Shown here: positions 1-64,000 of the stretch, piece after piece
Position numbering within the stretch: position 1 is the stretch's first letter
Layout of the letters: every line of letters starts with the position of its first letter
From: an uncultured Pseudomonadota bacterium
GTDB taxonomy: Bacteria > Pseudomonadota > Alphaproteobacteria > Rs-D84 > CACZYB01
Assembly (NCBI GenBank): GCA_902785275.1
Contig: CACZYB010000001.1
Span: 199,884-263,883, forward strand
Direction: 5' to 3'
Length of the DNA: 64,000 nt
The notes under the pieces: generated by a model
What the model was told of the DNA's origin: nothing
The model's database searches: none
What the model saw: the letters and a program-made list of their open reading frames with translations, nothing else
Made by a program: the position numbers and the translations under genes

Positions 1-459
1 CCTTTGTTGCATGCCACCGGAAATTTGGCTTGGAAATCTTTCAATAAAATCCTTTAATCCAACATGATCCAACATTTCGGATGCACGTTTGTATTGAGCT
101 TCCAACCCATAGCCGGCATAAATAAGTGGAATTGCAACATTATCAAGCAAAGATCTTTTCATCAAAAGATTAAAACCCTGGAAAACGAAACCAATTTTTT
201 CACTTCTTACATTTGCAAGCTGGTCTTCGTTCATACCAGAAACAACTTCACCACCAATTTTATACACCCCAGATGTAGGAGTATCAAGACAACCAAGTGT
301 ATTCATCAAAGTTGATTTTCCACTACCACTTGGCCCCATAATAGCAACAAACTCCCCCTCCTCTATTGAAAAATTTACATCCTTTAAAACAGGGTAAGGG
401 TCCCCAACAGCCATAGGATAGCTTTTGTATAAATGCTCAACTTCTATCACTTTTGCCAT
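1..459 (-). CDS. ABC transporter ATP-binding domain (MacB/LolD-like), N-terminal part; gene runs off the left edge
   Basis: Own reverse-complement translation from the ATG at 459-457 gives MAKVIEVEHLYKSYP...IMGPSGSGKSTLMN (Walker A)...ISGGMQQR (ABC signature). It lies 18 nt downstream of the adaptor gene on the same strand. Confidence 0.85.
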   Translation of the reverse strand, partial: MAKVIEVEHLYKSYPMAVGDPYPVLKDVNFSIEEGEFVAIMGPSGSGKSTLMNTLGCLDTPTSGVYKIGGEVVSGMNEDQLANVRSEKIGFVFQGFNLLMKRSLLDNVAIPLIYAGYGLEAQYKRASEMLDHVGLKDFIERFPSQISGGMQQR

Positions 460-477
460 AGAATTTTTCCTATACTA

Positions 478-1689
478 TTACATCATTGGTCCACGTCTTT
501 TATTTCCCTTAAAGACTGACGATTTATTTGATTTTCTAGATCTAAGCTCACCTTCGTAAACAAAATCAGAAATTATATTATCCCCTTCATTCAAATCTGG
601 AGAAGAAACTTCGGTAATCACACCATTAGTAATACCTTTTGCAATCTTAATAGCTTTTATATCCTTATCACCTTTCTTAAATGTATAAACAAACACTTCA
701 TTAGGAAGCAAAGTTTTATTTTCAGGATAAATTATATAGCTTTGCAATGCTTCATCAGGTTTAAATTGTAATACATAGTTATCAATGGAAAGAACCTCAT
801 TCTTTCTTAATGTATCAACATCAACAAATGCAGTCATCCCCGGAAGAAGTTTTCCTTCCTTGTTATCAATTTTTATTATAACATTATAGATAACAACATT
901 CTGCTCTGTTGTTGGGTTAAGACGCACTTGATCCACAACACCATGAAATGTTTCAGTTGGAAAAGCATCAACAGTAAAATCTACATTCTGACCTTTTTTA
1001 ATATTTCCAATATCTGCTTCGGAAATACTTGCTTCTATTTGCATCTTTGTTAAATCTTCAGCAATAGTAAAAAGTGTTGGTGCAGAAAATGATGATGCAA
1101 TAGTTTGGCCTTCTTCAACAGCCTTTGAAATCACAACACCCGATACCGGAGATTTAATTTCTGCGTATTCAATATTACGTTTACTTCTTTCATTATTTGC
1201 CTTTGCCGCAACATAATCTGCTTCGGCACTTGCCAAATCAGTAACAGCCTGATCAAACTCAAACTTTGCAATATAACCTTCGTTATACAAAGACTCTGTT
1301 CTTTCTTTTTCAAGCTTTGCCAAATCATACTTTGCTTTTGATTGAGCCATCTTTGCCTCACTTGAATTTATATCTTCAATAAGCAAAGATTTATCAACCT
1401 GAGCTAAAAGTTGACCCACCTTTACATTATCATTGTAATCAACATAAATTTTATCAATGATACCGGAAACCTGTGCACCCACAGAAACAACATTCACAGG
1501 ATTTATTGTTCCTGTTGCACTTACGGATGAACGGATATCTTGCTTTGAAATTTTTGCAAATTCAAAAAGCTCTGGTTTAAGGGTTAGTGTTTTATTTCTT
1601 CCGAAAAAAAGTTTATAACAACAAAAAACTGATAATCCAACAACGGTATATATTGCAACTTTTTTCTTATTTATCTCTTTTAAAACCAT
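478..1689 (-). CDS. macA: HlyD/MacA-family periplasmic efflux adaptor
   Basis: 403-aa ORF with an N-terminal TM anchor, a long coiled-coil segment (AKYDLAKLEKERTESL...AEADYVAAKANNERSK) and a beta-barrel-type C-terminus. It sits between the TolC-like and ABC ATPase genes. Confidence 0.85.
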   Translation of the reverse strand: MVLKEINKKKVAIYTVVGLSVFCCYKLFFGRNKTLTLKPELFEFAKISKQDIRSSVSATGTINPVNVVSVGAQVSGIIDKIYVDYNDNVKVGQLLAQVDKSLLIEDINSSEAKMAQSKAKYDLAKLEKERTESLYNEGYIAKFEFDQAVTDLASAEADYVAAKANNERSKRNIEYAEIKSPVSGVVISKAVEEGQTIASSFSAPTLFTIAEDLTKMQIEASISEADIGNIKKGQNVDFTVDAFPTETFHGVVDQVRLNPTTEQNVVIYNVIIKIDNKEGKLLPGMTAFVDVDTLRKNEVLSIDNYVLQFKPDEALQSYIIYPENKTLLPNEVFVYTFKKGDKDIKAIKIAKGITNGVITEVSSPDLNEGDNIISDFVYEGELRSRKSNKSSVFKGNKRRGPMM

Positions 1690-1705
1690 CTAACCTCCTA
1701 TATTT

Positions 1706-3088
1706 TTACTTAAGTTCGCCAAGGTTTTGTAAATTAAGTTCTCCCGCAGACTTTAATAATGCAACCTTTGCTGTGTAAAGTCCATATTGTGCAGAAATAA
1801 GTTCCTGTCTTGCAGAAAGAAGCTTTGATTGTGCTTCCATAAGGCTTATAATATCGCCTTTTCCAGCCTTAAATGAACCAAGGGCAACACGTTCATTTTC
1901 AACTGCACTTTCGAAAAGTTTCTTTGCAATAGAAAGAGCTTTCACACTTGTCTTATATCCATTATATGCAGTAACAACACTAAGTTCAACATCTTGTTCA
2001 AGTTGTTTCAACTCTTCTTTATCTGCTGCATATTGATACTTTGCATTTCTCAAAGAATAAGTATTTTCAAACCCAGTAAATATAGGCATACTTACCTTTA
2101 CACCCATTGCCCAATAATCTCTATCTTTATCAAGATTATTTTTATCAGGATCAACATCAGTCCAAGTTCTTGAACCAAATGCAGAAATTGTTGGGAAATA
2201 TGTTGCACTTGCAGATCTTACATTTGCATAACTTGCCTTAACAGCCGAAGCCTTTGCCTGTAAATCAGGACGTTTCAATAAAGCAAGTCTTACAATTTCA
2301 TCAACAGATTTTGAAATAAGTTCATCTGTTGTATCAGCAAATGATTGTACAAGTTTTATTTCTTGAGAAGGAGGAAGTCCCAAATAACTTGCCAACTTTG
2401 CATTTGCAACTTTTACAACTTGCTCTTGCTTTGCAACTTGAAGTTGAGCTTGAGCATAAGCAGTTTCTGCCTGCAATGTAGCAGCCTTTGATGACATACC
2501 AAGTTCAAACTTTCTACTTGCAAGTTCGAATGATTTCAAACTAGCATCTTCATTTGCTTTAAGTGCAGCTAATTCTTCCACTGATGAAAGAGCATCATAA
2601 TACGCCACAATAGTGTTATATGCTACCTGTTGCAAAGTATTATTATATTGGAAGTTTGCAGAATTCATTGATTGATATGTTCTTTCAACGCTTGCTTCTC
2701 TTTTACCAAAATCATATAAAAGCCAGCTTAAAGAAAGACCACCTTCTGCACCCTTTGAAACAGTTTCATCACCATCAGGATTAGTCATATAATTCTTTGT
2801 ATCAGATTTTGTATAACTTGCACTTGCAGAAATTTGTGGAAGATATGAACCCAAAGTTCCCTTATATGCAGTTTCCCCAACTTTTGTAGAAAGCCATGCT
2901 TGACGAGTAGTAGGGTTGTTACACATAGAAAGTTCAATTACATCAGCCAAATTAAGGGCATCTTTTGTAACATCTTTTGATATATTACAAGAATTACTTA
3001 AAGTCACAGTTTTATTTTCTAAATTTTCACCAGCCATAGCATTAGTTGATAAAAGTAACGCCATAGCAAATATTGATACTTTTTTCAT
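1706..3088 (-). CDS. tolC: TolC-family outer-membrane efflux protein
   Basis: 460 aa with signal peptide MKKVSIFAMALLLSTNAMA and two internally repeated helical/coiled halves typical of outer-membrane factor proteins. It is first in the operon with the adaptor and ABC ATPase. Confidence 0.85.
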   Translation of the reverse strand: MKKVSIFAMALLLSTNAMAGENLENKTVTLSNSCNISKDVTKDALNLADVIELSMCNNPTTRQAWLSTKVGETAYKGTLGSYLPQISASASYTKSDTKNYMTNPDGDETVSKGAEGGLSLSWLLYDFGKREASVERTYQSMNSANFQYNNTLQQVAYNTIVAYYDALSSVEELAALKANEDASLKSFELASRKFELGMSSKAATLQAETAYAQAQLQVAKQEQVVKVANAKLASYLGLPPSQEIKLVQSFADTTDELISKSVDEIVRLALLKRPDLQAKASAVKASYANVRSASATYFPTISAFGSRTWTDVDPDKNNLDKDRDYWAMGVKVSMPIFTGFENTYSLRNAKYQYAADKEELKQLEQDVELSVVTAYNGYKTSVKALSIAKKLFESAVENERVALGSFKAGKGDIISLMEAQSKLLSARQELISAQYGLYTAKVALLKSAGELNLQNLGELK

Positions 3089-3220
3089 TAAAATACTCCT
3101 TTTATATATCTTCTAATTATATTTTAAAAACAATCTTGTGTCAAATTATTTAAAATCCCAAAACAAAGGTTTTACACTTTTTTGTCTTTTTTTTAACAAA
3201 AAGAAAAAGCTAATACAAAA

Positions 3221-3241
3221 CCCCCCTCATTTCTAAGGGGG
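3221..3241 (-). terminator. Rho-independent terminator after the large secreted protein gene
   Basis: The minus strand reads CCCCCTTAGAAATGAGGGGGG followed by TTTTGTATT, about 25 nt after the stop at 3266. Confidence 0.7.
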
Positions 3242-3265
3242 TAATTTTATGTTTTGCTAAAAGCT

Positions 3266-5734
3266 TTAGTACAATGCAATCTTTGGTATTATGGTATCAA
3301 TTTCAATCATACCAGAACTACCAGGAAGACCATAACCATTAGTATTTGTTGAAGGAGGATTTATACCACAGTTTTCACAAGTACCTGATAATGCACCTTC
3401 ACAATTCAAACCAAATTCTGATGCATTTGTTGGAAGACCATAACCAGATTTTGCATAAACAAACTTATCTGATAAATGTCTTGCATCTTCACAACCTGCC
3501 AATCCATCAACAACTTCAATTCCTGAAGTAGAGCCACCATAATAACATGCTCCATTAGAACCATTAACCGTTACAGTATTTCCCGAATATATACCCGAGA
3601 ATTTTGGATCTAAGTTACCAGTAATTGTAAATGTTGTTGGATTACCTTGACCTGTACAATTATCATAATAACGACCAGAAGTAGAACCACCAGCACCAAT
3701 ATTATAACTTAGCACTGCTGTACCTGATGATACACAGAAGTATACAGTTCCTTTTGAACCTTTCTTAGCAGTAGTACGCCAAGAACCACCAGTCGAACCA
3801 TAAACTTTCACACGGTAACAACCAACACCTAATTCTTCTTTACCTTCACCAACTTTTGTAATCTTTTTATTTATACCTTTTTCTGGGTAAAGATATTTTT
3901 CATTCTTGTTATCTTTCTTGCATTCTGATGCACCTTCATCAGACACAAAACCTTCAGGACAAGCCTTACATGATGTTGCTTTACCACCCTTAGAGTAAGT
4001 ATTAGCAGGGCATTCTTGACATTCTCCATCTACAAGGATTGAACCAGCATCACAACTTTTTGCTTTTGCCTTTCCTTTTACACATTTACCATCATCAAGA
4101 ACATAAGATGCCTTACATGTCAATGCTTCACCTGTTTCTGCATCACAAGTTTTAACACCAACAGTCAAGCAAGATTCACAAATATCCCCTTCCCCAGCAG
4201 AGAAAGTACCTTTCTTACATAACTTACAACCTTTTGTTGTTTCATCATACTCTGACCCAGCATCACAAGCAAGGTAAACCGCTGAATCTTCATCAAGCCA
4301 AGCTTGCTTCTTCAACTTTGAACTTGCAGTCCATTCTTTTTCATGAGCATTTTCTGGTAAAAGACAAGTTTTTTCACGAGTATAATAATATCTATCTTCA
4401 TCTTCTGAATAACCAAGAACTTTACCAATAGGACAGAATTCATTTTCTTCTTCTGTCTTTGCTTCAACTTTAGGTTCTTCTTTAACTTCCTCTTTTACTT
4501 CTTCCTTAACATCTTCCTTAACATCTTCCTTAGGTTCTTCTTCTCCTTTACATGAAGCTTCACCAGTAGAACCAGCAGGAGCCTTTGTTCCTTCTGGACA
4601 TGCAGTACATAATGCCAAATAATCACTTGTACCCTTTACTTTATCTGCAAAGTAATTTTCACGGCAAGAGAAAATTGATGCTTCAGAGAAACCCCATTCT
4701 TCTGCTTCTGATGCAGACATTTTCTTTACAGCAGATGCAGTAGGTGCGGTACATACTTCATTTGTGTTTGGATTTATATATCCATCTGCACCCTTCTGTA
4801 CAGGAACACCAATAGGACAAGTTTTAAATGCATCAAGACATTCGCCATTCTTTGCCATAAAACCATCATCACATTCAAAATATACAGCTGCACTTTCTTC
4901 TACCCATGCAAGCTTTTTCAATTTTGAACTAGAAGACCAAGCTTCTTCATGAGCATTTTTAGGAGCAGAACAAACCTTTCCACGTGCAGAATAATATTTA
5001 TTTTCTTCTGCAGAATATTCTATAACTTTACTAATAGGACAAGCAGGAAATTCTTCTTTCTTTTCTTCTACTTCCTCTTGTACTTCTTCTTTAACTTCCT
5101 CCTCTTTCTTTACTTCAGCTTTTGCACGTGAGCTTTTTCCACTTGCAGCAACGGCAGATGCTCTTTTAGAGTTAGAAGATGATTTTGTTGCAGCAGCTCT
5201 TTTTGAAGATCCAGAACGTTTTGAACTTCCTTTTGAACTGCTACTTGCAGTTTGTTTCTTTGAAGAACCTGAACGCTTTGAACTTCCCTTTGCACTAGAT
5301 TTTGCAGTTTGTTTTTTTGATGAACCAGAACGTTTTGAACTTCCTTTTGCACTAGATTTTGCAGTTTGCTTCTTTGATGAACCGGAACGTTTTGAACTTC
5401 CTTTTGCACTACTACTTGCGGTTTGCTTTTTAGATGAACCTGAACGTTTAGAGCCACTTTTCTTTGCATTTTGCTTTTTTGAAGAACCTGAACGCTTTGA
5501 GCTTCCCTTCTTTGATCCCTTTTTCTTTCCAGATTTTTTTGATTTTGCTTTTTTCGAAGTTGATGAAGTTTTCTCTGCTTCTTCTTCCCCTTCTACTTCA
5601 CTATCTTCAAAATCTTCCTCATAAGTTTCATCAGCTGAACTTTTTGCAACCACTACCTCTGAAACACAAAAAGATACAAAAAAACATAGAAAAATCGATA
5701 CGAAAATTCTAACAAACAATTTCTTTTTCGACAT
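3266..5734 (-). CDS. Large secreted mosaic protein: signal peptide, acidic tract, basic Ser/Lys tandem repeats, duplicated Cys modules, CxxCPxGT-type Cys repeats, Gly-rich C-terminal domain
   Basis: The ORF track gives 3266..5863. I place the start at the ATG at 5734, because MSKKKLFVRIFVSIFLCFFVSFCVSEVVVA is a signal peptide, AGGAAGAG lies upstream, and a consensus promoter falls inside the 5' extension of the track ORF. Confidence 0.8.
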   Translation of the reverse strand: MSKKKLFVRIFVSIFLCFFVSFCVSEVVVAKSSADETYEEDFEDSEVEGEEEAEKTSSTSKKAKSKKSGKKKGSKKGSSKRSGSSKKQNAKKSGSKRSGSSKKQTASSSAKGSSKRSGSSKKQTAKSSAKGSSKRSGSSKKQTAKSSAKGSSKRSGSSKKQTASSSSKGSSKRSGSSKRAAATKSSSNSKRASAVAASGKSSRAKAEVKKEEEVKEEVQEEVEEKKEEFPACPISKVIEYSAEENKYYSARGKVCSAPKNAHEEAWSSSSKLKKLAWVEESAAVYFECDDGFMAKNGECLDAFKTCPIGVPVQKGADGYINPNTNEVCTAPTASAVKKMSASEAEEWGFSEASIFSCRENYFADKVKGTSDYLALCTACPEGTKAPAGSTGEASCKGEEEPKEDVKEDVKEEVKEEVKEEPKVEAKTEEENEFCPIGKVLGYSEDEDRYYYTREKTCLLPENAHEKEWTASSKLKKQAWLDEDSAVYLACDAGSEYDETTKGCKLCKKGTFSAGEGDICESCLTVGVKTCDAETGEALTCKASYVLDDGKCVKGKAKAKSCDAGSILVDGECQECPANTYSKGGKATSCKACPEGFVSDEGASECKKDNKNEKYLYPEKGINKKITKVGEGKEELGVGCYRVKVYGSTGGSWRTTAKKGSKGTVYFCVSSGTAVLSYNIGAGGSTSGRYYDNCTGQGNPTTFTITGNLDPKFSGIYSGNTVTVNGSNGACYYGGSTSGIEVVDGLAGCEDARHLSDKFVYAKSGYGLPTNASEFGLNCEGALSGTCENCGINPPSTNTNGYGLPGSSGMIEIDTIIPKIALY
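5201..5503 (-). repeat. In-frame tandem repeat, about 57-bp period (about 5 units), encoding SGSSKKQTA(K/S)SSAKGSSKR
   Basis: The 19-aa unit repeats near-perfectly in the translation. Near-identical DNA units are visible, for example gaacgttttgaacttccttttgcactagattttgcagtttg. Confidence 0.85.
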
Positions 5735-5801
5735 AGCTCTTCCTTTTCCTATATGGTTTTTTAAATTCCTTTTCTCACGCGATTTTGTACAAATCAAGCA
5801 T

Positions 5802-5830
5802 ATTATAACAAAACCCCAAGTATTTTTCAA
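5802..5830 (-). promoter_or_regulatory. Near-consensus sigma70 promoter for the large secreted protein gene
   Basis: The minus strand reads TTGAAA (5830-5825), a 17-nt spacer, then TATAAT (5807-5802), about 65 nt upstream of the ATG at 5734. Confidence 0.6.
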
Positions 5831-6140
5831 CCCTTTTTTATTACAAACTTCAATTTTATACAAATAAACATAACATCTTGAATTTATCTATGTTTTTTAA
5901 GCAAAATTTTATTACAATAGACTTAATAAAAAAACTTCATTTTTCACTTACAAAACTAGGAATTTTCTTTTCATTATTCGTCAAAAATCACATCTTTTAA
6001 TGATATACAAAAACTTTAAACCACCCTTTTTTGTATATCACTTTCAATATATTCTTTTTTGTACCAAAAAGCAAGGATTTTCAATAAAATTGAAGATAAT
6101 TGCAATTTTTGTAAAATGCGAAAAATTAAAGGGTCGTTTT

Positions 6141-7064
6141 ATGTTTAAACTATTAAAAAATATCATCTGTACCTTTGTTTATTCAAAAGGTTTAAGAAAC
6201 GCCATTCGTGGCAACTATGTTAAACATTATTTTTCCGTAAAACATTCAGTAAAAAACTTTAAGGATTACAAGTATGATTTGGCTTTTGTTGCCATTGTAA
6301 AAAACGAAGGTGCATACTTACCTGAATGGATTGAATTTCATAAATTGGTTGGGGTAAAAAAGTTCTATATTTACGATAATGAATCAACAGATAATACAAA
6401 AGAAATCCTATCATCCTATATCCAGGATGGAACTGTAACATACGAATATATCAAAGGCCGCGGAATGCAAAAATTCGTATACAATGATGCCATAGATAAA
6501 TACAAAAATATCTGTAAATGGATGGGTTTTATCGATTTGGATGAATTCGTTACACCAATAAAATATAAAACTATTACCGAACTTTTTGATAAGGATTTCA
6601 AAAAATACTATGGTGTAGGAATAAACTGGCTTATCTATGGTGATAACAATCACAAAAAGAAAACAAAGGGTCTTGTTATCGAAAGGTTTACCAAACACGC
6701 CGAAAAAAATTTTGAAATGAATCGAAACATAAAATCTATTATAAACCCAAGATATTGCACATTAATGAGAAATCACCACGCATACTTTATTGGAAATGCA
6801 TCATGCGTAAACACTAATGGTAAAAAAATAAAAGGTTGGCGTACAAACCCTTGCTTTGATAAAATAAGGATTAATCACTATTGGTCAAAATCTTATGAAG
6901 AATATATTCAAAAGAAATTCAAAGGTGATGCATGGGATGGAACCAAAATTCGTGATATTGATGATACCTATAAACAGGCAAATCAAAATGTCGAAGAAGA
7001 CAGTATCATGGAAAAATATATTCCATTAATAAAAACCGAACTTAAAAAAAGAAATATTAAATAA
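6141..7064 (+). CDS. Glycosyltransferase family 92 (DUF23)-like protein
   Basis: The segment AFVAIVKNEGAYLPEWIEFHKLVGVKKFYIYDNESTDNT...IDLDEF...RINHYWSKS is the pattern I recognise from GT92/DUF23 proteins. The start was moved to the ATG at 6141 (MFKLLKNI...). Confidence 0.65.
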   Translation: MFKLLKNIICTFVYSKGLRNAIRGNYVKHYFSVKHSVKNFKDYKYDLAFVAIVKNEGAYLPEWIEFHKLVGVKKFYIYDNESTDNTKEILSSYIQDGTVTYEYIKGRGMQKFVYNDAIDKYKNICKWMGFIDLDEFVTPIKYKTITELFDKDFKKYYGVGINWLIYGDNNHKKKTKGLVIERFTKHAEKNFEMNRNIKSIINPRYCTLMRNHHAYFIGNASCVNTNGKKIKGWRTNPCFDKIRINHYWSKSYEEYIQKKFKGDAWDGTKIRDIDDTYKQANQNVEEDSIMEKYIPLIKTELKKRNIK

Positions 7065-7145
7065 AAAATTTCTATTCATACAGATTGTAAATTTCAAACA
7101 AATACTCCTTGCCTTTGTTTAGGAATTTTTATATAATTAAAAGTT

Positions 7146-7706
7146 ATGATTAAAGAGCAAAAAAAGTTTTTCAGAAAATGTGACCATCCAGGATGTGAAC
7201 TGGAAGGGGAATATCGTGCACCAAAAGATCGTAACCTTACTGATTACTATTGGTTCTGCCTTAAACACGTATCTGAATACAATAAATCATGGAACTTCTA
7301 CGAAGGTATGACTCAAGAAGAAATAGAACGTGAAAACAAACTTGATGAAACATGGCATAACCAAAGTTGGAAATTTGGTATAAATCTTGAAAACCTTGCC
7401 CGTGAAGGACGTCTTGACGATCCATTCGAAATATATAACACTTATATGCGACGTGTTGGCGGTGCAAGAAATAAGGGGCGTATTTATGGTAATTCTCAAA
7501 CATCTCTTACAACAAAGGAATGGGAGGCTTTAGGTATATTGGAACTTAAATTTCCGCTTACCGAAACTCAGCTTAAAACTCGTTATAAACAGTTGGTAAA
7601 GAAGTATCACCCTGACCTTAACGGCGGTTCAAAAAAAGCCGAAGAAATGTTTAAAAAGGTTGCCGAGTCATACAGAATTTTACTTAAAAAGATTCAAAAA
7701 AAATAA
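7146..7706 (+). CDS. J-domain protein with N-terminal Cys/His motif
   Basis: The C-terminus YKQLVKKYHPDLNGGSKKAEEMFKKVAESYRILL contains the J-domain HPD motif. The N-terminus has CDHPGC...FCLKH. Confidence 0.8.
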   Translation: MIKEQKKFFRKCDHPGCELEGEYRAPKDRNLTDYYWFCLKHVSEYNKSWNFYEGMTQEEIERENKLDETWHNQSWKFGINLENLAREGRLDDPFEIYNTYMRRVGGARNKGRIYGNSQTSLTTKEWEALGILELKFPLTETQLKTRYKQLVKKYHPDLNGGSKKAEEMFKKVAESYRILLKKIQKK

Positions 7707-7707
7707 C

Positions 7708-7727
7708 AAAAAAGCCGGCTTTTTTTA
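7708..7727 (+). terminator. Rho-independent terminator
   Basis: AAAAGCCGGCTTTTTTT lies directly after the stop at 7706. Confidence 0.7.
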
Positions 7728-7770
7728 TAAATTTTTGCCGACTTTTTCTTATTCCAAAAATCTATAAAAA

Positions 7771-8073
7771 CTATTTTTTAAATCTTTTATTGTTTATTTC
7801 AAGCTTACTTAAAACTGCACTATCCAAATCAACACCACACTTTTCAGCCAAAGCATAAAGATAGATTAAAACATCCGCCATTTCATGCTTAAGTGAACTT
7901 TTATCATCCTCTGGAATTGCAGGTTTATTATAAACATACTGTGCACGAACCGCAGTGGCAAGTTCACCCACTTCCGCAGCAAGCCCACAAATAAGAAGCA
8001 TATGATCCTCATCGGCAAAGCCCCATGATTTTCTTGATTGTATAACAACATCTTGAAGTTTTTTATCTGTCAT
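7771..8073 (-). CDS. MazG-like nucleotide pyrophosphohydrolase (small single-domain type)
   Basis: AAEVGELATAV...HEMADVLIYLYALAEKCGVDLDSAVLSKLEINNKRF matches the MazG-type EXXE/helix pattern. Confidence 0.7.
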   Translation of the reverse strand: MTDKKLQDVVIQSRKSWGFADEDHMLLICGLAAEVGELATAVRAQYVYNKPAIPEDDKSSLKHEMADVLIYLYALAEKCGVDLDSAVLSKLEINNKRFKK

Positions 8074-8117
8074 TTTGACCTCCTTTACTTCAGAAAAGAA
8101 AAGTAGTTTTAAAAAAA

Positions 8118-8699
8118 CTACCCTCCTTTTTCATTATGTTTCATATTTATATACGCAAGCTTCACACCACCCAACACAGAATTTTTATTACTACTAAAGC
8201 TATATAAAAACTTTTCAAAATCTTCCGTCGGATAGTAAAGTCTGTTTGCATACGCATCACTTATATTTATCGGATTTTCAATATTTGATGGATGCATATT
8301 TACAAAGTCACGAAAATAAGGTGAAGACATAGGATTTTTCCATGTTTCCAATAAAGACAAAACTTCTTTATTCAAAAACTTTTTTTCCTTCCTTTGCATA
8401 TCTTTTGTATCAATATATTCAAAAGTTTTATACTTTGGAACATCCATTACTTTAAATTTTTTTTCATTATAACCAGTAGAAGAAATAGACATTCCTACAC
8501 TATATAAAACATCTTCATTATTGGACTTTTCCAAAGAAAGTTCCAATCTATGAGCCATAGTTTTTTCATTTTCCAAAGTATAACAAGTTTTCTCAAACCT
8601 TATACTATCAACTTCGGTATCCGAAGAAAAATAACCAGTCATACGAATATCATTTATTGTTTCACTATGAACTTTTTTCATATTATTTTTCCTTTGCAA
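8118..8699 (-). CDS. Hypothetical protein
   Basis: 193-aa ORF directly after proS on the same strand, with no recognisable motif. The alternative start MKKVH at 8681 would abut the proS stop. Confidence 0.55.
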   Translation of the reverse strand: MQRKNNMKKVHSETINDIRMTGYFSSDTEVDSIRFEKTCYTLENEKTMAHRLELSLEKSNNEDVLYSVGMSISSTGYNEKKFKVMDVPKYKTFEYIDTKDMQRKEKKFLNKEVLSLLETWKNPMSSPYFRDFVNMHPSNIENPINISDAYANRLYYPTEDFEKFLYSFSSNKNSVLGGVKLAYINMKHNEKGG

Positions 8700-9969
8700 T
8701 AATATCCATTACACCATCAAAAATATTTTCAATATTTATAGTTTCAGGATATTCCTCCAAAAGTCCAGAATATTTCATTTCAAAAACACCTTTTTCAATA
8801 TTCTTTGGGCTGATAATAGCACGTATAGGAGCACCAATCAAATCTGCATTTGCAAACTTTGAACCAGCTCTATCATCTGTTGTATCAATAATTACTTCAA
8901 TCCCAGCGGCAATCAAATTATTATAAAGTTTTTCCGCCAAAGTTTTTGCTTCGCCATCACCTATTGCAATAATGTGAACCTTATATGGAGCAACCGCCAT
9001 ATTAAATACAGCCTTTGATTCATTTTCACTTTGTTCAAGAAGACATCCAAACACACGGCTTACACCAATGCCATAGCAACCCATAATAGGTGTTTGTTTT
9101 TGACCTTCGGCATCAGTATATGATACATTCATTGACTTTGTGTATTTATCCCCAAGTTGGAAGATATTACCAACCTCAACACCACGAAGTTTATTTAAAG
9201 GTTTTCCACACTTTGGACATACCAAAATATCATCCGCATCTTTATCAGTTAAAACTTCTTTGTTTGCACGATAATCACATCCAGAACAAGTATAAATTGT
9301 ATCTTCACCAATATCACTTATCATCTGGAATTCGTGGGAAATCTTTCCTCCCATATCACCAGTAGGAGCAAGAATATCAATCACATTTTTCATACCAATG
9401 CTTTTGTAAATCTTATGATACACATTTAAAAGTATATCATAAAAACTATTCAAATCTTCCCATGATGAATGGAAAGAGTAAGCATCCTTCATCATAAATT
9501 CACGACAACGAATTAACCCTGCTCTTGCCCTTAATTCATCACGATACTTTGTCTGAATTTGATAGAGGCAAAGTGATTTAGGAGCAGATGGTAATTGCTT
9601 ATAACTTTGAAGAATTGAGCGAACATAATCTGTTACAATTTCTTCATGTGTAGGATTTACAACAGCATCAATTCCTGCACGTGTTTTAAATTTCAAAAGA
9701 ACATCAATGTTTTCACGACCAGTTTCTTTCCAAAGAGAAAGTGGTGATACAACCGGCATATTCATTTCCTGACATCCAACTGAATCAAGTTCTTTTCTAA
9801 TAATCTTTTCAATATTTTGTAAAACTTTAAAACCAAGTGGAGAATAAGTATAAAGCCCCGCACCTGTCTGATGAATATATCCACCCTTTAATGCAAGTTT
9901 ATGCCCAGATGTTGTAGCATCCGCAGGCAACTCCTTCATTCTTTTGATAAATAAATTTTCTATCTGCAT
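8683..9969 (-). CDS. proS: Prolyl-tRNA synthetase (short form without the large editing insertion)
   Basis: 428 aa with class II motifs and a C-terminal anticodon-binding region, for example YQIQTKYRDELRARAGLIRCREFMMKDAYSF and GCYGIGVSR. Confidence 0.9.
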   Translation of the reverse strand: MQIENLFIKRMKELPADATTSGHKLALKGGYIHQTGAGLYTYSPLGFKVLQNIEKIIRKELDSVGCQEMNMPVVSPLSLWKETGRENIDVLLKFKTRAGIDAVVNPTHEEIVTDYVRSILQSYKQLPSAPKSLCLYQIQTKYRDELRARAGLIRCREFMMKDAYSFHSSWEDLNSFYDILLNVYHKIYKSIGMKNVIDILAPTGDMGGKISHEFQMISDIGEDTIYTCSGCDYRANKEVLTDKDADDILVCPKCGKPLNKLRGVEVGNIFQLGDKYTKSMNVSYTDAEGQKQTPIMGCYGIGVSRVFGCLLEQSENESKAVFNMAVAPYKVHIIAIGDGEAKTLAEKLYNNLIAAGIEVIIDTTDDRAGSKFANADLIGAPIRAIISPKNIEKGVFEMKYSGLLEEYPETINIENIFDGVMDIIAKEK

Positions 9970-10232
9970 TTTTCATCCTTAATATTAACAAATAAACCAA
10001 CTTCTTTATTTCGCTTTTCTGCATTTTGAGGATTATACTTTCCTTCCTTAAAACACTTGTGACATGGACTATCGCAACCCCAATTATTTGAAGAACATGT
10101 ATTATCAAAAAAATGAGGACACCCTTTAAAAAAGCCAACAGGAGAAGTATCTTTTTCTTCTTCCTTTAATTGTTCCAAATAACCATTATAATAATAACGA
10201 TCTATTGAAATTTTTCTAAATATTTTTCTCAT
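9960..10232 (-). CDS. Small Cys-rich protein (7 Cys), function unknown
   Basis: 90-aa ORF. Its ATG overlaps the infA stop (TAATG at 10234-10230) and its 3' end overlaps the proS start by 10 nt. This tight coupling argues that it is real. Confidence 0.6.
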   Translation of the reverse strand: MRKIFRKISIDRYYYNGYLEQLKEEEKDTSPVGFFKGCPHFFDNTCSSNNWGCDSPCHKCFKEGKYNPQNAEKRNKEVGLFVNIKDEKCR

Positions 10233-10483
10233 TATAATTCTTCTTTAATTGTACCTTGCTTATCTTTGTAACGGAAAGTAATGCGACCTTTTGATAAATC
10301 ATATGGAGTCATTTCAATATTTACAACATCACCAACCATAACCCATATTCTAAACTTTCTCATTTTTCCAGCGGTATGAGCAATAACCTGATGACCATTT
10401 TCAAGTTCAACTTTGAACATAGCATTTGGAAGTTTATCAATAACAGTACCTTTAAATTCCAATAATTCTTCTTTATCTGACAT
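10232..10483 (-). CDS. infA: Translation initiation factor IF-1
   Basis: [62 protein letters not shown] is a highly conserved S1-like fold sequence. Confidence 0.95.
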
Positions 10484-10568
10484 AATTTAACCTTTTTTGT
10501 TGTTTTTATTGTTATAATTCATTATACTTATAGAACAATTTTAATGGATTTGCAAGAAGGTTTTTATT

Positions 10569-11513
10569 ATGAATTATTTAGAATTCTTTCATTTTGATAA
10601 TCATCCCTTTGCTGGCGATGAAAATCTTAACTATTTTTTCCCCAAAAAATATTTTCTAAAAATTACGGATGATATGATAAATTTCTGCAGATTTAAGGGA
10701 GGAATTTACATAATCACCGGAAATACAGGTGTTGGAAAATCAACCCTACTTAACAATATTTTACAAACTTTGAATAATAATGATATCACTATTTCATTAC
10801 AGGCAGATGAAAAAACTGATGTTTTAAAAATCATCGCAAATAAAATAGGTGTAGATAGTCGAAACATAAACTCTATTTTATCAAAACTTTCTACAATATA
10901 CTCTGGCGGTAAAAACATTATCATATCTATTGATAAGGCTGAAAATCTTTCAAAGGAAGAATTTGTAAATCTTTACTCCTTAATTAAGGTTATTCCAAAC
11001 TTAAGGATTATTCTTTGCGGCAAAAAGACTTTGTATAAAACATTAAAACATAAAGCTGTAAGCCCAATAAAGAAATTTATTGTAAAAAAATTCAAAATCA
11101 AACATCCAAGCATTTTCCAAACCGTAAACTATATTTCATACATTGAAAAAAATGCTTTGGCTTTAAGTCAGTATAAACCAGTTATTTCAAAACCTTCATT
11201 ATTTTTAATTGCACTATGCACCAACAGAAATATCAAAAACATAAATTATATATCTGAAAAATCTTTGATTGATGCATTCACAAACAGACAAGAAAAAGTT
11301 CGCATCAAAAATGTTTTCTCTGTTATAAAGGAAAATTTTGATACTGTAAAATATAACATCTATCTTAAATTTCAAAAGTTTTTCTTTTTACTTCTTTTGA
11401 TTTTCTCATTGTACTATGCAATGAAAATAATATTGGATAGAAACGATTTGATTAACCACATAGAAGCACAAAAATCCATCCGCAAACAAGAACAAGAATT
11501 AAGGAATAATTAA
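10569..11513 (+). CDS. ExeA/GspA-like AAA ATPase with C-terminal TM segment
   Basis: The N-terminus YLEFFHFDNHPF and Walker A ITGNTGVGKSTLLNNI are present, a possible Walker B is IIISIDKAE, and a TM helix FFFLLLLIFSLYYAMKII lies near the C-terminus. Confidence 0.65.
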   Translation: MNYLEFFHFDNHPFAGDENLNYFFPKKYFLKITDDMINFCRFKGGIYIITGNTGVGKSTLLNNILQTLNNNDITISLQADEKTDVLKIIANKIGVDSRNINSILSKLSTIYSGGKNIIISIDKAENLSKEEFVNLYSLIKVIPNLRIILCGKKTLYKTLKHKAVSPIKKFIVKKFKIKHPSIFQTVNYISYIEKNALALSQYKPVISKPSLFLIALCTNRNIKNINYISEKSLIDAFTNRQEKVRIKNVFSVIKENFDTVKYNIYLKFQKFFFLLLLIFSLYYAMKIILDRNDLINHIEAQKSIRKQEQELRNN

Positions 11514-12713
11514 TTGTCAAACATAGGAAGACGTATTTCAAAAAACTCCTCTAACTCTTATGGTTGGATAAGAGATTTAAAGCGTGGTGAAGTAAAATTC
11601 AATAAACCTGTTGTTCTTTGCCTTGCGGGTGATGCAACACAGGATGATATTTCTGCAAATGGTATGGCAAAAGAAGCCGAAGATATACTTGGCAGAAACG
11701 GTATCACCGATAATGATATACAAATACTTTCGGTACAATACCCAAAGAAAAAACTTTATGCTAACCAATTTTCTATGGAACGACGTAGCTTTGCTGAACA
11801 ATTTAACAATGATAGTGATGAAATAAAAAATCCACAGTATATAAAGGATATTTACTCAATACTTTTTCAACCACTTATCATAAATGCAAAGGGTCAAAGA
11901 TTCTCTTTTTCCGAAGCACAATCAAAGTTCAGAAATCTTACCATATTTGCACATTGTCATGGAACATTTGTTTCCTGTAAATTAATGTCATATTTAAGGG
12001 AAGAAATGAAAAAATATGGCTATAACGAAGACGAAATAAATTTATTAATGGGAGAAATTGTAAATATAGGTTTAAGCCCCCGAGTTGGTTTCCACCGAAA
12101 TGACGGTTCATTAAAATTTGGATTTACAATGCTTGATGATGCAATTGCATCCTACCTTTACCCAATATTAACAGAAAATTCTGGTAAAAATTGTGTAATA
12201 TCAACACTTGGTCTTGGGTTAATAGAACACGAAAACGCAAATATGTATTTTTCAGGTGATAATCTTAACTACACAGATATAGACAATGATACTTTTTGCC
12301 TTTTGGATACAACCTTTATGCATTGTGTAAATTGCTACACAGACGACGAATTTTATTACACAACAGAGACAAAAAGAACTCTAAATAAAAACAATGTCGG
12401 AAAAAATATTTCCCATTTAATAGTTCGAAGCCTACAAAATGCTGTTTCACTATCAAAACAAAATGTAAAAAGAACTGTTGAAAACATAATTTCAAACCAA
12501 ACTCCTATAACATTTAAACAGGGAAGCAAAGAACTTAATTCAAAGTTTTTAAATGTAAAATTCACTGGTAATAATGCATCATTCAAAAAAACTTTGGATG
12601 ACTATACAAAGCAAGCAAAAGAAAAACGTTTCGAAAAAGCAGAAAATAAAATAAAAGACAAAGAAGTTGCCGAAATTTTAAAAACATCCATAACAAAATC
12701 GATTGAAAAATAA
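11514..12713 (+). CDS. Hypothetical protein; possible alpha/beta-hydrolase-like fold with a Cys in the nucleophile-elbow position
   Basis: The ORF begins with TTG directly after the ExeA-like stop, so the start is uncertain. PVVLCLAGD followed about 100 aa later by LTIFAHCHGTF resembles the strand plus Sm-x-Nu-x-Sm elbow arrangement. Confidence 0.55.
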   Translation: MSNIGRRISKNSSNSYGWIRDLKRGEVKFNKPVVLCLAGDATQDDISANGMAKEAEDILGRNGITDNDIQILSVQYPKKKLYANQFSMERRSFAEQFNNDSDEIKNPQYIKDIYSILFQPLIINAKGQRFSFSEAQSKFRNLTIFAHCHGTFVSCKLMSYLREEMKKYGYNEDEINLLMGEIVNIGLSPRVGFHRNDGSLKFGFTMLDDAIASYLYPILTENSGKNCVISTLGLGLIEHENANMYFSGDNLNYTDIDNDTFCLLDTTFMHCVNCYTDDEFYYTTETKRTLNKNNVGKNISHLIVRSLQNAVSLSKQNVKRTVENIISNQTPITFKQGSKELNSKFLNVKFTGNNASFKKTLDDYTKQAKEKRFEKAENKIKDKEVAEILKTSITKSIEK

Positions 12714-12791
12714 TGGGGCGAGTGATCAGATTCGAACTGACGGCATCCAGTACCACAAACTGGCGCTCTAACCAACTGAGCTACACTCGCC
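12714..12791 (-). tRNA. tRNA-His(GUG)
   Basis: The reverse complement GGCGAGTGTAGCTCAGTTGGTTAGAGCGCCAGTTTGTGGTACTGG...GGTTCGAATC..CACTCGCCCCA has anticodon loop TTGTGGT and an 8-bp acceptor stem (G-1) typical of tRNA-His. Confidence 0.9.
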
Positions 12792-12886
12792 ATAGTAAAG
12801 AATAACAGATTTATAACCTAAAACTTTTGAAAAATCAAGAAAAAATCAAAAATTTCAAAATAAATACCGTTATATATCAAAAATTC

Positions 12887-12914
12887 TTGACTTTTACCTT
12901 GTTTTGTCTATAAT
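12887..12914 (+). promoter_or_regulatory. Near-consensus sigma70 promoter
   Basis: TTGACT (12887-12892), a 16-nt spacer, then TATAAT (12909-12914), about 40 nt upstream of the ATG at 12956. Confidence 0.6.
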
Positions 12915-12955
12915 TTGGTTTAAAAATAAAAAATAATGAAAGATAATAAACTATT

Positions 12956-13516
12956 ATGCGTAAAAATACAAAAAATAATGTTAAAAAATCCGACCATATA
13001 AACACATATCTAATTCTATCTGCACTACTTGTAAGTGTTATTCTTGGAAATTATGTGTATGAAAGGGAAAATGATTTAAGAAATTCAGATTTTGAACTAA
13101 AGGAAAGCTATGTTCTATCCGTCTTTAAAGATGTAGAATACAGATTAAAAGAAGATAATATAAAATCTCAAGAGAAAACTTTCAAAAGCGGAAGAAACGA
13201 ATTATTCTACAACTATACTATTATTTTTGATAGAAATAATGATAGAGTATTTGATCCAGAAAAGGATGAAATAATACAAATCACAAAACAACATCATATG
13301 GTTCCTGTTCAAAAAGGAGACCACGCTGTATACATAGAAAAAAGAAAAAAAGGAAAACTTCTTGATATAGAAGTTCTTGCATTAAAAGCAAACAATAATG
13401 TATATAATGTTTACCGTAATCCCGAAGACTTCTTTGATAAAAATTATTGGAAGAAAAATGAGTCTTTTAGACAAGCAATTAATTTGTTTTACAGTAAATA
13501 TGCAAACCAAAAATAA
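12956..13516 (+). CDS. Membrane-anchored hypothetical protein (paralog A)
   Basis: N-terminal TM LILSALLVSVILGNYV. The C-terminal half is alignable with the next ORF (KGDHAVYIEKR...YSKYANQK versus KGDTIVYIERE...ANKYVNQK). Confidence 0.65.
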   Translation: MRKNTKNNVKKSDHINTYLILSALLVSVILGNYVYERENDLRNSDFELKESYVLSVFKDVEYRLKEDNIKSQEKTFKSGRNELFYNYTIIFDRNNDRVFDPEKDEIIQITKQHHMVPVQKGDHAVYIEKRKKGKLLDIEVLALKANNNVYNVYRNPEDFFDKNYWKKNESFRQAINLFYSKYANQK

Positions 13517-13563
13517 AAATTTTATGTAAACATTATCCTACACAAATAAAAAAAGGATTTAAT

Positions 13564-14052
13564 ATGAATAAGAATTCTCAAAATTTAAAATACAAACTTA
13601 ACCACATAACCGAAGGAAAAGGTCGCTTTGTCCTTGCTATTTTAATTTTGGGTTCTCTTAGTGCATTACTTAAAAATTCAAAGGATATCAGTAATAAAGA
13701 AAAATCATTTAACTTTGATATAAAAGAAGCACCAATCCTTGAAAAATCAAATAACTTCAAAACATTTATCCTTGATACAGATAAAAATGGCATATATGAA
13801 AAAGACAAGGATATCGTAATAAGCGATACAACCTTAATCTTGCATAAATCTTCACAAAAAGGTGATACTATCGTTTATATCGAACGCGAAGGCTGGGAAC
13901 GAAAAATTCTCGCGATAAAAAAGGTTGGTTCAAAACAATATAATATCATTAAACGTCCTACTGATATTTATTCAGAAAGAGCTTTGAAAAACAATAATTC
14001 TTTCAATAAAGTAAAATTGATTTTTGCAAACAAATACGTAAATCAAAAATAA
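13564..14052 (+). CDS. Membrane-anchored hypothetical protein (paralog B)
   Basis: N-terminal TM FVLAILILGSLSALL. The C-terminal half is homologous to the preceding ORF. Confidence 0.65.
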   Translation: MNKNSQNLKYKLNHITEGKGRFVLAILILGSLSALLKNSKDISNKEKSFNFDIKEAPILEKSNNFKTFILDTDKNGIYEKDKDIVISDTTLILHKSSQKGDTIVYIEREGWERKILAIKKVGSKQYNIIKRPTDIYSERALKNNNSFNKVKLIFANKYVNQK

Positions 14053-14128
14053 AATTTTCTTGAAATTCCATATATAAGTGTTAAATAATATCCTTAGAAT
14101 CTTTTTTTTAAAAAAAAGGAGGTTTGAC

Positions 14129-14314
14129 ATGAATATAGGAAGACGACACAAAGAAATTTCCAACTGGATTATCACCGCAGTAGAGGAACGAATGATTACA
14201 CCATCAAAAGGTGCAAAATTCGCACTTGAAGAAAATAATCTTAAAGAAAACAATAAGAAATATAAAAAATATCTATCTTTCCTAAAACAAATAAAAAGGG
14301 AAAAAACAAGATAG
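14129..14314 (+). CDS. Small basic hypothetical protein (61 aa)
   Basis: The internal ATG at 14129 is preceded by AGGAGG (aaaggaggtttgacATG). The track ORF starts earlier at 14078 without an RBS. Confidence 0.45.
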   Translation: MNIGRRHKEISNWIITAVEERMITPSKGAKFALEENNLKENNKKYKKYLSFLKQIKREKTR

Positions 14315-14331
14315 TTTACACCAATAAAAAA

Positions 14332-14357
14332 ATACCTGCCGATTTTCCAGCAGGTAT
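14332..14357. terminator. Bidirectional hairpin terminator between convergent genes
   Basis: ATACCTGC-N10-GCAGGTAT is flanked by an A-run and a T-rich tract, between the small ORF and the dnaN 3' end. Confidence 0.6.
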
Positions 14358-14378
14358 TAATTTTATATACTCTATGTA

Positions 14379-15494
14379 TTAAATTCTCATAGGCATCAAA
14401 ACATAGATTGTTGATTCGTCATCAAGTTCCTTAATAATAGCAGGAGAAGAAGAATCAGAAATAACAAATTTCATAAATTTACCTTCTATCTGACCAGCAA
14501 TATCAAGAAGATATCTTGAATTGAAACCAATTTCCATTGATTCGTTATCATATTCAACTTCTACATCTTCAACGGCACTACCTGAATCAGGTGTTGAAGC
14601 AGAAAGTGTAAGTTTTGCTTTTGAAAGTTTAAGTTTAATTGCTTTTGACTTTTCATAAGAAACAGATGAAACACGGTCAACAGCTTCACTAAACAATTTG
14701 CAATCAACTTCCATTTCCTTATCATTTGATGTAGGAATAACCTTTTCATAGTCAGGGAATTTTCCATCAATAAGTTTTGATGTAATTGTTGTATTACCAA
14801 ATGTAAATCTTGCTTTTGTTTCACTTGTTTCAACTTTGATATCAGCAGAAGTATCATCAAGTTGAGCACGAAGTTCAGTAATAACTTTTCTTGGAACAAT
14901 TATGCTTGGCATACCTTTTGCACCTTCAGGAGAAGCAACATCTTGTCTTGCAAGTCTGTGACCATCAGTAGCAACAGCACGAAGCAATTCTTTACCATCT
15001 TTTTCCAAAGTATGGAAGAAAATACCGTTCAAGAAATATCTTGTTTCTTCTGTTGAAACAGCAAACTTTGTTTTATCAATAAGCTTTATCAAATCATCAC
15101 ATGGAAGTGTAAATCTGAAAGGCATTGATGAACTTGTCATAACAGGAAAATCAGTTGCAGGAAGAGCAGGAAGAGTAAATTCTGAATTTCCAGCTTTAAT
15201 CACAACGTTTGAATCATCACTTGAAGTTTTAAGTTCAACATCAAAACCTTCAGGAAGTTTTCTTACGATATCATAAAGAACATGAACAGGAATTGTAATA
15301 GAACCTTTTTCATTTATTGAACCTTCAACAACTTCAATAATTTCCAAATCTATATTTGTTGCTGTAAATTTCAATTCATCCCCAGCTTCGATTTTAACAT
15401 TCGAAAGAACAGGAATAGTAGATTTTTTTTCAACGATTCTGTAAAGGTGTGAAAGTGTCTTTACAAGGTTAGATTTAGCAACTGTAATATACAT
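14379..15494 (-). CDS. dnaN: DNA polymerase III beta sliding clamp
   Basis: 371 aa with the characteristic three-domain repeat and N-terminus ...L..L..V..VVEKKSTIPVLSNVKIEA. C-terminus IYVLMPMRI. Confidence 0.9.
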   Translation of the reverse strand: MYITVAKSNLVKTLSHLYRIVEKKSTIPVLSNVKIEAGDELKFTATNIDLEIIEVVEGSINEKGSITIPVHVLYDIVRKLPEGFDVELKTSSDDSNVVIKAGNSEFTLPALPATDFPVMTSSSMPFRFTLPCDDLIKLIDKTKFAVSTEETRYFLNGIFFHTLEKDGKELLRAVATDGHRLARQDVASPEGAKGMPSIIVPRKVITELRAQLDDTSADIKVETSETKARFTFGNTTITSKLIDGKFPDYEKVIPTSNDKEMEVDCKLFSEAVDRVSSVSYEKSKAIKLKLSKAKLTLSASTPDSGSAVEDVEVEYDNESMEIGFNSRYLLDIAGQIEGKFMKFVISDSSSPAIIKELDDESTIYVLMPMRI

Positions 15495-15619
15495 AATTTA
15501 TCTCCTTTTCTTTTTTGATTCTGGTTTGATTCTAGTACCAAACATATACTAAAAGCAAGCAATAAATTTTTTATTTTTAAAAGAAAATAAATTACCGGAA
15601 AAATCAAATAATTGAAAAA

Positions 15620-15648
15620 GGGAAAAGCCCCCAAAAGGAGGCTTTTTA
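15620..15648. terminator. Hairpin terminator
   Basis: AGCCCCCAAAAGGAGGCT has flanking A/T runs and lies downstream of the 15665 ORF on the minus strand. Confidence 0.5.
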
Positions 15649-15664
15649 AAAACGAATCTTTTTA

Positions 15665-15940
15665 TTACCCACGAGGTCTATTATACGAAGACATCATAAT
15701 TTTTACTGTTCTCATTTTTTGTTCATCAGAATAGCAATCATTCATTTCATCATAAAATTTTGAAAACTTACAATACCCCAAATTTTTACATCTTGAAGCC
15801 AAATTATTCTTTTGATAAACAATACAATTTCTACATTGCATAACAAAAGAACGCTTCTTAATATTTGTTGCATCATCTTTATAAAAACCAGTGTATTTAA
15901 TAATCTTTGGACCTTTCACTTCTTTCATAATATACCCCAC
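15665..15940 (-). CDS. Small Cys-rich protein (6 Cys), function unknown
   Basis: 91-aa ORF (GTG start; the internal ATG at 15928 gives MKEVKG...). It is bracketed by its own terminators (15952-15987 upstream, 15620-15648 downstream). Confidence 0.5.
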   Translation of the reverse strand: MGYIMKEVKGPKIIKYTGFYKDDATNIKKRSFVMQCRNCIVYQKNNLASRCKNLGYCKFSKFYDEMNDCYSDEQKMRTVKIMMSSYNRPRG

Positions 15941-15951
15941 TTAATACGCTC

Positions 15952-15987
15952 AAAAAAAAGGGGGCAGAATAAAAAATTCTGTCGCCC
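15952..15987 (-). terminator. Rho-independent terminator after tig
   Basis: The minus strand reads GGGCGACAGAAT-TTTTTT-ATTCTGCCCCC followed by TTTTTTTT. Confidence 0.65.
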
Positions 15988-16007
15988 AATTTTTTTATAA
16001 TAAAAAA

Positions 16008-17312
16008 TTATTTTCTTACTTTCATAAGGTCAGATGCAGAAACTTCTTTTTCCTTCATCTTTACCTTCGAAAGGATAACATCCAAAACTTTATCTTCAAA
16101 AATACCAGCCTTAATACCTTCAGCAGCTTGAGGATTCTTTGTATAATATTCGAATACCTGTTGAGCTTGGTTTGGATATCTCATAGCTTCTTGCATAATT
16201 GCGTTTTGAATTTCGTTTTGATCAATCTTAATTTCGCTCTTCTTACCAATATCAGCAAGGATTAAACCAAGTTTAACACGAGAAGTAGCTTGTTTCTTAA
16301 GTTCTTCTTTCTTCTTTGCTTCTGCTTTTTCATCCATTTTTTCATTTGGATTTGCTTGTTTAAATTGAGCAAACATGAAATTAACTTCTTGATCAATCAA
16401 AGATTCTGGAACTTCGATTTTTTCATCAGCAAGCTTATCTAAAACTTCATCTTTCATAAGGTTTTTAGAAGCTGTTTCATAGTTTTGTTCCAAAAGTTCT
16501 TTTACATAAACTTTTAAATCAGCCAAATCTTTTCTTTTAAGATCAACAGCAAATTTATCATCTATTACTGGAACTTTCTTTTCTTTAATAGAATTGATTT
16601 TTACTTTGAATAAAGCTTTTGCACCAGCCAATTTTTCATGACCATAATCTTTTGGGAATTCAACGTTTACATCAACATCATCACCCTTTGATTTACCGAT
16701 AAGTTGATCTTCGAATCCAGGGATAAATGCACCACTACCAAGTTCAAGTGGATAATTATCAGCTTTACCACCTTCAAATTCAACACCATCAACAGAACCA
16801 ACAAAGTTGATATCAACAACATCACCTTTTTTAGTTTTTCTATCTTCTGTAACTTCTTCAAAAGTATATCTTGAATTTGCGATATTTTGGATTGCTTCAT
16901 CAATTTCTTTATCGCCAGCTTTTGCAACTTTCTTTTCAACAGAAATTTTTGAAAAATCGATATCTTTAATTTCTGGAATAATTTCAAAGTCAGCAGAGAA
17001 TTTTAATGGTTCATTTCTTACAAAGCTATCAACTTTTACTTGAGGAGCAACAGCAGGATTAATTTTCTTTTCTTCACAGTAAGAAACTAATGTTTCATTG
17101 ATAAGAGCGTTTAAAACATCACCAATGAAATGACCTTCGTATTTTGATCTAATAACATCCATAGGAACATGACCCTTACGGAAACCTTTTTCTTCATGAT
17201 TTTTTGCAAATTCAGCAAGTTGTTCATTTAATTTTGTTTCAAAAACATCTGCTGGGATTTCAAAAGATAATTCGTATTTAATACCTTTAATTTTTTCTTT
17301 TATTGGTTGCAT
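16008..17312 (-). CDS. tig: Trigger factor
   Basis: 434 aa with an N-terminal ribosome-binding region (GFRKGHVP), a central FKBP-type PPIase region (FEGGKADNYPLELGSGAFIPGFEDQLIG) and a helical C-terminus. Confidence 0.9.
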   Translation of the reverse strand: MQPIKEKIKGIKYELSFEIPADVFETKLNEQLAEFAKNHEEKGFRKGHVPMDVIRSKYEGHFIGDVLNALINETLVSYCEEKKINPAVAPQVKVDSFVRNEPLKFSADFEIIPEIKDIDFSKISVEKKVAKAGDKEIDEAIQNIANSRYTFEEVTEDRKTKKGDVVDINFVGSVDGVEFEGGKADNYPLELGSGAFIPGFEDQLIGKSKGDDVDVNVEFPKDYGHEKLAGAKALFKVKINSIKEKKVPVIDDKFAVDLKRKDLADLKVYVKELLEQNYETASKNLMKDEVLDKLADEKIEVPESLIDQEVNFMFAQFKQANPNEKMDEKAEAKKKEELKKQATSRVKLGLILADIGKKSEIKIDQNEIQNAIMQEAMRYPNQAQQVFEYYTKNPQAAEGIKAGIFEDKVLDVILSKVKMKEKEVSASDLMKVRK

Positions 17313-17353
17313 TTTTAATTCCTTGATTAAGGTTAGATTAATAATTTATTTAA

Positions 17354-17438
<85 letters not shown>

Positions 17439-17547
17439 AAATTTCATTTAACACCGATTATTTATATCACAAAAAAAAATAATTTCCATAAAAAAAATTA
17501 AAATTTTTAAAAATATGTGTTATAATACCATTCGTCTGGAGGGGAAA

Positions 17548-18027
17548 ATGAGACGTTTTTTGTGTATCATATTGTTTTTATTCACAAATTTACATTCAGC
17601 ATACGCTGGAGAAGCTCGTTTTTCAGGTAATCCTATCCCTCGATTCGTTTCAATTGCAAAAACTCCTGCAAATACTCGTGTTGGTCCTGATATCAACTAT
17701 CCTGTAAAATTTGTATACCAATCAAAATACACTCCTGTAAGAGTTGTAAACGAATATTTCGGATGGTACCAAGTAGAAGATATAAATGGAGATCTTTCAT
17801 GGATACATAAAAATTCAATCGGAAAACCAAACTATGTTATGACACTACACGATGGTACAAAGCTTTATCAAAAGAAAAAATTAACCTCCAAAGTTATCGC
17901 AAAAGTTGATAAGGGAACCACATTCAAAGTGTTAAAATGTTCCTCTGGTTTTTGTAAGGTTGAAACCACTTTCAATGGAACATTATTTACCGGATATTTA
18001 ATTCAAGATAACCTATGGGGTATATAA
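17548..18027 (+). CDS. Secreted SH3-like domain protein (DUF1058-type)
   Basis: The start was moved to the ATG at 17548 (RBS GGAGGGG). Signal peptide MRRFLCIILFLFTNLHSAYA. RFVSIAKTPANTRVGPDINYPVKFVY...GWYQVEDINGDLSWIH is the bacterial SH3 pattern. Confidence 0.75.
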   Translation: MRRFLCIILFLFTNLHSAYAGEARFSGNPIPRFVSIAKTPANTRVGPDINYPVKFVYQSKYTPVRVVNEYFGWYQVEDINGDLSWIHKNSIGKPNYVMTLHDGTKLYQKKKLTSKVIAKVDKGTTFKVLKCSSGFCKVETTFNGTLFTGYLIQDNLWGI

Positions 18028-18031
18028 GGAT

Positions 18032-18223
18032 ATGAACATATATTCATCATTGGTTTTATATCTGATATTTTCCACATTTATGTTTATCCTAAACAAAGCA
18101 AATATCGATAGGTATAACCAAAAATGGATTCAATACACCTACCACGGATTAAAATACATTTTCTATCTATTTACATTAATAATTCTAATAAAAATAGTTT
18201 TGTTCATCATAAAAAATTCTTAA
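18032..18223 (+). CDS. Possible small two-TM membrane protein
   Basis: 63-aa ORF with two hydrophobic helices. It overlaps the recombinase 3' end by 17 nt and has no homology cue. Confidence 0.3.
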   Translation: MNIYSSLVLYLIFSTFMFILNKANIDRYNQKWIQYTYHGLKYIFYLFTLIILIKIVLFIIKNS

Positions 18224-18827
18224 TACTAAAATCTTTTCTAACCAAAAATCTATTAAGTGTTATAACAGAAACCCCGCATTTTCTTGCTATTTTTCTTTTT
18301 GAAACCTTTTGCACCATCATATCAAAAATAAATTTTTCTTTTCCTGTCAGTTTATAAATATTATTCTTACTTCCAACAGGCCGGCCAAGTTTCATCCCTT
18401 CTGATTTTCGTTTTGCCAAAGCTTCCCTTGTCCTTTCAGAAATACGTTCTCTTTCTATCTGAGCAGAAAAGGCAAACACCGTCATAATCATAAGACCTAT
18501 TGCAGTATTTCCCAGTTCCAAATTTTCCTTCAAACAAAAAACTCTAACTTCCTTATCCGCAAATATTTTTGCAAGGCTATACATATCAATCATACTTCGT
18601 GAAAGTCGGGAAAGTTCCGAAACAATAACATAATCCCCCTTTTTTAAAACCCTAAGAAGTTTACCTAAATTTCGTTTTTTATAATTTACCGTTCCACTTA
18701 CACCTTCATCGACATATTCTTTTGATATTTTTATGTCACGATATTCACAATATTTTATAATTCCATACCTTTGATTTTCATAATCTTGTTCTTCTGTTGA
18801 TACCCTTAAATAAGCATAAACCGTCAT
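18207..18827 (-). CDS. Serine recombinase (resolvase/invertase family) with C-terminal HTH
   Basis: The N-terminus MTVYAYLRVSTEEQDYENQ contains the catalytic Ser motif. Also present are ...SELSRLSRS..., ...ERERISERTREALA... and a C-terminal HTH (KIARKCGVSVITLNRFL). Confidence 0.85.
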   Translation of the reverse strand: MTVYAYLRVSTEEQDYENQRYGIIKYCEYRDIKISKEYVDEGVSGTVNYKKRNLGKLLRVLKKGDYVIVSELSRLSRSMIDMYSLAKIFADKEVRVFCLKENLELGNTAIGLMIMTVFAFSAQIERERISERTREALAKRKSEGMKLGRPVGSKNNIYKLTGKEKFIFDMMVQKVSKRKIARKCGVSVITLNRFLVRKDFSIKNFL

Positions 18828-18918
18828 TTTTTATTTTAATAAGCAAATACAAAAATTTAAAAGAACTTTCTTTGATAATTATATAGACGATTAAGACAAA
18901 GTCAAACCGTAAAAATAC

Positions 18919-18947
18919 CTTTCATTTTTCAAAAAAGGTGCTATAAT
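18919..18947 (+). promoter_or_regulatory. Extended -10 promoter for the 18970 gene
   Basis: TGcTATAAT at 18939-18947, with a weak -35. RBS GGAAGGAG lies upstream of the ATG at 18970. Confidence 0.5.
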
Positions 18948-18969
18948 AGGAAGGAGTAAGGAAACATTT

Positions 18970-19272
18970 ATGAAAAAAATGTTGTTTGCATTACTATTCT
19001 CTTTAAATGCATTAACAAATGTTTATGCACAAGTCCCAAGTTGGTATAATGGTGATATTGAACTTTATAATAAATTTATAAAAACTTGTAACATTGCACA
19101 AAAATCATGTCCCAATGAAACATATAATTGCAATAATGTAAAAAGTCAGGATGAGTTTTTTTCCTTAAACATTCGTGTCGGTTCATGTTTTCTTTCAATA
19201 AAAAATGAAACTATAAAATCTAGAGATTACACACCTAGCAGTGCAATAGGAGTAGCAAGCGTACGTGGATAA
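18970..19272 (+). CDS. Small secreted protein (5 Cys)
   Basis: Signal peptide MKKMLFALLFSLNALTNVYA and a good RBS. No homology cue. Confidence 0.6.
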   Translation: MKKMLFALLFSLNALTNVYAQVPSWYNGDIELYNKFIKTCNIAQKSCPNETYNCNNVKSQDEFFSLNIRVGSCFLSIKNETIKSRDYTPSSAIGVASVRG

Positions 19273-19276
19273 AGAA

Positions 19277-20146
19277 ATGAAAAAAATATTGGCAATATTA
19301 CTTGGAATAATTTCTTTTAACAGCACATCATTTGCTTATGACTTTTCCATTCTTCAATCAAAAATCGATAATGTAAAATCTGAATGTTCTGGAATAAAAT
19401 CAAGTCTTGATACAATCTTTGGTTTAAGTGTTGCAACAACTGTATCAAGTGGAATTGGAACATTAACTTCAACTGGTGCTTTGGTTGCAGGCCTTAAAAA
19501 AAGAACTCAAGATTATAAACTTGACGAAGAAACATTACATAATGATATTGATCGTTTCATAGAAGATTATAACGCCCTTACAGAGGATATAAAAAACTCT
19601 ATGAAAAAATCAGAAACACTTGGTAATGTTCGTTCTGCTTTACTTGCTGGAACAACTGTAACATCCGCTGTATCAACTGGAACATCAATCGGTACAACAT
19701 TAACCGCATCAAAGCTTGCAGAAAAAATGTCTAATTGTAACAAATCATTACAAGCATTAAAAATTGCAAAATCTTCTACCGAAAGCGAAACAGAAGACAG
19801 TCTTGAACCAATCGATAGTACAATAATAGAAATTGCAAAAAATATTTTATCCACCTGTATTGGCTATGATGAATCAAATATAAAATCACTTAAAAATTTT
19901 GCCACCGCAAACGCTGTTGTTTCTGGAATCGGCACTGGTATTTCTGGTGTTGGAACCGCAACATCAATCATGGCAAACAAAACAAAAGATAAAGAAAAAA
20001 ATAAAAAATTAGACACTGCTTCAAACATTTTATCTGGTGTTGCAATTGGCACATCTGGCACATCAACTACTCTTTCTGCTATTCAAATTTCGAAGGCTAA
20101 AAAAGACAGTTCCATAGCCGAAAAATGTGAAAATATTTTAAGATAA
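19277..20146 (+). CDS. Secreted protein with repeated Gly/Thr/Ser-rich segments
   Basis: The ATG at 19277 lies 5 nt after the previous stop. Signal peptide MKKILAILLGIISFNSTSFA. Recurrent segments: VSSGIGTLTSTGALVAG, TSAVSTGTSIGTTLT, VVSGIGTGISGVGTATS and GVAIGTSGTSTTLS. Confidence 0.65.
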   Translation: MKKILAILLGIISFNSTSFAYDFSILQSKIDNVKSECSGIKSSLDTIFGLSVATTVSSGIGTLTSTGALVAGLKKRTQDYKLDEETLHNDIDRFIEDYNALTEDIKNSMKKSETLGNVRSALLAGTTVTSAVSTGTSIGTTLTASKLAEKMSNCNKSLQALKIAKSSTESETEDSLEPIDSTIIEIAKNILSTCIGYDESNIKSLKNFATANAVVSGIGTGISGVGTATSIMANKTKDKEKNKKLDTASNILSGVAIGTSGTSTTLSAIQISKAKKDSSIAEKCENILR

Positions 20147-20279
20147 TTTTTAATTAATAATTCCCATCACATAAGCAAAAAACCTGAATTTTTGTTAATT
20201 TTTTGACAACTTTATTTACTTGACTTAGTTCTTTATATAGGTGTAAAATCCTAATTATAATAAGAGAAAGGATTTTATT

Positions 20280-21434
20280 ATGAAAAAAATTATTTCAACT
20301 TTGTTGATTACAACAATGTTTTCAACTGCAGCTTTTGCTCAAACTGTAAGTAATACAAAAGAAAGTGAAACAAAAAATTCTTTTGATCTTACACAAAAAA
20401 ATTTCGTTGATGATTTTGAAGATGATGATACTGTCGTAAATTCAAAATTAGTAAACACACAAAAAGCATTAAAACCTGTAGCAGATAAATTTGCAGAAAA
20501 ACCAGAAATTCCTTCTAACATCAAACAAGATTTTAAAGAAGATAAAGATGATGGTTACCTATTAGAAGGTTTTCAACTCGGTGTCGGTGTTGGTGTTTTG
20601 GGTGGTGCCAACGCACACTTAGGATACAGAATTCCAAGAAGAGATTATAATTTCTGGAAAAACAGATTTGGTTTCAGAATTGATTACAACTCATGGAAAC
20701 CACTTGAAAGTACAATCGAAAAATACTTAGAAGACAACCCTATCGATGTTGATGGAAACGACTTCTCAGGTATGATTACTGGTACAAACTATGGTGCTTT
20801 GATTGATTTCTATCCATTCGGAAACACATGGTTCCTTGGCAACTTCAGAATCAGTGGTGGTTACTATACCGGAGATTTCGCCATTAATGCATCCATGACA
20901 AAAAATGGTGGTGGTGAATTCGAAATGAAAAACTTAAGATATAAAGTTGAAAATGCAACTGCTACATTAAGAGCAGGTATTGAAGCAGATGTAAAAGGCC
21001 CATACGCAGGTATCGGTTTCGATTTACAAATCCTTTACGGATTAAAACTTTACTTTGATGCCGGTGTTGTATTCATCAATAATCCAAAAATTACAACTGA
21101 CCTTACTGGTAATGCTGATTTGTGGATTAAATATTCTGAAGAATATGAAAATAAATTAAGAGAATTAGGTATTGATATTAGCGCTGTAAATGTAAATGAA
21201 TTGGCACAACAAGCTGGTATCGATATATCAAATCTTCCAATAGAACTTCCTTCAGGAAGCAGTGCTATAAAAGATGCTAATGGATATACTCTTGTAGGAA
21301 AGATTACAGCAGATAACGAATACGTAAAACAACTTCTTGCTGATACCGAAGCAGAGTATAAAGATGAACTTAAAGTTATTACAGATTCAAAGATATTCCC
21401 AATGGTTAAAATTGGTTTAATGCTTCGTTTCTAA
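20280..21434 (+). CDS. Outer-membrane beta-barrel-like protein
   Basis: Signal peptide MKKIISTLLITTMFSTAAFA, alternating amphipathic strands (GFRIDYN, GALIDFYPF, FRISGGYY, AGIGFDLQI) and a C-terminal ...KIGLMLRF ending in aromatic F. Confidence 0.7.
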   Translation: MKKIISTLLITTMFSTAAFAQTVSNTKESETKNSFDLTQKNFVDDFEDDDTVVNSKLVNTQKALKPVADKFAEKPEIPSNIKQDFKEDKDDGYLLEGFQLGVGVGVLGGANAHLGYRIPRRDYNFWKNRFGFRIDYNSWKPLESTIEKYLEDNPIDVDGNDFSGMITGTNYGALIDFYPFGNTWFLGNFRISGGYYTGDFAINASMTKNGGGEFEMKNLRYKVENATATLRAGIEADVKGPYAGIGFDLQILYGLKLYFDAGVVFINNPKITTDLTGNADLWIKYSEEYENKLRELGIDISAVNVNELAQQAGIDISNLPIELPSGSSAIKDANGYTLVGKITADNEYVKQLLADTEAEYKDELKVITDSKIFPMVKIGLMLRF

Positions 21435-21455
21435 TAACAAAAATTCAATTCAAAA

Positions 21456-21489
21456 ATACCTATGGCCAAAACCATGGGTATTTTTTTTA
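21456..21489 (+). terminator. Rho-independent terminator
   Basis: TACCTATGG-CCAAAA-CCATGGGTA followed by TTTTTTTTT. Confidence 0.75.
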
Positions 21490-21498
21490 TTTTTTTGC

Positions 21499-21527
21499 TT
21501 GAAACTTAGAAAAATATTGGTTATATT
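21499..21527 (+). promoter_or_regulatory. Promoter of tRNA-Gly
   Basis: TTGAAA (21499-21504), a 17-nt spacer, then TATATT (21522-21527), 12 nt before the tRNA 5' end. Confidence 0.6.
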
Positions 21528-21539
21528 ATTTGCCATAGT

Positions 21540-21613
21540 GCGGGTGTAGCTCAATGGTAGAGTTCCAGCCTTCCAAGCTGGCCGTGAGGGTTCGATTCCC
21601 TTCACCCGCTCCA
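21540..21613 (+). tRNA. tRNA-Gly(UCC)
   Basis: GCGGGTGTAGCTCAATGGTAGAGTTCCAGCCTTCCAAGCTGGCCGTGAGGGTTCGATTCCCTTCACCCGCTCCA has anticodon loop CTTCCAA and an encoded CCA. Confidence 0.92.
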
Positions 21614-21615
21614 AA
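21598..21615 (+). repeat. attL core (3' end of tRNA-Gly)
   Basis: CCCTTCACCCGCTCCAAA, identical to 27070-27087. Confidence 0.85.
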
Positions 21616-21737
21616 GTTAAATCCTTGATTTTATTGCATTTTTTAGTTCATACTTTATGAAGAAGTATTTTTATACTTATTGCAAAACTCTTGTAAATAC
21701 AAATACTTAGCTTTTTGCTTATAAAGGGTTTTGGCGA

Positions 21738-23261
21738 ATGTTTGATAAGTGTGATGCAAAGTGTGATGCATTTGGTTTTAGGAATATCCCTCATTTGTGG
21801 TTGAGAAAGAATGTTTTTTATTGTAGAATAGAGTTGCCAAAGAAGGATAGCAAACGAAGATATGGACGTTATTCGTTGCATACAAATAATTATTATGAGG
21901 CTTTAACTAAAATGGATGGTATTAAGCAGTTTAATGTAAAGTTTAATAGATTGTGTGAATTGTATTCTCAAATAAGTGTTATTCGTAGAAATGTTGAGCA
22001 AATTCCAGGTCATGCAATAATGACATTTTATGTTCCGGATGAATTAGTGTTATCTCCAAATAATAAGCCTGAAACATTGATAGAATTTATAGAGTTATTT
22101 GCTGAAATAAAACAGGGTCTTGAAAGATATAATGTTAATAAAGAAGTTGCAAACAATCTTAAAACTATGGAAACTAAACTTAATTTAATTGAAAAAAAGT
22201 TAGGTCCTGAGGCTTTTGCAAAACTTATTCAAACTAATGCTCCACAAGTAAAAGAAACACCTAAACATACATTAAAAGAGATATTGGATATAATGCTTCT
22301 TAGAGCAAATAATAAAGAAGATGAAAAGACAAGAAAAAGGAACTTTTTAAGTAGTGTTTTTGATAGTGTAAATTTGAATTTAGAAAGCGATTATTTGGAT
22401 TTTTATAAGCCTGATATTATTTCTAAGATTTCAGAAAGTATTGTAAATAAGGTAGGTGTAAAGAATGATAATAGACGTCAAAAACTTAGATATATTACGG
22501 AATTTGTAAATTGCGCATGTAATGTAGAGCCTGATTTTTATAAGAATAACCTTATATTAAATTTGCCTAAAATAACAAAAACAAAGAAGAGTGATAGAAA
22601 ACCTCATTTGCCTTATTCTGAGGAACAACTTAAAGAAATATTTGATACAAAGCATAAGTTTTTTGATGAAAACCCGGATGTTTTTTGGATTTGTATGATT
22701 GCTTTGTTTACTGGTGCAAGGTTAAATGCAGCAACAACTTTACAATACGGAGATGTTTTTGAAAAAGATAAGATAAAATGTTTATATTTCCGTTCAAATC
22801 ATACTATAAAGCATTTGAAAAATGATGCAAGTGAAAGAATTGTTCCAATACACAAACAGTTATTAGATTTAGGATTTTGGAATTATGTAGAGCGTAGAAA
22901 AAAGAAATTAAAAGCAAAAGATGAAGATTTTATTTTCCCAAAATGTAAAACAAAAAGTGGTGAATACAATGACAGGTATATGTTAAGAACTTTGTTTGTA
23001 TTTTTGGAAGAACTTGATATTAAAGAAAAAGGTTTGGATTTCCATTCATTCCGTAAAAATGCCAGTCTTGCAATGCAATCTGCTGGTTTAGTTGCAAGTT
23101 GTATCAATAGAATTATTGGTTGGGAAGGAACTGGAACTATGGAGCAATCTTATTCCAATTACACATTACAACAGATAAATACAGAATTAAATAAGTTTAG
23201 TTATGATTACTTACAGACAGAGTTTGATGAGTGGGAAAAAATTATGGAGAAGAAGGATTAG
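21738..23261 (+). CDS. int: Tyrosine recombinase / phage-type integrase
   Basis: 507 aa. The N-terminus LWLRKNVFYCRIELPKKD...SLHTNNYYEA is an integrase arm-binding-type pattern. Catalytic residues: TGARLNAATTL (Arg), HSFRKN (HxxR) and YSNY (Tyr). Confidence 0.9.
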   Translation: MFDKCDAKCDAFGFRNIPHLWLRKNVFYCRIELPKKDSKRRYGRYSLHTNNYYEALTKMDGIKQFNVKFNRLCELYSQISVIRRNVEQIPGHAIMTFYVPDELVLSPNNKPETLIEFIELFAEIKQGLERYNVNKEVANNLKTMETKLNLIEKKLGPEAFAKLIQTNAPQVKETPKHTLKEILDIMLLRANNKEDEKTRKRNFLSSVFDSVNLNLESDYLDFYKPDIISKISESIVNKVGVKNDNRRQKLRYITEFVNCACNVEPDFYKNNLILNLPKITKTKKSDRKPHLPYSEEQLKEIFDTKHKFFDENPDVFWICMIALFTGARLNAATTLQYGDVFEKDKIKCLYFRSNHTIKHLKNDASERIVPIHKQLLDLGFWNYVERRKKKLKAKDEDFIFPKCKTKSGEYNDRYMLRTLFVFLEELDIKEKGLDFHSFRKNASLAMQSAGLVASCINRIIGWEGTGTMEQSYSNYTLQQINTELNKFSYDYLQTEFDEWEKIMEKKD

Positions 23262-23297
23262 TAGTAGTTGGTGACAAATTGTCATCAACTGAAGAAA

Positions 23298-23636
23298 TTA
23301 TTTCATTTCAAGTAATGCTTCAATCTGTTTTAGAATAATTTTTAATGTTTTATCGTCTTGTGTTTCTAGTAAACTTATAATGTGGTTTAATGTTTCATTA
23401 TTTGAAATATTATTTATAGGTGTATCAACCAATAAATCTTGAATCGAAATATTTAATGTTTTTGCAAAAGAATAAAGTGTTGTAATTCTTGGATCGGTAA
23501 GGCCTCTTTCAATATTTGAAACGGTATTTATCATTTTACCAGATAGTTCAGCAAAGTCTTCTTGGCTCATTCCTTTTTGTTTTCTTAAATTAGCAATATG
23601 TCTTCCAAGAGTTTGTAAAAATACTTTATCCATCAT
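23298..23636 (-). CDS. XRE/CI-Cro family HTH repressor
   Basis: LRKQKGMSQEDFAELSGKMINTVSNIERGLTDPRITTLYSFAKTLNISIQDLL is an HTH_3 pattern. The gene is divergent from the 23781 operon. Confidence 0.85.
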   Translation of the reverse strand: MMDKVFLQTLGRHIANLRKQKGMSQEDFAELSGKMINTVSNIERGLTDPRITTLYSFAKTLNISIQDLLVDTPINNISNNETLNHIISLLETQDDKTLKIILKQIEALLEMK

Positions 23637-23663
23637 AAAACCTCACTTTTATGATTTAATTTT

Positions 23664-23776
23664 CACATTAAAATGTGGAAAACACCATAGTGCTATAATG
23701 TGTATTTTTTAATTGACTTCTTTAATATTACACATTATAATGTGAATTGCACTTACAATACACATAAAGGAATGTG
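23664..23776. promoter_or_regulatory. Divergent switch region with three CACAT/ATGTG inverted-repeat operators
   Basis: CACAT-TAAA-ATGTG (23664-23677), CACAT-TATA-ATGTG (23731-23744) and CACAT-AAAGGA-ATGTG (23761-23776). TATAAT-like boxes overlap them. Confidence 0.7.
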
Positions 23777-23780
23777 AAAA

Positions 23781-24230
23781 ATGGATGAAATAATAAAAGA
23801 AAAAGTTTTGCAAGAAATTGGAATATTTAAACAAAACGAAGATATAAAAGTATCTGGAACTCAAAAATATTTTTTAGTTACTTTTGGTGTGGTTAAAAAT
23901 GTTAATCCAATAGAATTTCAAGTTATTGATGATAAAAACAAAAATATAACGATTCAGTATACTAATGCATTTGAAGGATTAGAATATCAACTACGTCAAG
24001 ATATTGAAGTTATAACAAGTATTATTGAAGATAAAACTGCGATAAAAAAACAATCAACAAAGTCTATAAATATATTTTTTCTTGTAGATAAAAATGGTAA
24101 ATTTAATGAACAGATTTTATCTAAAATTTATAAAATTGGTATAGAACAAGATATTGCAGCTTTAAACTTGTATAAAATACCTTTTAATGTCTTTGTAAAA
24201 GAAGTAAAAGATTTAAAACCTATAATTTAA
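23781..24230 (+). CDS. Element-encoded hypothetical protein
   Basis: 149-aa ORF, RBS AAGGAA, first gene rightward of the switch region. No motif recognised. Confidence 0.6.
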   Translation: MDEIIKEKVLQEIGIFKQNEDIKVSGTQKYFLVTFGVVKNVNPIEFQVIDDKNKNITIQYTNAFEGLEYQLRQDIEVITSIIEDKTAIKKQSTKSINIFFLVDKNGKFNEQILSKIYKIGIEQDIAALNLYKIPFNVFVKEVKDLKPII

Positions 24231-24250
24231 TCAAAGTAAAGGAAAAAATT

Positions 24251-25153
24251 ATGAAAAAATTTTTAATATTATTTAGCTTTATCTTAACATTTATTTTTAA
24301 ATTGGATGTAGCGTATGCAGAATCTCAAGAAAAATTAGAAGAAAAGATTGCTTATGTTTCAAATTTTCGTAAAAAAATTCATGAACTTAAGCCTGAACTG
24401 AATGATGAAGAGTTAGATGTTTTTAATACTCTTTCGCTTTCTATGATTTTTCACGACGAAGTTGTAAAAAATTGTAGTGAAGATGGAATTTTATCTGTAA
24501 GTGAAGATACTGTGTCACCTGGAATTATAAATTATTTACAAGTATTTATGAAAAAAGAAATAAATCCTCAATATTTTATGGAATATTATAATAGATTTAT
24601 TGATAATAGTGATGAATGTATTTTACAAAGAAGAAATAATAAAGGCCCAACATCTATTTGTTGGTTTGATTATAAAAGATTTCTTCCAAAAACATCAAAA
24701 ATAAAAACGGATAATGATTTCTTATATTTTTATAAAGCATATGATTTTTTTAGTGTTTCAAACTTTTGTAACAATACACAAGAATTAACAACAGCAGAAA
24801 GAAAAGAATGTAAGGAAAAATTTAGAAAATTTCTTGTCCAACTATCAAATAAAACAGCCCCACATTGTAGGGATATTATTCCAGGAGAGTACAAGAAACT
24901 TTTACAAGAAAGTAAAGATTTGTTGAAAACTGTTAATGATACTCGTATAGAAAATGCTTTGGGTCATGAAAAACAGCTTGAAACAATGATGTATCGTGCA
25001 ATGTATGGAAGTGCATATGAAAAGGCAGCAATTGAAGCATTGCAAAATATGGGATTTAGAAATTTCTGTATAGTTGAAGGTTTTGAAGAAGATTTAAAGA
25101 AAATACAAGGTAAAAATATTTATAAAAAAATTGAAAGTATTGAATTAAATTAG
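24251..25153 (+). CDS. Element-encoded secreted Cys-containing protein
   Basis: Signal peptide MKKFLILFSFILTFIFKLDVAYA, RBS AAGGAAA, 8 Cys in the mature part. No motif recognised. Confidence 0.65.
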   Translation: MKKFLILFSFILTFIFKLDVAYAESQEKLEEKIAYVSNFRKKIHELKPELNDEELDVFNTLSLSMIFHDEVVKNCSEDGILSVSEDTVSPGIINYLQVFMKKEINPQYFMEYYNRFIDNSDECILQRRNNKGPTSICWFDYKRFLPKTSKIKTDNDFLYFYKAYDFFSVSNFCNNTQELTTAERKECKEKFRKFLVQLSNKTAPHCRDIIPGEYKKLLQESKDLLKTVNDTRIENALGHEKQLETMMYRAMYGSAYEKAAIEALQNMGFRNFCIVEGFEEDLKKIQGKNIYKKIESIELN

Positions 25154-25174
25154 TATTTAAATATAAAATAAAAA

Positions 25175-25207
25175 ACTTCGTATCTCTAATGACACGAGGT
25201 TTTTTTA
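25175..25207 (+). terminator. Rho-independent terminator
   Basis: ACTTCGT-N12-ACGAGGT followed by TTTTTTT. Confidence 0.6.
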
Positions 25208-25349
25208 TGTGTATTTCTGGATAGAAAACGTTTTCTTAAAAATTTGTTAATACTTAGAGATAACAAATAATTGAAATCCCCAATTCTAAATAAAGGATGT
25301 GAATGGCTGTTTTTAGCCAATTTTGTTGCATTTTTATGCGTTTTTTTGT

Positions 25350-25377
25350 GTGCTTTTAAGGGAAAAACTGGGATAAT
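25350..25377 (+). promoter_or_regulatory. Promoter of the 25410 gene; shares the TAAGGGAAAAAC spacer motif with 26925-26952
   Basis: GTGCTT, then tTAAGGGAAAAACtgg, then GATAAT, about 30 nt upstream of the ATG at 25410. Confidence 0.45.
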
Positions 25378-25409
25378 AGCTATGTAAAACAAAAAAGAAA
25401 GGCTTAAAA

Positions 25410-25658
25410 ATGTTAAAGAAATTTGAAAATTGGTTGCTACAAAATAATTATAAACCTAATACTGCAAAGGATTACCAATATAGAATAAAGCGTGTATGTA
25501 AAAAAGAAAATATTAGTTTGGATATGCTTGTAGAAAATATAAATAATTTATTGCCAGAATATGAATTAAGTGGAATGAAAGCTGAGTATGGAAAAACTAG
25601 CCATGAAAGTGTTAAACAAGCATTGCGTAGATTTAATAAGTTTTTAATGCAAGCATAA
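25410..25658 (+). CDS. Small element-encoded protein (82 aa)
   Basis: RBS AAAGG. FENWLLQNNYKPNTAKDYQYRIKRV weakly resembles integrase SAM-like/core-binding N-terminal domains. A role such as directionality factor is only a guess. Confidence 0.55.
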   Translation: MLKKFENWLLQNNYKPNTAKDYQYRIKRVCKKENISLDMLVENINNLLPEYELSGMKAEYGKTSHESVKQALRRFNKFLMQA

Positions 25659-25686
25659 TTAAATATTATTTAGATTAAAAATAATG

Positions 25687-25715
25687 AACCAGGATTGATT
25701 GAATTTAGTCCTGGT
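25687..25715. terminator. Bidirectional hairpin between convergent element genes
   Basis: AACCAGGA-N13-TCCTGGTT followed by a T-rich tract. Confidence 0.6.
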
Positions 25716-25757
25716 TTATATTTTATAAAGAAAAGATTTTATGAATTTAGAATTGAT

Positions 25758-26348
25758 TTAATTGAATATTTGATAATCGAAGATGATGTTGTCGGTATTA
25801 GAGAATTGCATATCGTTTGATTGAATTAATGTGAATTCTTTGGATAGATATTCGGCGATGCCGTTTGTATTAAATATAGGAGAAATTACGATATTGTCTG
25901 GATATTGATTGGATGGTTTAAAATTTTTATTTGTTTTTAATGAAACGGACATGTGTAATTTATTTTGTAATGAAAAAAGAGTGTTTATAAGGTCGCCGGT
26001 TGTAAATTTATTTGATTTGAGCCCTAAAATAACGTGAGCATGAAAATTTGTATTAGATTGGCCTTGCTCTTGAACAGCAATAAAAATAAAATGTTTTTGA
26101 TATAATTTGAACCAATGTGAACCTAATAATTTATTGAATATTTGATTAAACATTGTATGAAGTTTGCTTATAAGTTGAGCTTGGGTTGTAGGGGGATTAT
26201 AAAACCAACGAATACTAAAAAATAAACCATTACTGCTTAGTGAGGAGGAGAACCAGCTTGTAATGGTTTGGATGCTTTGCATATTTTTGCAGAATTGTGT
26301 TGAATGTTGAGAAAGAGATTTTATTTTTTTAAACTTAGATTTATACAT
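25758..26348 (-). CDS. HUH-type rolling-circle Rep / relaxase-like protein (candidate)
   Basis: 196 aa with NFHAHVILG (His-hydrophobic-His plus hydrophobic run, aa 102-110) followed by IAEYLSKE (YxxK, aa 164-171). It is adjacent to the repeat-rich non-coding region. Confidence 0.55.
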   Translation of the reverse strand: MYKSKFKKIKSLSQHSTQFCKNMQSIQTITSWFSSSLSSNGLFFSIRWFYNPPTTQAQLISKLHTMFNQIFNKLLGSHWFKLYQKHFIFIAVQEQGQSNTNFHAHVILGLKSNKFTTGDLINTLFSLQNKLHMSVSLKTNKNFKPSNQYPDNIVISPIFNTNGIAEYLSKEFTLIQSNDMQFSNTDNIIFDYQIFN

Positions 26349-26403
26349 TTTATTTATTTTTATATTTATTGTTAGTTAGTATTATTTTTTGCATAATAAT
26401 ATT

Positions 26404-26609
26404 TACTATATAAAAATACTATATAGTTTTTAAATTTACAAATTAAGTATCTACACTACCTTCGTATTTGACCAATAAGGGCCTATACTATATAGAACTG
26501 TGAAAATTTTTTATTTTTGGGGATTTTTAATTTTTTTTATTTGGAATTTTTATATATGATTTATTTTTTTTATTAATATTAGAAAATAAAAAATAATGTT
26601 TATATAGTA
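26404..26609. repeat. Four copies of TACTATATA (three direct, one inverted) upstream of the Rep-like gene
   Basis: Direct copies at 26404-26412, 26417-26425 and 26486-26494. The inverted copy TATATAGTA is at 26601-26609. Confidence 0.7.
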
Positions 26610-26790
26610 TATACAATGAGTTAGAAGATTTTTGTGTCGGGGTTTTTAATGAAATTTAGATAAAATAAGAGGAAAAATATATAAAAAACCCCTTAGAAAT
26701 GAAGGTTTAATATGTAGTGATTTTTTGATGTTTTTAAAAAACACTTCCTATAAGACGCGTTTTTTTAGGGGCTAAAATTGGGTTTTTATG
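26519..26790 (+). repeat. Spaced GGGG(N)TTTTTAAT-like motifs, iteron-like
   Basis: GGGGATTTTTAAT at 26519, GGGGTTTTTAAT at 26639 (120 bp later), and GGGGCTAAAATTGGGTTTTTAT at 26768. Confidence 0.5.
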
Positions 26791-26843
26791 AAGTTTTTGA
26801 AGAAAATTTTTTGAAAAAATATTTTAATGAAAAATGTTGAAAA

Positions 26844-26878
26844 TATGGGGGAGGAGAGGGGGAGCCAGGGTCCCATAT
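26844..26878. repeat. G-rich tract enclosed by the inverted repeat ATATGGG / CCCATAT
   Basis: aaATATGGGGGAGGAGAGGGGGAGCCAGGGTCCCATATtt is a conspicuous GC island in otherwise AT-rich non-coding DNA. Confidence 0.6.
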
Positions 26879-26924
26879 TTTTATGCTTTTAATGTAAAAT
26901 TTAAAATTTATTAAAAAAACTTGT

Positions 26925-26952
26925 TTGCTTTAAGGGAAAAACGTTTTATAAT
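26925..26952 (+). promoter_or_regulatory. Outward-facing promoter near attR (candidate)
   Basis: TTGCTT, then TAAGGGAAAAACgttt (16 nt), then TATAAT (26947-26952), pointing toward attR with no ORF downstream inside the element. Confidence 0.45.
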
Positions 26953-27069
26953 AAGTGTGATGCAATTAGTGATGCAGTAAGTATGTATGGCTAAAAATAA
27001 TTGCGTGAAAAGTTAGAGATTTGGTTGGTTTTGGTGTTGTGTAAAGGCTTAATTTTTAGATGAGTTATA

Positions 27070-27087
27070 CCCTTCACCCGCTCCAAA
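27070..27087 (+). repeat. attR core (duplicated tRNA-Gly 3' end)
   Basis: CCCTTCACCCGCTCCAAA, identical to 21598-21615. Confidence 0.85.
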
Positions 27088-27093
27088 ATCAGA

Positions 27094-27115
27094 AGTGGCA
27101 ATCGCCACTTTTTTT
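27094..27115 (+). terminator. Displaced tRNA-Gly terminator
   Basis: AGTGGCAATCGCCACT followed by TTTTTTT, 7 nt after attR. Confidence 0.75.
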
Positions 27116-27274
27116 ATTTGCAAAAATACCCTTCAAAATTAAAAGCAATATTAAAAAACTAAATACTTTTATTTTGTTTATGAAAATAAAAATACTCTTA
27201 ACAACAAACGATGTTAGTAAGGAGTTCTAGAATTACTGATTTGGAATCGAAGAGTTCTACGACTTTAGATTTAG

Positions 27275-27362
27275 TGGCGGAAAGAGGGGGATTCGAACCC
27301 TCGATACCTTGCGGTATGCACGCTTTCCAAGCGTGTGCAATCGACCACTCTGCCATCTTTCC
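27275..27362 (-). tRNA. tRNA-Ser(GGA)
   Basis: The reverse complement GGAAAGATGGCAGAGTGGTCGATTGCACACGCTTGGAAAGCGTG...long variable arm...GGGTTCGAATCCCCCTCTTTCCGCCA has anticodon loop TTGGAAA. Confidence 0.9.
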
Positions 27363-27437
27363 TTAATATAACTATAATACCGTACAATCACTGTACTTAT
27401 GCAGAAATTCTACATAAAAATTTTTACAAGTCAATAA

Positions 27438-27671
27438 TTATCTTGCTTTTTTAAATGGATTTCGTGGATGTAAAAACCAATTAATAACAAGCATTGTTTT
27501 TCCAACACATAAAAACAAAATCCACATTAAAATCAATAACACTGGCACTGATGTATGAATTCTGTATCCAAGCCAAAATATATCAACTACGCCATAATTA
27601 TTCGAAATCCATACCCCAATCACAGAAAACAAAAGGAATATAAAAAAATATTTAAGAGAAGCTTTCAACAT
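27438..27671 (-). CDS. HemY N-terminal-domain-only membrane protein (77 aa)
   Basis: Two TM helices and VVDIFWLGYRIHTSVPVLLIL match the HemY_N pattern. The usual TPR body is absent. Confidence 0.6.
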   Translation of the reverse strand: MLKASLKYFFIFLLFSVIGVWISNNYGVVDIFWLGYRIHTSVPVLLILMWILFLCVGKTMLVINWFLHPRNPFKKAR

Positions 27672-27684
27672 TTTCTTTATCTCC

Positions 27685-28728
27685 TTATATATTAACTTCT
27701 TTTACTGGTTCAGTAATGGTAATAACCTTTTTCTTTACAGGAACTTTCTTTACTTCTACATCATGCAAAGCCTTTTCCAAAGCAACCTTTAAAACCGGAG
27801 CAATAACTTCATCTACAGAAAGTTTCACCTTTGCATCATCATACCATTTTTTTGCAAAATTAAAGCCAGCTTCTGAAACATCTTTTAACTTTTCAAATTC
27901 AAAAACTGCCTTTGCCAAATTACCTTCTTTTAAGGCATCCTCAGTCTTTGCAACAATAAAATCCGGAGTTTTTTCTTCATCCAAAGGATTGCTAAAATCA
28001 ATCTTTCTTATTTTCAAAAGACCCTTTACACGGAACAAAAATCTATCTCTCATATTGTCACCTTCACCCTTTGGGTTATTGGAAACAAAAACAACATCTG
28101 TTGCAATTTTATCAAATTCATTTCTTAATTCAGAAACGGTCTTAATTCCATTTTCAGAGTAAGGAGAAAGTACAGTTTCTGCTTCTTGCACAACCTTATC
28201 CTTACCGGCAATTTCCATCAATGTATCAAGCTCTGCTTTGAAACTATCACCTCTATTTATTGCATCACGAAGCAAAGTTGCCGAAGTCAACATCAAAAGG
28301 TTCAAACCTTTATATGTTTTATTATATTCTTCTAAGGAGCTTATTTTTGATTCAAGTTTAGCCAAATCATTCTTATCAAACATAAGTTCACGTACACGTT
28401 GAATATTATCTTTTATATCCAAACCAAATTGTTGAACTTGATCTTTAATATCAACCTTTTGCAAATCACGAATTTTTTCAATATAGGTTTCCAAAAGTTC
28501 AACGCCACCCTTTTCCATATTATCAACTTTGTTTGCTAAAATAAGTACTTGTCTTTTTTGGTTATCAAGCTCTAAGCTTAAAAAACCAATAATCCAAATC
28601 ATAAGAATAAAAAGGAAAGCAAAAATCACCACCTGAAACACAGAAAAAGAAGTTTCCTTTTTTGGTGTTTTTACAATTTCAACAACAGTATCTTCTGTTT
28701 TTTCTAATTTTTTCTTTTTACTAAACAT
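27685..28728 (-). CDS. Mitofilin/Mic60-like (HemX-like) membrane protein
   Basis: N-terminal TM FQVVIFAFLFILMIWIIGFL, long coiled coil, and C-terminal ...ALKEGNLAKAVFEFEKLKDVSEAGFNFAKKWYDDAKVKLSVDE... of the mitofilin-domain type. A hemY_N gene lies downstream. Confidence 0.65.
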   Translation of the reverse strand: MFSKKKKLEKTEDTVVEIVKTPKKETSFSVFQVVIFAFLFILMIWIIGFLSLELDNQKRQVLILANKVDNMEKGGVELLETYIEKIRDLQKVDIKDQVQQFGLDIKDNIQRVRELMFDKNDLAKLESKISSLEEYNKTYKGLNLLMLTSATLLRDAINRGDSFKAELDTLMEIAGKDKVVQEAETVLSPYSENGIKTVSELRNEFDKIATDVVFVSNNPKGEGDNMRDRFLFRVKGLLKIRKIDFSNPLDEEKTPDFIVAKTEDALKEGNLAKAVFEFEKLKDVSEAGFNFAKKWYDDAKVKLSVDEVIAPVLKVALEKALHDVEVKKVPVKKKVITITEPVKEVNI

Positions 28729-28737
28729 AACACTCTC

Positions 28738-29112
28738 CTAAAATTTAAAATCAATAACTGTACTTTGTTTTGGTTTATTGCTTGAAGAAAAAGCCGCAGA
28801 CAAAGTTTTAATTTTTGTTGTAATCTGAGCAAGCACATTTGCCAAAGCATTCTCATCCAATGCTTCTTCTTTCAAAACAGAAACTTGCTTTTCCAAACTT
28901 GCAATTTTTGTTTTTGCCTTTGAAATATCACCAAAGGTAAGAATACAAACCATCAAAAGCAAAGTTTCACTATCAACATCACCAAACATAGATGATAAAC
29001 TTCTTGCTTTATTATCAATTTGCTCAGCAATAGCAAGTATTTGTTCTTCTTGCCCTGCCCCACAATCCACAGAATAATTTTTTGAATTTATTTTAAAATT
29101 AACTGTTGGCAT
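28738..29112 (-). CDS. zapA: Cell division protein ZapA
   Basis: VNFKINSKNYSVDCGAGQEEQILAIAEQIDNKARSL followed by a coiled-coil tail. Confidence 0.8.
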   Translation of the reverse strand: MPTVNFKINSKNYSVDCGAGQEEQILAIAEQIDNKARSLSSMFGDVDSETLLLMVCILTFGDISKAKTKIASLEKQVSVLKEEALDENALANVLAQITTKIKTLSAAFSSSNKPKQSTVIDFKF

Positions 29113-29120
29113 TTTTCCCT

Positions 29121-29384
29121 CTAAAATTTATTTATCTTGTTTTTCAAAGAAATTGATAAATCATGTATTTCACCAATAGCACGTCGAACCTTACTTTGTT
29201 CAACAAGCAACGAATGTTTAAGGTTATCTATTTCCACCTTATTTTTTTCATCATTTTCCTTATAAAAACGGATTTCATCATCAAAATTTTGCAATTTTGT
29301 ACTTTTATATACATCAAAATTCCGCTCCAACTCGGAAACGGACTCTGATAATAATTGCAAAGAATTACTAAGTTTCTCTTTCAT
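29121..29384 (-). CDS. Coiled-coil protein (DUF4164/ZapB-like) preceding zapA
   Basis: The start was moved to the ATG at 29384 (MKEKLSNSLQLL...). The protein is all-helical heptad sequence, and its position upstream of zapA is conserved in alphaproteobacteria. Confidence 0.6.
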   Translation of the reverse strand: MKEKLSNSLQLLSESVSELERNFDVYKSTKLQNFDDEIRFYKENDEKNKVEIDNLKHSLLVEQSKVRRAIGEIHDLSISLKNKINKF

Positions 29385-29461
29385 ACTTGCCTTTTTCAAA
29401 AAAGTTATATATAACTTATATAAAATATACAAAAAAAACAAATAAAATTCAAGGATAAAAA

Positions 29462-30331
29462 ATGAGAAAGTCTTTAAGGAAGAATGATGAACTAAGAAAT
29501 ATTACATTGGTACCAAACATAAATAAATACGCTGATGGTTCTTGTTTAATAACATGTGGTGATACAAAAGTTATGTGTACTGCAACAATAGAATCAAAAG
29601 TTCCATTATTCTTAAAACATTCCGGAAAAGGTTGGGTAACTGCAGAATACGGAATGCTTCCTGCATCATGTCAAACGCGTATAGATAGGGAAAAATCACG
29701 TGTTGGTGGTCGTACAGCCGAAATCCAAAGATTAATCGGACGTTCTCTTCGCTCTGTTGTTGACCTTGATAAAATAGGCGAAAGACAAATAATTATTGAT
29801 TGCGATGTTATCCAAGCCGATGGTGGTACAAGAACCGCATCCATTACTGGTGGATATATTGCTTTGTACATCGCATTAAAAAAACTTCAAGAAAAACAAA
29901 GATGGCAAAATCTTCCTATACTTGATATGGTTGCTGCTATCTCATGCGGTATCATTGATGGCGAAGTATTACTCGATCTTGATTATGATGAAGATAGTAA
30001 CGCCGAAACAGACAGTAATTTTGTTATGACAGAAAGTGGTGGCATCATTGAAATACAAGGAACCGCCGAAAGAATTCCTTTCACAGAAACAGAATTCACA
30101 AAACTTCTTTCTACTGCAAAAAATGCATTAAAAACTATCTTTGAAAAACAAAAAGAAGTTATAAATCAAATAGACGAGCAATTCGAAAAAAATCGTCAGG
30201 AAAGATTAGAAGCACGTCTTTTATCTGCTGGAATTAATACATTAATAAAGACAAAGAAAAATAATTCAAATCAAATCTTAGATGAAAACAGAGATATAAA
30301 CGGAAACGTTGCTAACGGTTCAAATATATAA
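29462..30331 (+). CDS. rph: Ribonuclease PH with about 50-aa C-terminal extension
   Basis: [18 protein letters not shown]...[11 protein letters not shown]...[18 protein letters not shown]...[18 protein letters not shown]. Confidence 0.9.
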
Positions 30332-30349
30332 TCACAAGGGAGGTATAAA

Positions 30350-31060
30350 ATGTCAAAAACCGAAAAATCTAAAACTTTATCATTGAAAGAACAATATCTC
30401 GAAAGCCAAAAAAATGCATTCTTCCGTGAAGTACAAGAAGATGTTCAGGCCGAAAGAATTTCTCAAATCTGGAATAAGTATAAAAACTATATAATCACAG
30501 TAATTGCAATAGTACTTCTTATTTCCATAATAAAAAATTGCTATGTTTCATACAAAAAGAATGTAAACCTTAAAAACGCAAAGCAATTTGAACAAATAAT
30601 ATCAAAAAATTCAACTCCTGATGCAAAAATCACAGAATTACAAGAATTTGTAAAAACTGCAAAGTTTGGATACAAAGATATTGCATACTTCAATATTTAC
30701 TCAATCCAAATTGAAAACAAAAAGTATAATGATGCGATTGATACACTAAACGAAATCACAAAAAATTCCTCTGATGAAGTATTTGAAAATCTTGCCATAG
30801 TAAAGCTTGGTACATTACTTTCATCACTTCCTGAAAAAGATTTAGTTTCAGTAAAAAAACAACTTTCAAACGTTGGTTCATCCGAAGCATTATCACCTGT
30901 TGCAAAATTTGTTCTTGGCACAATTTATGTAAAAGAAAACAACTATGATGCTGCAAAAAAGATTTTTGAAAAACTTTCTGATGATATCAATCTTCCAGTA
31001 AGTATCAAATCTCAAAGTTTAACTATGTTAAACTACATAAAATCTGCAAAATCAAAATAA
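30350..31060 (+). CDS. YfgM-like TPR membrane protein
   Basis: Single TM after FFREVQEDVQAERISQIWNKYKNY, and position immediately upstream of bamB as in the yfgM-bamB arrangement. Confidence 0.65.
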   Translation: MSKTEKSKTLSLKEQYLESQKNAFFREVQEDVQAERISQIWNKYKNYIITVIAIVLLISIIKNCYVSYKKNVNLKNAKQFEQIISKNSTPDAKITELQEFVKTAKFGYKDIAYFNIYSIQIENKKYNDAIDTLNEITKNSSDEVFENLAIVKLGTLLSSLPEKDLVSVKKQLSNVGSSEALSPVAKFVLGTIYVKENNYDAAKKIFEKLSDDINLPVSIKSQSLTMLNYIKSAKSK

Positions 31061-31082
31061 TTAAAAAGGAGGGAAAAACAAA

Positions 31083-32348
31083 ATGAAAAAAACACAAAAT
31101 ATTAAAAAAAAGCTGGGTATTTTGTTTTTCTCAACCTTAATTTTGGGGTGTGAAAACGCACCTCTTCCTTTGCAAGGTGAAAAAGTTTCTATCTTTAACA
31201 AAGAAAAAACACAAAAAACAGAAAATAAAAAAATCATCCTTGAAAAACCATACATAAACAAATTATGGAATTCAAACGGTGGTAACTCTGAAAACAATAT
31301 GGGACATATTGCCGGCCATAAAAAATTCCATAAACTATATTCAAATGATATCGGTTCCGTAAGCTCTAAAAAGCAAATTTTATACACTCCTGTTGCTAAT
31401 GAGAATATGGTATTCACAATATCAGGAAATCTTCGTTTAACTGCAATAAATATAAATACAGGAAAAACGGTTTGGTTCCAAAAATTTTCAAATAATGATT
31501 TAATAAAATTTGGAACACTTGCCTTAAATGGAAATGATTTATACCTTCTAACAAACAATTCACAACTTGTAAAACTTAACGCTAAAACTGGTGAAATAAT
31601 TTACAGTAAATATTTCAATACAAACCTAAAGTCTGGCCTTACAATCTGTGATAACAAACTATTCTTCACAAACGATAATAACGAAACATTTGCAATAAAC
31701 CAAACCACTGGTGAAAAAGAATACATCCACAAAACAATAGAAGAAAGTTCCTCTTTCATTAAAGGTTCAACACCTGCGTGTAAAGACGATAAACTTATAA
31801 CTGCATTCTCAAATGGTGAAGTCCATATGATTATGGCCGAAACATCAACACCAATTTGGCTTGATTCTGTTTATAAAATAAATCCATCAAATATAAACAC
31901 TATATCTGACATCATTGCAAATCCTGCTATAAAAAACAATATCGTCGTTGTAAAAAGCTATAACGATATTACAAAGGCATTTGATATAGATGAAGGAAAA
32001 ACACTTTGGATTACATCAAACGGTGGAAAAACAACTCCTATAATCTCTAATGATACTATGTTTGATATAAACAATAACAAAGTATTATTTGCATCAAACG
32101 TTTCAAATGGAAACAAGATTTGGGAAACAAAGCTTAATATAAAACAAGATGATATATTCTTTGATCCACTTTTGATAAACAATCAAATCATAATCCCTGT
32201 ATCAAACGGAGATATTATAAAGGTAAATCCATACAACGGAAATATCATTGAAACCGAAAGCTTAACATCACAAATTGATGTTTCCCCTATCGTAATAAAT
32301 GATAAATTAATAATTATTTCAAACGGAGATTTAGAAGTTTTCAACTAA
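31083..32348 (+). CDS. bamB: BamB-like PQQ beta-propeller lipoprotein
   Basis: Lipobox LILGC, and repeated Trp/Gly beta-propeller blades (GKTVWFQKF, GEIIYSKYF, GKTLWITSNG, GNKIWETKL). Confidence 0.75.
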   Translation: MKKTQNIKKKLGILFFSTLILGCENAPLPLQGEKVSIFNKEKTQKTENKKIILEKPYINKLWNSNGGNSENNMGHIAGHKKFHKLYSNDIGSVSSKKQILYTPVANENMVFTISGNLRLTAININTGKTVWFQKFSNNDLIKFGTLALNGNDLYLLTNNSQLVKLNAKTGEIIYSKYFNTNLKSGLTICDNKLFFTNDNNETFAINQTTGEKEYIHKTIEESSSFIKGSTPACKDDKLITAFSNGEVHMIMAETSTPIWLDSVYKINPSNINTISDIIANPAIKNNIVVVKSYNDITKAFDIDEGKTLWITSNGGKTTPIISNDTMFDINNNKVLFASNVSNGNKIWETKLNIKQDDIFFDPLLINNQIIIPVSNGDIIKVNPYNGNIIETESLTSQIDVSPIVINDKLIIISNGDLEVFN

Positions 32349-33370
32349 CCTCTTTTGAAAAGCCTTTTATACCATGGTTTCTTCAACTTTAATTGAAGTT
32401 GTCTGAAATAATCTTCGGCAAGTCTTGACCCTTTCATACCATTAATAGTCTTAAGCACTTTCATAAACTCTTCAAAATCCGGATGATTTGGATCCCAACA
32501 GGTATATTTTTCATAATTAGAATTCATTTCTGAATTAGTAGCCCACTTTCTAAATCTTGAAAAATAAGCCTCTGCACCAAATTTATTTGCCATTTTAACA
32601 AATGCAGGCATTTCCCTAAAGTTACCAGAATGAAAAACAAAATTGAAATCTAATTCTTTTAATTCACCCTTCTTTTTTAATTTAGAAATATATTTCAAAT
32701 TCTTTTGAAGTTGTTCCCAATGTCCACCCCTAACTATTCGTTCATAAGTTTCCTTTGTTGCAGCATGAATAGAAAGACATACTTTACAAATCTTACCTTC
32801 TATACCAAAATCTTTTACATGTTTTTCATCAAACAAAAGTCCATTTGATATCAACATAAATTTTATCTTTGGGTACTTTTCTGAAATACGTCTTACCAAA
32901 CACTTCAAATGCTCACTTACAAAAACTTCACCCGAACCATTCAAAAAAACAAATTCTGCATGCTTACAAATTTCAAGAACTTTATCAATAATAGTATTAT
33001 TTTGATTAATATCATCCTTTGATTCTGTAAACCATTCATCACGACAAGTAACACATCTTACATTACATGCCTTAACATAGCTTAAATGAACATATTTTGG
33101 ATAAGGAGGATGATCAATAAAACTTTCTTCAAAATCCTTCATATTCCAATCATTATACTCAAAACAAAACTTTAAATTACAGTGAGTATAAAGGTTGTTA
33201 TAAATATCTCTTCTAAAAGCTTTTGCCCTTTCACCATACCAAATATCCTCAAAAGAATCTTTGTAAATATTTCCAATTACATAATAATCAACAAAAGGAG
33301 CACAACAAAAAAATACTTGCCCATCCCAATCGATATTTATTCGTTCAAAAGGATATTTGCAACATCTCAT
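32345..33370 (-). CDS. Radical SAM protein with N-terminal SPASM/twitch-like Cys motif (paralog 2)
   Basis: CNVRCVTC (CX3CX2C) at about aa 102-109, GSGEVF glycine motif, and N-terminal CKYPFERINIDWDGQVFFC (CX12GX4C). Its ATG overlaps the paralog 1 stop (TAATG). Confidence 0.8.
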   Translation of the reverse strand: MRCCKYPFERINIDWDGQVFFCCAPFVDYYVIGNIYKDSFEDIWYGERAKAFRRDIYNNLYTHCNLKFCFEYNDWNMKDFEESFIDHPPYPKYVHLSYVKACNVRCVTCRDEWFTESKDDINQNNTIIDKVLEICKHAEFVFLNGSGEVFVSEHLKCLVRRISEKYPKIKFMLISNGLLFDEKHVKDFGIEGKICKVCLSIHAATKETYERIVRGGHWEQLQKNLKYISKLKKKGELKELDFNFVFHSGNFREMPAFVKMANKFGAEAYFSRFRKWATNSEMNSNYEKYTCWDPNHPDFEEFMKVLKTINGMKGSRLAEDYFRQLQLKLKKPWYKRLFKRG

Positions 33371-34395
33371 TATTTTTCTCCTAAAATTTTACTTTTCAAT
33401 CTCAACCACCATGTGTCTTTAAGTTTAGATTGAACATATCTAAAGAATTCTTCATCAAATCTATAATTCTTCATTTTCTTAAGCTTTCTAAGTATATTTA
33501 AGAACTTTCTATAATCTTTATGCGCAACCTCCCAACATGCATATTTTTCATAATTTTTGCACATTAACGAAGAATTCCAATTTCTAAACATTGAAAAATG
33601 CACATCAATACCATACTTTTGTGCAATCTCAACAGCTTTAGGCATTTCCTTAAAGTTAAGAGAATGAAAAACGAAACTAAGACTTAGGGATTTAATTTTT
33701 CCTTGAGTTTTTAGTTCGGATAAATATTTCAAATTATTTTGAAGCTTTTTCCAATTTCCACCACGGGTAATTTTTTTATAAGTTCTCTTTGTTCCAGCAT
33801 TAATTGAAACATCAATATACTTTACTTTTATATCCTCACCAAAAAAATCTTTTATATTTTTTTCATCACACAAAAGACCATTTGTCTGAATAAAAAACTC
33901 AATATTTGAGTTAAGTTCAGATATTTTCTTAACAATATTTTTCAAATGGTTACTTACAAAAACTTCACCTGAACCATCTAAATAAATAAATTCAGCCTTT
34001 TTACAAATATCAACAACCTTATCTGTAATCTTATTATAATTTGCTGTATCTTTTTTTGTTTCGATACACAAATCATCACGACAAGTTCTACACCTTAAAT
34101 TACAAGTCTTAACATAACTTAAATTTACAATCTTTGGATACGAAGGATTTTTGATAAATTTTTCATCAAAATCTTTCATATTCCAATCATTATATTCAAA
34201 ACAAAACTTTAAATTACAGTGTTTACAAGAACCCTCAAAAACAGACTTTCTAAATTCAACCGCTTTTTCCCCATACCATAAATCTTCAAAGGAATCATTG
34301 TAAATATTTCCAAGCAAAAAGTTGCTACCACAAAAGGTAACGCTACCGTCCCATTCAATGTTAAGCCTTTCAAATGGAAATTTACAACATCTCAT
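33370..34395 (-). CDS. Radical SAM protein with N-terminal SPASM/twitch-like Cys motif (paralog 1)
   Basis: CNLRCRTC (CX3CX2C), GSGEVF, and N-terminal CKFPFERLNIEWDGSVTFC plus CKHCNLKFC. It lies 13 nt after the mnmG stop. Confidence 0.8.
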   Translation of the reverse strand: MRCCKFPFERLNIEWDGSVTFCGSNFLLGNIYNDSFEDLWYGEKAVEFRKSVFEGSCKHCNLKFCFEYNDWNMKDFDEKFIKNPSYPKIVNLSYVKTCNLRCRTCRDDLCIETKKDTANYNKITDKVVDICKKAEFIYLDGSGEVFVSNHLKNIVKKISELNSNIEFFIQTNGLLCDEKNIKDFFGEDIKVKYIDVSINAGTKRTYKKITRGGNWKKLQNNLKYLSELKTQGKIKSLSLSFVFHSLNFKEMPKAVEIAQKYGIDVHFSMFRNWNSSLMCKNYEKYACWEVAHKDYRKFLNILRKLKKMKNYRFDEEFFRYVQSKLKDTWWLRLKSKILGEK

Positions 34396-34408
34396 ACTAA
34401 CTTCTCCC

Positions 34409-36250
34409 TTAACGTTTTACATACTTAAGTAAAGCAGTCAAGCCCGCAGGTGTCATACCAGGAATTCTTGATGCACTTGCCAAAGTTGTAGGTTTTGCCT
34501 TTTCAAGCTTTGCTCTCAACTCCAAATTAAGACCACCGATTTTACTATAATCTATATTATAAGGAATAGTCAATTCTTGATCTTTTTTATACGAAGCAAT
34601 ATCTTGTTCCTGACGTTTAAGATAACCTTGATACTTTCCCTCAATTTCAACTTGTTTAACAATATTATATGGAAAATCATTTACTTCTGGGAACATAGTT
34701 TTTATTTTATCCATATCTATATCACTATATTTCAATGCTTCATAAGCATTTACCCCAGCGGCACCACAACCTTCACAATCAACAAGTCTAAGCTTTTTAT
34801 TATTAACTTTTTTTGCCTTCAAAAGATTTTTCAAACTTTCAATTTGTTTCATCTTTTCATTGAAAAGTTTTTCTCTCTTTTTTCCAACACAACCAATTTT
34901 CAAACCTATTGGTGTAAGTCTTTGATCGGCATTATCTGCCCTTATACTTAATCTATATTCTGATCTTGCGGTAAACATTCTGTATGGTTCATCAACACCA
35001 AGTGTTGTAATATCATCAACTAAAACACCAATATAAGCCTGACTTCTATCAAGTATAATTTCATCTTCACCCTTTGCAAAAAGCCCTGCATTAAGTCCTG
35101 CTAAAATACCCTGAGATGCAGCTTCTTCATAACCACTTGTTCCATTTATCTGACCTGCAAAATAAAGTCCATTAATACGTTTTGAACCAAGTGTTGGTTT
35201 AAGCTCTCTTGCATCAATCGCATCATATTCAATCGCATAACCATAACGAAGAATTTTAACATTCTCCAATCCCTTTATAGAGTGGATAAAATCTTCTTGC
35301 ACATCCTTTGGTAAAGACGTTGAAATACCATTAGGATAAATCACATCCGAACCATAACCTTCTTGTTCCAAAAATATATGATGACTTGGGTGTGAAGCAA
35401 ATCTAACAACCTTATCTTCAATACTTGGACAATATCTTGGCCCAATAGATTTTATCTGACCATTATAAAGTGGAGTTCTATCCTTATTATCAGTAATAAT
35501 CTTATGTGTTTTTTCATTTGTATAAGTTATATAACAAGGAAGTAACTCTTGTGAAATCTTCTCTGTCATATAAGAAAAAGCTTCCGGAGGATTATCACTT
35601 TCTTGACACTCTAAACCATCATAATTTATAGTAGCCATAGAAAGCCTTGCTGGTGTTCCAGTTTTAAGTCTTAATATTTCAAATCCTGCTTTTTTCAAGG
35701 ATTCTGTAATACCATAACTTGCCTTTTCACCAATTCTTCCACCTTTAGTTTGTTCTTCACCGGTATGCATAACACCGTTTAAGAAAGTACCTGTTGTAAT
35801 GACAACTGATTTACATTTTATTTCTCCGTTATTTTTAAGAACTACCCCTTTAACAGAAGAAAACTTCTCATCAAACAAAATTTCAACAGCTTCATCTTCA
35901 ATAATAGTCAAAGTTTCTTGCTCTGCCAAAATTTCATTCACAGCCTTTTTATACAAAGCTCTATCCGCCTGTGCTCTTGGTCCTTGAACCGCAGCACCCT
36001 TTGATGCATTAAGAACTCTAAATTGTGTACCAGCTTTATCAATAGCCCTTGCCATAACACCATCTAAAGCATCAATTTCACGAACCAAATGCCCCTTTCC
36101 AAGACCACCAATAGAAGGGTTACAAGACATTTCACCAATGTTTGTTTTCATAAAAGTAACAAGTGCTGTTTTAAGACCTAATCTTGCCGATGCAGAACTT
36201 GCTTCTATACCGGCATGACCGCCACCAATAACTACGACATCATAATCCAT
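34409..36250 (-). CDS. mnmG: tRNA uridine 5-carboxymethylaminomethyl modification enzyme MnmG (GidA)
   Basis: The start was moved to the ATG at 36250 (MDYDVVVIGGGHAGIEA). The sequence is conserved GidA throughout. Confidence 0.92.
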   Translation of the reverse strand: MDYDVVVIGGGHAGIEASSASARLGLKTALVTFMKTNIGEMSCNPSIGGLGKGHLVREIDALDGVMARAIDKAGTQFRVLNASKGAAVQGPRAQADRALYKKAVNEILAEQETLTIIEDEAVEILFDEKFSSVKGVVLKNNGEIKCKSVVITTGTFLNGVMHTGEEQTKGGRIGEKASYGITESLKKAGFEILRLKTGTPARLSMATINYDGLECQESDNPPEAFSYMTEKISQELLPCYITYTNEKTHKIITDNKDRTPLYNGQIKSIGPRYCPSIEDKVVRFASHPSHHIFLEQEGYGSDVIYPNGISTSLPKDVQEDFIHSIKGLENVKILRYGYAIEYDAIDARELKPTLGSKRINGLYFAGQINGTSGYEEAASQGILAGLNAGLFAKGEDEIILDRSQAYIGVLVDDITTLGVDEPYRMFTARSEYRLSIRADNADQRLTPIGLKIGCVGKKREKLFNEKMKQIESLKNLLKAKKVNNKKLRLVDCEGCGAAGVNAYEALKYSDIDMDKIKTMFPEVNDFPYNIVKQVEIEGKYQGYLKRQEQDIASYKKDQELTIPYNIDYSKIGGLNLELRAKLEKAKPTTLASASRIPGMTPAGLTALLKYVKR

Positions 36251-36343
36251 TTTTTGCCTCAAATATTCAGATAAAATATAAGCCTTATTATAACAATAAC
36301 AAGGCAAATATCAACTGTTTTTATAAATTAATAATTAAAATTA

Positions 36344-37117
36344 TTATCTATCAAAATCCAATATTTTCTTTATATGATGAATAAAAGAGACTCTATCTGT
36401 AAAAGAAATAAAGTCATCTGGATTTTCGTTATACAACTTTTCCCTATTTGCATATTTACCATATCCAACAGCAATAGTTTTCATACCTGCATTCTTACCC
36501 ATCTTTATATCATTAGGAGAATCCCCAATCATTACAGCTCTTTCAATAGGAATTCCAATTTCCTGTGCAATATAATGAACTATTGCGGGATGTGGTTTAT
36601 CTTTATAATTTCTACCACCTTCTGTTGCTTCTACCATTTCAAAGCAATCACGAACTTCTTCTTTTTGTAAAAACTTAAGTATAGAATGTAAATCACGGGA
36701 AGAAGCAATTGCTAATGCAATATCTGTCTTTGCTAATGATTTAATAACATCCTTCATTTCATCAAAAAACCTCATTTTATTGATAAAATAAGTATCATTC
36801 GAAAGTTTAGTAACCAAAGGAGTAAATTTTGTTCTGTAAATTTCTTTTTGTTCTTCCAAATTTTTACCCCAACCAATATATTCTTTATCCCATTTATCAA
36901 AGATTTTTTCAACAATCTCTTTTGTACAAGGAAGCTCAAGCATTATCATTGCCTTTGCATTTACTTCAAAAAACATATCTTGAGATTGAACCAATGTTTC
37001 ATCAAAATCAAAAACAGCTAATTTTGTTTTTTCAGGTTTATAACCATACATACGAACAGGAACAGCCTTAAATTTATTTACCAATATATTATTTTTTTCT
37101 ATTGAATTCATTTTCAC
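36344..37117 (-). CDS. HAD-superfamily hydrolase (phosphatase-like)
   Basis: LAVFDFDETLV (DxD motif I), IASSR (motif II) and MIGDSPNDIKMG (motif IV). Confidence 0.75.
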   Translation of the reverse strand: MKMNSIEKNNILVNKFKAVPVRMYGYKPEKTKLAVFDFDETLVQSQDMFFEVNAKAMIMLELPCTKEIVEKIFDKWDKEYIGWGKNLEEQKEIYRTKFTPLVTKLSNDTYFINKMRFFDEMKDVIKSLAKTDIALAIASSRDLHSILKFLQKEEVRDCFEMVEATEGGRNYKDKPHPAIVHYIAQEIGIPIERAVMIGDSPNDIKMGKNAGMKTIAVGYGKYANREKLYNENPDDFISFTDRVSFIHHIKKILDFDR

Positions 37118-37183
37118 ACCTTGTTATCATTAGCTTTATTAACTTAAATTTAATTGCTAGGATTTTAAACAAAGGAAAATATT

Positions 37184-40100
37184 ATGTCAAGTAAAAATAT
37201 ATATCCGGAAACTATTGCTAAACCAAACTTTCCAAAGATAGAAGAGCAAATTCTTGATTTTTGGAATAAAAACAAGATTTTTGAACGTTCTGTTGATGAA
37301 CGTGAAGAAAAGAATGAATTCGTATTCTATGATGGTCCTCCATTTGCAAATGGACTTCCACACTATGGTCACGTATTGCAAAGCTTTATGAAAGATAGCG
37401 TTGCACGTTACCAAACTATGCTTGGTCGAAAGGTAAAACGTCGCTGGGGTTGGGATTGTCACGGTCTTCCACCTGAACTTAAAACAGAAAAAGATCTTGG
37501 CATTTCAGGAAAGAAAGCTATTGAAGCATACGGCGTTGATAAATTTACAACAAAATGTCGTGAAGATGTTTTGACCTATACAAAAGAATGGAAAGGTATT
37601 ATTAACCGTCTTGGCCGTTGGGTTGATATGGAAAATGCTTATAAAACTATGGATAAAGAATATTCCGAAAGTATCCTTTGGGCATTCAAAACATTGTATG
37701 AAAAAGGTTTACTTTACGAAGATTTCCGTATACTTCCTTATTCATGGGCTGCGGAAACACCTCTTTCAAACTTCGAAGTAAATCAGGGTTATCAGGATAA
37801 AACAGATAACACTGCAACCGTAAAATTCCATCTTGAAAATGGTTTAACATTACTTGCTTGGACAACAACACCATGGACTCTTCCATCAAACTTAATGCTT
37901 GTTGTTGGTCGTGATATTGACTACTCTGTTTATGAATTAAATGGTGAAAATCTTGTTCTTGCAACTGCACGTGTTCCTGCATATAAAAAAGAACTTGAAA
38001 AAGCTACTTTCGTTCGTGAAGTAAAAGGAAGCGAACTTGTTGGTTTACACTATACGCCACTTTTTCCATACTTTGCAGACTATCGTGAAAAATATGATGC
38101 ATTTCAGGTTCTTTCTGGTGAATATGTTTCAACCGAAGATGGTACAGGTATAGTTCACACAGCACCAGGATTTGGTGAGGATGATTTCTCTGTATGTAAA
38201 TCTTTCAATAAAGATTTCCCTGTACTTTGCCCAGTTGATAGCGAAGGAAAATTTACATCCGAAGTTTCCGATTATGCTGGTATGCAAGTATTCGATACAA
38301 ACGATTTAATATTCACAAGATTAAAGGAAGAAGGAAAGCTCTTCCAAAAATCACAAATAACTCACTCTTACCCATTCTGTTGGAGAACAGATAAACCTCT
38401 TATCTACAAAGCAATGAGTTCATGGTTCGTACGTGTAGAAGATATAAAAGAAGAGTTATTAAAAGCAAACGAAAATATAACATGGATTCCTGAACACATA
38501 AAATATGGTCGTTTTGGTAAATGGCTTGAAGGAGCCAGAGATTGGTCTATTTCCAGAAATAGATTCTGGGGTGCTCCACTTCCTGTATGGAAATCTGATG
38601 ATCCAAAATACCCAAGAATTGATGTATTCGGTTCTATTGCTGAAATTGAAAAAGCATCTGGTATGAAGGTTGTTGATTTACACCGTCCATACATTGATCA
38701 AATAGTATATCCAAACCCAGATGATCCAACAGGAAAATCAATGATGCGCCGTATTCCTGATGTATTTGATTGTTGGTTCGAAAGTGGTTCTATGCCATTT
38801 GCATCTTGCCACTATCCATTCGAAAATAAGGAATGGTTCGATAAAAACTTCCCATCAGATTTCATCGTAGAAGGTACCGATCAAACACGTGGTTGGTTCT
38901 ATACATTAACAGTATTGGGTGTTGCCTTGTTTGGTCGTGCACCATTTAAAACTTGTGTATGCTCTGGCTTTGTTTTCGATGAAAAAGGTCAAAAACTTTC
39001 AAAAAAATTAAAGAATTATTCTGAACCAACAGAATTCTTTAATAAATACGGTTCTGATGCTCTAAGATGGATTATGCTTGCATCTCCGGCTTTAAGAGGT
39101 GAAATGATTCGTCTTTCAAAAGAAGGAACAGAAATTGCTGTTTCATCAAGAAAGGCTCAAATCCCATTCTATAACGCATACCACTTCTTCACATTGTACG
39201 CAAATGCTGATGGTATAAAAGCAAGCTATGATACATCTTCTGATGAAATTATGGATAAATACATTCTTTCAAAGCTTGAAGAATTAAAGGAAATCACAAC
39301 AAAGGCACTAAGTCACTATGATATCGCGACATTCTGTACCGAAGTTGAAAAATTCCTTGATATACTTAACAATTGGTATATTCGTCAATGCCGTGAAAGA
39401 TTCTGGGGTACCAGCGTATCAAAAGAAACTCAAATAAAGGCGTTTAACACCCTTTACACAGTATTAATTGATATAACAAAGATAATCGCACCAATTATGC
39501 CATTCATAAGCGAATTCGTTTATAAAAACCTAACTGGTGAAGATTCTGTACATCTTGCACTTTATCCAAAGGTAACAAACGTAAAAGATTCTGCATTAAT
39601 TTCTGCAATGGATACTGTAATTGCTATTTGCTCTAGTGCAAAAACCTTGCGTGAGGAAGCAAAAATCCGTAATCGTCAACCATTACAGGCTATGACTATT
39701 GCATCACCTAAATCCGAAGATTTAAAACCTTATGCTGATATTATAAAAACAGAGTGTAATGTAAAAGAAATTACTTTCACAACAGATATTGATAAATATG
39801 CGAAAAAGCTTCTTTATATTTACACACCTATCGTTGGAAAGCGTCTTGGCCGTGCATTGGCAGAAATCCAAAAAGCTGCAAAACAAAACCAATACGAAAT
39901 AGTAGACAATATTTGTAAGGTTGCCGGATACGAATTACAACCAAACGAATTTGAAATAAAGGTTGAAGTTCTTGGTAATTTCAAGGGTAAATCAACATCT
40001 GATAATTCAGCTGTGGTTCTTCTTGATACAACAATCACTCCAGAACTTAAAATCGAAGGTATTATTCGTGATTTTATTCGTGCTATACAAGAAAACAGAA

Positions 40101-40297
40101 AGAACAAAGATTTCAACGTTTCTGACAGAATAACAATCAAATACAATTCAAATTCTGAAGAAATTATTTCTGGTGTAAAGAAGTTTGAATCTGAAATTTC
40201 AACAACCACTTTAGCAACAAGTATTTCATTTACTCCATCGCCTCTAAGTGAAAAGTTGGAAGAAACAGATTTAACTTATGAAATTGAAAAAATATAA
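37184..40297 (+). CDS. ileS: Isoleucyl-tRNA synthetase, type 2 (eukaryote-like)
   Basis: 1037 aa with PPFANGLPHYGHVL (HIGH variant), GWDCHGLP and KLSKKLKNY (KMSKS variant). The N-terminus and length are of type-2 IleRS. Confidence 0.92.
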   Translation: MSSKNIYPETIAKPNFPKIEEQILDFWNKNKIFERSVDEREEKNEFVFYDGPPFANGLPHYGHVLQSFMKDSVARYQTMLGRKVKRRWGWDCHGLPPELKTEKDLGISGKKAIEAYGVDKFTTKCREDVLTYTKEWKGIINRLGRWVDMENAYKTMDKEYSESILWAFKTLYEKGLLYEDFRILPYSWAAETPLSNFEVNQGYQDKTDNTATVKFHLENGLTLLAWTTTPWTLPSNLMLVVGRDIDYSVYELNGENLVLATARVPAYKKELEKATFVREVKGSELVGLHYTPLFPYFADYREKYDAFQVLSGEYVSTEDGTGIVHTAPGFGEDDFSVCKSFNKDFPVLCPVDSEGKFTSEVSDYAGMQVFDTNDLIFTRLKEEGKLFQKSQITHSYPFCWRTDKPLIYKAMSSWFVRVEDIKEELLKANENITWIPEHIKYGRFGKWLEGARDWSISRNRFWGAPLPVWKSDDPKYPRIDVFGSIAEIEKASGMKVVDLHRPYIDQIVYPNPDDPTGKSMMRRIPDVFDCWFESGSMPFASCHYPFENKEWFDKNFPSDFIVEGTDQTRGWFYTLTVLGVALFGRAPFKTCVCSGFVFDEKGQKLSKKLKNYSEPTEFFNKYGSDALRWIMLASPALRGEMIRLSKEGTEIAVSSRKAQIPFYNAYHFFTLYANADGIKASYDTSSDEIMDKYILSKLEELKEITTKALSHYDIATFCTEVEKFLDILNNWYIRQCRERFWGTSVSKETQIKAFNTLYTVLIDITKIIAPIMPFISEFVYKNLTGEDSVHLALYPKVTNVKDSALISAMDTVIAICSSAKTLREEAKIRNRQPLQAMTIASPKSEDLKPYADIIKTECNVKEITFTTDIDKYAKKLLYIYTPIVGKRLGRALAEIQKAAKQNQYEIVDNICKVAGYELQPNEFEIKVEVLGNFKGKSTSDNSAVVLLDTTITPELKIEGIIRDFIRAIQENRKNKDFNVSDRITIKYNSNSEEIISGVKKFESEISTTTLATSISFTPSPLSEKLEETDLTYEIEKI

Positions 40298-40304
40298 AAA
40301 AGAA

Positions 40305-40329
40305 AACCGGTGAAAAAGCCGGTTTTTTT
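40305..40329 (+). terminator. Rho-independent terminator after ileS
   Basis: AACCGGTGAAAAAGCCGGTT followed by TTTTTT. Confidence 0.75.
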
Positions 40330-40385
40330 ATAAAATCATTGCCTAAAATTAAAAAATATGCTATATTAAAGTCAAAGGATAGAGA

Positions 40386-40727
40386 ATGAGTACACAGGAA
40401 AAACTTTACTTAATAATGGTAAATAAGCGTGACGAAAGATGTATCTTTCTTACACCAAAGGATATTTCTAAACTTAAAATAACAAATCCTGAAATTGTTT
40501 ACGATGGCGGTGAACACGCAATTCTATATCGCAGTGAAAAGGAAAGTATCTTACTTGATTACATACCTGAATCGCAAAGAAATGAGCTTACAAAACTATC
40601 TGAAATCCTTGTTGTTGAATACGATGTTAATAAAAAGGATATTGCCAACGAATATATGGCAAAGATTACAATATTAAATAAAATTCCTAATATATCAAAA
40701 GATTTAAAGGTAATCGCAAAAAAATAA
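40386..40727 (+). CDS. Hypothetical protein
   Basis: 113-aa ORF, RBS AAGGA, no motif recognised. Confidence 0.5.
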   Translation: MSTQEKLYLIMVNKRDERCIFLTPKDISKLKITNPEIVYDGGEHAILYRSEKESILLDYIPESQRNELTKLSEILVVEYDVNKKDIANEYMAKITILNKIPNISKDLKVIAKK

Positions 40728-40748
40728 GGCATATTTCTATGCCCTATC

Positions 40749-41258
40749 CTACTTTTTAACCTTAATTTTACGATTTTTCTGTTTCGAAGCCAAAGTTTTT
40801 GGTAAATGTATCTTAAGAACACCATTCGAAAAACTTGCTTCTGTATTATCAATATCCACATCAGCTGGCAAAGGAATTGTTCTGCTTACCATACCATAAG
40901 AACGTTCAGAAAAATACCTTCCATTCGATTTATTTTCAACATTACTTCGCTTTTCCCCACGTACAGTCAAATAACCATCCTCTGACACATCTATATCAAT
41001 ATCATCATCGTTCATTCCAGGAAGTTCAACCGATATATTAATATCATTTTCCCCATCAACCATCTCTACTTTAGGTTCAATAAAACTAAAATCACTCAAA
41101 GATGTTAATGGATAATCCAAGATATTAAAGAAATTATCAAAAGCTCTGTTTATATTATGACGAAGTTCGCCAACTTTTTTACTATAATTTTTCTGAGGAA
41201 GATTGTGTTTACCCTCACATTTATTACATACCATAATGCCTCCTTTGTTTTTACACAA
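40749..41258 (-). CDS. Hsp20/alpha-crystallin family small heat-shock protein
   Basis: EPKVEMVDGENDINISVELPGMNDDDIDIDVSEDGYLTVRGEKR...SFSNGVLKIHLPK. The start is uncertain, because the N-terminus has an unusual CNKCEGK stretch. Confidence 0.8.
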   Translation of the reverse strand: MCKNKGGIMVCNKCEGKHNLPQKNYSKKVGELRHNINRAFDNFFNILDYPLTSLSDFSFIEPKVEMVDGENDINISVELPGMNDDDIDIDVSEDGYLTVRGEKRSNVENKSNGRYFSERSYGMVSRTIPLPADVDIDNTEASFSNGVLKIHLPKTLASKQKNRKIKVKK

Positions 41259-41324
41259 ACCACACTATGCAGTAAGGATAACACCAAACATTACATAAAG
41301 ATATAGGTATATCTTCAAAAAGAA

Positions 41325-41627
41325 TTAGAAATCTTCTTCTTCATCAGAGTAGTAATTTGTTTTTGATACAGTTTGTTCATCACTATCCATATCAAAGAAC
41401 ATTTCCGATTCGGAAAGATCAACCACTTCATCGTTAACATCTAATTCTTCTATTTGATCTACTGGTTTAACTTCAGTCTTTTTCTTTTTTCTGATAAATT
41501 CAATTTCGTCTTCCTCAGTTAAGTTCTTTTTACACTTAGGACAAACGATAACTTCCTTTTTCATATCATAAAACATAGCGCCACAAAAAGGACAAATATG
41601 TTTCTTACCCCAGTTTTCTTTAACCAT
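41325..41627 (-). CDS. FYDLN_acid (TIGR02300-type) zinc-ribbon protein with acidic tail
   Basis: The start was moved to the ATG at 41627. WGKKHICPFCGAMFYDMKK..VCPKC is followed by an acidic C-terminus. Confidence 0.7.
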   Translation of the reverse strand: MVKENWGKKHICPFCGAMFYDMKKEVIVCPKCKKNLTEEDEIEFIRKKKKTEVKPVDQIEELDVNDEVVDLSESEMFFDMDSDEQTVSKTNYYSDEEEDF

Positions 41628-41700
41628 AATATAGACCTCTCTATTTAATAGATTAAACACTTGAAAAATATAACCATATAAGAAAAAGTCAAGAAAAAAG

Positions 41701-42402
41701 TTACCAAGCCTTACAAAGATTTTTTACTCTCTGATATTCTTCTTTGCTATCATAGGTATTATTATTTTCAATCAAAGCCTTTTCTAGCTTTGATCTTAAG
41801 ATTTTTATGTTCCTATTTTCGAACACCATTTTTTGAATTTCATTCCCAAGTTTTTTTTCTGAAATCTTTTCATCAAAAAACATCGGACCAACATCACTTG
41901 CAATACGTCTAAGCTCTTTTAAGATTAACGAACCATAATATTTAAGTTCTTTTCTGTAAATAGCAACATGTCCCAATTCATGCTCTTTTATCGCATTATA
42001 TTCACAACTACCCTCTTCATATTTATCATCTATAAGCACATCAATATTCTTGTATCCTATAGTAAAATTAATATTGGAAAGTATCGCACAAATACCATCA
42101 TTTATTTTATATCTTCCAAAACCGAAGTCATATTTAATACCAAAATTCGACTTTGTAAGACCCAAAGTAGCTTTTGGGTTTTTTAAATTTTTTAAATCAG
42201 AAATTTCCTCTCTTGGTACCGATTTAACAACAACATTACCATACTTTATTTGTGTTGTAACATTAGGTTCCTTATAGAAAGTTTCACAAAGTTCATTTGC
42301 ATAAACAGGCAATGAAAAATATAAAAAGCCGGCTATTTTCAAAGTTTTTATGACAAAATTACTTAAAAGAGTCAAGATAAACCTCCACAAATTTATCTCC
42401 AT
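41701..42402 (-). CDS. Secreted HExxH metalloprotease-like protein (DUF922-like)
   Basis: IKEHELGHVAIY contains an HExxH motif. A signal-like segment KIAGFLYFSLPVYA is present. The track start overlaps virB4 by 44 nt, and a TTG at 42342 would remove the overlap. Confidence 0.6.
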   Translation of the reverse strand: MEINLWRFILTLLSNFVIKTLKIAGFLYFSLPVYANELCETFYKEPNVTTQIKYGNVVVKSVPREEISDLKNLKNPKATLGLTKSNFGIKYDFGFGRYKINDGICAILSNINFTIGYKNIDVLIDDKYEEGSCEYNAIKEHELGHVAIYRKELKYYGSLILKELRRIASDVGPMFFDEKISEKKLGNEIQKMVFENRNIKILRSKLEKALIENNNTYDSKEEYQRVKNLCKAW

Positions 42403-44794
42403 GAAGTTTTCTTAATTCTTCAACCAAAAGAACTTGCTTTCTACCACTATTAAATATTTGAAGATATGGACCAAGTCCTGATAAATCAACATTCAAGATA
42501 ACAGATTCATCAATAGAAGGTTTTCTAAACAATATTGCATATTTCAAATCTTTAAATATCTTTCCTTGAATAAATGCCATTTCCTTTGGTGTAAGGTTCC
42601 AACTTTCGTAATCTTCAACCCTTGCTTGAACGTTTCTAAAGAATATTTGTGTCTGGCATTGACCACGAATAACTTCACCAATTCCAAGTTTATCCAAAAC
42701 ATTTGGTTGCTGGAATGCTGCCAAATAAGCTTGTCTTTTCTTTCGACCTTCCTGAAGACCTATCACAAAATTCTTTCTGAATTCTGGATTTTGAAGCATA
42801 GGAGCAGTTTCATCGATTATAATAAGTGATGGATCACCAGTTCTTCCGGTAATATTTTGTATCCTGTTCATAATATAACTAACTACCGCCGGTGCCAAAG
42901 TTCCATCTTCAAAAATATATGTAAAATCAAATGCAGTAAATCTATTTGATAAATCCAAATTATCGCTATCACTATTAAAAAGCTCTCCATATTGGTTATC
43001 ATCAACCCATCTGAATAACTCCCTTCTCATTTTTCCAGCAGGTGAAAAACATGATTTATAAAGGTTTTTAAGAGAACGTTTTTCAGGTTCCAAATAATCA
43101 AATGCAGTTGTCACCGCACGCGCAATTTCATTCTCACTTACCGCATCATTAACCAAAGTTATTTCCTTAAGCCATCTTCTTAAAAAAGCTCTATTTTCAG
43201 GATTATCATCAATTCTAAATGGATTAAGATGAGCAATAGTTCCTGTTTTCTTAATATCCTTATCTTTTGTATCACCATCAAAATTTATGTAAGAACCACC
43301 TATTGCATGGGTAAAAATCTCCGCACCCCTGTATCTATCAAAGAAGAAGCATTTCAAATCTTTAAAACGTAATGATTGCCCAGCCAAGAAAGAATAAAGA
43401 GTTGTTTTACCTTGTCCAGTAGGACCAATCGCAACAGTATGAGCCACCGCAGTAGGTTCCTCAGAAACATGAAATTCGAATTGATAAGCAGTTCCCTGAT
43501 ATGTTGGAAAAATTGCAACCGGTCCCTCACCCCAATCACACTTTGAAAAACCTTCTGGTTGCTTTTCAAAATTAAAACTTGTTGCCACAGCACGTGAAAG
43601 CATTTTATACATTCTTGGGTACTTATCATATGTTGGAAATTGAGAGAACCATGATGCCTGAGCCACCCAACCTTCACGTACAGGTGTAATACCATAAAGA
43701 CGACAAACCTTTTCTATTTCAAATACAACTGCATCAAGTTCTTTTAAGCTATCCGCACTAACAAAAAATGTTTCAGCATAATTTACCAATGTCTGATGAT
43801 CTTCATCACCCTGTTCTATCAAAGCCAAAGCATCATCAAATTGTCTTAAAACATCATATGAAAAAGTTGTTGAACTTGCCATTCTTCGTTGATTAACCAA
43901 AACCATCTGTGCTTTAAGTTTTGATATTGGGAAAAGGTTATGAAGTACAGTAATTTCAAAATTCTTTGATAATATATCGGAAAGCATTTGTTCATCAACA
44001 CTGCTTGCCTGTTGCTTTATTCCAACAACAGCCATATATTTTGTTCTGTTACCAGATGTAAATCTTATATATCCCTTATTACTAAAAAAAATTTCATCTG
44101 ATACCAAAAGTTCAGAAATTCTATCATAAATAATATTTTCAGACTTTGGATTTGGTCTACTTATCGGATTAATAACATGCGCAAAAAATGCAAGAGGACT
44201 TTCTTTTACACCATCTTCTTTTAAAATATCTACACCAAAATTTGAAAGAACCGCCTGCAAAGTAGATGTTGCAGTATCCAAATCTTTCATTGCATCCTTT
44301 CTATCATTAACAGAAAGAACAATATAGTGAGTATTCATAAAAATCTCACTTTGAGCTTCATTCCATTTTTCGCTTATATCTTTCAAAAGTTTATTATAGT
44401 TATTAACGACCTTATCGGAATGAACTTTTTCTCTTATGGTAAAAATACGTGTTTCAACACTTATCTCGGAAAGACTATCAATCCATTTCTTTCTATCTTC
44501 CAAAAACTCCTGAATAACTTCACGCTTTGCAAAGGCAAGAGAAACACCATTAACCTTAAAAACTCTAACTAATGTACCATTCTGACAAAGTATAGTTTTT
44601 TTATCGTTTAAAATTCTTTCAAAAGGAAGATAATTAACAAGTCTTGTATCAAAAGGCTTTGGAAGAAAAATATTTACCTTATCAGACATAAATACAACAA
44701 TAATAACAGCAATCGCTATCAACGAAATAACCAAACCCCAATAATAAGAATTTGATAAACCAGCAACTAAAACATTTTCTAAATTAAAGTTCAT
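42359..44794 (-). CDS. virB4: Type IV secretion ATPase VirB4
   Basis: 811 aa with Walker A GPTGQGKTT and Walker B LIIIDET. Overall length and layout fit VirB4/TrbE, and virB3 lies directly upstream. Confidence 0.85.
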   Translation of the reverse strand: MNFNLENVLVAGLSNSYYWGLVISLIAIAVIIVVFMSDKVNIFLPKPFDTRLVNYLPFERILNDKKTILCQNGTLVRVFKVNGVSLAFAKREVIQEFLEDRKKWIDSLSEISVETRIFTIREKVHSDKVVNNYNKLLKDISEKWNEAQSEIFMNTHYIVLSVNDRKDAMKDLDTATSTLQAVLSNFGVDILKEDGVKESPLAFFAHVINPISRPNPKSENIIYDRISELLVSDEIFFSNKGYIRFTSGNRTKYMAVVGIKQQASSVDEQMLSDILSKNFEITVLHNLFPISKLKAQMVLVNQRRMASSTTFSYDVLRQFDDALALIEQGDEDHQTLVNYAETFFVSADSLKELDAVVFEIEKVCRLYGITPVREGWVAQASWFSQFPTYDKYPRMYKMLSRAVATSFNFEKQPEGFSKCDWGEGPVAIFPTYQGTAYQFEFHVSEEPTAVAHTVAIGPTGQGKTTLYSFLAGQSLRFKDLKCFFFDRYRGAEIFTHAIGGSYINFDGDTKDKDIKKTGTIAHLNPFRIDDNPENRAFLRRWLKEITLVNDAVSENEIARAVTTAFDYLEPEKRSLKNLYKSCFSPAGKMRRELFRWVDDNQYGELFNSDSDNLDLSNRFTAFDFTYIFEDGTLAPAVVSYIMNRIQNITGRTGDPSLIIIDETAPMLQNPEFRKNFVIGLQEGRKKRQAYLAAFQQPNVLDKLGIGEVIRGQCQTQIFFRNVQARVEDYESWNLTPKEMAFIQGKIFKDLKYAILFRKPSIDESVILNVDLSGLGPYLQIFNSGRKQVLLVEELRKLHGDKFVEVYLDSFK

Positions 44795-44808
44795 TTTGTA
44801 TTATTCCT

Positions 44809-45102
44809 CTAGGCTGTAAACTTATTACCCTTTTCTCTAATTAAATTCTTTGTTCTTGCCCTAATATTTTTTCTTGAGGCTATAATATTATCAATATGAG
44901 GTTCATTTTTTCCAATAATCACTGCAATAAAGTGTAAAAATATGAACATCACAATAGGAATCCACATATAAACACCAAAACCGGTAATTAGAAACAAAAT
45001 AATAAATGCAAAGGAAAAAGCAACATTCAAAAGAAAAAGTCCGAATGGTGCGAAAAAAACCTGCATAGGTTGAGCCACAGATTTAAGTAATTCCTCTTTC
45101 AA
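44809..45102 (-). CDS. virB3: Type IV secretion protein VirB3
   Basis: 97 aa with two TM helices, located 14 nt upstream of virB4. Confidence 0.7.
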   Translation of the reverse strand: MKEELLKSVAQPMQVFFAPFGLFLLNVAFSFAFIILFLITGFGVYMWIPIVMFIFLHFIAVIIGKNEPHIDNIIASRKNIRARTKNLIREKGNKFTA

Positions 45103-45175
45103 AAATTCCCCCTCTTATAATATATTAATATTATAAAATCATTATAAAATAAAAGCAATAATAAAACAAGGAATT

Positions 45176-45733
45176 TTAAGAATTCTGTTTATTTCGTCTT
45201 TCTATACGATATTTTTCAAACTTCATTGTAACTTTGTATCCAACAATAGAAAAAACAACAGCCCATGGTAAACAACCAACAACCATAGAAACGCCCCAAT
45301 CTTTAAGAAGTATCTTAAAAAGTAATCCCCACTTTTCTACAAAACCTAAATCACCCATAAACGCTTCTTTAAAAATACTTGAAAGCTTTCCATAACCGTT
45401 TATATCAGAAATATTTCCACGTAAAATCTGCCCTGTAACATAGAATATATAATATACAGGTATCATAGTAAATACATTGGTAACCCATGTATAGGCAATT
45501 CCAAGTACAAGTGAAAAATCAATATGCAAAACTTTCTTAAAGAAAACCCATGTCATAAAAACAATCCACATCTGTATTCCAACCAAAGGAGTCATTGCCC
45601 AAAAAAGACCAACTGCAACACCCAAAGCTTTAACTTCTGGTGGTAAAGAAAGTCTTGCTACTGGAACAACCAATTTCATTTTCAAAAGTCTTTGTAATCT
45701 TTCTTTCAATGTATATTTCTTATGTTTTACCAT
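45176..45733 (-). CDS. DUF2062-family membrane protein
   Basis: LSLPPEVKALGVAVGLFWAMTPLVGIQMWIVF is the DUF2062 pattern, with multiple TM helices. Confidence 0.65.
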   Translation of the reverse strand: MVKHKKYTLKERLQRLLKMKLVVPVARLSLPPEVKALGVAVGLFWAMTPLVGIQMWIVFMTWVFFKKVLHIDFSLVLGIAYTWVTNVFTMIPVYYIFYVTGQILRGNISDINGYGKLSSIFKEAFMGDLGFVEKWGLLFKILLKDWGVSMVVGCLPWAVVFSIVGYKVTMKFEKYRIERRNKQNS

Positions 45734-45987
45734 AATATTTTAAATCCTATCTTATTGATTTTACAAAATAATTTTTAAATTTATAAAAATATTAACAAAT
45801 TAAATTTAAATATAACACCAAAAATAAACTTGTCAATTATAATTATAAAAATAAAATTTAAACATATAAATAAACTTAACTATTTGTTTTTACAATAAAA
45901 ATATCTTATAAAAAGCAAATCTTTATATTTTATAAGTTATTCTTAATTAATCAAAAAATTATTATAAATATTATTATGAAAATTTTC

Positions 45988-46143
45988 AAAAAAAATCACC
46001 TCGTGTAAGACGAGGTTTAATTCTTTAACTTAGGTAACAGGATTGCTCGGGATAATATCCCCCATCCTTAAAGACCACTCTCGAAACCGTTCGTTAAAAC
46101 TCACCGAATCAACTTCGCATGGTTTAATTTATCTAATCAAAGC
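45988..46143 (-). ncRNA. Candidate small RNA of unknown class with its own intrinsic terminator
   Basis: A relatively GC-rich, ORF-free island in very AT-rich DNA. The minus strand ends in ACCUCG-UCUUACA-CGAGGU followed by GAUUUUUUUU (46016-45988). An internal long hairpin is GGU..AAGGAU-GG-GGGAU-AUU-AUCCC-GAGCA-AUCCU..ACC. Confidence 0.4.
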
Positions 46144-46172
46144 AAAAATAAAATCCCATCGAAATGGGATTT
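46144..46172 (-). terminator. Terminator after tRNA-Gln
   Basis: ATCCCAT-N4-ATGGGAT followed, on the minus strand, by TTTTATTTTT. Confidence 0.65.
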
Positions 46173-46179
46173 GATTTTA

Positions 46180-46254
46180 TGGCTGGGGTGGCTGGATTCG
46201 AACCAACGAATGGCGGAACCAAAACCCGCTGCCTTACCACTTGGCGACACCCCA
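46180..46254 (-). tRNA. tRNA-Gln(UUG)
   Basis: The reverse complement TGGGGTGTCGCCAAGTGGTAAGGCAGCGGGTTTTGGTTCCGCC...GGTTCGAATCCAGCCACCCCAGCCA has anticodon loop TTTTGGT. Confidence 0.9.
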
Positions 46255-46297
46255 AAAGATGTATACATAATATAATATATTTTTAAAAAATCAACAA

Positions 46298-46528
46298 CTA
46301 TTTTAAAAAGTTAAATCTTTTAATTAAATTTCCATCTTTTTCAACAGTTTCCAAAAACATTTTCTTTGGTCGGACCCAAATCTGTCCATCACCATATAAT
46401 GCTTTGTAAACAACCATCTCTTCTAAATTCTCACTATCTTTAGCAAGAGCTAAAACTTTATACTCATTTCCTTTAAAATGTTTATAAGTACCACCAATTA
46501 TAACTTTTTCTTCCATAATTTTTTCCAA
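46298..46528 (-). CDS. DUF1653-family protein
   Basis: GGTYKHFKGNEYKVLALAKDSENLEEMVVYKALYGDGQIWVRPKKMF. Confidence 0.7.
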   Translation of the reverse strand: MEKIMEEKVIIGGTYKHFKGNEYKVLALAKDSENLEEMVVYKALYGDGQIWVRPKKMFLETVEKDGNLIKRFNFLK

Positions 46529-46530
46529 AC

Positions 46531-46747
46531 TGTTAATAAATTGTTAATAACTTTTGTAAATATGTTAATATCTTTATCATTTTAAATCAATCAACAAATC
46601 TATTAACATGTGAATAACTTTAATAAAATTTCAAAAATTGTTAATAACTAAAAAAAGAATCCCTATTTTAAGGGATTCCATATAATAAAAAATAATTTTT
46701 TTCTGTGAATAAGTGGACTCAAAACTATTAATAAACAGTTTTCACAG
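46531..46747. promoter_or_regulatory. Cluster of repeated boxes: 2x TGTGAATAA (DnaA-box-like), an exact 14-mer AATTGTTAATAACT twice, extra TGTTAATA copies, and one TTAA-N7-TTAA
   Basis: TGTGAATAA at 46609-46617 and 46704-46712. AATTGTTAATAACT at 46539-46552 and 46636-46649. TGTTAATAA at 46531-46539, and TTAAtaaattgTTAA at 46533-46547. The inverted pair CTGTGAA/TTCACAG lies at 46703-46709 and 46741-46747. Confidence 0.45.
46650..46678 (-). terminator. Terminator after parB
   Basis: GAATCCCT-ATTTTA-AGGGATTC with TTTTTTT following on the minus strand. Confidence 0.6.
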
Positions 46748-46766
46748 GCCCTACAACAAAAACTAT

Positions 46767-47651
46767 TTATATATTATTTAGTTTTGTGGTTATGTTGTTA
46801 AGTTCAGACAAATCATTAAACTTAATAACAATTTCACCTTTCTTACCTTTAAGTTTAATATCTACTTTTGCATTCAAGGTATCAGAAAGATTTTCACGTA
46901 AAGAGATTAACTCACTTGTAAGTTCATTTGACTCTTCAGAAGAAGTTTCATTTTTCTTTACAGGTTTTACTATATCCTCTGCTTCCTTAACTGTCATATC
47001 ACCTTTCAATATTGATTTTGCCATCTTTATTGGATTTTCTTTTCCAACTAAAGTTCTTGCAATACTGTATGAAAGATCTCCATTATTAACCATATCTTGA
47101 ACTTCCTGAGGAAGATAAAGAAGTCTTAAAACATTTGCAATGTATGAACGGCTTTTATTAACTATCTTTGCAATATCTTCCTGAGTGTAATCAAAAGAGT
47201 TCATAAGTTTCTTGTAACCATTAGCTTCTTCGATAGGTGAAAGATTTTCTCTTTGTAAATTTTCAATCAAACCTATCTCAAAAGTTTCTTTATCTGATAA
47301 TTCTTTGATTATAGCTGGAATTTCAGTTATTCCAGCAAAAGTACTAGCTCTCCATCTTCTTTCACCAGCAATAATTTCATACATATTTGGCTGGGTTTTT
47401 AGTTCTCTAACTAAAATTGGTTGTAAAACACCATTTTTTTCAATAGATGAAGCTAATTCTTTTAATTGATCTTCCTTAAAATTTTTTCTTGGCTGATCTT
47501 TATTTGGAACTATATTACCAACAGGAATATATTTTATATCACCCTGCTCTACTTCTGTCTCTGAATTTGGATTTTTAAAAACAGGAACTTCTTTTTGCTT
47601 ATTTTCAAAAAAAGTTGATAAACCTTTTCCTAATCTTGACTCTACTTTCAT
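46767..47651 (-). CDS. parB: Chromosome partitioning protein ParB/Spo0J
   Basis: NKDQPRKNF...GVLQPILVR...IIAGERRWRAS and an HTH region (DIAKIVNKSRSYIANVLRLL). Confidence 0.92.
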   Translation of the reverse strand: MKVESRLGKGLSTFFENKQKEVPVFKNPNSETEVEQGDIKYIPVGNIVPNKDQPRKNFKEDQLKELASSIEKNGVLQPILVRELKTQPNMYEIIAGERRWRASTFAGITEIPAIIKELSDKETFEIGLIENLQRENLSPIEEANGYKKLMNSFDYTQEDIAKIVNKSRSYIANVLRLLYLPQEVQDMVNNGDLSYSIARTLVGKENPIKMAKSILKGDMTVKEAEDIVKPVKKNETSSEESNELTSELISLRENLSDTLNAKVDIKLKGKKGEIVIKFNDLSELNNITTKLNNI

Positions 47652-47661
47652 ATTTCCCTCC

Positions 47662-48471
47662 TTAAGCTACTTTTTTAAGATTTTTATTTTCATTTCTTGT
47701 TATGAATTCAGCAGCTAAATTTATATAAGCTTGACTTCCCATACAATCTAAATCATATAAAATAACAGGTTTTCCATGTGAAGGAGCCTCTGAAATTCTT
47801 ACATTTCTTGGTATTAATGTATTAAAAACAAGTTCTCCAAAACAATTTCTTACATCTTTTTCAACAAGCTCAGAAAGTTTATTTCTTCTATCATACATAG
47901 TAAGTAAAACACCTTCAATTTCCAGTTCGTTATTAATATTTTGTTGAACAAGTTGTATTGTATTCATAAGATGACTTACACCTTCTAATGCAAAAAATTC
48001 ACATTGTAATGGTATCATAACAGAGTCAGATGCACCTAAAGCATTAAGTGTTAAAAAGCCAAGTGCTGGTGGACAATCTATTAAAATATAGTCATATTCT
48101 GATAAAAATTGATTTTTTTGAAAAAGATAACGTAATTTTAAAGTTTTTTCTTCCATATTTGCAAGATCAATTTCAGCAGCAGAAAGATCAATAGAAGCCG
48201 GAATTACATCTAAATTTTTTATTTTTGTTTGTTTTATTACTTCTTTAAAAGTATTTTTTTCAAAAAGTAAAGAATAAATATCTTCATTTCTTTCATTTTG
48301 TTCAATTCCAAGACCTGTACTTGCATTTCCTTGAGGATCAAAATCTATTACTAAAACTTTTTTATCTATTGTCGCAAGTGCAGTTGCTAAATTTATAGCT
48401 GTTGTTGTTTTACCAACCCCGCCTTTTTGGTTTGTTATTGATATTATTTTTGTATTTTGAAATATTGTCAT
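47662..48471 (-). CDS. parA: Chromosome partitioning ATPase ParA/Soj
   Basis: ISITNQKGGVGKTTTAINLA (deviant Walker A), DFDPQGNAS and ILIDCPP. Confidence 0.92.
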   Translation of the reverse strand: MTIFQNTKIISITNQKGGVGKTTTAINLATALATIDKKVLVIDFDPQGNASTGLGIEQNERNEDIYSLLFEKNTFKEVIKQTKIKNLDVIPASIDLSAAEIDLANMEEKTLKLRYLFQKNQFLSEYDYILIDCPPALGFLTLNALGASDSVMIPLQCEFFALEGVSHLMNTIQLVQQNINNELEIEGVLLTMYDRRNKLSELVEKDVRNCFGELVFNTLIPRNVRISEAPSHGKPVILYDLDCMGSQAYINLAAEFITRNENKNLKKVA

Positions 48472-48641
48472 ATTTCCTCCTGATTTGTTTTTATATATTA
48501 AAAATATAAGATTTTTTTAGAATCTTTGCAAGAAATTTTTAATTATTACCGGTATTTTTTTTATTTATATCGAATTTATTATTAAAAATTATAAAATTTT
48601 TAAAAGTTAATATATTGTTTTTACAGAGAAATAGTTGAAAT

Positions 48642-48657
48642 TGTTTCACGTGAAACA
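48642..48657. promoter_or_regulatory. parS centromere site (perfect consensus palindrome)
   Basis: TGTTTCACGTGAAACA lies between rsmG and parA. Confidence 0.85.
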
Positions 48658-48692
48658 ATTTTATTGAAAATTAAAATTTTTGTATAAAATAA

Positions 48693-49250
48693 TTATTTTT
48701 TAGAAATATTTGTTATTTTTATAATAAAACCATCTTGTTTTTTATTTAAAACAAAATTAAAATTCCAATTAATTTTTGCTTTATTTATTTCTTCATTTAT
48801 GTTTTCACCTTTAAGTAAATACATTTCAGTTTTATCATAAATAATATTTTCACATAGATCTAAAAATTTATCTAATGGTGCAAAAGCACGTCCAATTATT
48901 GTATTAGCTTTTGATTTAATTTTTTCCACACGATCGTTTATAATATTGCAATCAATATTATATTCTTTTTTTATTTCTTTAAGAAAAAAGCATTTTCTTT
49001 CATCTGCTTCAATAAAATTTATTCCTTTTATACCGGCAACGCTTAAAACCATACCTGGAAAACCACCACCACTACCTATATCATAGATATTTTCTTTATC
49101 TTTTAAATAATCATAAAGATATAAACTGTCTTTAAAATGTCTTTCCCAAATAGAAGGTATTGTTTTTGGGCTGATAAGGTTTATCGCCTTTTGCCATTTT
49201 AAAAGAATTTTTATATAATTTTCAAATTTTTCTTTTTTTATTTCAGTCAT
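48693..49250 (-). CDS. rsmG: 16S rRNA m7G527 methyltransferase RsmG (GidB)
   Basis: LLKWQKAINLIS...DIGSGGGFPGMVLSV, located upstream of parAB. Confidence 0.85.
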   Translation of the reverse strand: MTEIKKEKFENYIKILLKWQKAINLISPKTIPSIWERHFKDSLYLYDYLKDKENIYDIGSGGGFPGMVLSVAGIKGINFIEADERKCFFLKEIKKEYNIDCNIINDRVEKIKSKANTIIGRAFAPLDKFLDLCENIIYDKTEMYLLKGENINEEINKAKINWNFNFVLNKKQDGFIIKITNISKK

Positions 49251-49319
49251 TTTTTATACTTTTTTTTAAACGTTTTTTGTGGTATAATATATTATATATA
49301 ATATAAGGTATACAAGAAA

Positions 49320-51044
49320 ATGCAAAATAAAAAAGTAAAAAATATATTTTCAACAATTTTTATTATTGGATTTATTTCCTTTTTGTTTTTAGCGTACGTT
49401 TTTGAAAATTCAGAAATTATAGTAAAAACAAAAAATTATGAATCTAATGATTTATTAAAAGAAAATAAATATGGACTTTTTTTATCAAGCTTTCATGCTA
49501 ATATTTCTGGTGATTTTCCTAAACTTTCATCTATTTATCCAGATGCAATCTCTCAAAATAAAGATGATTTTTTGGGAAAAGAACTTATATTAAAATCAAT
49601 AACAAGTGATAAAAAGGATACTTTTTCTTTTGCATTAAAAGAATATCAAAAAAATAAAAATAATATAATTCCAGTAATGTACCTTGCTAATGATTATTTT
49701 TTAAAAGGTAATTATAAAAAAGCGTATGATATTTATAATGGTATGGGTGAAAAATCTGAAACCTTTATTATTAAGCTGTTACGTTCATGGATTTTGATTG
49801 CTCAAAATAATTACGAAGAAGCATTGGATCTTCTTGAAACAGAAATTGAAAATCCTGCTTTTCGTAAATATGTTTTAATGCATCTTGGTGCTCAGGCTGA
49901 AATTGCAAAAGATTTTGATTATGCAGATGAAATTTATACGGAACTTTTAAATAATAATGATTTAAATATTTTTGATATTGAAAATATTACTGCTTTTTAT
50001 TTAAAAAGAAATAATAAAAATAAAGCAATGGAAATTTTAAATGATTATTATAATAAAAAGCCGGATTCAATATCTATTTTATCATTGTTAAGTAAAATTA
50101 AAAAAGATTTATATAAACCAGTATCTCTTGATACTGCAAAAAAAGGAATGGCAAAAGCTTTATTTGATATTTCATTTCTTTTGAATTCAGTTTTTTCATC
50201 AGCACAAGATTTACATCTTATGTATCTTTCTATGATAAATGATTTGTATCCAGAACTTTATATGGCAAATATTGTACAGGCTGAAATTTATAAAAAATAT
50301 TCAATGACAGAGAGTGTTTATGAATATCTTGATTTAATACCAGAAAATCATTATCTTTATTTAATATCCAGAATTAATAAAATATTTTATGATTTTTCTG
50401 TTTTAAAAAAAGAAAAGAAATCACTGGAATCTTTTAATGATTTGATTAAAAAATATCCAACCTATACACATTTATATCTTAAACTTGGAAATTATTATCA
50501 AGATATCAAAGATTATGATAATGCTTTGAAGAATTATTCAAAAGTTTTAAGTTTAACTGAAAATAAAAAACTTCAGGCAAAAACATATTATCTTATTGCT
50601 CGTGTGTATGACGATTTAAAAGATATAGAAAAGGCTAGGGTGAATTTTGATAAATCTTATGAATTAGGAAATAACGAACCTGACTTTTTGAATTATTATG
50701 GTTATTTCCTTGTTTATAATAACCTTGATTTTAGTAAAGGTTTAGTTTTGATTTCTGGTGCAATTATAAAGGAACCATCAAATCCATATTACCTTGATAG
50801 TTATGGTTGGGCATTATTTAGAAATAATGATGTTGAAAAAGCTTTATTTACACTTGAATTTGCAAAAAGTTTACAACCAAAAAATCCAATCATTGTAAAT
50901 CATCTTGCAGATATTTATTGGTTTTTGGATCGTAAACGTGAAGCTATATTTGAGTGGAAAAAAGCTTTATCTTTACAAAAAAATTTTCCACAGGAAGAAT
51001 TAAATTCTAATGAAATAGAATACAAAATTAATTTCGGTTTATAA
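49320..51044 (+). CDS. TPR-repeat protein with N-terminal TM anchor
   Basis: 574 aa with TM IFSTIFIIGFISFLFLAYVF and multiple TPR-like helical pairs (for example YLKLGNYYQDIKDYDNALKNYSKVLSL). Confidence 0.7.
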   Translation: MQNKKVKNIFSTIFIIGFISFLFLAYVFENSEIIVKTKNYESNDLLKENKYGLFLSSFHANISGDFPKLSSIYPDAISQNKDDFLGKELILKSITSDKKDTFSFALKEYQKNKNNIIPVMYLANDYFLKGNYKKAYDIYNGMGEKSETFIIKLLRSWILIAQNNYEEALDLLETEIENPAFRKYVLMHLGAQAEIAKDFDYADEIYTELLNNNDLNIFDIENITAFYLKRNNKNKAMEILNDYYNKKPDSISILSLLSKIKKDLYKPVSLDTAKKGMAKALFDISFLLNSVFSSAQDLHLMYLSMINDLYPELYMANIVQAEIYKKYSMTESVYEYLDLIPENHYLYLISRINKIFYDFSVLKKEKKSLESFNDLIKKYPTYTHLYLKLGNYYQDIKDYDNALKNYSKVLSLTENKKLQAKTYYLIARVYDDLKDIEKARVNFDKSYELGNNEPDFLNYYGYFLVYNNLDFSKGLVLISGAIIKEPSNPYYLDSYGWALFRNNDVEKALFTLEFAKSLQPKNPIIVNHLADIYWFLDRKREAIFEWKKALSLQKNFPQEELNSNEIEYKINFGL

Positions 51045-51106
51045 AAATACTCAGTAATTTTCTATACTAGTTTTATTAATATAAAGAATCCACTGGGTTT
51101 TTGTTT

Positions 51107-53116
51107 TTATTTATAAGTGTATGCATCTGAATAGCTTGAATGTTCAATATCCTCTCTTGGAAGTTCTTGAAGAAATATAGATGGAATATTTTGTTGCCAT
51201 TGGCCGAATACAAGTCTGCTTCCTGCATAATATATTTCTACAATCTTTTTTGCACGAGTTATTCCAACATAAGCTAATCTTCTTTCTTCTTCCACAGAAC
51301 TACTTAATTGATCACCCATAGATTTTTCATTTGGAAAAATACCCATTTCCCATCCAGGAAGAAATACTATATCAAATTCCAAACCTTTTGCTGCATGCAA
51401 AGTCATTAATGATACGTATTCAGAGTTATCAATAGTTGTTTGATTACTTTCAGTAAATAAAGTAATATATTCCAAAAATTCAGGGATAGACTCAAAATCA
51501 GCCTTTATTATACCAATAAGTTCCATTATATTTTGAACTTTTGTTTCGGCTTCCATCTTTTTGGAATTTTGCCACATTTCAAAATAACCGGATTCATGTA
51601 TTATATGTTCAACAAGTTGAGCTTGATCCATAACTTTATTTGTATCAAAAAGATTATCGCTTTTTCCACTGTAAATCATTCTCCATTTATAAAAATCATC
51701 TATAAATTTTTGAAGATTTAAACTTGCTTTACCGGTAATTTTATTTGATTTCAACATTCTATCAGTCGCTTCAAATAATGATGTTTTATTTGCTCTAGCA
51801 TACTCTGATATTGCTTGAAGAGTTCTTTCTCCAACACCACGTTTTGGTACGTTTATAATTCTTTCAAATGAAAGATTATCTTGTGGATAAATAAGTAATC
51901 TTAAGTAAGCAATAATATCTTTTATTTCTTGTCTTTCATAGAAACGTAATCCACCAACAATTTTATATGGAATACCGGCTCTTATTAACTTTTCTTCAAA
52001 AAGACGTGTTTGATAACCAGCTCTTACTAATATTGCCATTTCAGAAAGAGAATAATTGTGTCTTTGATAATATTCAATTTCATCTACAACTTGTAAAGCT
52101 TCTTCCTCTCCATTCCAAACACCGTGAACCTGTATTTTTTTACTATTAGGATCAGCAAGCATAGCTGAGCAAGGTTTTAATTCTTTTCCGAGCCTGTCTT
52201 TATTTCTTGAAATTAAACATGATGCAGCATGAAGTATATGAGGTGTGGAACGATAATTTGTTTCCAATCTTATGATTGTTGCATTATCATAATCCTTTTC
52301 AAAACGTAAAATATTTTCAATTTCTGCACCTCTCCATGAATAAATAGATTGATCATCATCACCAACACAACAGATATTATGATGAAAATCAGAAAGAAGT
52401 TTCAATAATTTATATTGTACTGCATTAGTATCCTGATACTCATCTACTAAAATATATTTAAATTTTTGTTGGTATTCTTGTAAAATAACTGGGTTTTTCT
52501 CAAAAATCATAAGTGGATAAAGTAATAAATCACCAAAATCCACAGCATTTAGTTCTTTTAATTTTTCTTGATACACACGGTAAACTTCCAAAAGTCGGCC
52601 GTTTATAGTATCAACATCAATCATTTTTATATTTTCATCATCAAAATAAAAAGCTTTATCTTTTAATCTTGCAATATTTTCAAGAACAATAGCTGGGGAC
52701 CACTTTTTTGTATCAATTCTAAGTTCTTCTTCCATAACTTTTTTAACCAAAACTTTTTGATCATTTTCATCATATATAATAAAGTTTGGTTTAAGTCCGA
52801 CAAGTGAAGTGTATTTTTTAAGTATCTTAAGTCCGATAGAATGAAATGTACCAATCCATAAACTTTCTGCATTATCACCAATCATATTCTTTATACGATT
52901 TTTCATTTCATTTGCGGCTTTATTGGTAAAAGTTACCGCTAAGATTTGCCATGGTAAAGCCAGTTGTTTTGATATAATATAGGCAATCCTTGATGTTAAA
53001 ACACGTGTTTTTCCGGTTCCAGCCCCAGAAAGCACCAATAATGGTCCTTCTGTTGTCTCTACAGCACTTCTTTGTTCTGGATTTAGTTTATTTAACCAAT
53101 CGGGAATAATATTCAT
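51107..53116 (-). CDS. UvrD/Rep/PcrA-family ATP-dependent DNA helicase
   Basis: LNPEQRSAV...VLSGAGTGKTRVLT (motif I), ILVDEYQDTN (motif II), LETNYRST and TLHAAKGLEFD. Confidence 0.9.
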   Translation of the reverse strand: MNIIPDWLNKLNPEQRSAVETTEGPLLVLSGAGTGKTRVLTSRIAYIISKQLALPWQILAVTFTNKAANEMKNRIKNMIGDNAESLWIGTFHSIGLKILKKYTSLVGLKPNFIIYDENDQKVLVKKVMEEELRIDTKKWSPAIVLENIARLKDKAFYFDDENIKMIDVDTINGRLLEVYRVYQEKLKELNAVDFGDLLLYPLMIFEKNPVILQEYQQKFKYILVDEYQDTNAVQYKLLKLLSDFHHNICCVGDDDQSIYSWRGAEIENILRFEKDYDNATIIRLETNYRSTPHILHAASCLISRNKDRLGKELKPCSAMLADPNSKKIQVHGVWNGEEEALQVVDEIEYYQRHNYSLSEMAILVRAGYQTRLFEEKLIRAGIPYKIVGGLRFYERQEIKDIIAYLRLLIYPQDNLSFERIINVPKRGVGERTLQAISEYARANKTSLFEATDRMLKSNKITGKASLNLQKFIDDFYKWRMIYSGKSDNLFDTNKVMDQAQLVEHIIHESGYFEMWQNSKKMEAETKVQNIMELIGIIKADFESIPEFLEYITLFTESNQTTIDNSEYVSLMTLHAAKGLEFDIVFLPGWEMGIFPNEKSMGDQLSSSVEEERRLAYVGITRAKKIVEIYYAGSRLVFGQWQQNIPSIFLQELPREDIEHSSYSDAYTYK

Positions 53117-53233
53117 TCTTTTCTATCTTTATTTTTTGTTTTACTTATGTTCGATTATATAAAAAATAGTAATTATTTCAAGTTATTTTTATTTAAAAGA
53201 AAAAGGTACAACTTTCATCGTACCTTTATTTTT

Positions 53234-54016
53234 TTATTTTCCAGTTATTTCTTTGAATCCTTTGTCAACAACCTCATAACAATATTTAGCCAACTCTTTT
53301 CTATCTTTAAATTTTGTTATATCAACAGGATCGTGAATAATTACTTCCATAGTAAATGGAACATGCTTCAAAGCATTCAATAAATGTTCACCCAAAGTTT
53401 GTTCCTTAATATACCATGCATAATTATGTCTTTGTTCATCAGAAAGTTTTTTCCTTCCTTCATACATATATGCAATAGATATAGGTTGTATTAATACAGG
53501 GTTATCAGTCTGTTTTTCAAATTGATTTTCAAACATCGCAAACAATGAACTTTTAAAAGGAAGTACTTCGTTGCCATCAGTTGATGTTCCTTCTGGGAAA
53601 ACAATTACTGGAATTCTTCTTTTTTCCAGTTCTTTTTCCATAAAACCAACTTCATGACCAGCCTGCATCTTATTTCTGGAAATAAATATAGTATTTCCAA
53701 TAGTTGCAATATAACCAAAAACCGGCCATTTTTTCACATCTGCTTTTGATATAAAGTTTGTGATAATTTTTGAACCAAGTCCGAAAATATCAAGATATGA
53801 ATTATGATTTGAAACCAAAAGCACTTTTTTATTTTTTACAACCTTACCTTTTACGATTTTTACTTTCATACCAATACAAAAGCAAAAGATTTTAAAAGCA
53901 ATAAGGTTATAATAAGGTGCAATTCTTGTCTTGTATAAAAAAATTAAGGGTGGTACCACCAATATCATCGCGAGGACGAATAGTACAACCCTTATGTAAG
54001 CGATTAAAGTTTTCAT
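53234..54016 (-). CDS. plsC: 1-acyl-sn-glycerol-3-phosphate acyltransferase
   Basis: SNHNSYLDIF (HX4D) and VFPEGTST motifs, with an N-terminal TM. Confidence 0.8.
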   Translation of the reverse strand: MKTLIAYIRVVLFVLAMILVVPPLIFLYKTRIAPYYNLIAFKIFCFCIGMKVKIVKGKVVKNKKVLLVSNHNSYLDIFGLGSKIITNFISKADVKKWPVFGYIATIGNTIFISRNKMQAGHEVGFMEKELEKRRIPVIVFPEGTSTDGNEVLPFKSSLFAMFENQFEKQTDNPVLIQPISIAYMYEGRKKLSDEQRHNYAWYIKEQTLGEHLLNALKHVPFTMEVIIHDPVDITKFKDRKELAKYCYEVVDKGFKEITGK

Positions 54017-54058
54017 AATAAAACCTTACAATCTGTTTATTACTTACCCAATCAATGT

Positions 54059-54547
54059 TTATTCATTAGCAGGGGTAGGAGCAGGTGCAGTTTCATTTGC
54101 AGGAGCTTCATTATTTTCCATAGGTTTTACTTCTACTTTTGAAAAATCAATAGGAGCAAGTACAAAAGGAGGGAATCCACTTTCTTTTGTAAGATCTGTT
54201 ACAATACCACGTGCAAATGGGAAAAGATAAGCAGGTACTTGTTTAAGTAAGATATCTGTATTTTCTTCTTTTGAATTTTGAGCGTTAACTGCAACCATAG
54301 AACTATAAGAAAGTTCAATGAAGTACAAAGTTCTTTCTTTTAATGAATTTTTTACAGTCAAATGAATGTTTACTTCAAAAAGATTTTCCCCAGCAGGAGC
54401 AGATTTGATTTCAAAACCAACTTCTACATTTGGTTTTTCTTCTATCTTTTCAAAAAATATTCTTGGAGAATTAGGAGCTTCAAAAGATAAATCTTTTATA
54501 AATTGATTTAAAATTTCAAATTTTTTTGTGTTAGTATTTTCAACCAT
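54059..54547 (-). CDS. secB: Protein-export chaperone SecB
   Basis: ILNQFIKDLSFEAPNSPRIF...LLKQVPAYLFPFARGIVTDLTKESGFPPFVLAPIDF. Confidence 0.85.
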   Translation of the reverse strand: MVENTNTKKFEILNQFIKDLSFEAPNSPRIFFEKIEEKPNVEVGFEIKSAPAGENLFEVNIHLTVKNSLKERTLYFIELSYSSMVAVNAQNSKEENTDILLKQVPAYLFPFARGIVTDLTKESGFPPFVLAPIDFSKVEVKPMENNEAPANETAPAPTPANE

Positions 54548-54630
54548 TTTAATTTTCCTCTTTAAATTTGATTTTTTTTATATTATATATAATACGTAAT
54601 AAAACAAATAAAAACAAGAAAATTTTTAAA

Positions 54631-55299
54631 ATGGATATTATTATGAGTTCATTAAATTATTTTGATATTGCAATTATGATACTATTTTCAATAGTTTCTT
54701 TTTCTATATATAAGATGTTAAAGCCGGAAAATAGTGATGAAAAAATGCCTTCTTATGAGGGAAAAAATGAAAAAAACACTAAAATTGTAAAGATTTTCAG
54801 AAATAAAAAATCATTACAACATTTTGTTTTAGAAATTATTAAAAATGAAAGTTTGGATTTAAAAATTCAAAAACTTACAAAATTAGAAAAAGATTTTCAT
54901 CCACAATCCTTTATGTCATGGACAAAGGATATATTCAAACTTATTTTTGACTCTTTTTATTCAAATCGTATGGAAAAAATTAAACCATTAGTTTCAAACG
55001 ATATTTATAACGAGTTTAAAAATTTTAATGATGATCTTGCATCGAAAAAGCAATCTATTATTGCTGAAATCATTCGTTTTAAAACTGTTATGATAAGGGA
55101 TGTTAATATTTCAAAGAAAAAAGTTGACATTATCCTTGAGTTTGTAACTGAACAAACTGCAGTTGTTAAAAATTCTGCTGGTAAAATAGTAAAGGGTGAT
55201 GATAACCAAATTGAAACTATAAGGGATGTTTGGTGTTTTTCAAAAGATTTTTCACAAAAAAAAGCCGGCTGGATTTTATCTAAGACAATAGAAGCTTAA
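54631..55299 (+). CDS. Tim44-like domain membrane protein
   Basis: The start was moved to the ATG at 54631. An N-terminal TM is followed by FHPQSFMSWTKDIFKLIFDSF...IRDVWCFSKD...WILSKT, typical of bacterial Tim44-like proteins. The gene is divergent from secB. Confidence 0.7.
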   Translation: MDIIMSSLNYFDIAIMILFSIVSFSIYKMLKPENSDEKMPSYEGKNEKNTKIVKIFRNKKSLQHFVLEIIKNESLDLKIQKLTKLEKDFHPQSFMSWTKDIFKLIFDSFYSNRMEKIKPLVSNDIYNEFKNFNDDLASKKQSIIAEIIRFKTVMIRDVNISKKKVDIILEFVTEQTAVVKNSAGKIVKGDDNQIETIRDVWCFSKDFSQKKAGWILSKTIEA

Positions 55300-55318
55300 G
55301 TAAGGAAAGGATTTAAAA

Positions 55319-55501
55319 ATGTTATTCGAAAGAAAAATTACACTTGGAAGTTCAAGAAGAAGAACAAACTTTTCAAAGAAAAAGATTTTCGGTTTAATTG
55401 CTGTTATTGTGCTTCTTTTTCTATCTATTTGGCAAATGCCAATAAAACAAACAGAAGTTTCAGAAAATGTTGCACTACCAAAGCCAACTGAAATAAAATA
55501 A
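55319..55501 (+). CDS. Possible small single-TM protein
   Basis: 60-aa ORF, RBS AAGGAAAGGA, one TM. No homology cue. Confidence 0.35.
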   Translation: MLFERKITLGSSRRRTNFSKKKIFGLIAVIVLLFLSIWQMPIKQTEVSENVALPKPTEIK

Positions 55502-55578
55502 TTTTATCTTTTTTCTGTTTACAATATTATTTTCCTATGCTAGATTCCTTATATATTAACTCCAATAAGGATAATAAA

Positions 55579-56148
55579 ATGGCATATACAAATTTTTCAG
55601 AATTAAAAATAGATCTTTCCTCTAAAATGGCAAAGGCTGTTGAAGTATTAAAACGTGATTTAGCTGGCTTAAGAACTGGCCGTGCATCCGTAAACCTTCT
55701 TGATAATATCATGGTAATGGCTTATGGTGCACCAACACCAATTAATCAAGTTGCAAGTATTTCTACACCAGAAGCGAGACTTATTTGCGTATCTGTATGG
55801 GATAAATCATTGGCATCTGCTGTGGAAAAGGCAATTCGTGATTCTGATCTTGGTTTAAATCCTGCATCTGATGGTACACTTGTTCGTATTCCAATACCTG
55901 CACTTACAGAAGAGAGAAGAAAAGAACTTTCTAAAATTGCAAGCGGTTATACAGAACAAACAAAAGTTTCAATTAGAAACGTTCGTCGTGATGGTATGGA
56001 AGCTGTTAAATCTATGGAAAAAGAAAAACTTATTTCTGAAGATGATAAAAAATCATATGAAGAAGAAATTCAAAAATTAACAGATTCATCTATTGCTGAT
56101 GCAGAAAAGCTTTTCGATGAAAAACAAAAAGATATTATGACTATATAA
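55579..56148 (+). CDS. frr: Ribosome recycling factor
   Basis: The start was moved to the ATG at 55579. LKRDLAGLRTGRASVNLLDNI...IPIPALTEERRKEL...IRNVRRD. Confidence 0.92.
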   Translation: MAYTNFSELKIDLSSKMAKAVEVLKRDLAGLRTGRASVNLLDNIMVMAYGAPTPINQVASISTPEARLICVSVWDKSLASAVEKAIRDSDLGLNPASDGTLVRIPIPALTEERRKELSKIASGYTEQTKVSIRNVRRDGMEAVKSMEKEKLISEDDKKSYEEEIQKLTDSSIADAEKLFDEKQKDIMTI

Positions 56149-56160
56149 TTTTGGTGCACT

Positions 56161-56871
56161 ATGGAAGAAAATTTAAAAATTCCTGGACATATTGCCATTA
56201 TTATGGATGGTAATGGTCGTTGGGCAAAAAAGAAGGGTTTGGCACGTACTGTTGGGCACACTAACGGTGCAAAGGCTTTACAACGCACAATAGAAGCATG
56301 TAAAAAATTTGGTGTAAAAACCTTAACTGTTTATGCTTTTTCAACTGAAAATTGGTCTCGTCCAAAGGAAGAGGTTGATTTTCTTATGAAATTATTTTTA
56401 AATTATCTTACTAAACAATCAAAAAAGCTTATTGAAAATAAAATAAAATTCAATGTGTTGGGTGATAAGTTAAGATTTTCTCCTGAAATTCAAAATGCGA
56501 TGAAAAAGCTGGAATCTGATACCCAAAACTTTACTGAATTTACACTTAATGTTGCGTTAAATTATGGTGGTCATGCCGAAATTATCAAGGCGACAAAGGA
56601 AATTGCTGAAGATTTAAAATCTGGTAAGATTTCAGTCGATGATATTGATGAAAAGTTATTTGAATCTCATCTTTATACTTGTGGGCAGTTACCACCAGAT
56701 TTAATTATTCGTACCAGTGGTGAACAACGTTTAAGTGGTTTTTTATTATGGCAAAGTTCTTACTCTGAATTTTATTTCCCATCAGTTCATTTTCCTGATT
56801 TTGATGAGAAACAATTATATATAGCAATACAAGAATATTCAAAAAGGGATAGACGTTATGGAAAAGTTTAA
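56161..56871 (+). CDS. uppS: Undecaprenyl diphosphate synthase
   Basis: GHIAIIMDGNGRWA...TVYAFSTENWSRP...IRTSGEQRLSGFLLWQSSYSEFYF. Confidence 0.92.
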   Translation: MEENLKIPGHIAIIMDGNGRWAKKKGLARTVGHTNGAKALQRTIEACKKFGVKTLTVYAFSTENWSRPKEEVDFLMKLFLNYLTKQSKKLIENKIKFNVLGDKLRFSPEIQNAMKKLESDTQNFTEFTLNVALNYGGHAEIIKATKEIAEDLKSGKISVDDIDEKLFESHLYTCGQLPPDLIIRTSGEQRLSGFLLWQSSYSEFYFPSVHFPDFDEKQLYIAIQEYSKRDRRYGKV

Positions 56872-57715
56872 GAATTTTTTTATTGGAACAAATAAAAGAT
56901 TAAGAATGACAACTGCTGCATTTATGCTTGGTATAGCGTATTTGTTCTCAAGTTTTGGTTTCATTGGTTTATGTTCATTAATAATACTTATAAGTTCTCT
57001 TATGATATATGAATTTAATAAACTATTTAACCCAAAGCTTGGTTTAAAATTTATTTGGGATGAATTTAGTATCTTAAGCATTTTAATTTTATTCTGCATC
57101 AACAGGGTTATTTGGCAAATTCCAAATTACTATTTTTCAATTGCTTTGGTTGGTTTATTTTGTTCATCAATGCTCGCAAACATTGCATCAGATAAAAAGC
57201 ATTGGTTATTGGAAAGTGTAACACCTATATATATAGGCTTTGGTGTTATGTCAATTCTTTACGCATACCTTTATTCAAGTATTATGGCTGTTATTTATAT
57301 GTTTATAATTACCATTTCTACTGATACAGGTGCATTTTTCATTGGTTCAACTGTTGGTGGTCCAAAACTTTGGGAACGTATAAGTCCTAAAAAAACATGG
57401 AGCGGGGCAATAGGCGGTATCCTTTGTGCATTCGCATTCGGTACAACATTTATTTTAAGCCTTTTATGGAACAATAATTCCGCTGACTTCACAAATCTTT
57501 CAGTTTGGGGAGCAATAAGCTTAGCTCTTTCGTTCTCTTCACAATGTGGTGATTTGTTTGAATCATGGTTAAAACGTATTAATAAAATAAAAGATTCAAG
57601 TAACCTTATTCCAGGACACGGTGGTTTCCTTGATAGATTTGATAGTATCTTATTTGTTGCACCATTCGTTGCACTTATCCTTGCATTTGCAAAGGTTGGA
57701 TTTTTGGGTTTATAA
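56858..57715 (+). CDS. cdsA: Phosphatidate cytidylyltransferase
   Basis: SPKKTWSGAIGG...LKRINKIKDSSNLIPGHGGFLDRFDS. Confidence 0.9.
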   Translation: MEKFKNFFIGTNKRLRMTTAAFMLGIAYLFSSFGFIGLCSLIILISSLMIYEFNKLFNPKLGLKFIWDEFSILSILILFCINRVIWQIPNYYFSIALVGLFCSSMLANIASDKKHWLLESVTPIYIGFGVMSILYAYLYSSIMAVIYMFIITISTDTGAFFIGSTVGGPKLWERISPKKTWSGAIGGILCAFAFGTTFILSLLWNNNSADFTNLSVWGAISLALSFSSQCGDLFESWLKRINKIKDSSNLIPGHGGFLDRFDSILFVAPFVALILAFAKVGFLGL

Positions 57716-57742
57716 TTTGTAATTAAAATTTTATAAATAAAA

Positions 57743-57766
57743 AGCCTCCTGTTTAGGAGGTTTTTT
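57743..57766 (+). terminator. Rho-independent terminator after cdsA
   Basis: AGCCTCCT-GTTT-AGGAGGTT followed by TTTTTT. Confidence 0.75.
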
Positions 57767-57961
57767 AATTCAAATCCGGCTTTTATTTTGTTTTTTCAAG
57801 ATTTTTTCTTAATTTTTTTAATCGTTTATCTTTCATAATCTTATTATTAACCTTTTTTACAAGCTCAGTACTAATAAGATTATGATTATTATTTGGTTTT
57901 TCAATAGTTTTTTTATATAAGTAATTTATTTCTTCTTCAGTAAGATTTACTTGTTTCAAAA

Positions 57962-58342
57962 TTACCTACCTTCACGACGAAAAACTTTTGAACAAAGTGT
58001 ACAATAGTTAAATGTATTCTTATATCTACAATATTTATCATCAAAGCTAAGTTTACATTTATTTACAGCCATTTCCATTTTTGAATCCCTGTCTATACAA
58101 AGGGCATTATATTCCTTTGTTCCAATAACAGGTTCGGCATTATTCAAATCATAAGTTTTATTGTTCATACAGCGTTTACAACCGGCTTCTTCGCCAAGAT
58201 TTATATCGCCAGCACATTCTGCAATATTATAATGTGGGCAATAATTTCTGTATGATTCTATTTCAAGTTCTTTAGTTCTTCTTGCTTTGTAATTTTCAAA
58301 AAGATTAGCCATTTCTTCATCAGAAAGTCTTTCTTTATTCAT
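57962..58342 (-). CDS. Small Cys-rich protein (10 Cys), function unknown
   Basis: 126-aa ORF, 9 nt downstream of the LpoA-like gene on the same strand. Cys pairs are CKRC and CTLC, plus six further Cys. Confidence 0.55.
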   Translation of the reverse strand: MNKERLSDEEMANLFENYKARRTKELEIESYRNYCPHYNIAECAGDINLGEEAGCKRCMNNKTYDLNNAEPVIGTKEYNALCIDRDSKMEMAVNKCKLSFDDKYCRYKNTFNYCTLCSKVFRREGR

Positions 58343-58351
58343 TTTATTACC

Positions 58352-59923
58352 TTAGTATTGTAAAAAATTTACAGGGGCAGGGGAGATAACCTTTGATTTA
58401 GTAACACTTCCACCTACAACTTCTTTAATATCCATATTTCTTTCACTTGAACCGTTTGATTTGAAACGGAAAATTCCATTTATACCGGTCCATCCGTTTG
58501 GATTAAGTAAATCACGTCTTTCAACTTCACCATCTTTTGCTAAAGAATTTATCAAAGACACTGCATCATAAGCAAGGGATGCAATCTTAATTGGTTGTCT
58601 TTTGAAATACTTTTTATATGCTTCATCAAATTTTCCGGTGTATTTTGTTGAAACAGATGGATACCATGCCCCACGGAAAGCACGTTCATTGTAAATTTTT
58701 GGATTTTCAAGTTGTGATGTACCAAGATATTTTATTTTATCTGGATGAACATCATAATACATCAAAGAAGAACCAATCATTAAAACATCATTTACATCAT
58801 CACCAAAAATAAAGATACCCTCGTATTCTGGATCAGATATTGTTGTTTTATGTTCCAATTCTTCCAATGTCTTTTCCAAAAAAGAAACTTCATCATCTGT
58901 TGAAAGGTATTGAGTATCATCAAAAGCATTTGCATACTTTTCACTATCTTTATCTTTAAGTTTTGTAAGGTAATCAAATCTATCTTTCACAGATTTTTTA
59001 TATTCGTTATATTCCTTTACTCTGTTTTCAAAGTCAGAAACTTCCTTTACCGCATTCATAAGTCCAGTTTTTTTATCAGAGTAAGATGCTTCTTTTACTA
59101 CTTCCGCATCATTCATTGAAACATATTTTTTAAAGTTTTTTCTTGCAAAATCGCCGGATTCTGAATTAGAAGCAATCACGGCAAATTTTGTTTTTCCACT
59201 TTGTACAGCATATTCAACAACTCTTTTTATCTGTTGTTCCATCAAAAATCCGATAGAGAAAATCGAACTATCCAAAACATTTGCATCAGTTGTAAAAGAA
59301 ACTATAGGTGTACTACCGGCACCATTACTTGCACCTTTTACTTCTTCTGCAAATAAAGGTCCAACAATTATATCAGCACCATCATTAACGGCTTTCTTTG
59401 CCTTTTCTTTACCACTAGCATATGTTCCGTCAGTTGCATAAAATTGTAAAATAGTGTTATTTGATTTTGCATCAAACAAAGCCATAGTTGCCGAGTTTTT
59501 TAAATCTTCTGCAACAACAGCATTTTGTTTTTGTGTAGGAAGAAGTACGGCAATTCTTAAAATACCATCATCTTGTTCAATAACTTCTTCTTTTTGTGGA
59601 ATTGCATCACTTACAGAAACCACTTCTTCGTATACATAGTTAGATGAAGGATAGTTTATTTGTTTAACTTCAACCTTTGGTTCAACATTATTTTTGTTTG
59701 AAAAATCGAAAAGCTTTCTTATTGGTTCACCGCCATTGTAACGAACATATTCGTTTTCAATATTTTCCCTTTCTACTTCATAAACAGGTGCATTTCTTTT
59801 AATTTCACCTAATTGAAGCTTCTTTGGTTTATTTATCGCTCTTGGAACTCTGTTTGAAGTAGAACAAGCAGATGCCAATATCAAAGTAGTCAAAGATACA
59901 TTTTTTAATAATTTGTTAAACAT
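58352..59923 (-). CDS. LpoA-like / periplasmic-binding-fold lipoprotein (penicillin-binding protein activator-like)
   Basis: The start was moved to the ATG at 59923. Lipobox LILASAC. The type-I periplasmic binding fold pattern is RIAVLLP...DGADIIVGPL...FAVIAS. The gene is divergent from rsmI, as lpoA is in enterics. Confidence 0.65.
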   Translation of the reverse strand: MFNKLLKNVSLTTLILASACSTSNRVPRAINKPKKLQLGEIKRNAPVYEVERENIENEYVRYNGGEPIRKLFDFSNKNNVEPKVEVKQINYPSSNYVYEEVVSVSDAIPQKEEVIEQDDGILRIAVLLPTQKQNAVVAEDLKNSATMALFDAKSNNTILQFYATDGTYASGKEKAKKAVNDGADIIVGPLFAEEVKGASNGAGSTPIVSFTTDANVLDSSIFSIGFLMEQQIKRVVEYAVQSGKTKFAVIASNSESGDFARKNFKKYVSMNDAEVVKEASYSDKKTGLMNAVKEVSDFENRVKEYNEYKKSVKDRFDYLTKLKDKDSEKYANAFDDTQYLSTDDEVSFLEKTLEELEHKTTISDPEYEGIFIFGDDVNDVLMIGSSLMYYDVHPDKIKYLGTSQLENPKIYNERAFRGAWYPSVSTKYTGKFDEAYKKYFKRQPIKIASLAYDAVSLINSLAKDGEVERRDLLNPNGWTGINGIFRFKSNGSSERNMDIKEVVGGSVTKSKVISPAPVNFLQY

Positions 59924-59984
59924 ATTTCTCGCTTTTCCCATAAAATGTGTTATTATAAGTTTATGATAGAACAAGGTTTCAAAT

Positions 59985-60851
59985 ATGACAAGCAAAATAA
60001 CAGAAAATAATAAAAATATTTTACGTGCTGGGCTTTATATTGTCGCAACACCTATTGGAAATTTGGGGGATATAACCTTTCGTGCAGTTGAAACATTAAC
60101 AAATGTTGATTTAATTGCGTGTGAAGACACCAGAGTTTCAAAGATTCTTTTGGATAAATACGGTATAAAAACTCCAACAACAAGTGTTCATAATTATAAC
60201 GAAAGCGACAGAATTGACTTTCTTAAATCCAAAATTGATGAAGGACAAGCAGTTGCTTTTATCTCTGATGCTGGAACTCCACTTATTTCCGATCCAGGGT
60301 ATAAAGTTTCAAGCCTTCTTCGCTCCCTTGGGTATTATGTTACAATAGTACCAGGCGCATCCGCCCCAATTGCGGGTCTTGTCCTTTCTGGTTTCCCAAG
60401 TGATAGATTTATGTTTATAGGTTTTGTTCCAACAAAAAGTAATGAAAAGACAGGGTTTTTTAATGAAGTAAAAAATGAACGTGCAACTGTTATCTTCTTT
60501 GAAAGTCCAAATCGCATCACTGAAACTTTGGAAACTCTTGATAAAATTTTTGGTGATAGGAAGATTTCTTTGGTCCGTGAAATAACAAAGATTTATGAAG
60601 AGGTAAAAACTGGTACAGCCCAAGAATTACTTTCTTATTTCAAAACAAATCCACCAAAGGGTGAATTTGTTGGCTTGATTTCTCCAACAGAAAATTCTTC
60701 TGATGTTGATGAGGGGAAAATAAAATCGCAACTTCAAACTCTTTTAAAATACATGAGTTTAAAGGATGCAAGTGAATTTATTTCATCAACATTTGAAATC
60801 TCAAAAAAAACAGTATATAATATAGGCTTAGAAATAAAAAAGGAGGATTAA
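59985..60851 (+). CDS. rsmI: 16S rRNA 2'-O-methyltransferase RsmI
   Basis: LYIVATPIGNLGDITFRAVETL...IACEDTR...ISDAGTPLISDPG. Confidence 0.88.
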   Translation: MTSKITENNKNILRAGLYIVATPIGNLGDITFRAVETLTNVDLIACEDTRVSKILLDKYGIKTPTTSVHNYNESDRIDFLKSKIDEGQAVAFISDAGTPLISDPGYKVSSLLRSLGYYVTIVPGASAPIAGLVLSGFPSDRFMFIGFVPTKSNEKTGFFNEVKNERATVIFFESPNRITETLETLDKIFGDRKISLVREITKIYEEVKTGTAQELLSYFKTNPPKGEFVGLISPTENSSDVDEGKIKSQLQTLLKYMSLKDASEFISSTFEISKKTVYNIGLEIKKED

Positions 60852-61439
60852 ATGAAAAAATTACTTACACTTTCTTTAATGGCATTAGCTTTTTCTTACC
60901 CTGCTTTTGCTGCATCTTCCGATGATGAAGAATTAAAGGAATTAAACGCTACTGCAAAAGAATTTGCCTCCAAACGTGCAAAAATCAATTCAACAATTGA
61001 TCTTTCTGCATTCTTTGGTGATGAAAAAGATTTAAAAATTGATGAAAAAACCTTAAAATATCTTGATAATTTTTTGGATTGCAAGGCTGATAAAACAGAA
61101 ATAGATATTCCAACAGGTGACAAAGCAACCCAAGAAATTATTGGTATGGAAAACGATAAATGTATCGTAAATACTACAATAAAAGATAAAGTTATGAAAT
61201 GTGCATTTCCAAAGGAAAAACTTTCTGATATCAGTGAATATTATAAAAAGACACTTACAAAAGGCTTTGGTGATAAATATAATATTGATTTAGATATGAA
61301 AATGCCAGAGGTTGACTTTAAAAATCTTTCCGAAGATAATCTTGATTTTGGTATAAAACTTGCATTACCAAAAATAAAGATTGATAAAGTACAATCAGAA
61401 GTTGAAAAACTTGTAAAGGATTCATGTACTAATGAGTGA
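60852..61439 (+). CDS. Secreted hypothetical protein
   Basis: Signal peptide MKKLLTLSLMALAFSYPAFA. The ATG abuts the rsmI stop. No motif recognised. Confidence 0.6.
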   Translation: MKKLLTLSLMALAFSYPAFAASSDDEELKELNATAKEFASKRAKINSTIDLSAFFGDEKDLKIDEKTLKYLDNFLDCKADKTEIDIPTGDKATQEIIGMENDKCIVNTTIKDKVMKCAFPKEKLSDISEYYKKTLTKGFGDKYNIDLDMKMPEVDFKNLSEDNLDFGIKLALPKIKIDKVQSEVEKLVKDSCTNE

Positions 61440-61914
61440 TAAAAAAGGACACATAAGACTTATTTCCACCGGTCAGGTTGCCGAAAACCGAAAGGCAAGG
61501 TTTAATTATGCAATAACCGATACTTTCGAGGCGGGATTATCCCTAACCGGTGCCGAAGTTAAAAGCTTGCGTCAGGGTAGAGCAAACATCACCGATGGTT
61601 ATGCTACCCCTGATGGAAATAGTATTATGATGAATAATATCACTATTGGAAAGTATGATAGTGAAAGTCCTTATCTTCCTCATACTGAAAAACGCCCACG
61701 TCGCCTACTTCTTAATAAGACGGAAATAAAGCGTTTAATTGGTCTTTATAATAAGGAGCATATTACCATTGTCCCACTTAAACTTTATTTTAATGATAGG
61801 GGTCTAGCAAAGCTTCTTATAGGTGTTGGTCAGGGTAAAAACCTTGTTGATAAACGTCAAACTATCAAAGAACGTGAATGGTCCCGCCAAAAGGCAAGAC
61901 TATTGAAACGATAG
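61432..61914 (+). CDS. smpB: SsrA-binding protein SmpB
   Basis: ENRKARFNYAITDTFEAGLSLTGAEVKSLR...LLLNKTEI. Confidence 0.9.
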   Translation: MSDKKGHIRLISTGQVAENRKARFNYAITDTFEAGLSLTGAEVKSLRQGRANITDGYATPDGNSIMMNNITIGKYDSESPYLPHTEKRPRRLLLNKTEIKRLIGLYNKEHITIVPLKLYFNDRGLAKLLIGVGQGKNLVDKRQTIKEREWSRQKARLLKR

Positions 61915-61927
61915 AAAATTTCTTTAC

Positions 61928-62851
61928 TTACTTTTTTTTAAATAATTGTGCCAAAGGATGTTTTTGTTCTACGGTAGATTTAAGCCTATCCGTCATAATG
62001 TGAGTATAGATTTGTGTTGTCGCAATATCTGAATGCCCAAGCATTATTTGTACTGCACGTAAATCTGCTCCACCTGCAAGAAGGTGTGACGCAAACGAAT
62101 GTCTAAATACGTGAGGCGAAACCTTTGCTGGATCAATTCCTGCGACAATCGCTATATCCTTAAGATTTTTGTAAAAAGCATCACGTGTTTGATGTCCACT
62201 GGCACTTCGTGATGGAAATAAAAATTTCGACGTTTCATTTTTTGGAATGAAAAATTCCCTTACATTTTTGTATTCTTCAAAAAGTTTTACAGCCTTTGGA
62301 TTAAGTGGAACCAAACGTTCCTTTGAGCCTTTACCCATAACTTCTATAAATTCATTTTTTATTAAAGATTTAAGTGGTAAAGAAACCAATTCACTTACAC
62401 GTAAACCAGTTGCATATAAAAGTTCCATTTGAAATTCAAGTCTTATCCCGCGGGCAGAGTGAATCTTTTTTGCCGTAGTAATCAAAAGCTCAATTTCTTC
62501 CTTTGATAAATATTTTGGAAGGGATTTTCCTATCTTTGGTGAAAAGACTCCAAATGCAGGATTTTCTTTTATTATATTTTCCGAAAGCAAGAATAAATAA
62601 AATGAATTCATTACGGAAAGCTTTCGTGCCTGTGATTTTGCCGAGTATTTATTTTCTTCTAGGTACGAAAGATATTGTTTAATATCGGCTTTCTTTGCCA
62701 ATTCCAATTTATTTATTGAACATTCATCCTTTAAAAATTTTTGGAATTCTTCTAAATCCGACGAATAAGATTTAAAGGTGTTTTGCGAAGCACCTTTTTC
62801 AGCAATCATCATTTCCAAAAAATTTCTTACATTACTTTCCATAGAAAACAT
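61928..62851 (-). CDS. xerD: Tyrosine recombinase XerD (XerC/D family)
   Basis: EKGASQNTFKSYSSDLEEF, ATGLRVSELVSL (Arg), HVFRHSFASHLL (HxxR) and LGHSDIATTQIYTH (Tyr). An alternative start lies at 62842. Confidence 0.8.
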   Translation of the reverse strand: MFSMESNVRNFLEMMIAEKGASQNTFKSYSSDLEEFQKFLKDECSINKLELAKKADIKQYLSYLEENKYSAKSQARKLSVMNSFYLFLLSENIIKENPAFGVFSPKIGKSLPKYLSKEEIELLITTAKKIHSARGIRLEFQMELLYATGLRVSELVSLPLKSLIKNEFIEVMGKGSKERLVPLNPKAVKLFEEYKNVREFFIPKNETSKFLFPSRSASGHQTRDAFYKNLKDIAIVAGIDPAKVSPHVFRHSFASHLLAGGADLRAVQIMLGHSDIATTQIYTHIMTDRLKSTVEQKHPLAQLFKKK

Positions 62852-62894
62852 TTTACAACTTTTAAGAAGTTATATCAAATAAATTATAGAAAAT

Positions 62895-62918
62895 AAAAAA
62901 GCCTGATTTTCATCAGGC
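62895..62918 (-). terminator. Terminator after fpr
   Basis: GCCTGAT-TTTC-ATCAGGC with TTTTTT following on the minus strand. Confidence 0.7.
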
Positions 62919-62926
62919 CAATTTTT

Positions 62927-63706
62927 TTAGTGTTTATCGAAATAAAGATTTCCTTTTTCTTTTACTGTATGGCGGGTAAATCCCTTTGATGTGAAAACTT
63001 CAACACTTTCATCAACCATTTTTGGATTACCACAAAGAAATACGTGGAAATCTTCAGGTTTAATCTTAACGCCGAAATCTTTTTCAACGATACCGTTTTT
63101 AATTAAATCTTGAGCATGACCCTTATATCCATTCCATACCATACCAGTTTCTTGTTCAGAACGTGAAACAACAGGATAGTAACGGAAGTAAGGAGTTTTC
63201 TTTGCAAGCTCTTCCAATTCACCCTTAAATGCAAGTTCATAAGTATGTCTTGCACCATGGATAAGAGCAACCTGTCTTTTACCATTAAATATTTTTTCTT
63301 TGTGTTCTCTAAGCATACTGATAAACGGAGCAATACCAGTACCTGTACTTACGAACAAAATATTTGAATCATCTTCTACTGCATCAAAATTCATTAATCC
63401 AGCAGGCTTTTCACCCATAAATATTTCATCGCCAATATTAAGGTTGAAAAGACGAGTAGTAAGTCTTCCATCCTTAACCAAAACAATATAAAATCCAACT
63501 TCTTCCTGACTAGGAGCAGATGCGATGGAATATGCACGTCTGTGCCATTCACCATCAAGATTGTTTGCGTCATCAGGAAGTGCAAGAACAGCAAATTGTC
63601 CAGCCTTAAATTCAAATTTGTGACCATCTTTAAAAGTTATAAAGAAAAGTCTAATTTCAGGAGTGATTTCTTTTATATTTCTAACAATTGCATTATATTG
63701 CATCAT
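62927..63706 (-). CDS. fpr: Ferredoxin-NADP+ reductase
   Basis: The start was moved to the ATG at 63706 (RBS AAGGA). RAYSIAS (RxYS FAD motif), GTGIAPFISM (NADP motif) and a LCGNP motif. Confidence 0.85.
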   Translation of the reverse strand: MMQYNAIVRNIKEITPEIRLFFITFKDGHKFEFKAGQFAVLALPDDANNLDGEWHRRAYSIASAPSQEEVGFYIVLVKDGRLTTRLFNLNIGDEIFMGEKPAGLMNFDAVEDDSNILFVSTGTGIAPFISMLREHKEKIFNGKRQVALIHGARHTYELAFKGELEELAKKTPYFRYYPVVSRSEQETGMVWNGYKGHAQDLIKNGIVEKDFGVKIKPEDFHVFLCGNPKMVDESVEVFTSKGFTRHTVKEKGNLYFDKH

Positions 63707-63904
63707 AGAATCCTTAATTTTTTTGTTAGTCGGGTAATAATAATACTTCAAATCTTTGAAAAAATCAATTGCAAAAAACAAAATAGTGTGATATACCACA
63801 AGAGTATATAAAATTTATTATAAAATCAATAAATTGACGGAACCTTTTAAAACTTTTTAAAAAGTTTCGTGTTTGTTTTTTTATAAATTTAGGGAGATAC
63901 GAAA

Positions 63905-64000
63905 ATGTTAGATAAAATACCTATGACTCCTTCTGGACTTAATAAATTAGAAGAGGAGTTGAAAAATTTAAAATATAATGAACGTCCTGCTGTGATACAG
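63905..64000 (+). CDS. greA: Transcription elongation factor GreA (5' part, runs off the right edge)
   Basis: Own translation gives MLDKIPMTPSGLNKLEEELKNLKYNERPAVIQ. RBS GGGAGA upstream. Confidence 0.8.
   Translation, partial: MLDKIPMTPSGLNKLEEELKNLKYNERPAVIQ

Follow-up and report, generated by a model that had tools for sequence, protein, structure and literature searches.

A probable integrative element encoding a minimal HUH Rep-like protein at a tRNA-Gly gene of an uncultured gut alphaproteobacterium

The window, that is, the whole 64-kb stretch of DNA analysed here, contains a tRNA-Gly(UCC) gene whose 3′-end is repeated downstream, and the segment in between encodes both a tyrosine integrase and a small protein with HUH endonuclease motifs. 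What kind of genetic unit is delimited by these repeats, and how might it pass from one host to another?

Results

The ends of the segment are defined by the following features.

21540–21613 (+): tRNA-Gly(UCC) gene, the integration target (ARAGORN; Rfam tRNA, 69.4 bits)
21598–21615 (+): attL core, left copy of an 18-nt direct repeat (exact; 0 chance matches expected)
27070–27087 (+): attR core, right 18-nt copy, representing the original tRNA 3′-end, now displaced (exact; homology with the related loci L001 and L002 stops exactly there)
27091–27112 (no strand assigned): host terminator of tRNA-Gly, outside the element (hairpin search)

The repeat, CCCTTCACCCGCTCCAAA, consists of the last 16 nt of tRNA-Gly(UCC) followed by AA and is present in exactly two copies in the window, while no match was obtained in 100 shuffles even when up to two mismatches were allowed. 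The copies bracket 5,472 bp, and the element restores the 3′-end of the tRNA gene. At 4 nt past the right repeat there is a terminator-like hairpin that can be read on either strand. Both the repeat and the terminator had been proposed in the initial annotation, and the searches recovered them together with all six ORFs described there, which are intact in this copy: the tyrosine integrase, an XRE repressor, p149, p300, p82, and the 196-aa HUH protein, accompanied by 721 bp of non-coding DNA.

The comparison of tRNA-Gly sites in related genomes, which the initial annotation had recommended, revealed variable occupancy. Locus L001 (MAG E19__bin253) is 95–96% identical over int and the p82–rep–non-coding part, its homology ends exactly at the right repeat end, and its flanks are unrelated. 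In L100/L101 the same element with the same cargo is found at 96% identity, whereas the adjoining OMP gene is 72% identical and the upstream synteny is different. A related species (L013, MAG RUI239) has an empty site, where tRNA-Gly(ccc) begins 37 nt after tRNA-Gly(tcc) and no integrase is present. The element is thus far better conserved than its chromosomal flanks. A same-species empty site was not found among the recovered contigs, nor was a circular or attP-junction contig, all recovered contigs being integrated or fragmentary. We conclude that the 5,472-bp unit is very probably a site-specific integrative mobile element and that its transfer is recent.

The integrase gene and the sequences on which it may act are the following.

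21738–23261 (+): tyrosine integrase, 507 aa (PF00589, E = 1.4e-9; PHROG 1 integrase, E = 2e-19)
21747–21770 (+): candidate arm-type integrase-binding sites, AAGTGTGATGCA twice with 12-nt spacing, overlapping the int start
26953–26976 (+): second candidate arm-type pair, AAGTGTGATGCA and ATTAGTGATGCA, in the same orientation as the first
26349–27069 (no strand assigned): AT-rich non-coding region, 721 bp, with no ORF of at least 40 aa and a GC skew of +0.48

The R/HxxR/Y residues noted previously correspond to the catalytic candidates R328, H436-x-x-R439, W462, and Y472/475; the N-terminus shows a weak match to DUF6538 in Pfam. The protein is 97% identical to the L001 copy and 60% to that of L009, which adjoins tRNA-Leu. 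The sequence GTGATGCA occurs 10 times in the window against 1.24 expected copies and forms two 12-nt-spaced pairs (21751/21763 and 26957/26969) near opposite ends of the element. The AAGTGTGATGCA pairs may function as arm-type integrase-binding sites. The description of the non-coding DNA as repeat-dense was overstated, since only the GTGATGCA pairs are clearly non-random and the rest amounts to a few weak AT-rich tandem repeats. We propose that the origin is located in this region, along with the P′ arm of attP. No excisionase was found in the element.

An exchangeable cassette (23268–25200) is inserted between int and p82.

23270–23286 (no strand assigned): conserved palindrome GGTGACAAATTGTCATC past the int stop codon, left edge of the cassette (kept in the window, L100, and L001)
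23298–23636 (−): XRE-family repressor, 112 aa, inside the variable cassette (HTH_3, E = 5e-15)
23650–23741 (no strand assigned): divergent control region with palindrome TTCACATTAAAATGTGGAA at 23662–23680 and TTGACT-17-TATAAT at 23713–23741
23781–24230 (+): p149, 149 aa, cargo of unrecognised family (four family libraries)
24251–25153 (+): p300, 300 aa, recurrent accessory gene of the family, with several cysteines and, at the N-terminus, a signal peptide as judged from sequence
25201–25409 (+): conserved stretch ahead of p82 that delimits the cassette on the right (L001 homology restarts at 25201; kept in L084 and L009)

In one element copy the XRE–p149–p300 cassette is replaced by methyltransferases and an HNH gene, and in relatives the same slot often carries restriction-modification, Abi, or OLD-like defence genes. 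The XRE protein had been taken for part of a CI-like switch; it is indeed an XRE repressor, but since its gene is inside the cassette and missing from the 95%-identical backbone of L001, it does not belong to the conserved backbone. Its best NCBIfam match is the RstR family, below the cutoff (48.6 vs 80 bits). Most simply, it regulates the neighbouring p149–p300 operon: the XRE/p149 intergenic region contains a putative sigma-70-like promoter scoring 11/12 (23713–23741), and the palindrome at 23662–23680, read off the sequence, may be the operator. As to the two-gene cargo operon suggested earlier, p149 is cargo, being restricted to window-type copies (L081, L100, L101, and L120) and giving no significant match in four libraries (in Pfam only E of at least 0.012, below the cutoff). 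In contrast, p300 is not free cargo, because its homologues adjoin p82 in several distant family members (L008, L089, L098, L102, L105, L114, and L115). Only eight database relatives of p300 exist, all unnamed; owing to its signal peptide and cysteines the protein is probably secreted.

The right part of the element contains the constant core of the family.

25410–25658 (+): p82, 82 aa (weak Phage_int_SAM_5, 3e-4, and SAM_1, 7.7e-3)
25684–25719 (no strand assigned): hairpin terminator separating p82 from the convergently oriented rep (15-pair stem)
25758–26348 (−): minimal HUH rolling-circle Rep/relaxase-like endonuclease, 196 aa (motifs, PF23343 relatives, AF2, Foldseek)
26450–26500 (−): conserved block upstream of rep, candidate nick site/double-strand origin (TTCTAT at 26492–26497, − strand)

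The conserved region upstream of p82 includes a hairpin at 25304–25319. No other protein of the family is as well conserved as p82, which shows 67–91% identity in loci where Rep shows about 50%. It is weakly similar to the SAM-like (core-binding) domain of integrases and accompanies Rep with either tyrosine- or serine-type recombinases; we propose that p82 is a DNA-binding accessory factor of Rep.

The HUH and YxxK motifs reported for the 196-aa ORF correspond to HAH at 103–105 and Y167-x-x-K170, and all 26 relatives share E94, H103, H105, Y167, K170, and E171 without exception. The true start of the protein may be M23. Sub-threshold matches to PF23343 (REP_ORF2-G2P) were obtained for 22 of the 26 relatives (best E = 4.6e-7), the window protein scoring 16.7 bits and the long-form relative of L092 27.7 bits at a cutoff of 27.8. 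A profile search of PDB sequences gave no match. The structural check called for by the initial annotation was carried out with AF2 and Foldseek, and likeness to HUH endonucleases was found: in the model (pLDDT 88.4) a central strand bears the HUH motif and a helix bears Y167, the top PDB match is the Rep nuclease domain of wheat dwarf virus (probability 0.98), followed among the top matches by parvovirus, circovirus, vientovirus, and Helitron nucleases, while in BFVD microvirus, gpA, and ORF2/G2P Reps were matched with probabilities of about 1.0, with TM-scores that are modest in both databases (0.3–0.48). Both in its sequence motifs and in its predicted fold, the protein thus corresponds to a single-tyrosine HUH endonuclease.

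The block upstream of rep can be aligned with L008 and L009, while the surrounding DNA is barely alignable. TTCTAT occurs 77–237 nt upstream of rep in 8/8 independent groups, and RTTCTATDT in six of them, the motif having been picked after inspection of the data. A hairpin search of the block revealed no significant hairpin, and no recognisable oriT was found in the element. Rep probably has nicking activity, with the adjoining non-coding region as its target.

In the relatives, the p82–Rep–non-coding core is paired with tyrosine or large serine recombinases at four tRNA targets; p82-[DUF3768]-rep-non-coding units were found at tRNA-Gly and tRNA-Leu together with a tyrosine integrase, and at tRNA-Thr together with a large serine recombinase. 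In L092 the 3′-end of tRNA-Thr is repeated exactly over 22 nt, and a search for direct repeats in the tRNA-Leu members found none. All matches derive from uncultured gut Alphaproteobacteria, to which the family is confined as far as these searches see; these bacteria have relatives in Rs-D84 (Ca. Enterousia), an order characterised by small genomes. The element family is previously undescribed and often carries anti-phage defence genes.

Capsid, tail, Zot, coupling-protein, and MOB relaxase genes were all absent in Pfam, PHROGs, NCBIfam, and PADLOC searches, so the initial verdict that the unit is neither an obvious prophage nor an ICE stands. The same annotation had pointed to virB3 and virB4 in the window as a host type IV secretion system; VirB4 (42359–44794) was the sole one confirmed by family search, and the system may be a secretion rather than a conjugative one.

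Discussion

We consider it reasonably likely that the element is excised and then undergoes Rep-initiated rolling-circle replication or mobilisation. Binding of the integrase to the core and to the GTGATGCA arm sites, which lie close to either end, would be followed by attL × attR recombination, releasing a 5.47-kb circle. One strand of this circle would be nicked by Rep at the conserved block with the RTTCTAT motif, some 150 nt upstream of rep, a step in which p82, as a small, SAM-like, presumably DNA-binding, constant companion of Rep, would probably assist. Remaining linked to the DNA via Y167, Rep would prime rolling-circle synthesis by host enzymes, which would prevent loss of the excised circle and yield single-stranded DNA. 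This would most likely be the transfer form, for which a helper type IV secretion/conjugation system is the favoured export route, and the int–p82 slot, here occupied by XRE, p149, and the putatively secreted p300, would be carried along as exchangeable cargo. Transfer by conjugative mobilisation, suggested by analogy with streptococcal integrative mobilizable elements (IMEs), for which Rep-like relaxases are proposed to act in this manner, is a tentative assignment.

Instead, Rep might only replicate and maintain the excised circle, in which case the element would be a rolling-circle replicon that integrates but has no transfer function of its own, much like a small RCR plasmid able to reside in a tRNA gene, and would spread passively by transformation, vesicles, or generalised transduction. 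Consistent with this, the nearest sequence and fold family of Rep comprises replication initiators and not MOB relaxases, the element has no coupling protein or MOB gene, the conserved non-coding block is immediately upstream of rep as in RCR plasmids, and restriction-modification and Abi cargo could double as addiction modules (PMC5704250). We regard it as rather unlikely, however: no free circular contig of the family was found in metagenome, genome, and viral collections, PLSDB plasmids contained no relative, and about 96% identity of the element across hosts with about 72% identical flanks argues for an efficient transfer route. Packaging of Rep-made ssDNA circles by a helper phage, which would make the element a satellite or stripped-down integrative relative of an inovirus, plectrovirus, or microvirus, appears less probable still. 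In Vibrio cholerae, RS1 and TLC are satellites whose ssDNA circles are packaged by a helper phage, and Pf-type filamentous prophages integrate into tRNA-Gly by a tyrosine integrase. REP_ORF2-G2P, the only Pfam family to which the Rep relatives give matches, consists of ssDNA-phage initiators, microvirus and gpA-type Reps are among the named fold matches, and the below-cutoff RstR match of the XRE protein points in the same direction; on the other hand, no morphogenesis (Zot-like), coat, or receptor-binding gene was detected by Pfam or PHROGs, Rep and p82 had no relative in 2.9 million IMG/VR viral contigs, 50,697 phage records gave no credible relative (a single match, E = 8e-3 over 33% of the query), the L001 backbone lacks XRE, and we know of no helper phage for the host lineage.

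That the locus is a decaying, immobile island with a relic repeat, in which the Rep-like gene either is carried along without function or encodes an unrelated IS200/IS605- or IS91-type HUH transposase, is very improbable. Truncated p82/integrase remnants do exist in L107, L118, and L119, and no junction evidence was found, but the six intact ORFs, the perfect repeat, the identity of about 96% across diverged hosts, the catalytic residues invariant in 26 Rep relatives, and the constant linkage of Rep to p82 and a site-specific recombinase speak against decay. As for a transposase, neither Pfam nor PHROGs reported such a family for Rep, and the sole transposase in the top 50 PDB fold matches is the Helitron nuclease at rank 15.

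The element also has partial parallels in known systems. Tycheposons and pipolins target tRNA genes and have a self-replication module of the primase/helicase or primer-independent PolB type. They resemble the present family in being integrative and in carrying exchangeable cargo or defence genes (bioRxiv 10.1101/2020.12.28.424599; PMC11551731). The module here is a putative HUH nickase instead, and no shared proteins were detected. Pf-type, CTXphi/RS1, and TLC elements likewise combine a G2P/ORF2-superfamily HUH initiator, an XRE-type repressor, and chromosomal integration, but coat, Zot-like, and receptor-binding genes and relatives in viral collections are missing here, and the repressor is outside the conserved backbone. 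AICEs (pSAM2/SLP1) have an FtsK-like Tra for double-stranded transfer, Xis, and spread genes, and a pSAM2-type Rep replicates their excised circle. The small size, the tyrosine integrase inserting into a tRNA gene, and an HUH rolling-circle Rep that could act on the excised circle are shared with them; the window element, in a host of another phylum, has no FtsK-like Tra, Xis, or spread genes, and its Rep showed no sequence relation to theirs.

The closest parallel is with streptococcal IMEs, of which 118 of 144 encode RCR-initiator-like putative relaxases (classes Rep_2, PHA00330, Viral_Rep, and MobT/Rep_trans), 35 of these 118 without a coupling protein, and the relaxases of Tn916 and ICEBs1 also initiate replication once the element is excised (PMC5704250; PMC5357655). 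The present host is not a Firmicute but a Gram-negative small-genome alphaproteobacterium, Rep belongs to another, much smaller family (about 190 aa, single tyrosine, sub-threshold PF23343) and is always accompanied by p82, often with DUF3768 and p300, none of which is reported there, and no member examined here has a TcpA-type coupling protein, as is also the case in a sizeable minority of the streptococcal elements. Both are compact, carry a site-specific integrase at the 3′-end of a conserved gene, and have no mating-pore genes; recombinase and cargo, including restriction-modification genes, are swapped as modules, and a small HUH protein akin to phage or plasmid initiators, a putative relaxase in both cases, replaces the MOB relaxase.

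Boundaries of the element and its target tRNA gene

The limits that the initial annotation had assigned to an integrative element in tRNA-Gly(UCC) were reproduced in detail. The 18-nt direct repeat CCCTTCACCCGCTCCAAA occurs exactly twice in the 64-kb window and was found in 0 of 100 shuffled sequences when two or fewer mismatches were allowed. The tRNA-type terminator reported outside the right copy was also present as a GC-rich hairpin with a T-run, 4 nt past the repeat, a position which fits the separation of the tRNA from its own terminator by the element. The unique DNA and one copy of the repeat add up to 5,472 bp, and the six ORFs described between the repeats were all found, each of them intact. 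Thus, the features of a tRNA-targeting integrative element are seen here: the 3′-end of the tRNA repeated at both ends, a tyrosine integrase, and variable occupancy.

Features at the boundaries of the element
21540–21613, + strand: tRNA-Gly(tcc), intact (ARAGORN and Rfam)
21598–21615: attL, exact 18-mer CCCTTCACCCGCTCCAAA, the final 16 nt of the tRNA plus AA
21738–23261, + strand: tyrosine integrase (Phage_integrase PF00589, PHROG 1)
135 nt inside attL: pair of GTGATGCA sequences, 12-nt spacing
95 nt inside attR: pair of GTGATGCA sequences, same spacing, like orientation
27070–27087: attR, exact 18-mer CCCTTCACCCGCTCCAAA
27091–27112: GC-rich hairpin with T-run

The integrase scored 38.5 bits against PF00589 (cutoff 27.1), and the R/HxxR/Y residues attributed to it earlier have plausible counterparts in R328, H436-x-x-R439, W462, and Y472 or Y475, while a PDB sequence search with this protein returned nothing meaningful. 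The two GTGATGCA pairs, the left one of which overlaps the start codon of int, are the best candidates for arm-type integrase sites. Excision would create the attP junction ...GATGAGTTATA-CCCTTCACCCGCTCCAAA-GTTAAATCCTTG... on the circle and restore the attB junction ...GGTTCGATT-CCCTTCACCCGCTCCAAA-ATCAGAAGTGGC... in the chromosome. The sequence TCAAATCCTTGATTTTAC, which directly follows the tRNA in L001, a related locus in another MAG, and in the possibly empty locus L014, matches the inner side of attL, thus attP seems to contain a longer copy of the tRNA-Gly trailer. Positions 1–214 of L001 show GTTAACTCCTTGATTTTAC, a sequence similar to the inner part of attL, directly behind the right repeat, and unrelated DNA beyond it; this arrangement represents either an imperfect repeat of about 37 nt or a second, different element in tandem.

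Horizontal transfer and occupancy of the site

The element has been transferred horizontally, with exchange of its cargo. L001, a 7.9-kb contig of MAG E19__bin253, carries a relative in tRNA-Gly(tcc) whose integrase, p82 (the 82-aa protein), and Rep (the 196-aa HUH protein) are 97%, 91%, and 99% identical to those of the window. The two DNAs share 95–96% identity over 21491–23267 and 25201–27087, the homology ends exactly at 27087, and neither flank of L001 is related to that of the window. Between the two conserved segments, L001 encodes an HNH protein and two D12 methyltransferases instead of the XRE protein, p149, and p300 (the 149- and 300-aa proteins). L100/L101 contains the element together with the same cargo as the window at 96% identity, while identity falls to 72% in the adjacent chromosomal OMP gene, and the genes beyond it on the upstream side differ.

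The proposal that related genomes might have an empty tRNA-Gly site was confirmed at the level of a related species: in L013 (MAG RUI239), the holder of the closest relatives of the flanking genes in the genome collection, tRNA-Gly(tcc) is followed by 37 nt and tRNA-Gly(ccc), and there is no integrase. Within the species, exact look-ups of the flanking proteins and p82 yielded only occupied, 100%-identical contigs, and neither an empty site nor a circular contig was found among them. The element occurs at 100% identity in the samples ERZ1029115/ERR3275099. In one assembly the locus was broken at both flanking tRNAs, and it was judged uninformative on occupancy.

The relatives L010–L013 are collinear with the window only from tRNA-Ser (27255) rightwards, and in L013 the genes for tRNA-Gly(tcc), tRNA-Gly(ccc), and tRNA-Asn come next after the OMP gene. 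Consequently, the genome of the window is the only one in which the left and right flanks of the element adjoin, and a rearrangement at a tRNA cluster is implied. L011 and L012 contain 1.7–2.4 kb of additional DNA between the Mic60-like gene and tRNA-Ser.

The exchangeable cassette

The exchanged segment extends from a conserved palindrome behind int to position 25201, where the conserved stretch ahead of p82 begins.

Features of the cassette
23270–23286: conserved palindrome after int
23298–23636, − strand: XRE, a standard HTH_3 protein (Pfam)
23662–23680: palindrome in the XRE/p149 intergenic region, found from the sequence
XRE/p149 intergenic region: sigma-70 promoter match (11/12) facing p149

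The best NCBIfam match of XRE was the RstR family, below the cutoff. The initial annotation regarded this gene as a CI-like switch belonging to the element; since XRE is missing from the backbone of L001, it is borne by the cassette, and its role as a lysogeny-type switch of the backbone was ruled out. p149 matched no family in four libraries. p300 is probably secreted, since its sequence suggests a signal peptide at the N-terminus and contains several cysteines; its relatives number only eight, all unnamed. It had been listed as free cargo and proved instead to be a recurrent accessory gene of the family. PADLOC gave no defence match for p149 and p300. In L098 (11456–15386), the genes after a p300 homologue encode an unknown protein of 542 aa and a Slam (surface lipoprotein assembly modifier) outer-membrane protein (PF04575, 6.7e-40), a neighbourhood hinting that p300-like proteins may be surface-exposed. 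A fused HTH_3 and Peptidase_M78 (ImmA/IrrE-like) protein is encoded near the integrase of L009, a member residing in tRNA-Leu (15651–16772); hence, some members may possess an induction switch based on a cleavable repressor, which the window element lacks.

Rep is a divergent HUH nuclease

Rep proved to be rare: a word-indexed search of 5.8 billion clusters gave five relatives, and a profile search of 1.84 billion representative proteins gave 32 clusters at E ≤ 1e-3. The HUH and YxxK motifs noticed in the initial annotation were corroborated by aligning 26 relatives with identities as low as 20%, among which the only invariant residues were E94, H103, H105, Y167, K170, and E171, that is, the HUH motif, the Y-x-x-K motif with a single invariant tyrosine, and two acidic residues. 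When the 26 relatives were scanned singly, 22 matched PF23343 (REP_ORF2-G2P) at E ≤ 0.1, the best at 4.6e-7. The window Rep itself reached 16.7 bits (E = 0.009), under the gathering threshold of 27.8, and the 331-aa long-form Rep of L092 reached 27.7 bits against the same cutoff. By these scores the window Rep is a distant relative of PF23343 and no member by Pfam's rule. A PDB sequence search with the Rep profile gave nothing meaningful.

AlphaFold2 modelling from six sequences was unusable (pLDDT 38), while the alignment of the 26 diverse relatives obtained from the profile search of 1.84 billion proteins raised the pLDDT to 88.4. In this model, the HUH motif is located on a central β-strand (102–110) and Y167 on a helix (161–169). 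The top match of Foldseek in the PDB was the Rep nuclease domain of wheat dwarf virus (probability 0.98), followed at lower ranks by parvovirus NS1, vientovirus and circovirus Rep, AAV Rep, and a Helitron nuclease. The named matches in BFVD were gpA, ORF2/G2P-domain proteins, a microvirus initiator, and CRESS Reps, with probabilities near 1. The structural likeness to HUH endonucleases, on which the original call depended, was therefore found, the top matches being Rep nuclease domains at probabilities of 0.98–1.0 with modest TM-scores of 0.3–0.48. Taken together, motifs, Pfam matches, and fold identify Rep as a divergent HUH Rep-type nuclease standing outside every curated family. E171, four residues past Y167, recalls the Glu/Tyr pair in the active site of pC194 RepA, which we take as a lead.

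The rep gene (25758–26348) is mosaic: the Rep relative P0002 (L084, 1821–2351) is identical to the window Rep over residues ~27–93, departs from it just ahead of the HUH motif, and thereafter resembles another relative, P0005. In L084, a stop codon read from the sequence lies within the first 26 codons of rep, so the window Rep may truly start at M23.

p82 and the candidate origin

p82 showed weak yet full-length similarity to the SAM-like core-binding domain of integrases (Pfam), and a PDB sequence search with its profile gave nothing meaningful. It is the most conserved protein of the family, being 67–72% identical where Rep is about 50%. Because it accompanies Rep whatever the recombinase, we assigned it to the function of Rep and the origin and not to excision.

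The non-coding region at 26349–27069 contains no ORF of at least 40 aa. A 51-nt block in the neighbourhood of rep (26450–26500) could be aligned with L008/L009, while the surrounding DNA was barely alignable. Within this block, TTCTAT (26492–26497, rep-sense strand) recurs 77–237 nt upstream of rep in all eight of eight independent groups (P ~2e-5 in a simple Poisson estimate for a motif picked after inspection of the data), and its longer form RTTCTATDT was present in six of the eight (chance 0.04 each). The block and its motif are thus candidates for the nick site or origin. The candidate nick site gave no significant hairpin (z between −1.2 and +0.9), and the folding of the whole non-coding region was marginally better than that of shuffled sequences (z ~ −1.7 on both strands). 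An iteron-like motif, GGGNTTTTTAW, was discarded as it showed no enrichment. At 26840–26881, a stem of 10 bp without mismatch, AAAATATGGG/CCCATATTTT, closes a purine-rich loop of 22 nt, GGAGGAGAGGGGGAGCCAGGGT; this structure might serve as a single-strand origin or as a site for protein binding.

On the int-sense strand, rep and the non-coding region (25758–27069) are strongly G-rich, with GC skews of +0.41 and +0.48, respectively, and the coding-strand skew of rep is the most negative among the 50 ORFs of at least 150 aa in the window. The pattern is present in L001 as well, and the non-coding region of L084 is skewed, while rep of L084, L009, and L004 is not. An element-wide skew as the signature of a single-stranded stage was dropped, since the extreme skew of rep and the non-coding region is limited to the sublineage of the window, L001, and L084 and is absent from L009 and L004.

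A family with interchangeable recombinases and cargo

Searches of genomes and metagenomes with p82 and Rep recovered about 30 loci. All 15 of the 15 genome hits were MAGs of uncultured gut Alphaproteobacteria from ruminants, humans, and other animals, and the relatives of the flanking OMP gene include many MAGs of Ca. Enterousia, a lineage with genomes below 1 Mb (PMC12306168). The constant unit consists of p82, a convergent rep, and the AT-rich non-coding region; a DUF3768 gene between p82 and rep and a p300 homologue upstream of p82 are frequent additions. A literature search on DUF3768 found no papers.

Recombinases and insertion sites of family members
Tyrosine integrase, tRNA-Gly(tcc): window, L001, L100
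Tyrosine integrase, tRNA-Leu(taa): L009/L115, L111
Tyrosine integrase (remnant), tRNA-Thr(tgt): L119
Large serine recombinase, tRNA-Thr(ggt): L090, L092, L109, L110, L113 (split gene, L112)
Large serine recombinase, no adjacent tRNA identified: L098, L102

Cargo of family members
L004: AbiJ and type I HsdR
L084: AbiJ and PLDc_2
L092: MmeI-like restriction–modification and DUF6602
L102: AAA_15/DUF2813 (OLD-like) and Dam
L082: AAA_15/AAA_21

In L092, the 3′-end of tRNA-Thr forms a 22-nt exact repeat, the copies of which are 10.9 kb apart; no direct repeats were found for the tRNA-Leu members L009/L115 and L111. L072 (labelled Muribaculaceae, 716-kb chromosome) and L051 (labelled Bacteroides fragilis) carry homologues of the alphaproteobacterial OMP gene, and L072 has tRNA-Ile(gat) about 2 kb downstream of it like several loci of Alphaproteobacteria and Ca. 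Enterousia; these two are probably mislabelled or contaminated bins.

Proposed life cycle and comparison with known elements

We infer that the element is excised by its integrase as a circle of 5.47 kb, on which Rep, helped by p82, would nick the conserved block and start rolling-circle replication with enzymes of the host. The single-stranded product would serve maintenance and, most probably, transfer. Two other readings of the element were weakened by the database searches: a purely replicative, integrated plasmid, since relatives of Rep and p82 are absent from PLSDB and no circular contigs were seen, and a satellite of an ssDNA phage, since IMG/VR contains no relatives at all and INPHARED only one marginal, not credible match. 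A decayed island is a further rival to the mobile element that we prefer; the genes of the element are intact.

The initial annotation considered the element to be neither an obvious prophage nor an ICE, and the absence of Zot-like and coat families (Pfam, PHROGs) and of T4SS, coupling-protein, and MOB families agrees with this; none of the six proteins matched the latter three in Pfam, PHROGs, or NCBIfam. The only T4SS-related gene seen in the window encodes a VirB4 homologue. Filamentous (inovirus-type) prophages encode a Zot-like morphogenesis ATPase and coat proteins, whereas the element has neither, and the primase–helicase module and the packaging or capsid-redirection genes of PICI-like satellites are likewise missing among its six proteins. 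AICEs of the pSAM2 type possess an FtsK-like Tra, Int, Xis, and Rep, but only Int and Rep are shared, as no FtsK/Tra or Xis match was obtained (Pfam and PHROGs in each case). Like an IME (sensu Guedon et al. 2017), the element has its own integrase and no mating-pore (T4SS) genes. Where IMEs have a relaxase, or a Rep-like putative relaxase, and an oriT, it has the Rep-like HUH protein, a possible relaxase, and no recognisable oriT. Among streptococcal IMEs, 118 of 144 have putative relaxases resembling RCR initiators, and 35 of these 118 are devoid of a coupling protein; moreover, in Tn916 and ICEBs1 replication of the excised element is a second function of the relaxase (PMC5357655, PMC5704250). 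The streptococcal IMEs are the closest documented design. Overall, the call of an integrative element was upheld, with the switch and p300 reassigned.

An integrase, an HUH Rep-like protein, and cargo at a tRNA gene is an already known kind of arrangement. What is new is the host lineage, a very small and rare Rep family with only a remote link to PF23343, the 82-aa protein that obligatorily accompanies it, and the pairing of one and the same p82–Rep module with either tyrosine or serine recombinases. The design of an integrase plus a Rep-like nickase, documented mainly in Firmicutes and Actinobacteria until now, is hereby extended to Alphaproteobacteria, together with a new and unusually small Rep family. 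To our knowledge, no plasmids or phages have been described for Rs-D84 and its relatives. The family shows active, recent transfer in a lineage of uncultured gut Alphaproteobacteria whose genomes are very small (<1 Mb), and the word "mobile" does not occur in a paper on these lineages (PMC12306168).

As a tentative proposal, which we hold to be somewhat doubtful as a whole, the p82–Rep–origin module might be a new, self-contained family of minimal rolling-circle initiators/relaxases (~175–200 aa, single tyrosine, obligatory SAM-like partner) with swappable tyrosine and serine recombinases and, at the same time, the main carrier by which defence systems and secreted proteins spread among gut Alphaproteobacteria (Rs-D84 and relatives) that are uncultured, have sub-megabase genomes, and may depend on partners. 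In its layout, the family forms a compact natural chassis made of a recombinase, a cargo slot, and the p82–Rep–origin module. As the slot often contains restriction, Abi, and OLD-like systems, the family marks where new defence genes can be sought, including the uncharacterised XRE–p149–p300 cassette, and the minimal Rep with its 82-aa partner makes an easily testable pair for HUH biochemistry.

Other features of the window

Between tRNA-Leu(tag) and the OMP gene (17515–20146), the window encodes an SH3-domain protein, a small serine resolvase, and a 293-aa unknown protein, which may be the remnant of another mobile element. The resolvase (18207–18827, − strand; PF00239 at 6.9e-35) has the highest coding-strand GC skew in the window and is 36–37% identical to the small resolvases beside the p82 modules of L098 and L102. 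GidA/MnmG (34409–36307), the VirB4 homologue (42359–44794), and ParB (46767–47651) are also encoded in the window, and this set of genes (34409–47651) suggests that the window may lie near the chromosomal origin region.

Follow-up and report, generated by a model that had tools for sequence, protein, structure and literature searches.

Characterised twitch enzymes of the radical SAM superfamily (BtrN, MoaA, AprD4 and NeoN) act on small-molecule substrates, several of which are carbohydrates. BtrN, the archetype of these and a 2-deoxy-scyllo-inosamine dehydrogenase (PDB 4m7s, 4m7t), possesses four cysteines for one auxiliary cluster and has a carbohydrate-type substrate. Reviews define SPASM and twitch domains as C-terminal and describe the twitch domain as having three to four cysteines and one [4Fe-4S] cluster. 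Here, a window of 64,000 nucleotides from an uncultured gut alphaproteobacterium (contig CACZYB010000001.1) was analysed, in which two tandem genes encode radical SAM proteins with a predicted twitch-type domain at the opposite end of the chain.

Gene organisation of the tandem pair

Both genes are located on the minus strand and each encodes a putative radical SAM enzyme of 341 aa that carries a twitch-type domain at its N-terminus: paralog 1 at 33370..34395 (identified by ORF, Pfam and AF2) and paralog 2 at 32345..33370 (ORF, Pfam and BLASTP). A previous sequence-only reading of this DNA had described two genes for proteins of this length, alignable end to end with about half of their positions identical, the first starting 13 nt past mnmG. 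All of this was recovered, with BLASTP giving 55% identity across 338 aa (E = 5e-134), the mnmG ORF ending at 34409 and paralog 1 starting at 34395. The stop codon of paralog 1 and the start codon of paralog 2 share one base in a TAATG overlap (33368..33372, minus strand). Of the translational coupling claimed for the pair, the overlap is present, and it is consistent with such coupling. The 13-nt spacer between mnmG and paralog 1 (GGGAGAAGTTAGT; 34396..34408, minus strand) contains a Shine-Dalgarno-like GGGAG and is too short for a terminator; no terminator-like site was found in it. Promoter and terminator scans did not rise above shuffled controls, and GC content gave no mark of recent acquisition on the two radical SAM genes.

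The upstream gene of the probable operon is mnmG (34409..36307, minus strand; TIGR00136, 817 bits, aligned from aa 22). Its true start is probably an ATG about 19 codons inside the ORF, and on an identical contig it is called as a protein of 613 aa. The gene of a HAD-family phosphatase (36344..37117, minus strand) is the first of a co-directional block that is syntenic throughout the clade, and the pair forms the tail of a probable HAD-mnmG-rSAM-rSAM operon. On the other side, the slot that holds this cassette is bounded by the convergent gene bamB (31083..32348, plus strand; TIGR03300, 134 bits against a cutoff of 285, with a PQQ_2-type beta-propeller), whose stop codon overlaps that of paralog 2 at 32345-32348. 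Tight convergent overlaps recur at four further loci. The neighbours of the pair in the window comprise HAD, mnmG, bamB, a TPR_21 protein and rph. The genes rsmG (48693-49250), parA (47662-48471) and parB (46767-47651) are found approximately 12.4 kb from mnmG, in agreement with the 12 kb given earlier.

Domain order and radical SAM core

By profile, motif and predicted partial TIM-barrel fold, both proteins belong to the radical SAM superfamily. Radical_SAM (PF04055) matched paralogs 1 and 2 with 40.6 and 38.8 bits (E = 3.8e-10 and 1.4e-9; threshold 29.5), placing the core at aa ~95-256, behind an N-terminal domain at aa 4-65. The latter was matched by SPASM (PF13186; threshold 21.5 bits, match spanning model positions 1-67) with 44.6 bits in paralog 1 (E = 1.8e-11, aa 4-61) and 52.8 bits in paralog 2 (E = 5e-14, aa 4-65). 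As all four Pfam matches exceed their gathering scores, these assignments are not chance. TIGR04085 reached 19.1 bits for paralog 2, below its cutoff of 27, and did not match paralog 1. The radical SAM cluster motif, read in the sequence, is C98-N-L-R-C102-R-T-C105 in paralog 1 (aa 98-105; 34081..34104, minus strand) and C102-N-V-R-C106-V-T-C109 in paralog 2 (aa 102-109; 33044..33067, minus strand), and the cysteines of CX3CX2C are 99% conserved among 139 family members. The earlier proposal that an auxiliary-cluster domain precedes a core whose motif lies near aa 100 is confirmed by this order.

The layout of the proteins consists of the N-terminal domain, a linker of ~25 residues, the partial-TIM-barrel core (CX3CX2C, GSGE) and a helical C-terminal extension of ~70 residues; the AF2 model of paralog 1 has a pLDDT of 89.9 and a pTM of 0.85. 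Regarding the features that define the subgroup (PF13186; SFLD subgroup 17), both proteins show the CX9-15GX4C pattern and the profile score, while in neither is the domain C-terminal to the barrel. All characterised or solved SPASM/twitch enzymes have the two domains the other way round. Alignment to BtrN is likewise order-swapped, with aa 24-61 of the query corresponding to BtrN 193-236 and aa 95-208 to BtrN 13-126.

Foldseek searches with the full-length model matched the generic core only, with E-values of 1e-8 to 1e-6 for viperin, DesII, NifB and TYW1. With viperin as the top match, a role in conflict or defence was considered, in which the proteins would make modified nucleotides as viperin does and would have diversified in an arms race. 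Such a role would suit a hypervariable, multi-copy cassette, and a distant homologue is found on a phage-like contig. The pVip matches are weak (37-48 bits) and limited to the generic core, covering positions 6-159 of a model of 257, however, and prokaryotic viperin NF038283 gave 30-40 bits against a cutoff of 180 with no full-length match that takes in the C-terminal nucleotide-binding extension. Viperins also have no auxiliary cluster, PADLOC matched paralog 2 at 37 bits and paralog 1 not at all, and the neighbours are housekeeping genes rather than defence islands. Since PADLOC and PHROGs returned weak generic radical SAM matches, neither a defence nor a phage reading was retained, the former being judged very unlikely.

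N-terminal cysteine domain

The twitch-type cysteine domain occupies aa 1-66 of paralog 1 (34198..34395, minus strand; Pfam, alignment and domain-only model) and aa 1-70 of paralog 2 (33161..33370, minus strand; Pfam and alignment). The N-termini, MRCCKFPFERLNIEWDGSVTFC and MRCCKYPFERINIDWDGQVFFC respectively, share the pattern C4-x12-G17-x4-C22; further along, paralog 1 reads C57-K-H-C60-NLKF-C65 and paralog 2 has Y-T-H-C-NLKF-C in the same place. These are the CX12GX4C, CKHCNLKFC and CNLKFC motifs that the sequence-only reading had picked out. The candidate cluster ligands of paralog 1 are C4, C22, C60 and C65, with a glycine at the usual C23, while the domain cysteines of paralog 2 are C4, C22, C23, C64 and C69. 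Conservation of C4, C22, C60 and C65 is 96-99% among the 139 members, which come from several phyla, and the same pattern is kept in a free-living branch at 25-30% identity.

The two-cluster SPASM signature (seven or eight cysteines, CX2CX5CX3C) is absent from these proteins, which have four to five conserved cysteines only. As four cysteines are conserved family-wide, the domain fits a one-cluster twitch and not a two-cluster SPASM domain, and its former description as the first half of SPASM is not supported. The CKHC of paralog 1 reflects a private Tyr-to-Cys change at C57, occurring in one of the 139 members. Compensation by Cys57 for the missing Cys23 of paralog 1 is unsupported, because other sequences without Cys23 do not have Cys57.

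The predicted fold of the domain is a beta-hairpin and a helix bearing C-x12-G-x4-C ... C-x4-C. The same topology is seen in the full-length model, where the N-terminal blocks have pLDDT values of 83-96. Among 350,000 chains, the best match to the domain-only model was BtrN (4m7s; TMq 0.54, RMSD 2.8 A, 68 columns, 31% identity, with a weak Foldseek E of 0.58) and the next was anSME.

The presence of anSME among these neighbours bears on whether the proteins are maturases, in which case each paralog would modify one residue in a target protein or in a RiPP precursor encoded elsewhere. The top core models, TIGR04317 (tungsten cofactor oxidoreductase maturase, 69-76 bits) and TIGR04311 (putative metalloenzyme maturase, 66-83 bits), point the same way, although all scores are far under the 380-400-bit cutoffs. 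Several paralogs could serve several targets, but no conserved partner protein or recurrent small neighbour was seen across 84 loci, and Pfam searches gave no RRE/PqqD-like domain in either protein. The sequence-only reading had noted no precursor-peptide ORF nearby; none was found, and there is no intergenic space for one because the pair abuts mnmG on one side and the stop codons of paralog 2 and bamB overlap on the other. The predicted single cluster also differs from peptide maturases, which usually have a two-cluster SPASM domain. A maturase function is therefore considered unlikely.

Family relationships and distribution

NCBIfam NF033640 ('N_Twi_rSAM') has the same domain order as the window proteins, which align over aa 3-311 collinearly with its model positions 4-347 of 398, the cysteine domain included. 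Relatives from cultured bacteria align in the same manner. Scores were below the cutoff of 170 throughout: the window proteins reached 58.5 and 64.3 bits, and seven relatives 51-90 bits. Collinear alignment with sub-cutoff scores places the window proteins, by profile comparison, in a sister family of NF033640 that has no curated model of its own. The twitch-first layout is real and has already been catalogued by NCBI curators; it is not new to databases and is shared by a family of ~1,700 representative clusters at 50% identity. Profile searching thus led to a known model, but to one that is itself functionally uncharacterised and not to a well-characterised enzyme group. The present family is likewise uncharacterised, with no solved structure for any member, and no description of it was found in the literature searched on N-terminal SPASM/twitch domains, NF033640, Gastranaerophilales radical SAM proteins or radical SAM/SPASM proteins in O-antigen and polysaccharide work.

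A single-sequence scan of species-representative genomes found no relative; a profile scan of these genomes found 200. Cultured carriers include Roseospirillum parvum, Tropicimonas, Ruegeria, Methylosinus, Rubrivivax and Chryseosolibacter.

Genomic context and copy number

Analysis of the genome neighbourhoods of homologues showed a gap of 8-29 nt after mnmG in eight species-level genomes. This linkage is confined to one gut alphaproteobacterial clade, and elsewhere the family neighbours skp, comM/tsaBE, nusA, glycan genes or a convergent trmFO. Because of this, adjacency to mnmG is not good evidence of a functional link: of the coupling to mnmG that had been described, the operon-type adjacency holds, but it is conserved only inside this clade. 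Genes related to tRNA modification (MnmG, TrmFO, YhhQ, TsaB/E) recur as neighbours, which counts against the glycan-directed function proposed below.

The operonic arrangement, seen in eight of eight genomes of the clade, raises the question of a tRNA or RNA modification enzyme working with MnmG. Melainabacterial loci flanked by TrmFO (631 bits) and a YhhQ/Vut_1 transporter are compatible with this, as are TsaB/TsaE two genes away at another locus. The trmFO gene is, however, convergent and not co-transcribed, mnmG linkage is missing in most lineages, the pattern of neighbours was spotted after the fact, and no RNA-binding domain was found by Pfam search. The range of copy number and the ~50% identity between genomes that are ~90% identical elsewhere are also ill-suited to a conserved tRNA substrate, and this function is regarded as quite improbable.

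Within the clade, the number of copies in the slot between mnmG and bamB or PBP1 varies between one and at least five. In the closest genome IleRS, MnmG and BamB are 90%, 92% and 83% identical to those of the window, while the radical SAM proteins are 49-50% identical only; judged by these identities, the slot has changed far more quickly than the genes on either side of it. In the tree, tandem copies usually group with others of the same genome. Arrays of up to ~14 related genes are found in gut Melainabacteria, where this family is mixed with a sister rSAM-B family.

Proposed function

Radical chemistry with an auxiliary-cluster relay, acting on a sugar or glycan, is proposed as the best explanation as a whole, with a probability of roughly 45%. 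The 5'-deoxyadenosyl radical would take a hydrogen atom from the substrate, and the N-terminal domain would bind one fully Cys-ligated auxiliary [4Fe-4S] cluster that accepts or relays the substrate-radical electron, as in BtrN and anSME. The net chemistry may be dehydrogenation, epimerisation or similar redox tailoring. The substrate, the least certain step, could be a sugar that is nucleotide- or lipid-linked or already in a cell-envelope glycan. The paralogs would differ in specificity, and copy-number change and paralog turnover would diversify the surface polysaccharide of gut-dwelling bacteria.

Glycan tailoring is the best hypothesis, albeit unproven, because glycosyltransferases, methyltransferases and nucleotide-sugar enzymes occur as fusion partners or in the gene clusters of distant members. 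Ten of the 20 long family representatives examined were fused to tailoring or transfer domains of glycan type, namely class-I methyltransferases (five), an FkbM methyltransferase, a polysaccharide pyruvyl transferase, GT1/GT4, GT2+GT4 and sulfotransferase+GT2+GT4+B12-rSAM; these putative fusions are metagenomic gene calls from distant relatives, and function may differ within so diverse a family. Fusions to class-I methyltransferases are not glycan-specific. In Roseospirillum the gene is co-directional within a cluster of two epimerases, a GHMP kinase, a nucleotidyltransferase, two GT2s and a sulfotransferase, in Tropicimonas GtrA and GT2 follow the family gene, and at two loci a GT9 heptosyltransferase is directly upstream of the arrays. 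No glycan gene adjoins the pair in the window. A general rule of glycan neighbourhoods was also considered and is weak: in a BLAST-seed test, glycan-type genes occurred within 6 kb at eight of 84 loci, four of which were seed sources.

Tailoring of another small molecule or lipid (a cofactor, membrane lipid, lipid A acyl chain or secondary metabolite) would suit twitch enzymes, which use small molecules, and is held to be unlikely. The envelope-biogenesis genes bamB, skp and bamA are neighbours in three lineages and an ApbA-type reductase lies inside two of the arrays, but lipid-biosynthesis genes do not recur at family loci. In the close clade the C-terminal tail is basic and rich in Trp, and its hydrophobic moment is unexceptional and gives no support to a membrane-binding amphipathic helix. 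Moreover, the identifiable pathway-specific fusion partners (GTs, pyruvyl transferase, sulfotransferase) are carbohydrate-active, methyltransferases not being diagnostic.

Significance

As a stand-alone finding, an uncharacterised radical SAM subfamily whose layout had already been spotted by NCBI curators is modest. If the cluster assignment is right, the family is a large untouched branch of radical SAM enzymes with the twitch domain moved to the other chain end, a natural experiment on the position of an auxiliary cluster relative to the active site, and a place where new anaerobic tailoring chemistry is likely to be found. A role at the phage or host interface is suggested by the fast-turnover cassette, which lies between housekeeping genes and is common to two gut-restricted phyla. 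A more speculative reading, held to be unlikely, is that these variable tandem arrays represent an unrecognised diversification system of gut bacteria, in which genes would have been exchanged between gut Alphaproteobacteria and Melainabacteria, and rapid paralog gain, loss and replacement would rewrite a surface glycan or other phage- or host-exposed molecule through radical chemistry that needs no oxygen and is not known from any characterised enzyme.

Comparison with known systems

Within the superfamily, an auxiliary [4Fe-4S] site ahead of CX3CX2C has precedents in TYW1, LipA, MiaB and RimO. TYW1 and LipA are both among the full-length fold matches, but the N-terminal cluster sites of these four enzymes are not SPASM/twitch folds and have no sequence kinship to the domain described here. 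Viperin and DesII, which act on nucleotides and nucleotide sugars, are the closest solved full-length folds (E = 1e-8 to 1e-7, TMq 0.45-0.49); the similarity is confined to the shared barrel and profile scores are far under family cutoffs. The SPASM maturases (anSME, TIGR04317, TIGR04311, PqqE, MftC) give the best core-domain profile matches, and PF13186 matches the N-terminal domain across its whole model, whereas the window proteins lack CX2CX5CX3C, have the reversed order and possess no RRE or peptide partner. BtrN is the best PDB sequence match, although a weak one (phmmer E = 0.02). Its twitch domain is C-terminal (residues ~170-235) and its last ligand pair is C-x2-C, whereas the window proteins have an N-terminal domain ending in C-x4-C and an extra helical C-terminal extension of ~70 aa.

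Organisation of the two radical SAM genes

The two radical SAM genes lie in tandem on the minus strand as ORFs of 341 aa each, paralog 1 at 33370-34395 (N-terminus MRCCKFPFERLNIEWDGSVTFC) and paralog 2 at 32345-33370 (N-terminus MRCCKYPFERINIDWDGQVFFC). As a sequence-only reading had stated, both carry N-terminal Cys motifs and reach the CX3CX2C motif only at about aa 100 (aa 98-105 in paralog 1 and aa 102-109 in paralog 2). That reading was also correct in joining them by a TAATG stop/start overlap (33372-33368, minus strand), in placing paralog 1 13 nt after the stop codon of mnmG (spacer GGGAGAAGTTAGT; 817 bits in a profile match for MnmG) and in locating rsmG, parA and parB some 12 kb away (46767-49250; about 12.4 kb by coordinates). 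Its estimate of end-to-end paralogs with roughly half of their positions identical agrees with the 55% identity measured over 338 residues, and none of its factual statements proved wrong. Nucleotide identity between the paralogs peaks locally at 34168-34227 versus 33131-33190 (paralog 1 aa 57-76, HCNLKFCFEYNDWNMKDF), with 92% overall and 85% third-position identity in this tract against 68% and 58% over the whole genes; either a short tract of gene conversion or strong constraint on this stretch might account for it.

Paralog 2 (stop codon TAG, minus strand) and the convergent bamB (TAA, plus strand) overlap at their stop codons, 32345-32348, which leaves no intergenic space between them. Tight convergent overlaps of 4-18 nt are also seen at the homologous loci L003, L007, L010 and L011, though conservation of the radical SAM cassette itself reaches no more than about 50%.

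Order of the domains and conserved cysteines

Pfam analysis identified SPASM (PF13186) at aa 4-61 of paralog 1 (E = 1.8e-11) and aa 4-65 of paralog 2 (E = 5e-14), over the whole 67-position model, and Radical_SAM (PF04055) at about aa 95-256 of both; all of these matches exceed the Pfam gathering scores. These matches bear out the placement of the auxiliary domain ahead of the core. BtrN is the sole PDB sequence match of the query, and the alignment is order-swapped: the query N-terminus (aa 24-61) pairs with the C-terminal twitch domain of BtrN (193-236), and the query middle (aa 95-208) with its N-terminal core (13-126).

In paralog 1 numbering, C4, C22, C60 and C65, together with C98, C102 and C105, are invariant among close relatives (24-sequence alignment). 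Among 139 members from several phyla, C4 is conserved in 96%, C22 in 97%, C60 in 99%, C65 in 98% and the three core cysteines in 99% each; members lacking a conserved Cys are truncated ORF calls, save one copy in the gut array L033 that carries Leu in place of C65. The pattern C-x12-G-x4-C(C) ... C-x4-C persists in a free-living bacterial branch with only 25-30% identity. Both window proteins possess all seven conserved Cys and a GSGE SAM-binding motif. Of the 139 members, 91% have a fifth Cys at position 23, where paralog 1 has Gly, and C57 of paralog 1, part of the 'CKHC' of the sequence-only reading, occurs in none of the other members of the set. According to a review, a twitch domain has three or four Cys for one [4Fe-4S] cluster, and a SPASM domain seven or eight for two clusters. 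With four conserved Cys, the N-terminal domain fits a one-cluster twitch rather than a SPASM domain, as far as sequence allows; TIGR04085 likewise stays under its cutoff, and the earlier reading as the first half of a SPASM signature is not upheld.

Four members from free-living Proteobacteria (P0076, P0082, P0128 and P0143) are 410-520 aa long. Ahead of the twitch domain they carry about 130-170 additional residues without a Pfam match, which makes this domain internal, yet still upstream of the core.

The full-length AF2 model (pLDDT 89.9, pTM 0.85; N-terminal blocks 83-96) predicts an N-terminal hairpin (E10-13, E18-20) followed by helices 36-41 and 43-53. Foldseek searches of the PDB with this model returned core matches only (viperin, DesII, NifB and TYW1; TMq 0.45-0.49) and no solved structure with the whole layout. 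When the N-terminal 88 residues were modelled alone (pLDDT 83.6), the best match was BtrN (4m7s; TMq 0.54, RMSD 2.8 A over 68 columns, 31% identity), at a weak E = 0.58, followed by anSME (E >= 0.58, also weak); such E-values are expected for so small a domain.

Family extent

SPASM and twitch domains are defined as C-terminal in reviews, and no mention of an N-terminal version was found in the literature searched. The layout, which had been described as looking permuted, nevertheless has an NCBIfam model, NF033640 ('N_Twi_rSAM'). This model is collinear with both window proteins (aa 3-311 against model positions 4-347 of 398), but at 58-64 bits they fall far short of its cutoff of 170, and seven relatives, five of them from cultured bacteria, score 51-90 bits. 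These scores place the window proteins in a sister family of NF033640 that shares its architecture but lacks a curated model. A profile search of 1.84 billion representatives found 1,708 clusters matching end to end at E <= 1e-30, with only generic database names such as 'radical SAM/SPASM domain-containing protein' and 'SPASM domain-containing protein'. The layout is thus already catalogued and the family widespread, and the window proteins represent an unmodelled, uncharacterised member family.

Genomic context and turnover

The closest relatives (43-59% identical) are all from uncultured gut Alphaproteobacteria. The order in eight species-level genomes is ileS | HAD - mnmG - one or more radical SAM genes, then convergent bamB or PBP1, with gaps of 8-29 nt between mnmG and the first radical SAM gene. 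This slot holds one copy at L007, L008, L010 and L012, two in the window and at L011, four at L003 and five or more in GCA_016648615.1, whose contig is cut. In other clades the family genes lack mnmG as a neighbour and are found after skp (L005, L006), near comM and tsaB/tsaE/bamA (L004), near nusA/rimP, or elsewhere; at four loci of melainabacterial type the 'GidA-like' gene nearby is TrmFO (631 bits), convergent. The coupling to mnmG suggested earlier, once homologous neighbourhoods were compared, is a clade-specific operon adjacency. At the melainabacterial-type locus L016 (9196-12316) and the equivalents in L017, L025 and L040, a divergent YhhQ/Vut_1 transporter gene and convergent trmFO flank the family genes.

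The closest genome, that of L007, is a water-deer rectum MAG. Its IleRS (90%), MnmG (92%), BamB (83%), ZapA (82%) and Mic60 (82%) are close to those of the window, whereas the radical SAM protein encoded in this slot shares only 49-50% identity, so the slot holds a fast-turnover cassette; GC content gave no foreign signature in it. The largest arrays occur in Gastranaerophilales (gut Melainabacteria) MAGs, where L033 (5593-20881, about 15 kb) has about 14 radical SAM genes and L030 (7741-19688) about 10. They mix the window's family with a distant sister, 'rSAM-B' (hhalign probability 98.4%, E = 6e-15), which has the N-terminal Cys domain in common with it, although Pfam does not recognise that domain in 'rSAM-B'. 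The 'rSAM-B' proteins are about 330 aa long (e.g. L041:5284-6288), with C6, C23/24 and C74-x2-C77 ahead of CX3CX2C. In a rough NJ tree, gut alphaproteobacterial copies group with melainabacterial and not with free-living alphaproteobacterial copies, and tandem copies from one genome usually fall together, a pattern suggestive of transfer between gut lineages and of repeated duplication in place.

MnmG, TrmFO, YhhQ/Vut_1 and TsaB/E recur as neighbours, as they might if the substrate were tRNA. This pattern was spotted after the fact and may be coincidence, and variable copy number and rapid divergence fit a conserved tRNA substrate poorly, making this reading improbable.

Other features

A Mic60/Mitofilin-domain protein gene (27685-28728) adjoins zapA (28738-29112), a pair syntenic across the gut alphaproteobacterial clade, in support of the window being of alphaproteobacterial origin. 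A tRNA gene (21540-21610) directly precedes a phage-type integrase gene (21738-23261), beyond which, to about 27000, lie ORFs without a Pfam match and a stretch of very low GC (24% at about 26-27 kb); the whole looks like an integrated mobile element. Also identified were an Hsp20 gene (40749-41258) and a VirB4/CagE-type type IV secretion ATPase gene (42359-44794; 385 bits, under the subfamily cutoff), adjoined by ORFs without assigned function (41701-42402). A distant homologue, P0029 (26% identical), is on a phage-like contig (ERZ1426815) with dCMP deaminase, NUMOD3 endonuclease, ferritin and DUF6321.

Substrate and mechanism

The best-supported candidate substrate is a sugar or glycan (probability about 0.45). 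Among 20 long family representatives inspected for extra domains, fusion partners were five class-I methyltransferases and one each of an FkbM methyltransferase, a polysaccharide pyruvyl transferase, a GT1/GT4, a GT2+GT4, a sulfotransferase+GT2+GT4+B12-rSAM protein and a TPR protein; nine had no identifiable partner. Three contexts come from cultured bacteria. In Roseospirillum parvum the family gene is co-directional with genes for two HAD-like proteins, two epimerase/dehydratases, a GHMP kinase, a nucleotidyltransferase, two GT2s and a sulfotransferase, together with a further epimerase. GtrA and GT2 follow it in Tropicimonas, the Methylosinus context is uninformative, and a GT9 heptosyltransferase abuts the arrays at L034 and L041. 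The glycan reading is tempered by a BLAST-seed test, in which glycan-type genes lay within 6 kb at only 8/84 loci, four of which had supplied seeds. The window pair's own neighbours are housekeeping genes. Another small molecule or a lipid as substrate is unlikely. Modification of a protein or peptide by a maturase is rather more doubtful, as no RRE domain, precursor gene or conserved partner was found, and action on a defence nucleotide is very improbable, the pVip matches being weak and core-only.

Genes for HAD-family hydrolases are found shortly upstream of the family gene, or of mnmG and the family gene together, in three lineages without close relationship (the gut alphaproteobacterial clade, window 36344-37117; Roseospirillum and Methylosinus, L089:2878-8004 and L090:6457-7365). 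They may point to a phosphorylated sugar as intermediate, or their position may be due to chance.

Beyond the sequence-only reading, the analysis adds the family size, its recurrent tandem expansion, the hypervariable slot and the glycan-tailoring lead, which comes with cultured carrier organisms.

The one-base overlap of the paralogs would favour their production in equal amounts and is compatible with either a heteromer or action in consecutive steps; the partner is not obligatory, since single-copy genomes exist. The CX3CX2C cluster would cleave SAM, and the 5'-deoxyadenosyl radical would abstract a hydrogen atom from the substrate. In the N-terminal twitch domain, a putative auxiliary cluster with Cys as its only ligands may then take or relay the electron of the substrate radical. 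Such a role has been proposed for the auxiliary cluster of BtrN and anSME, on which that suggested for the predicted cluster of this family is modelled.
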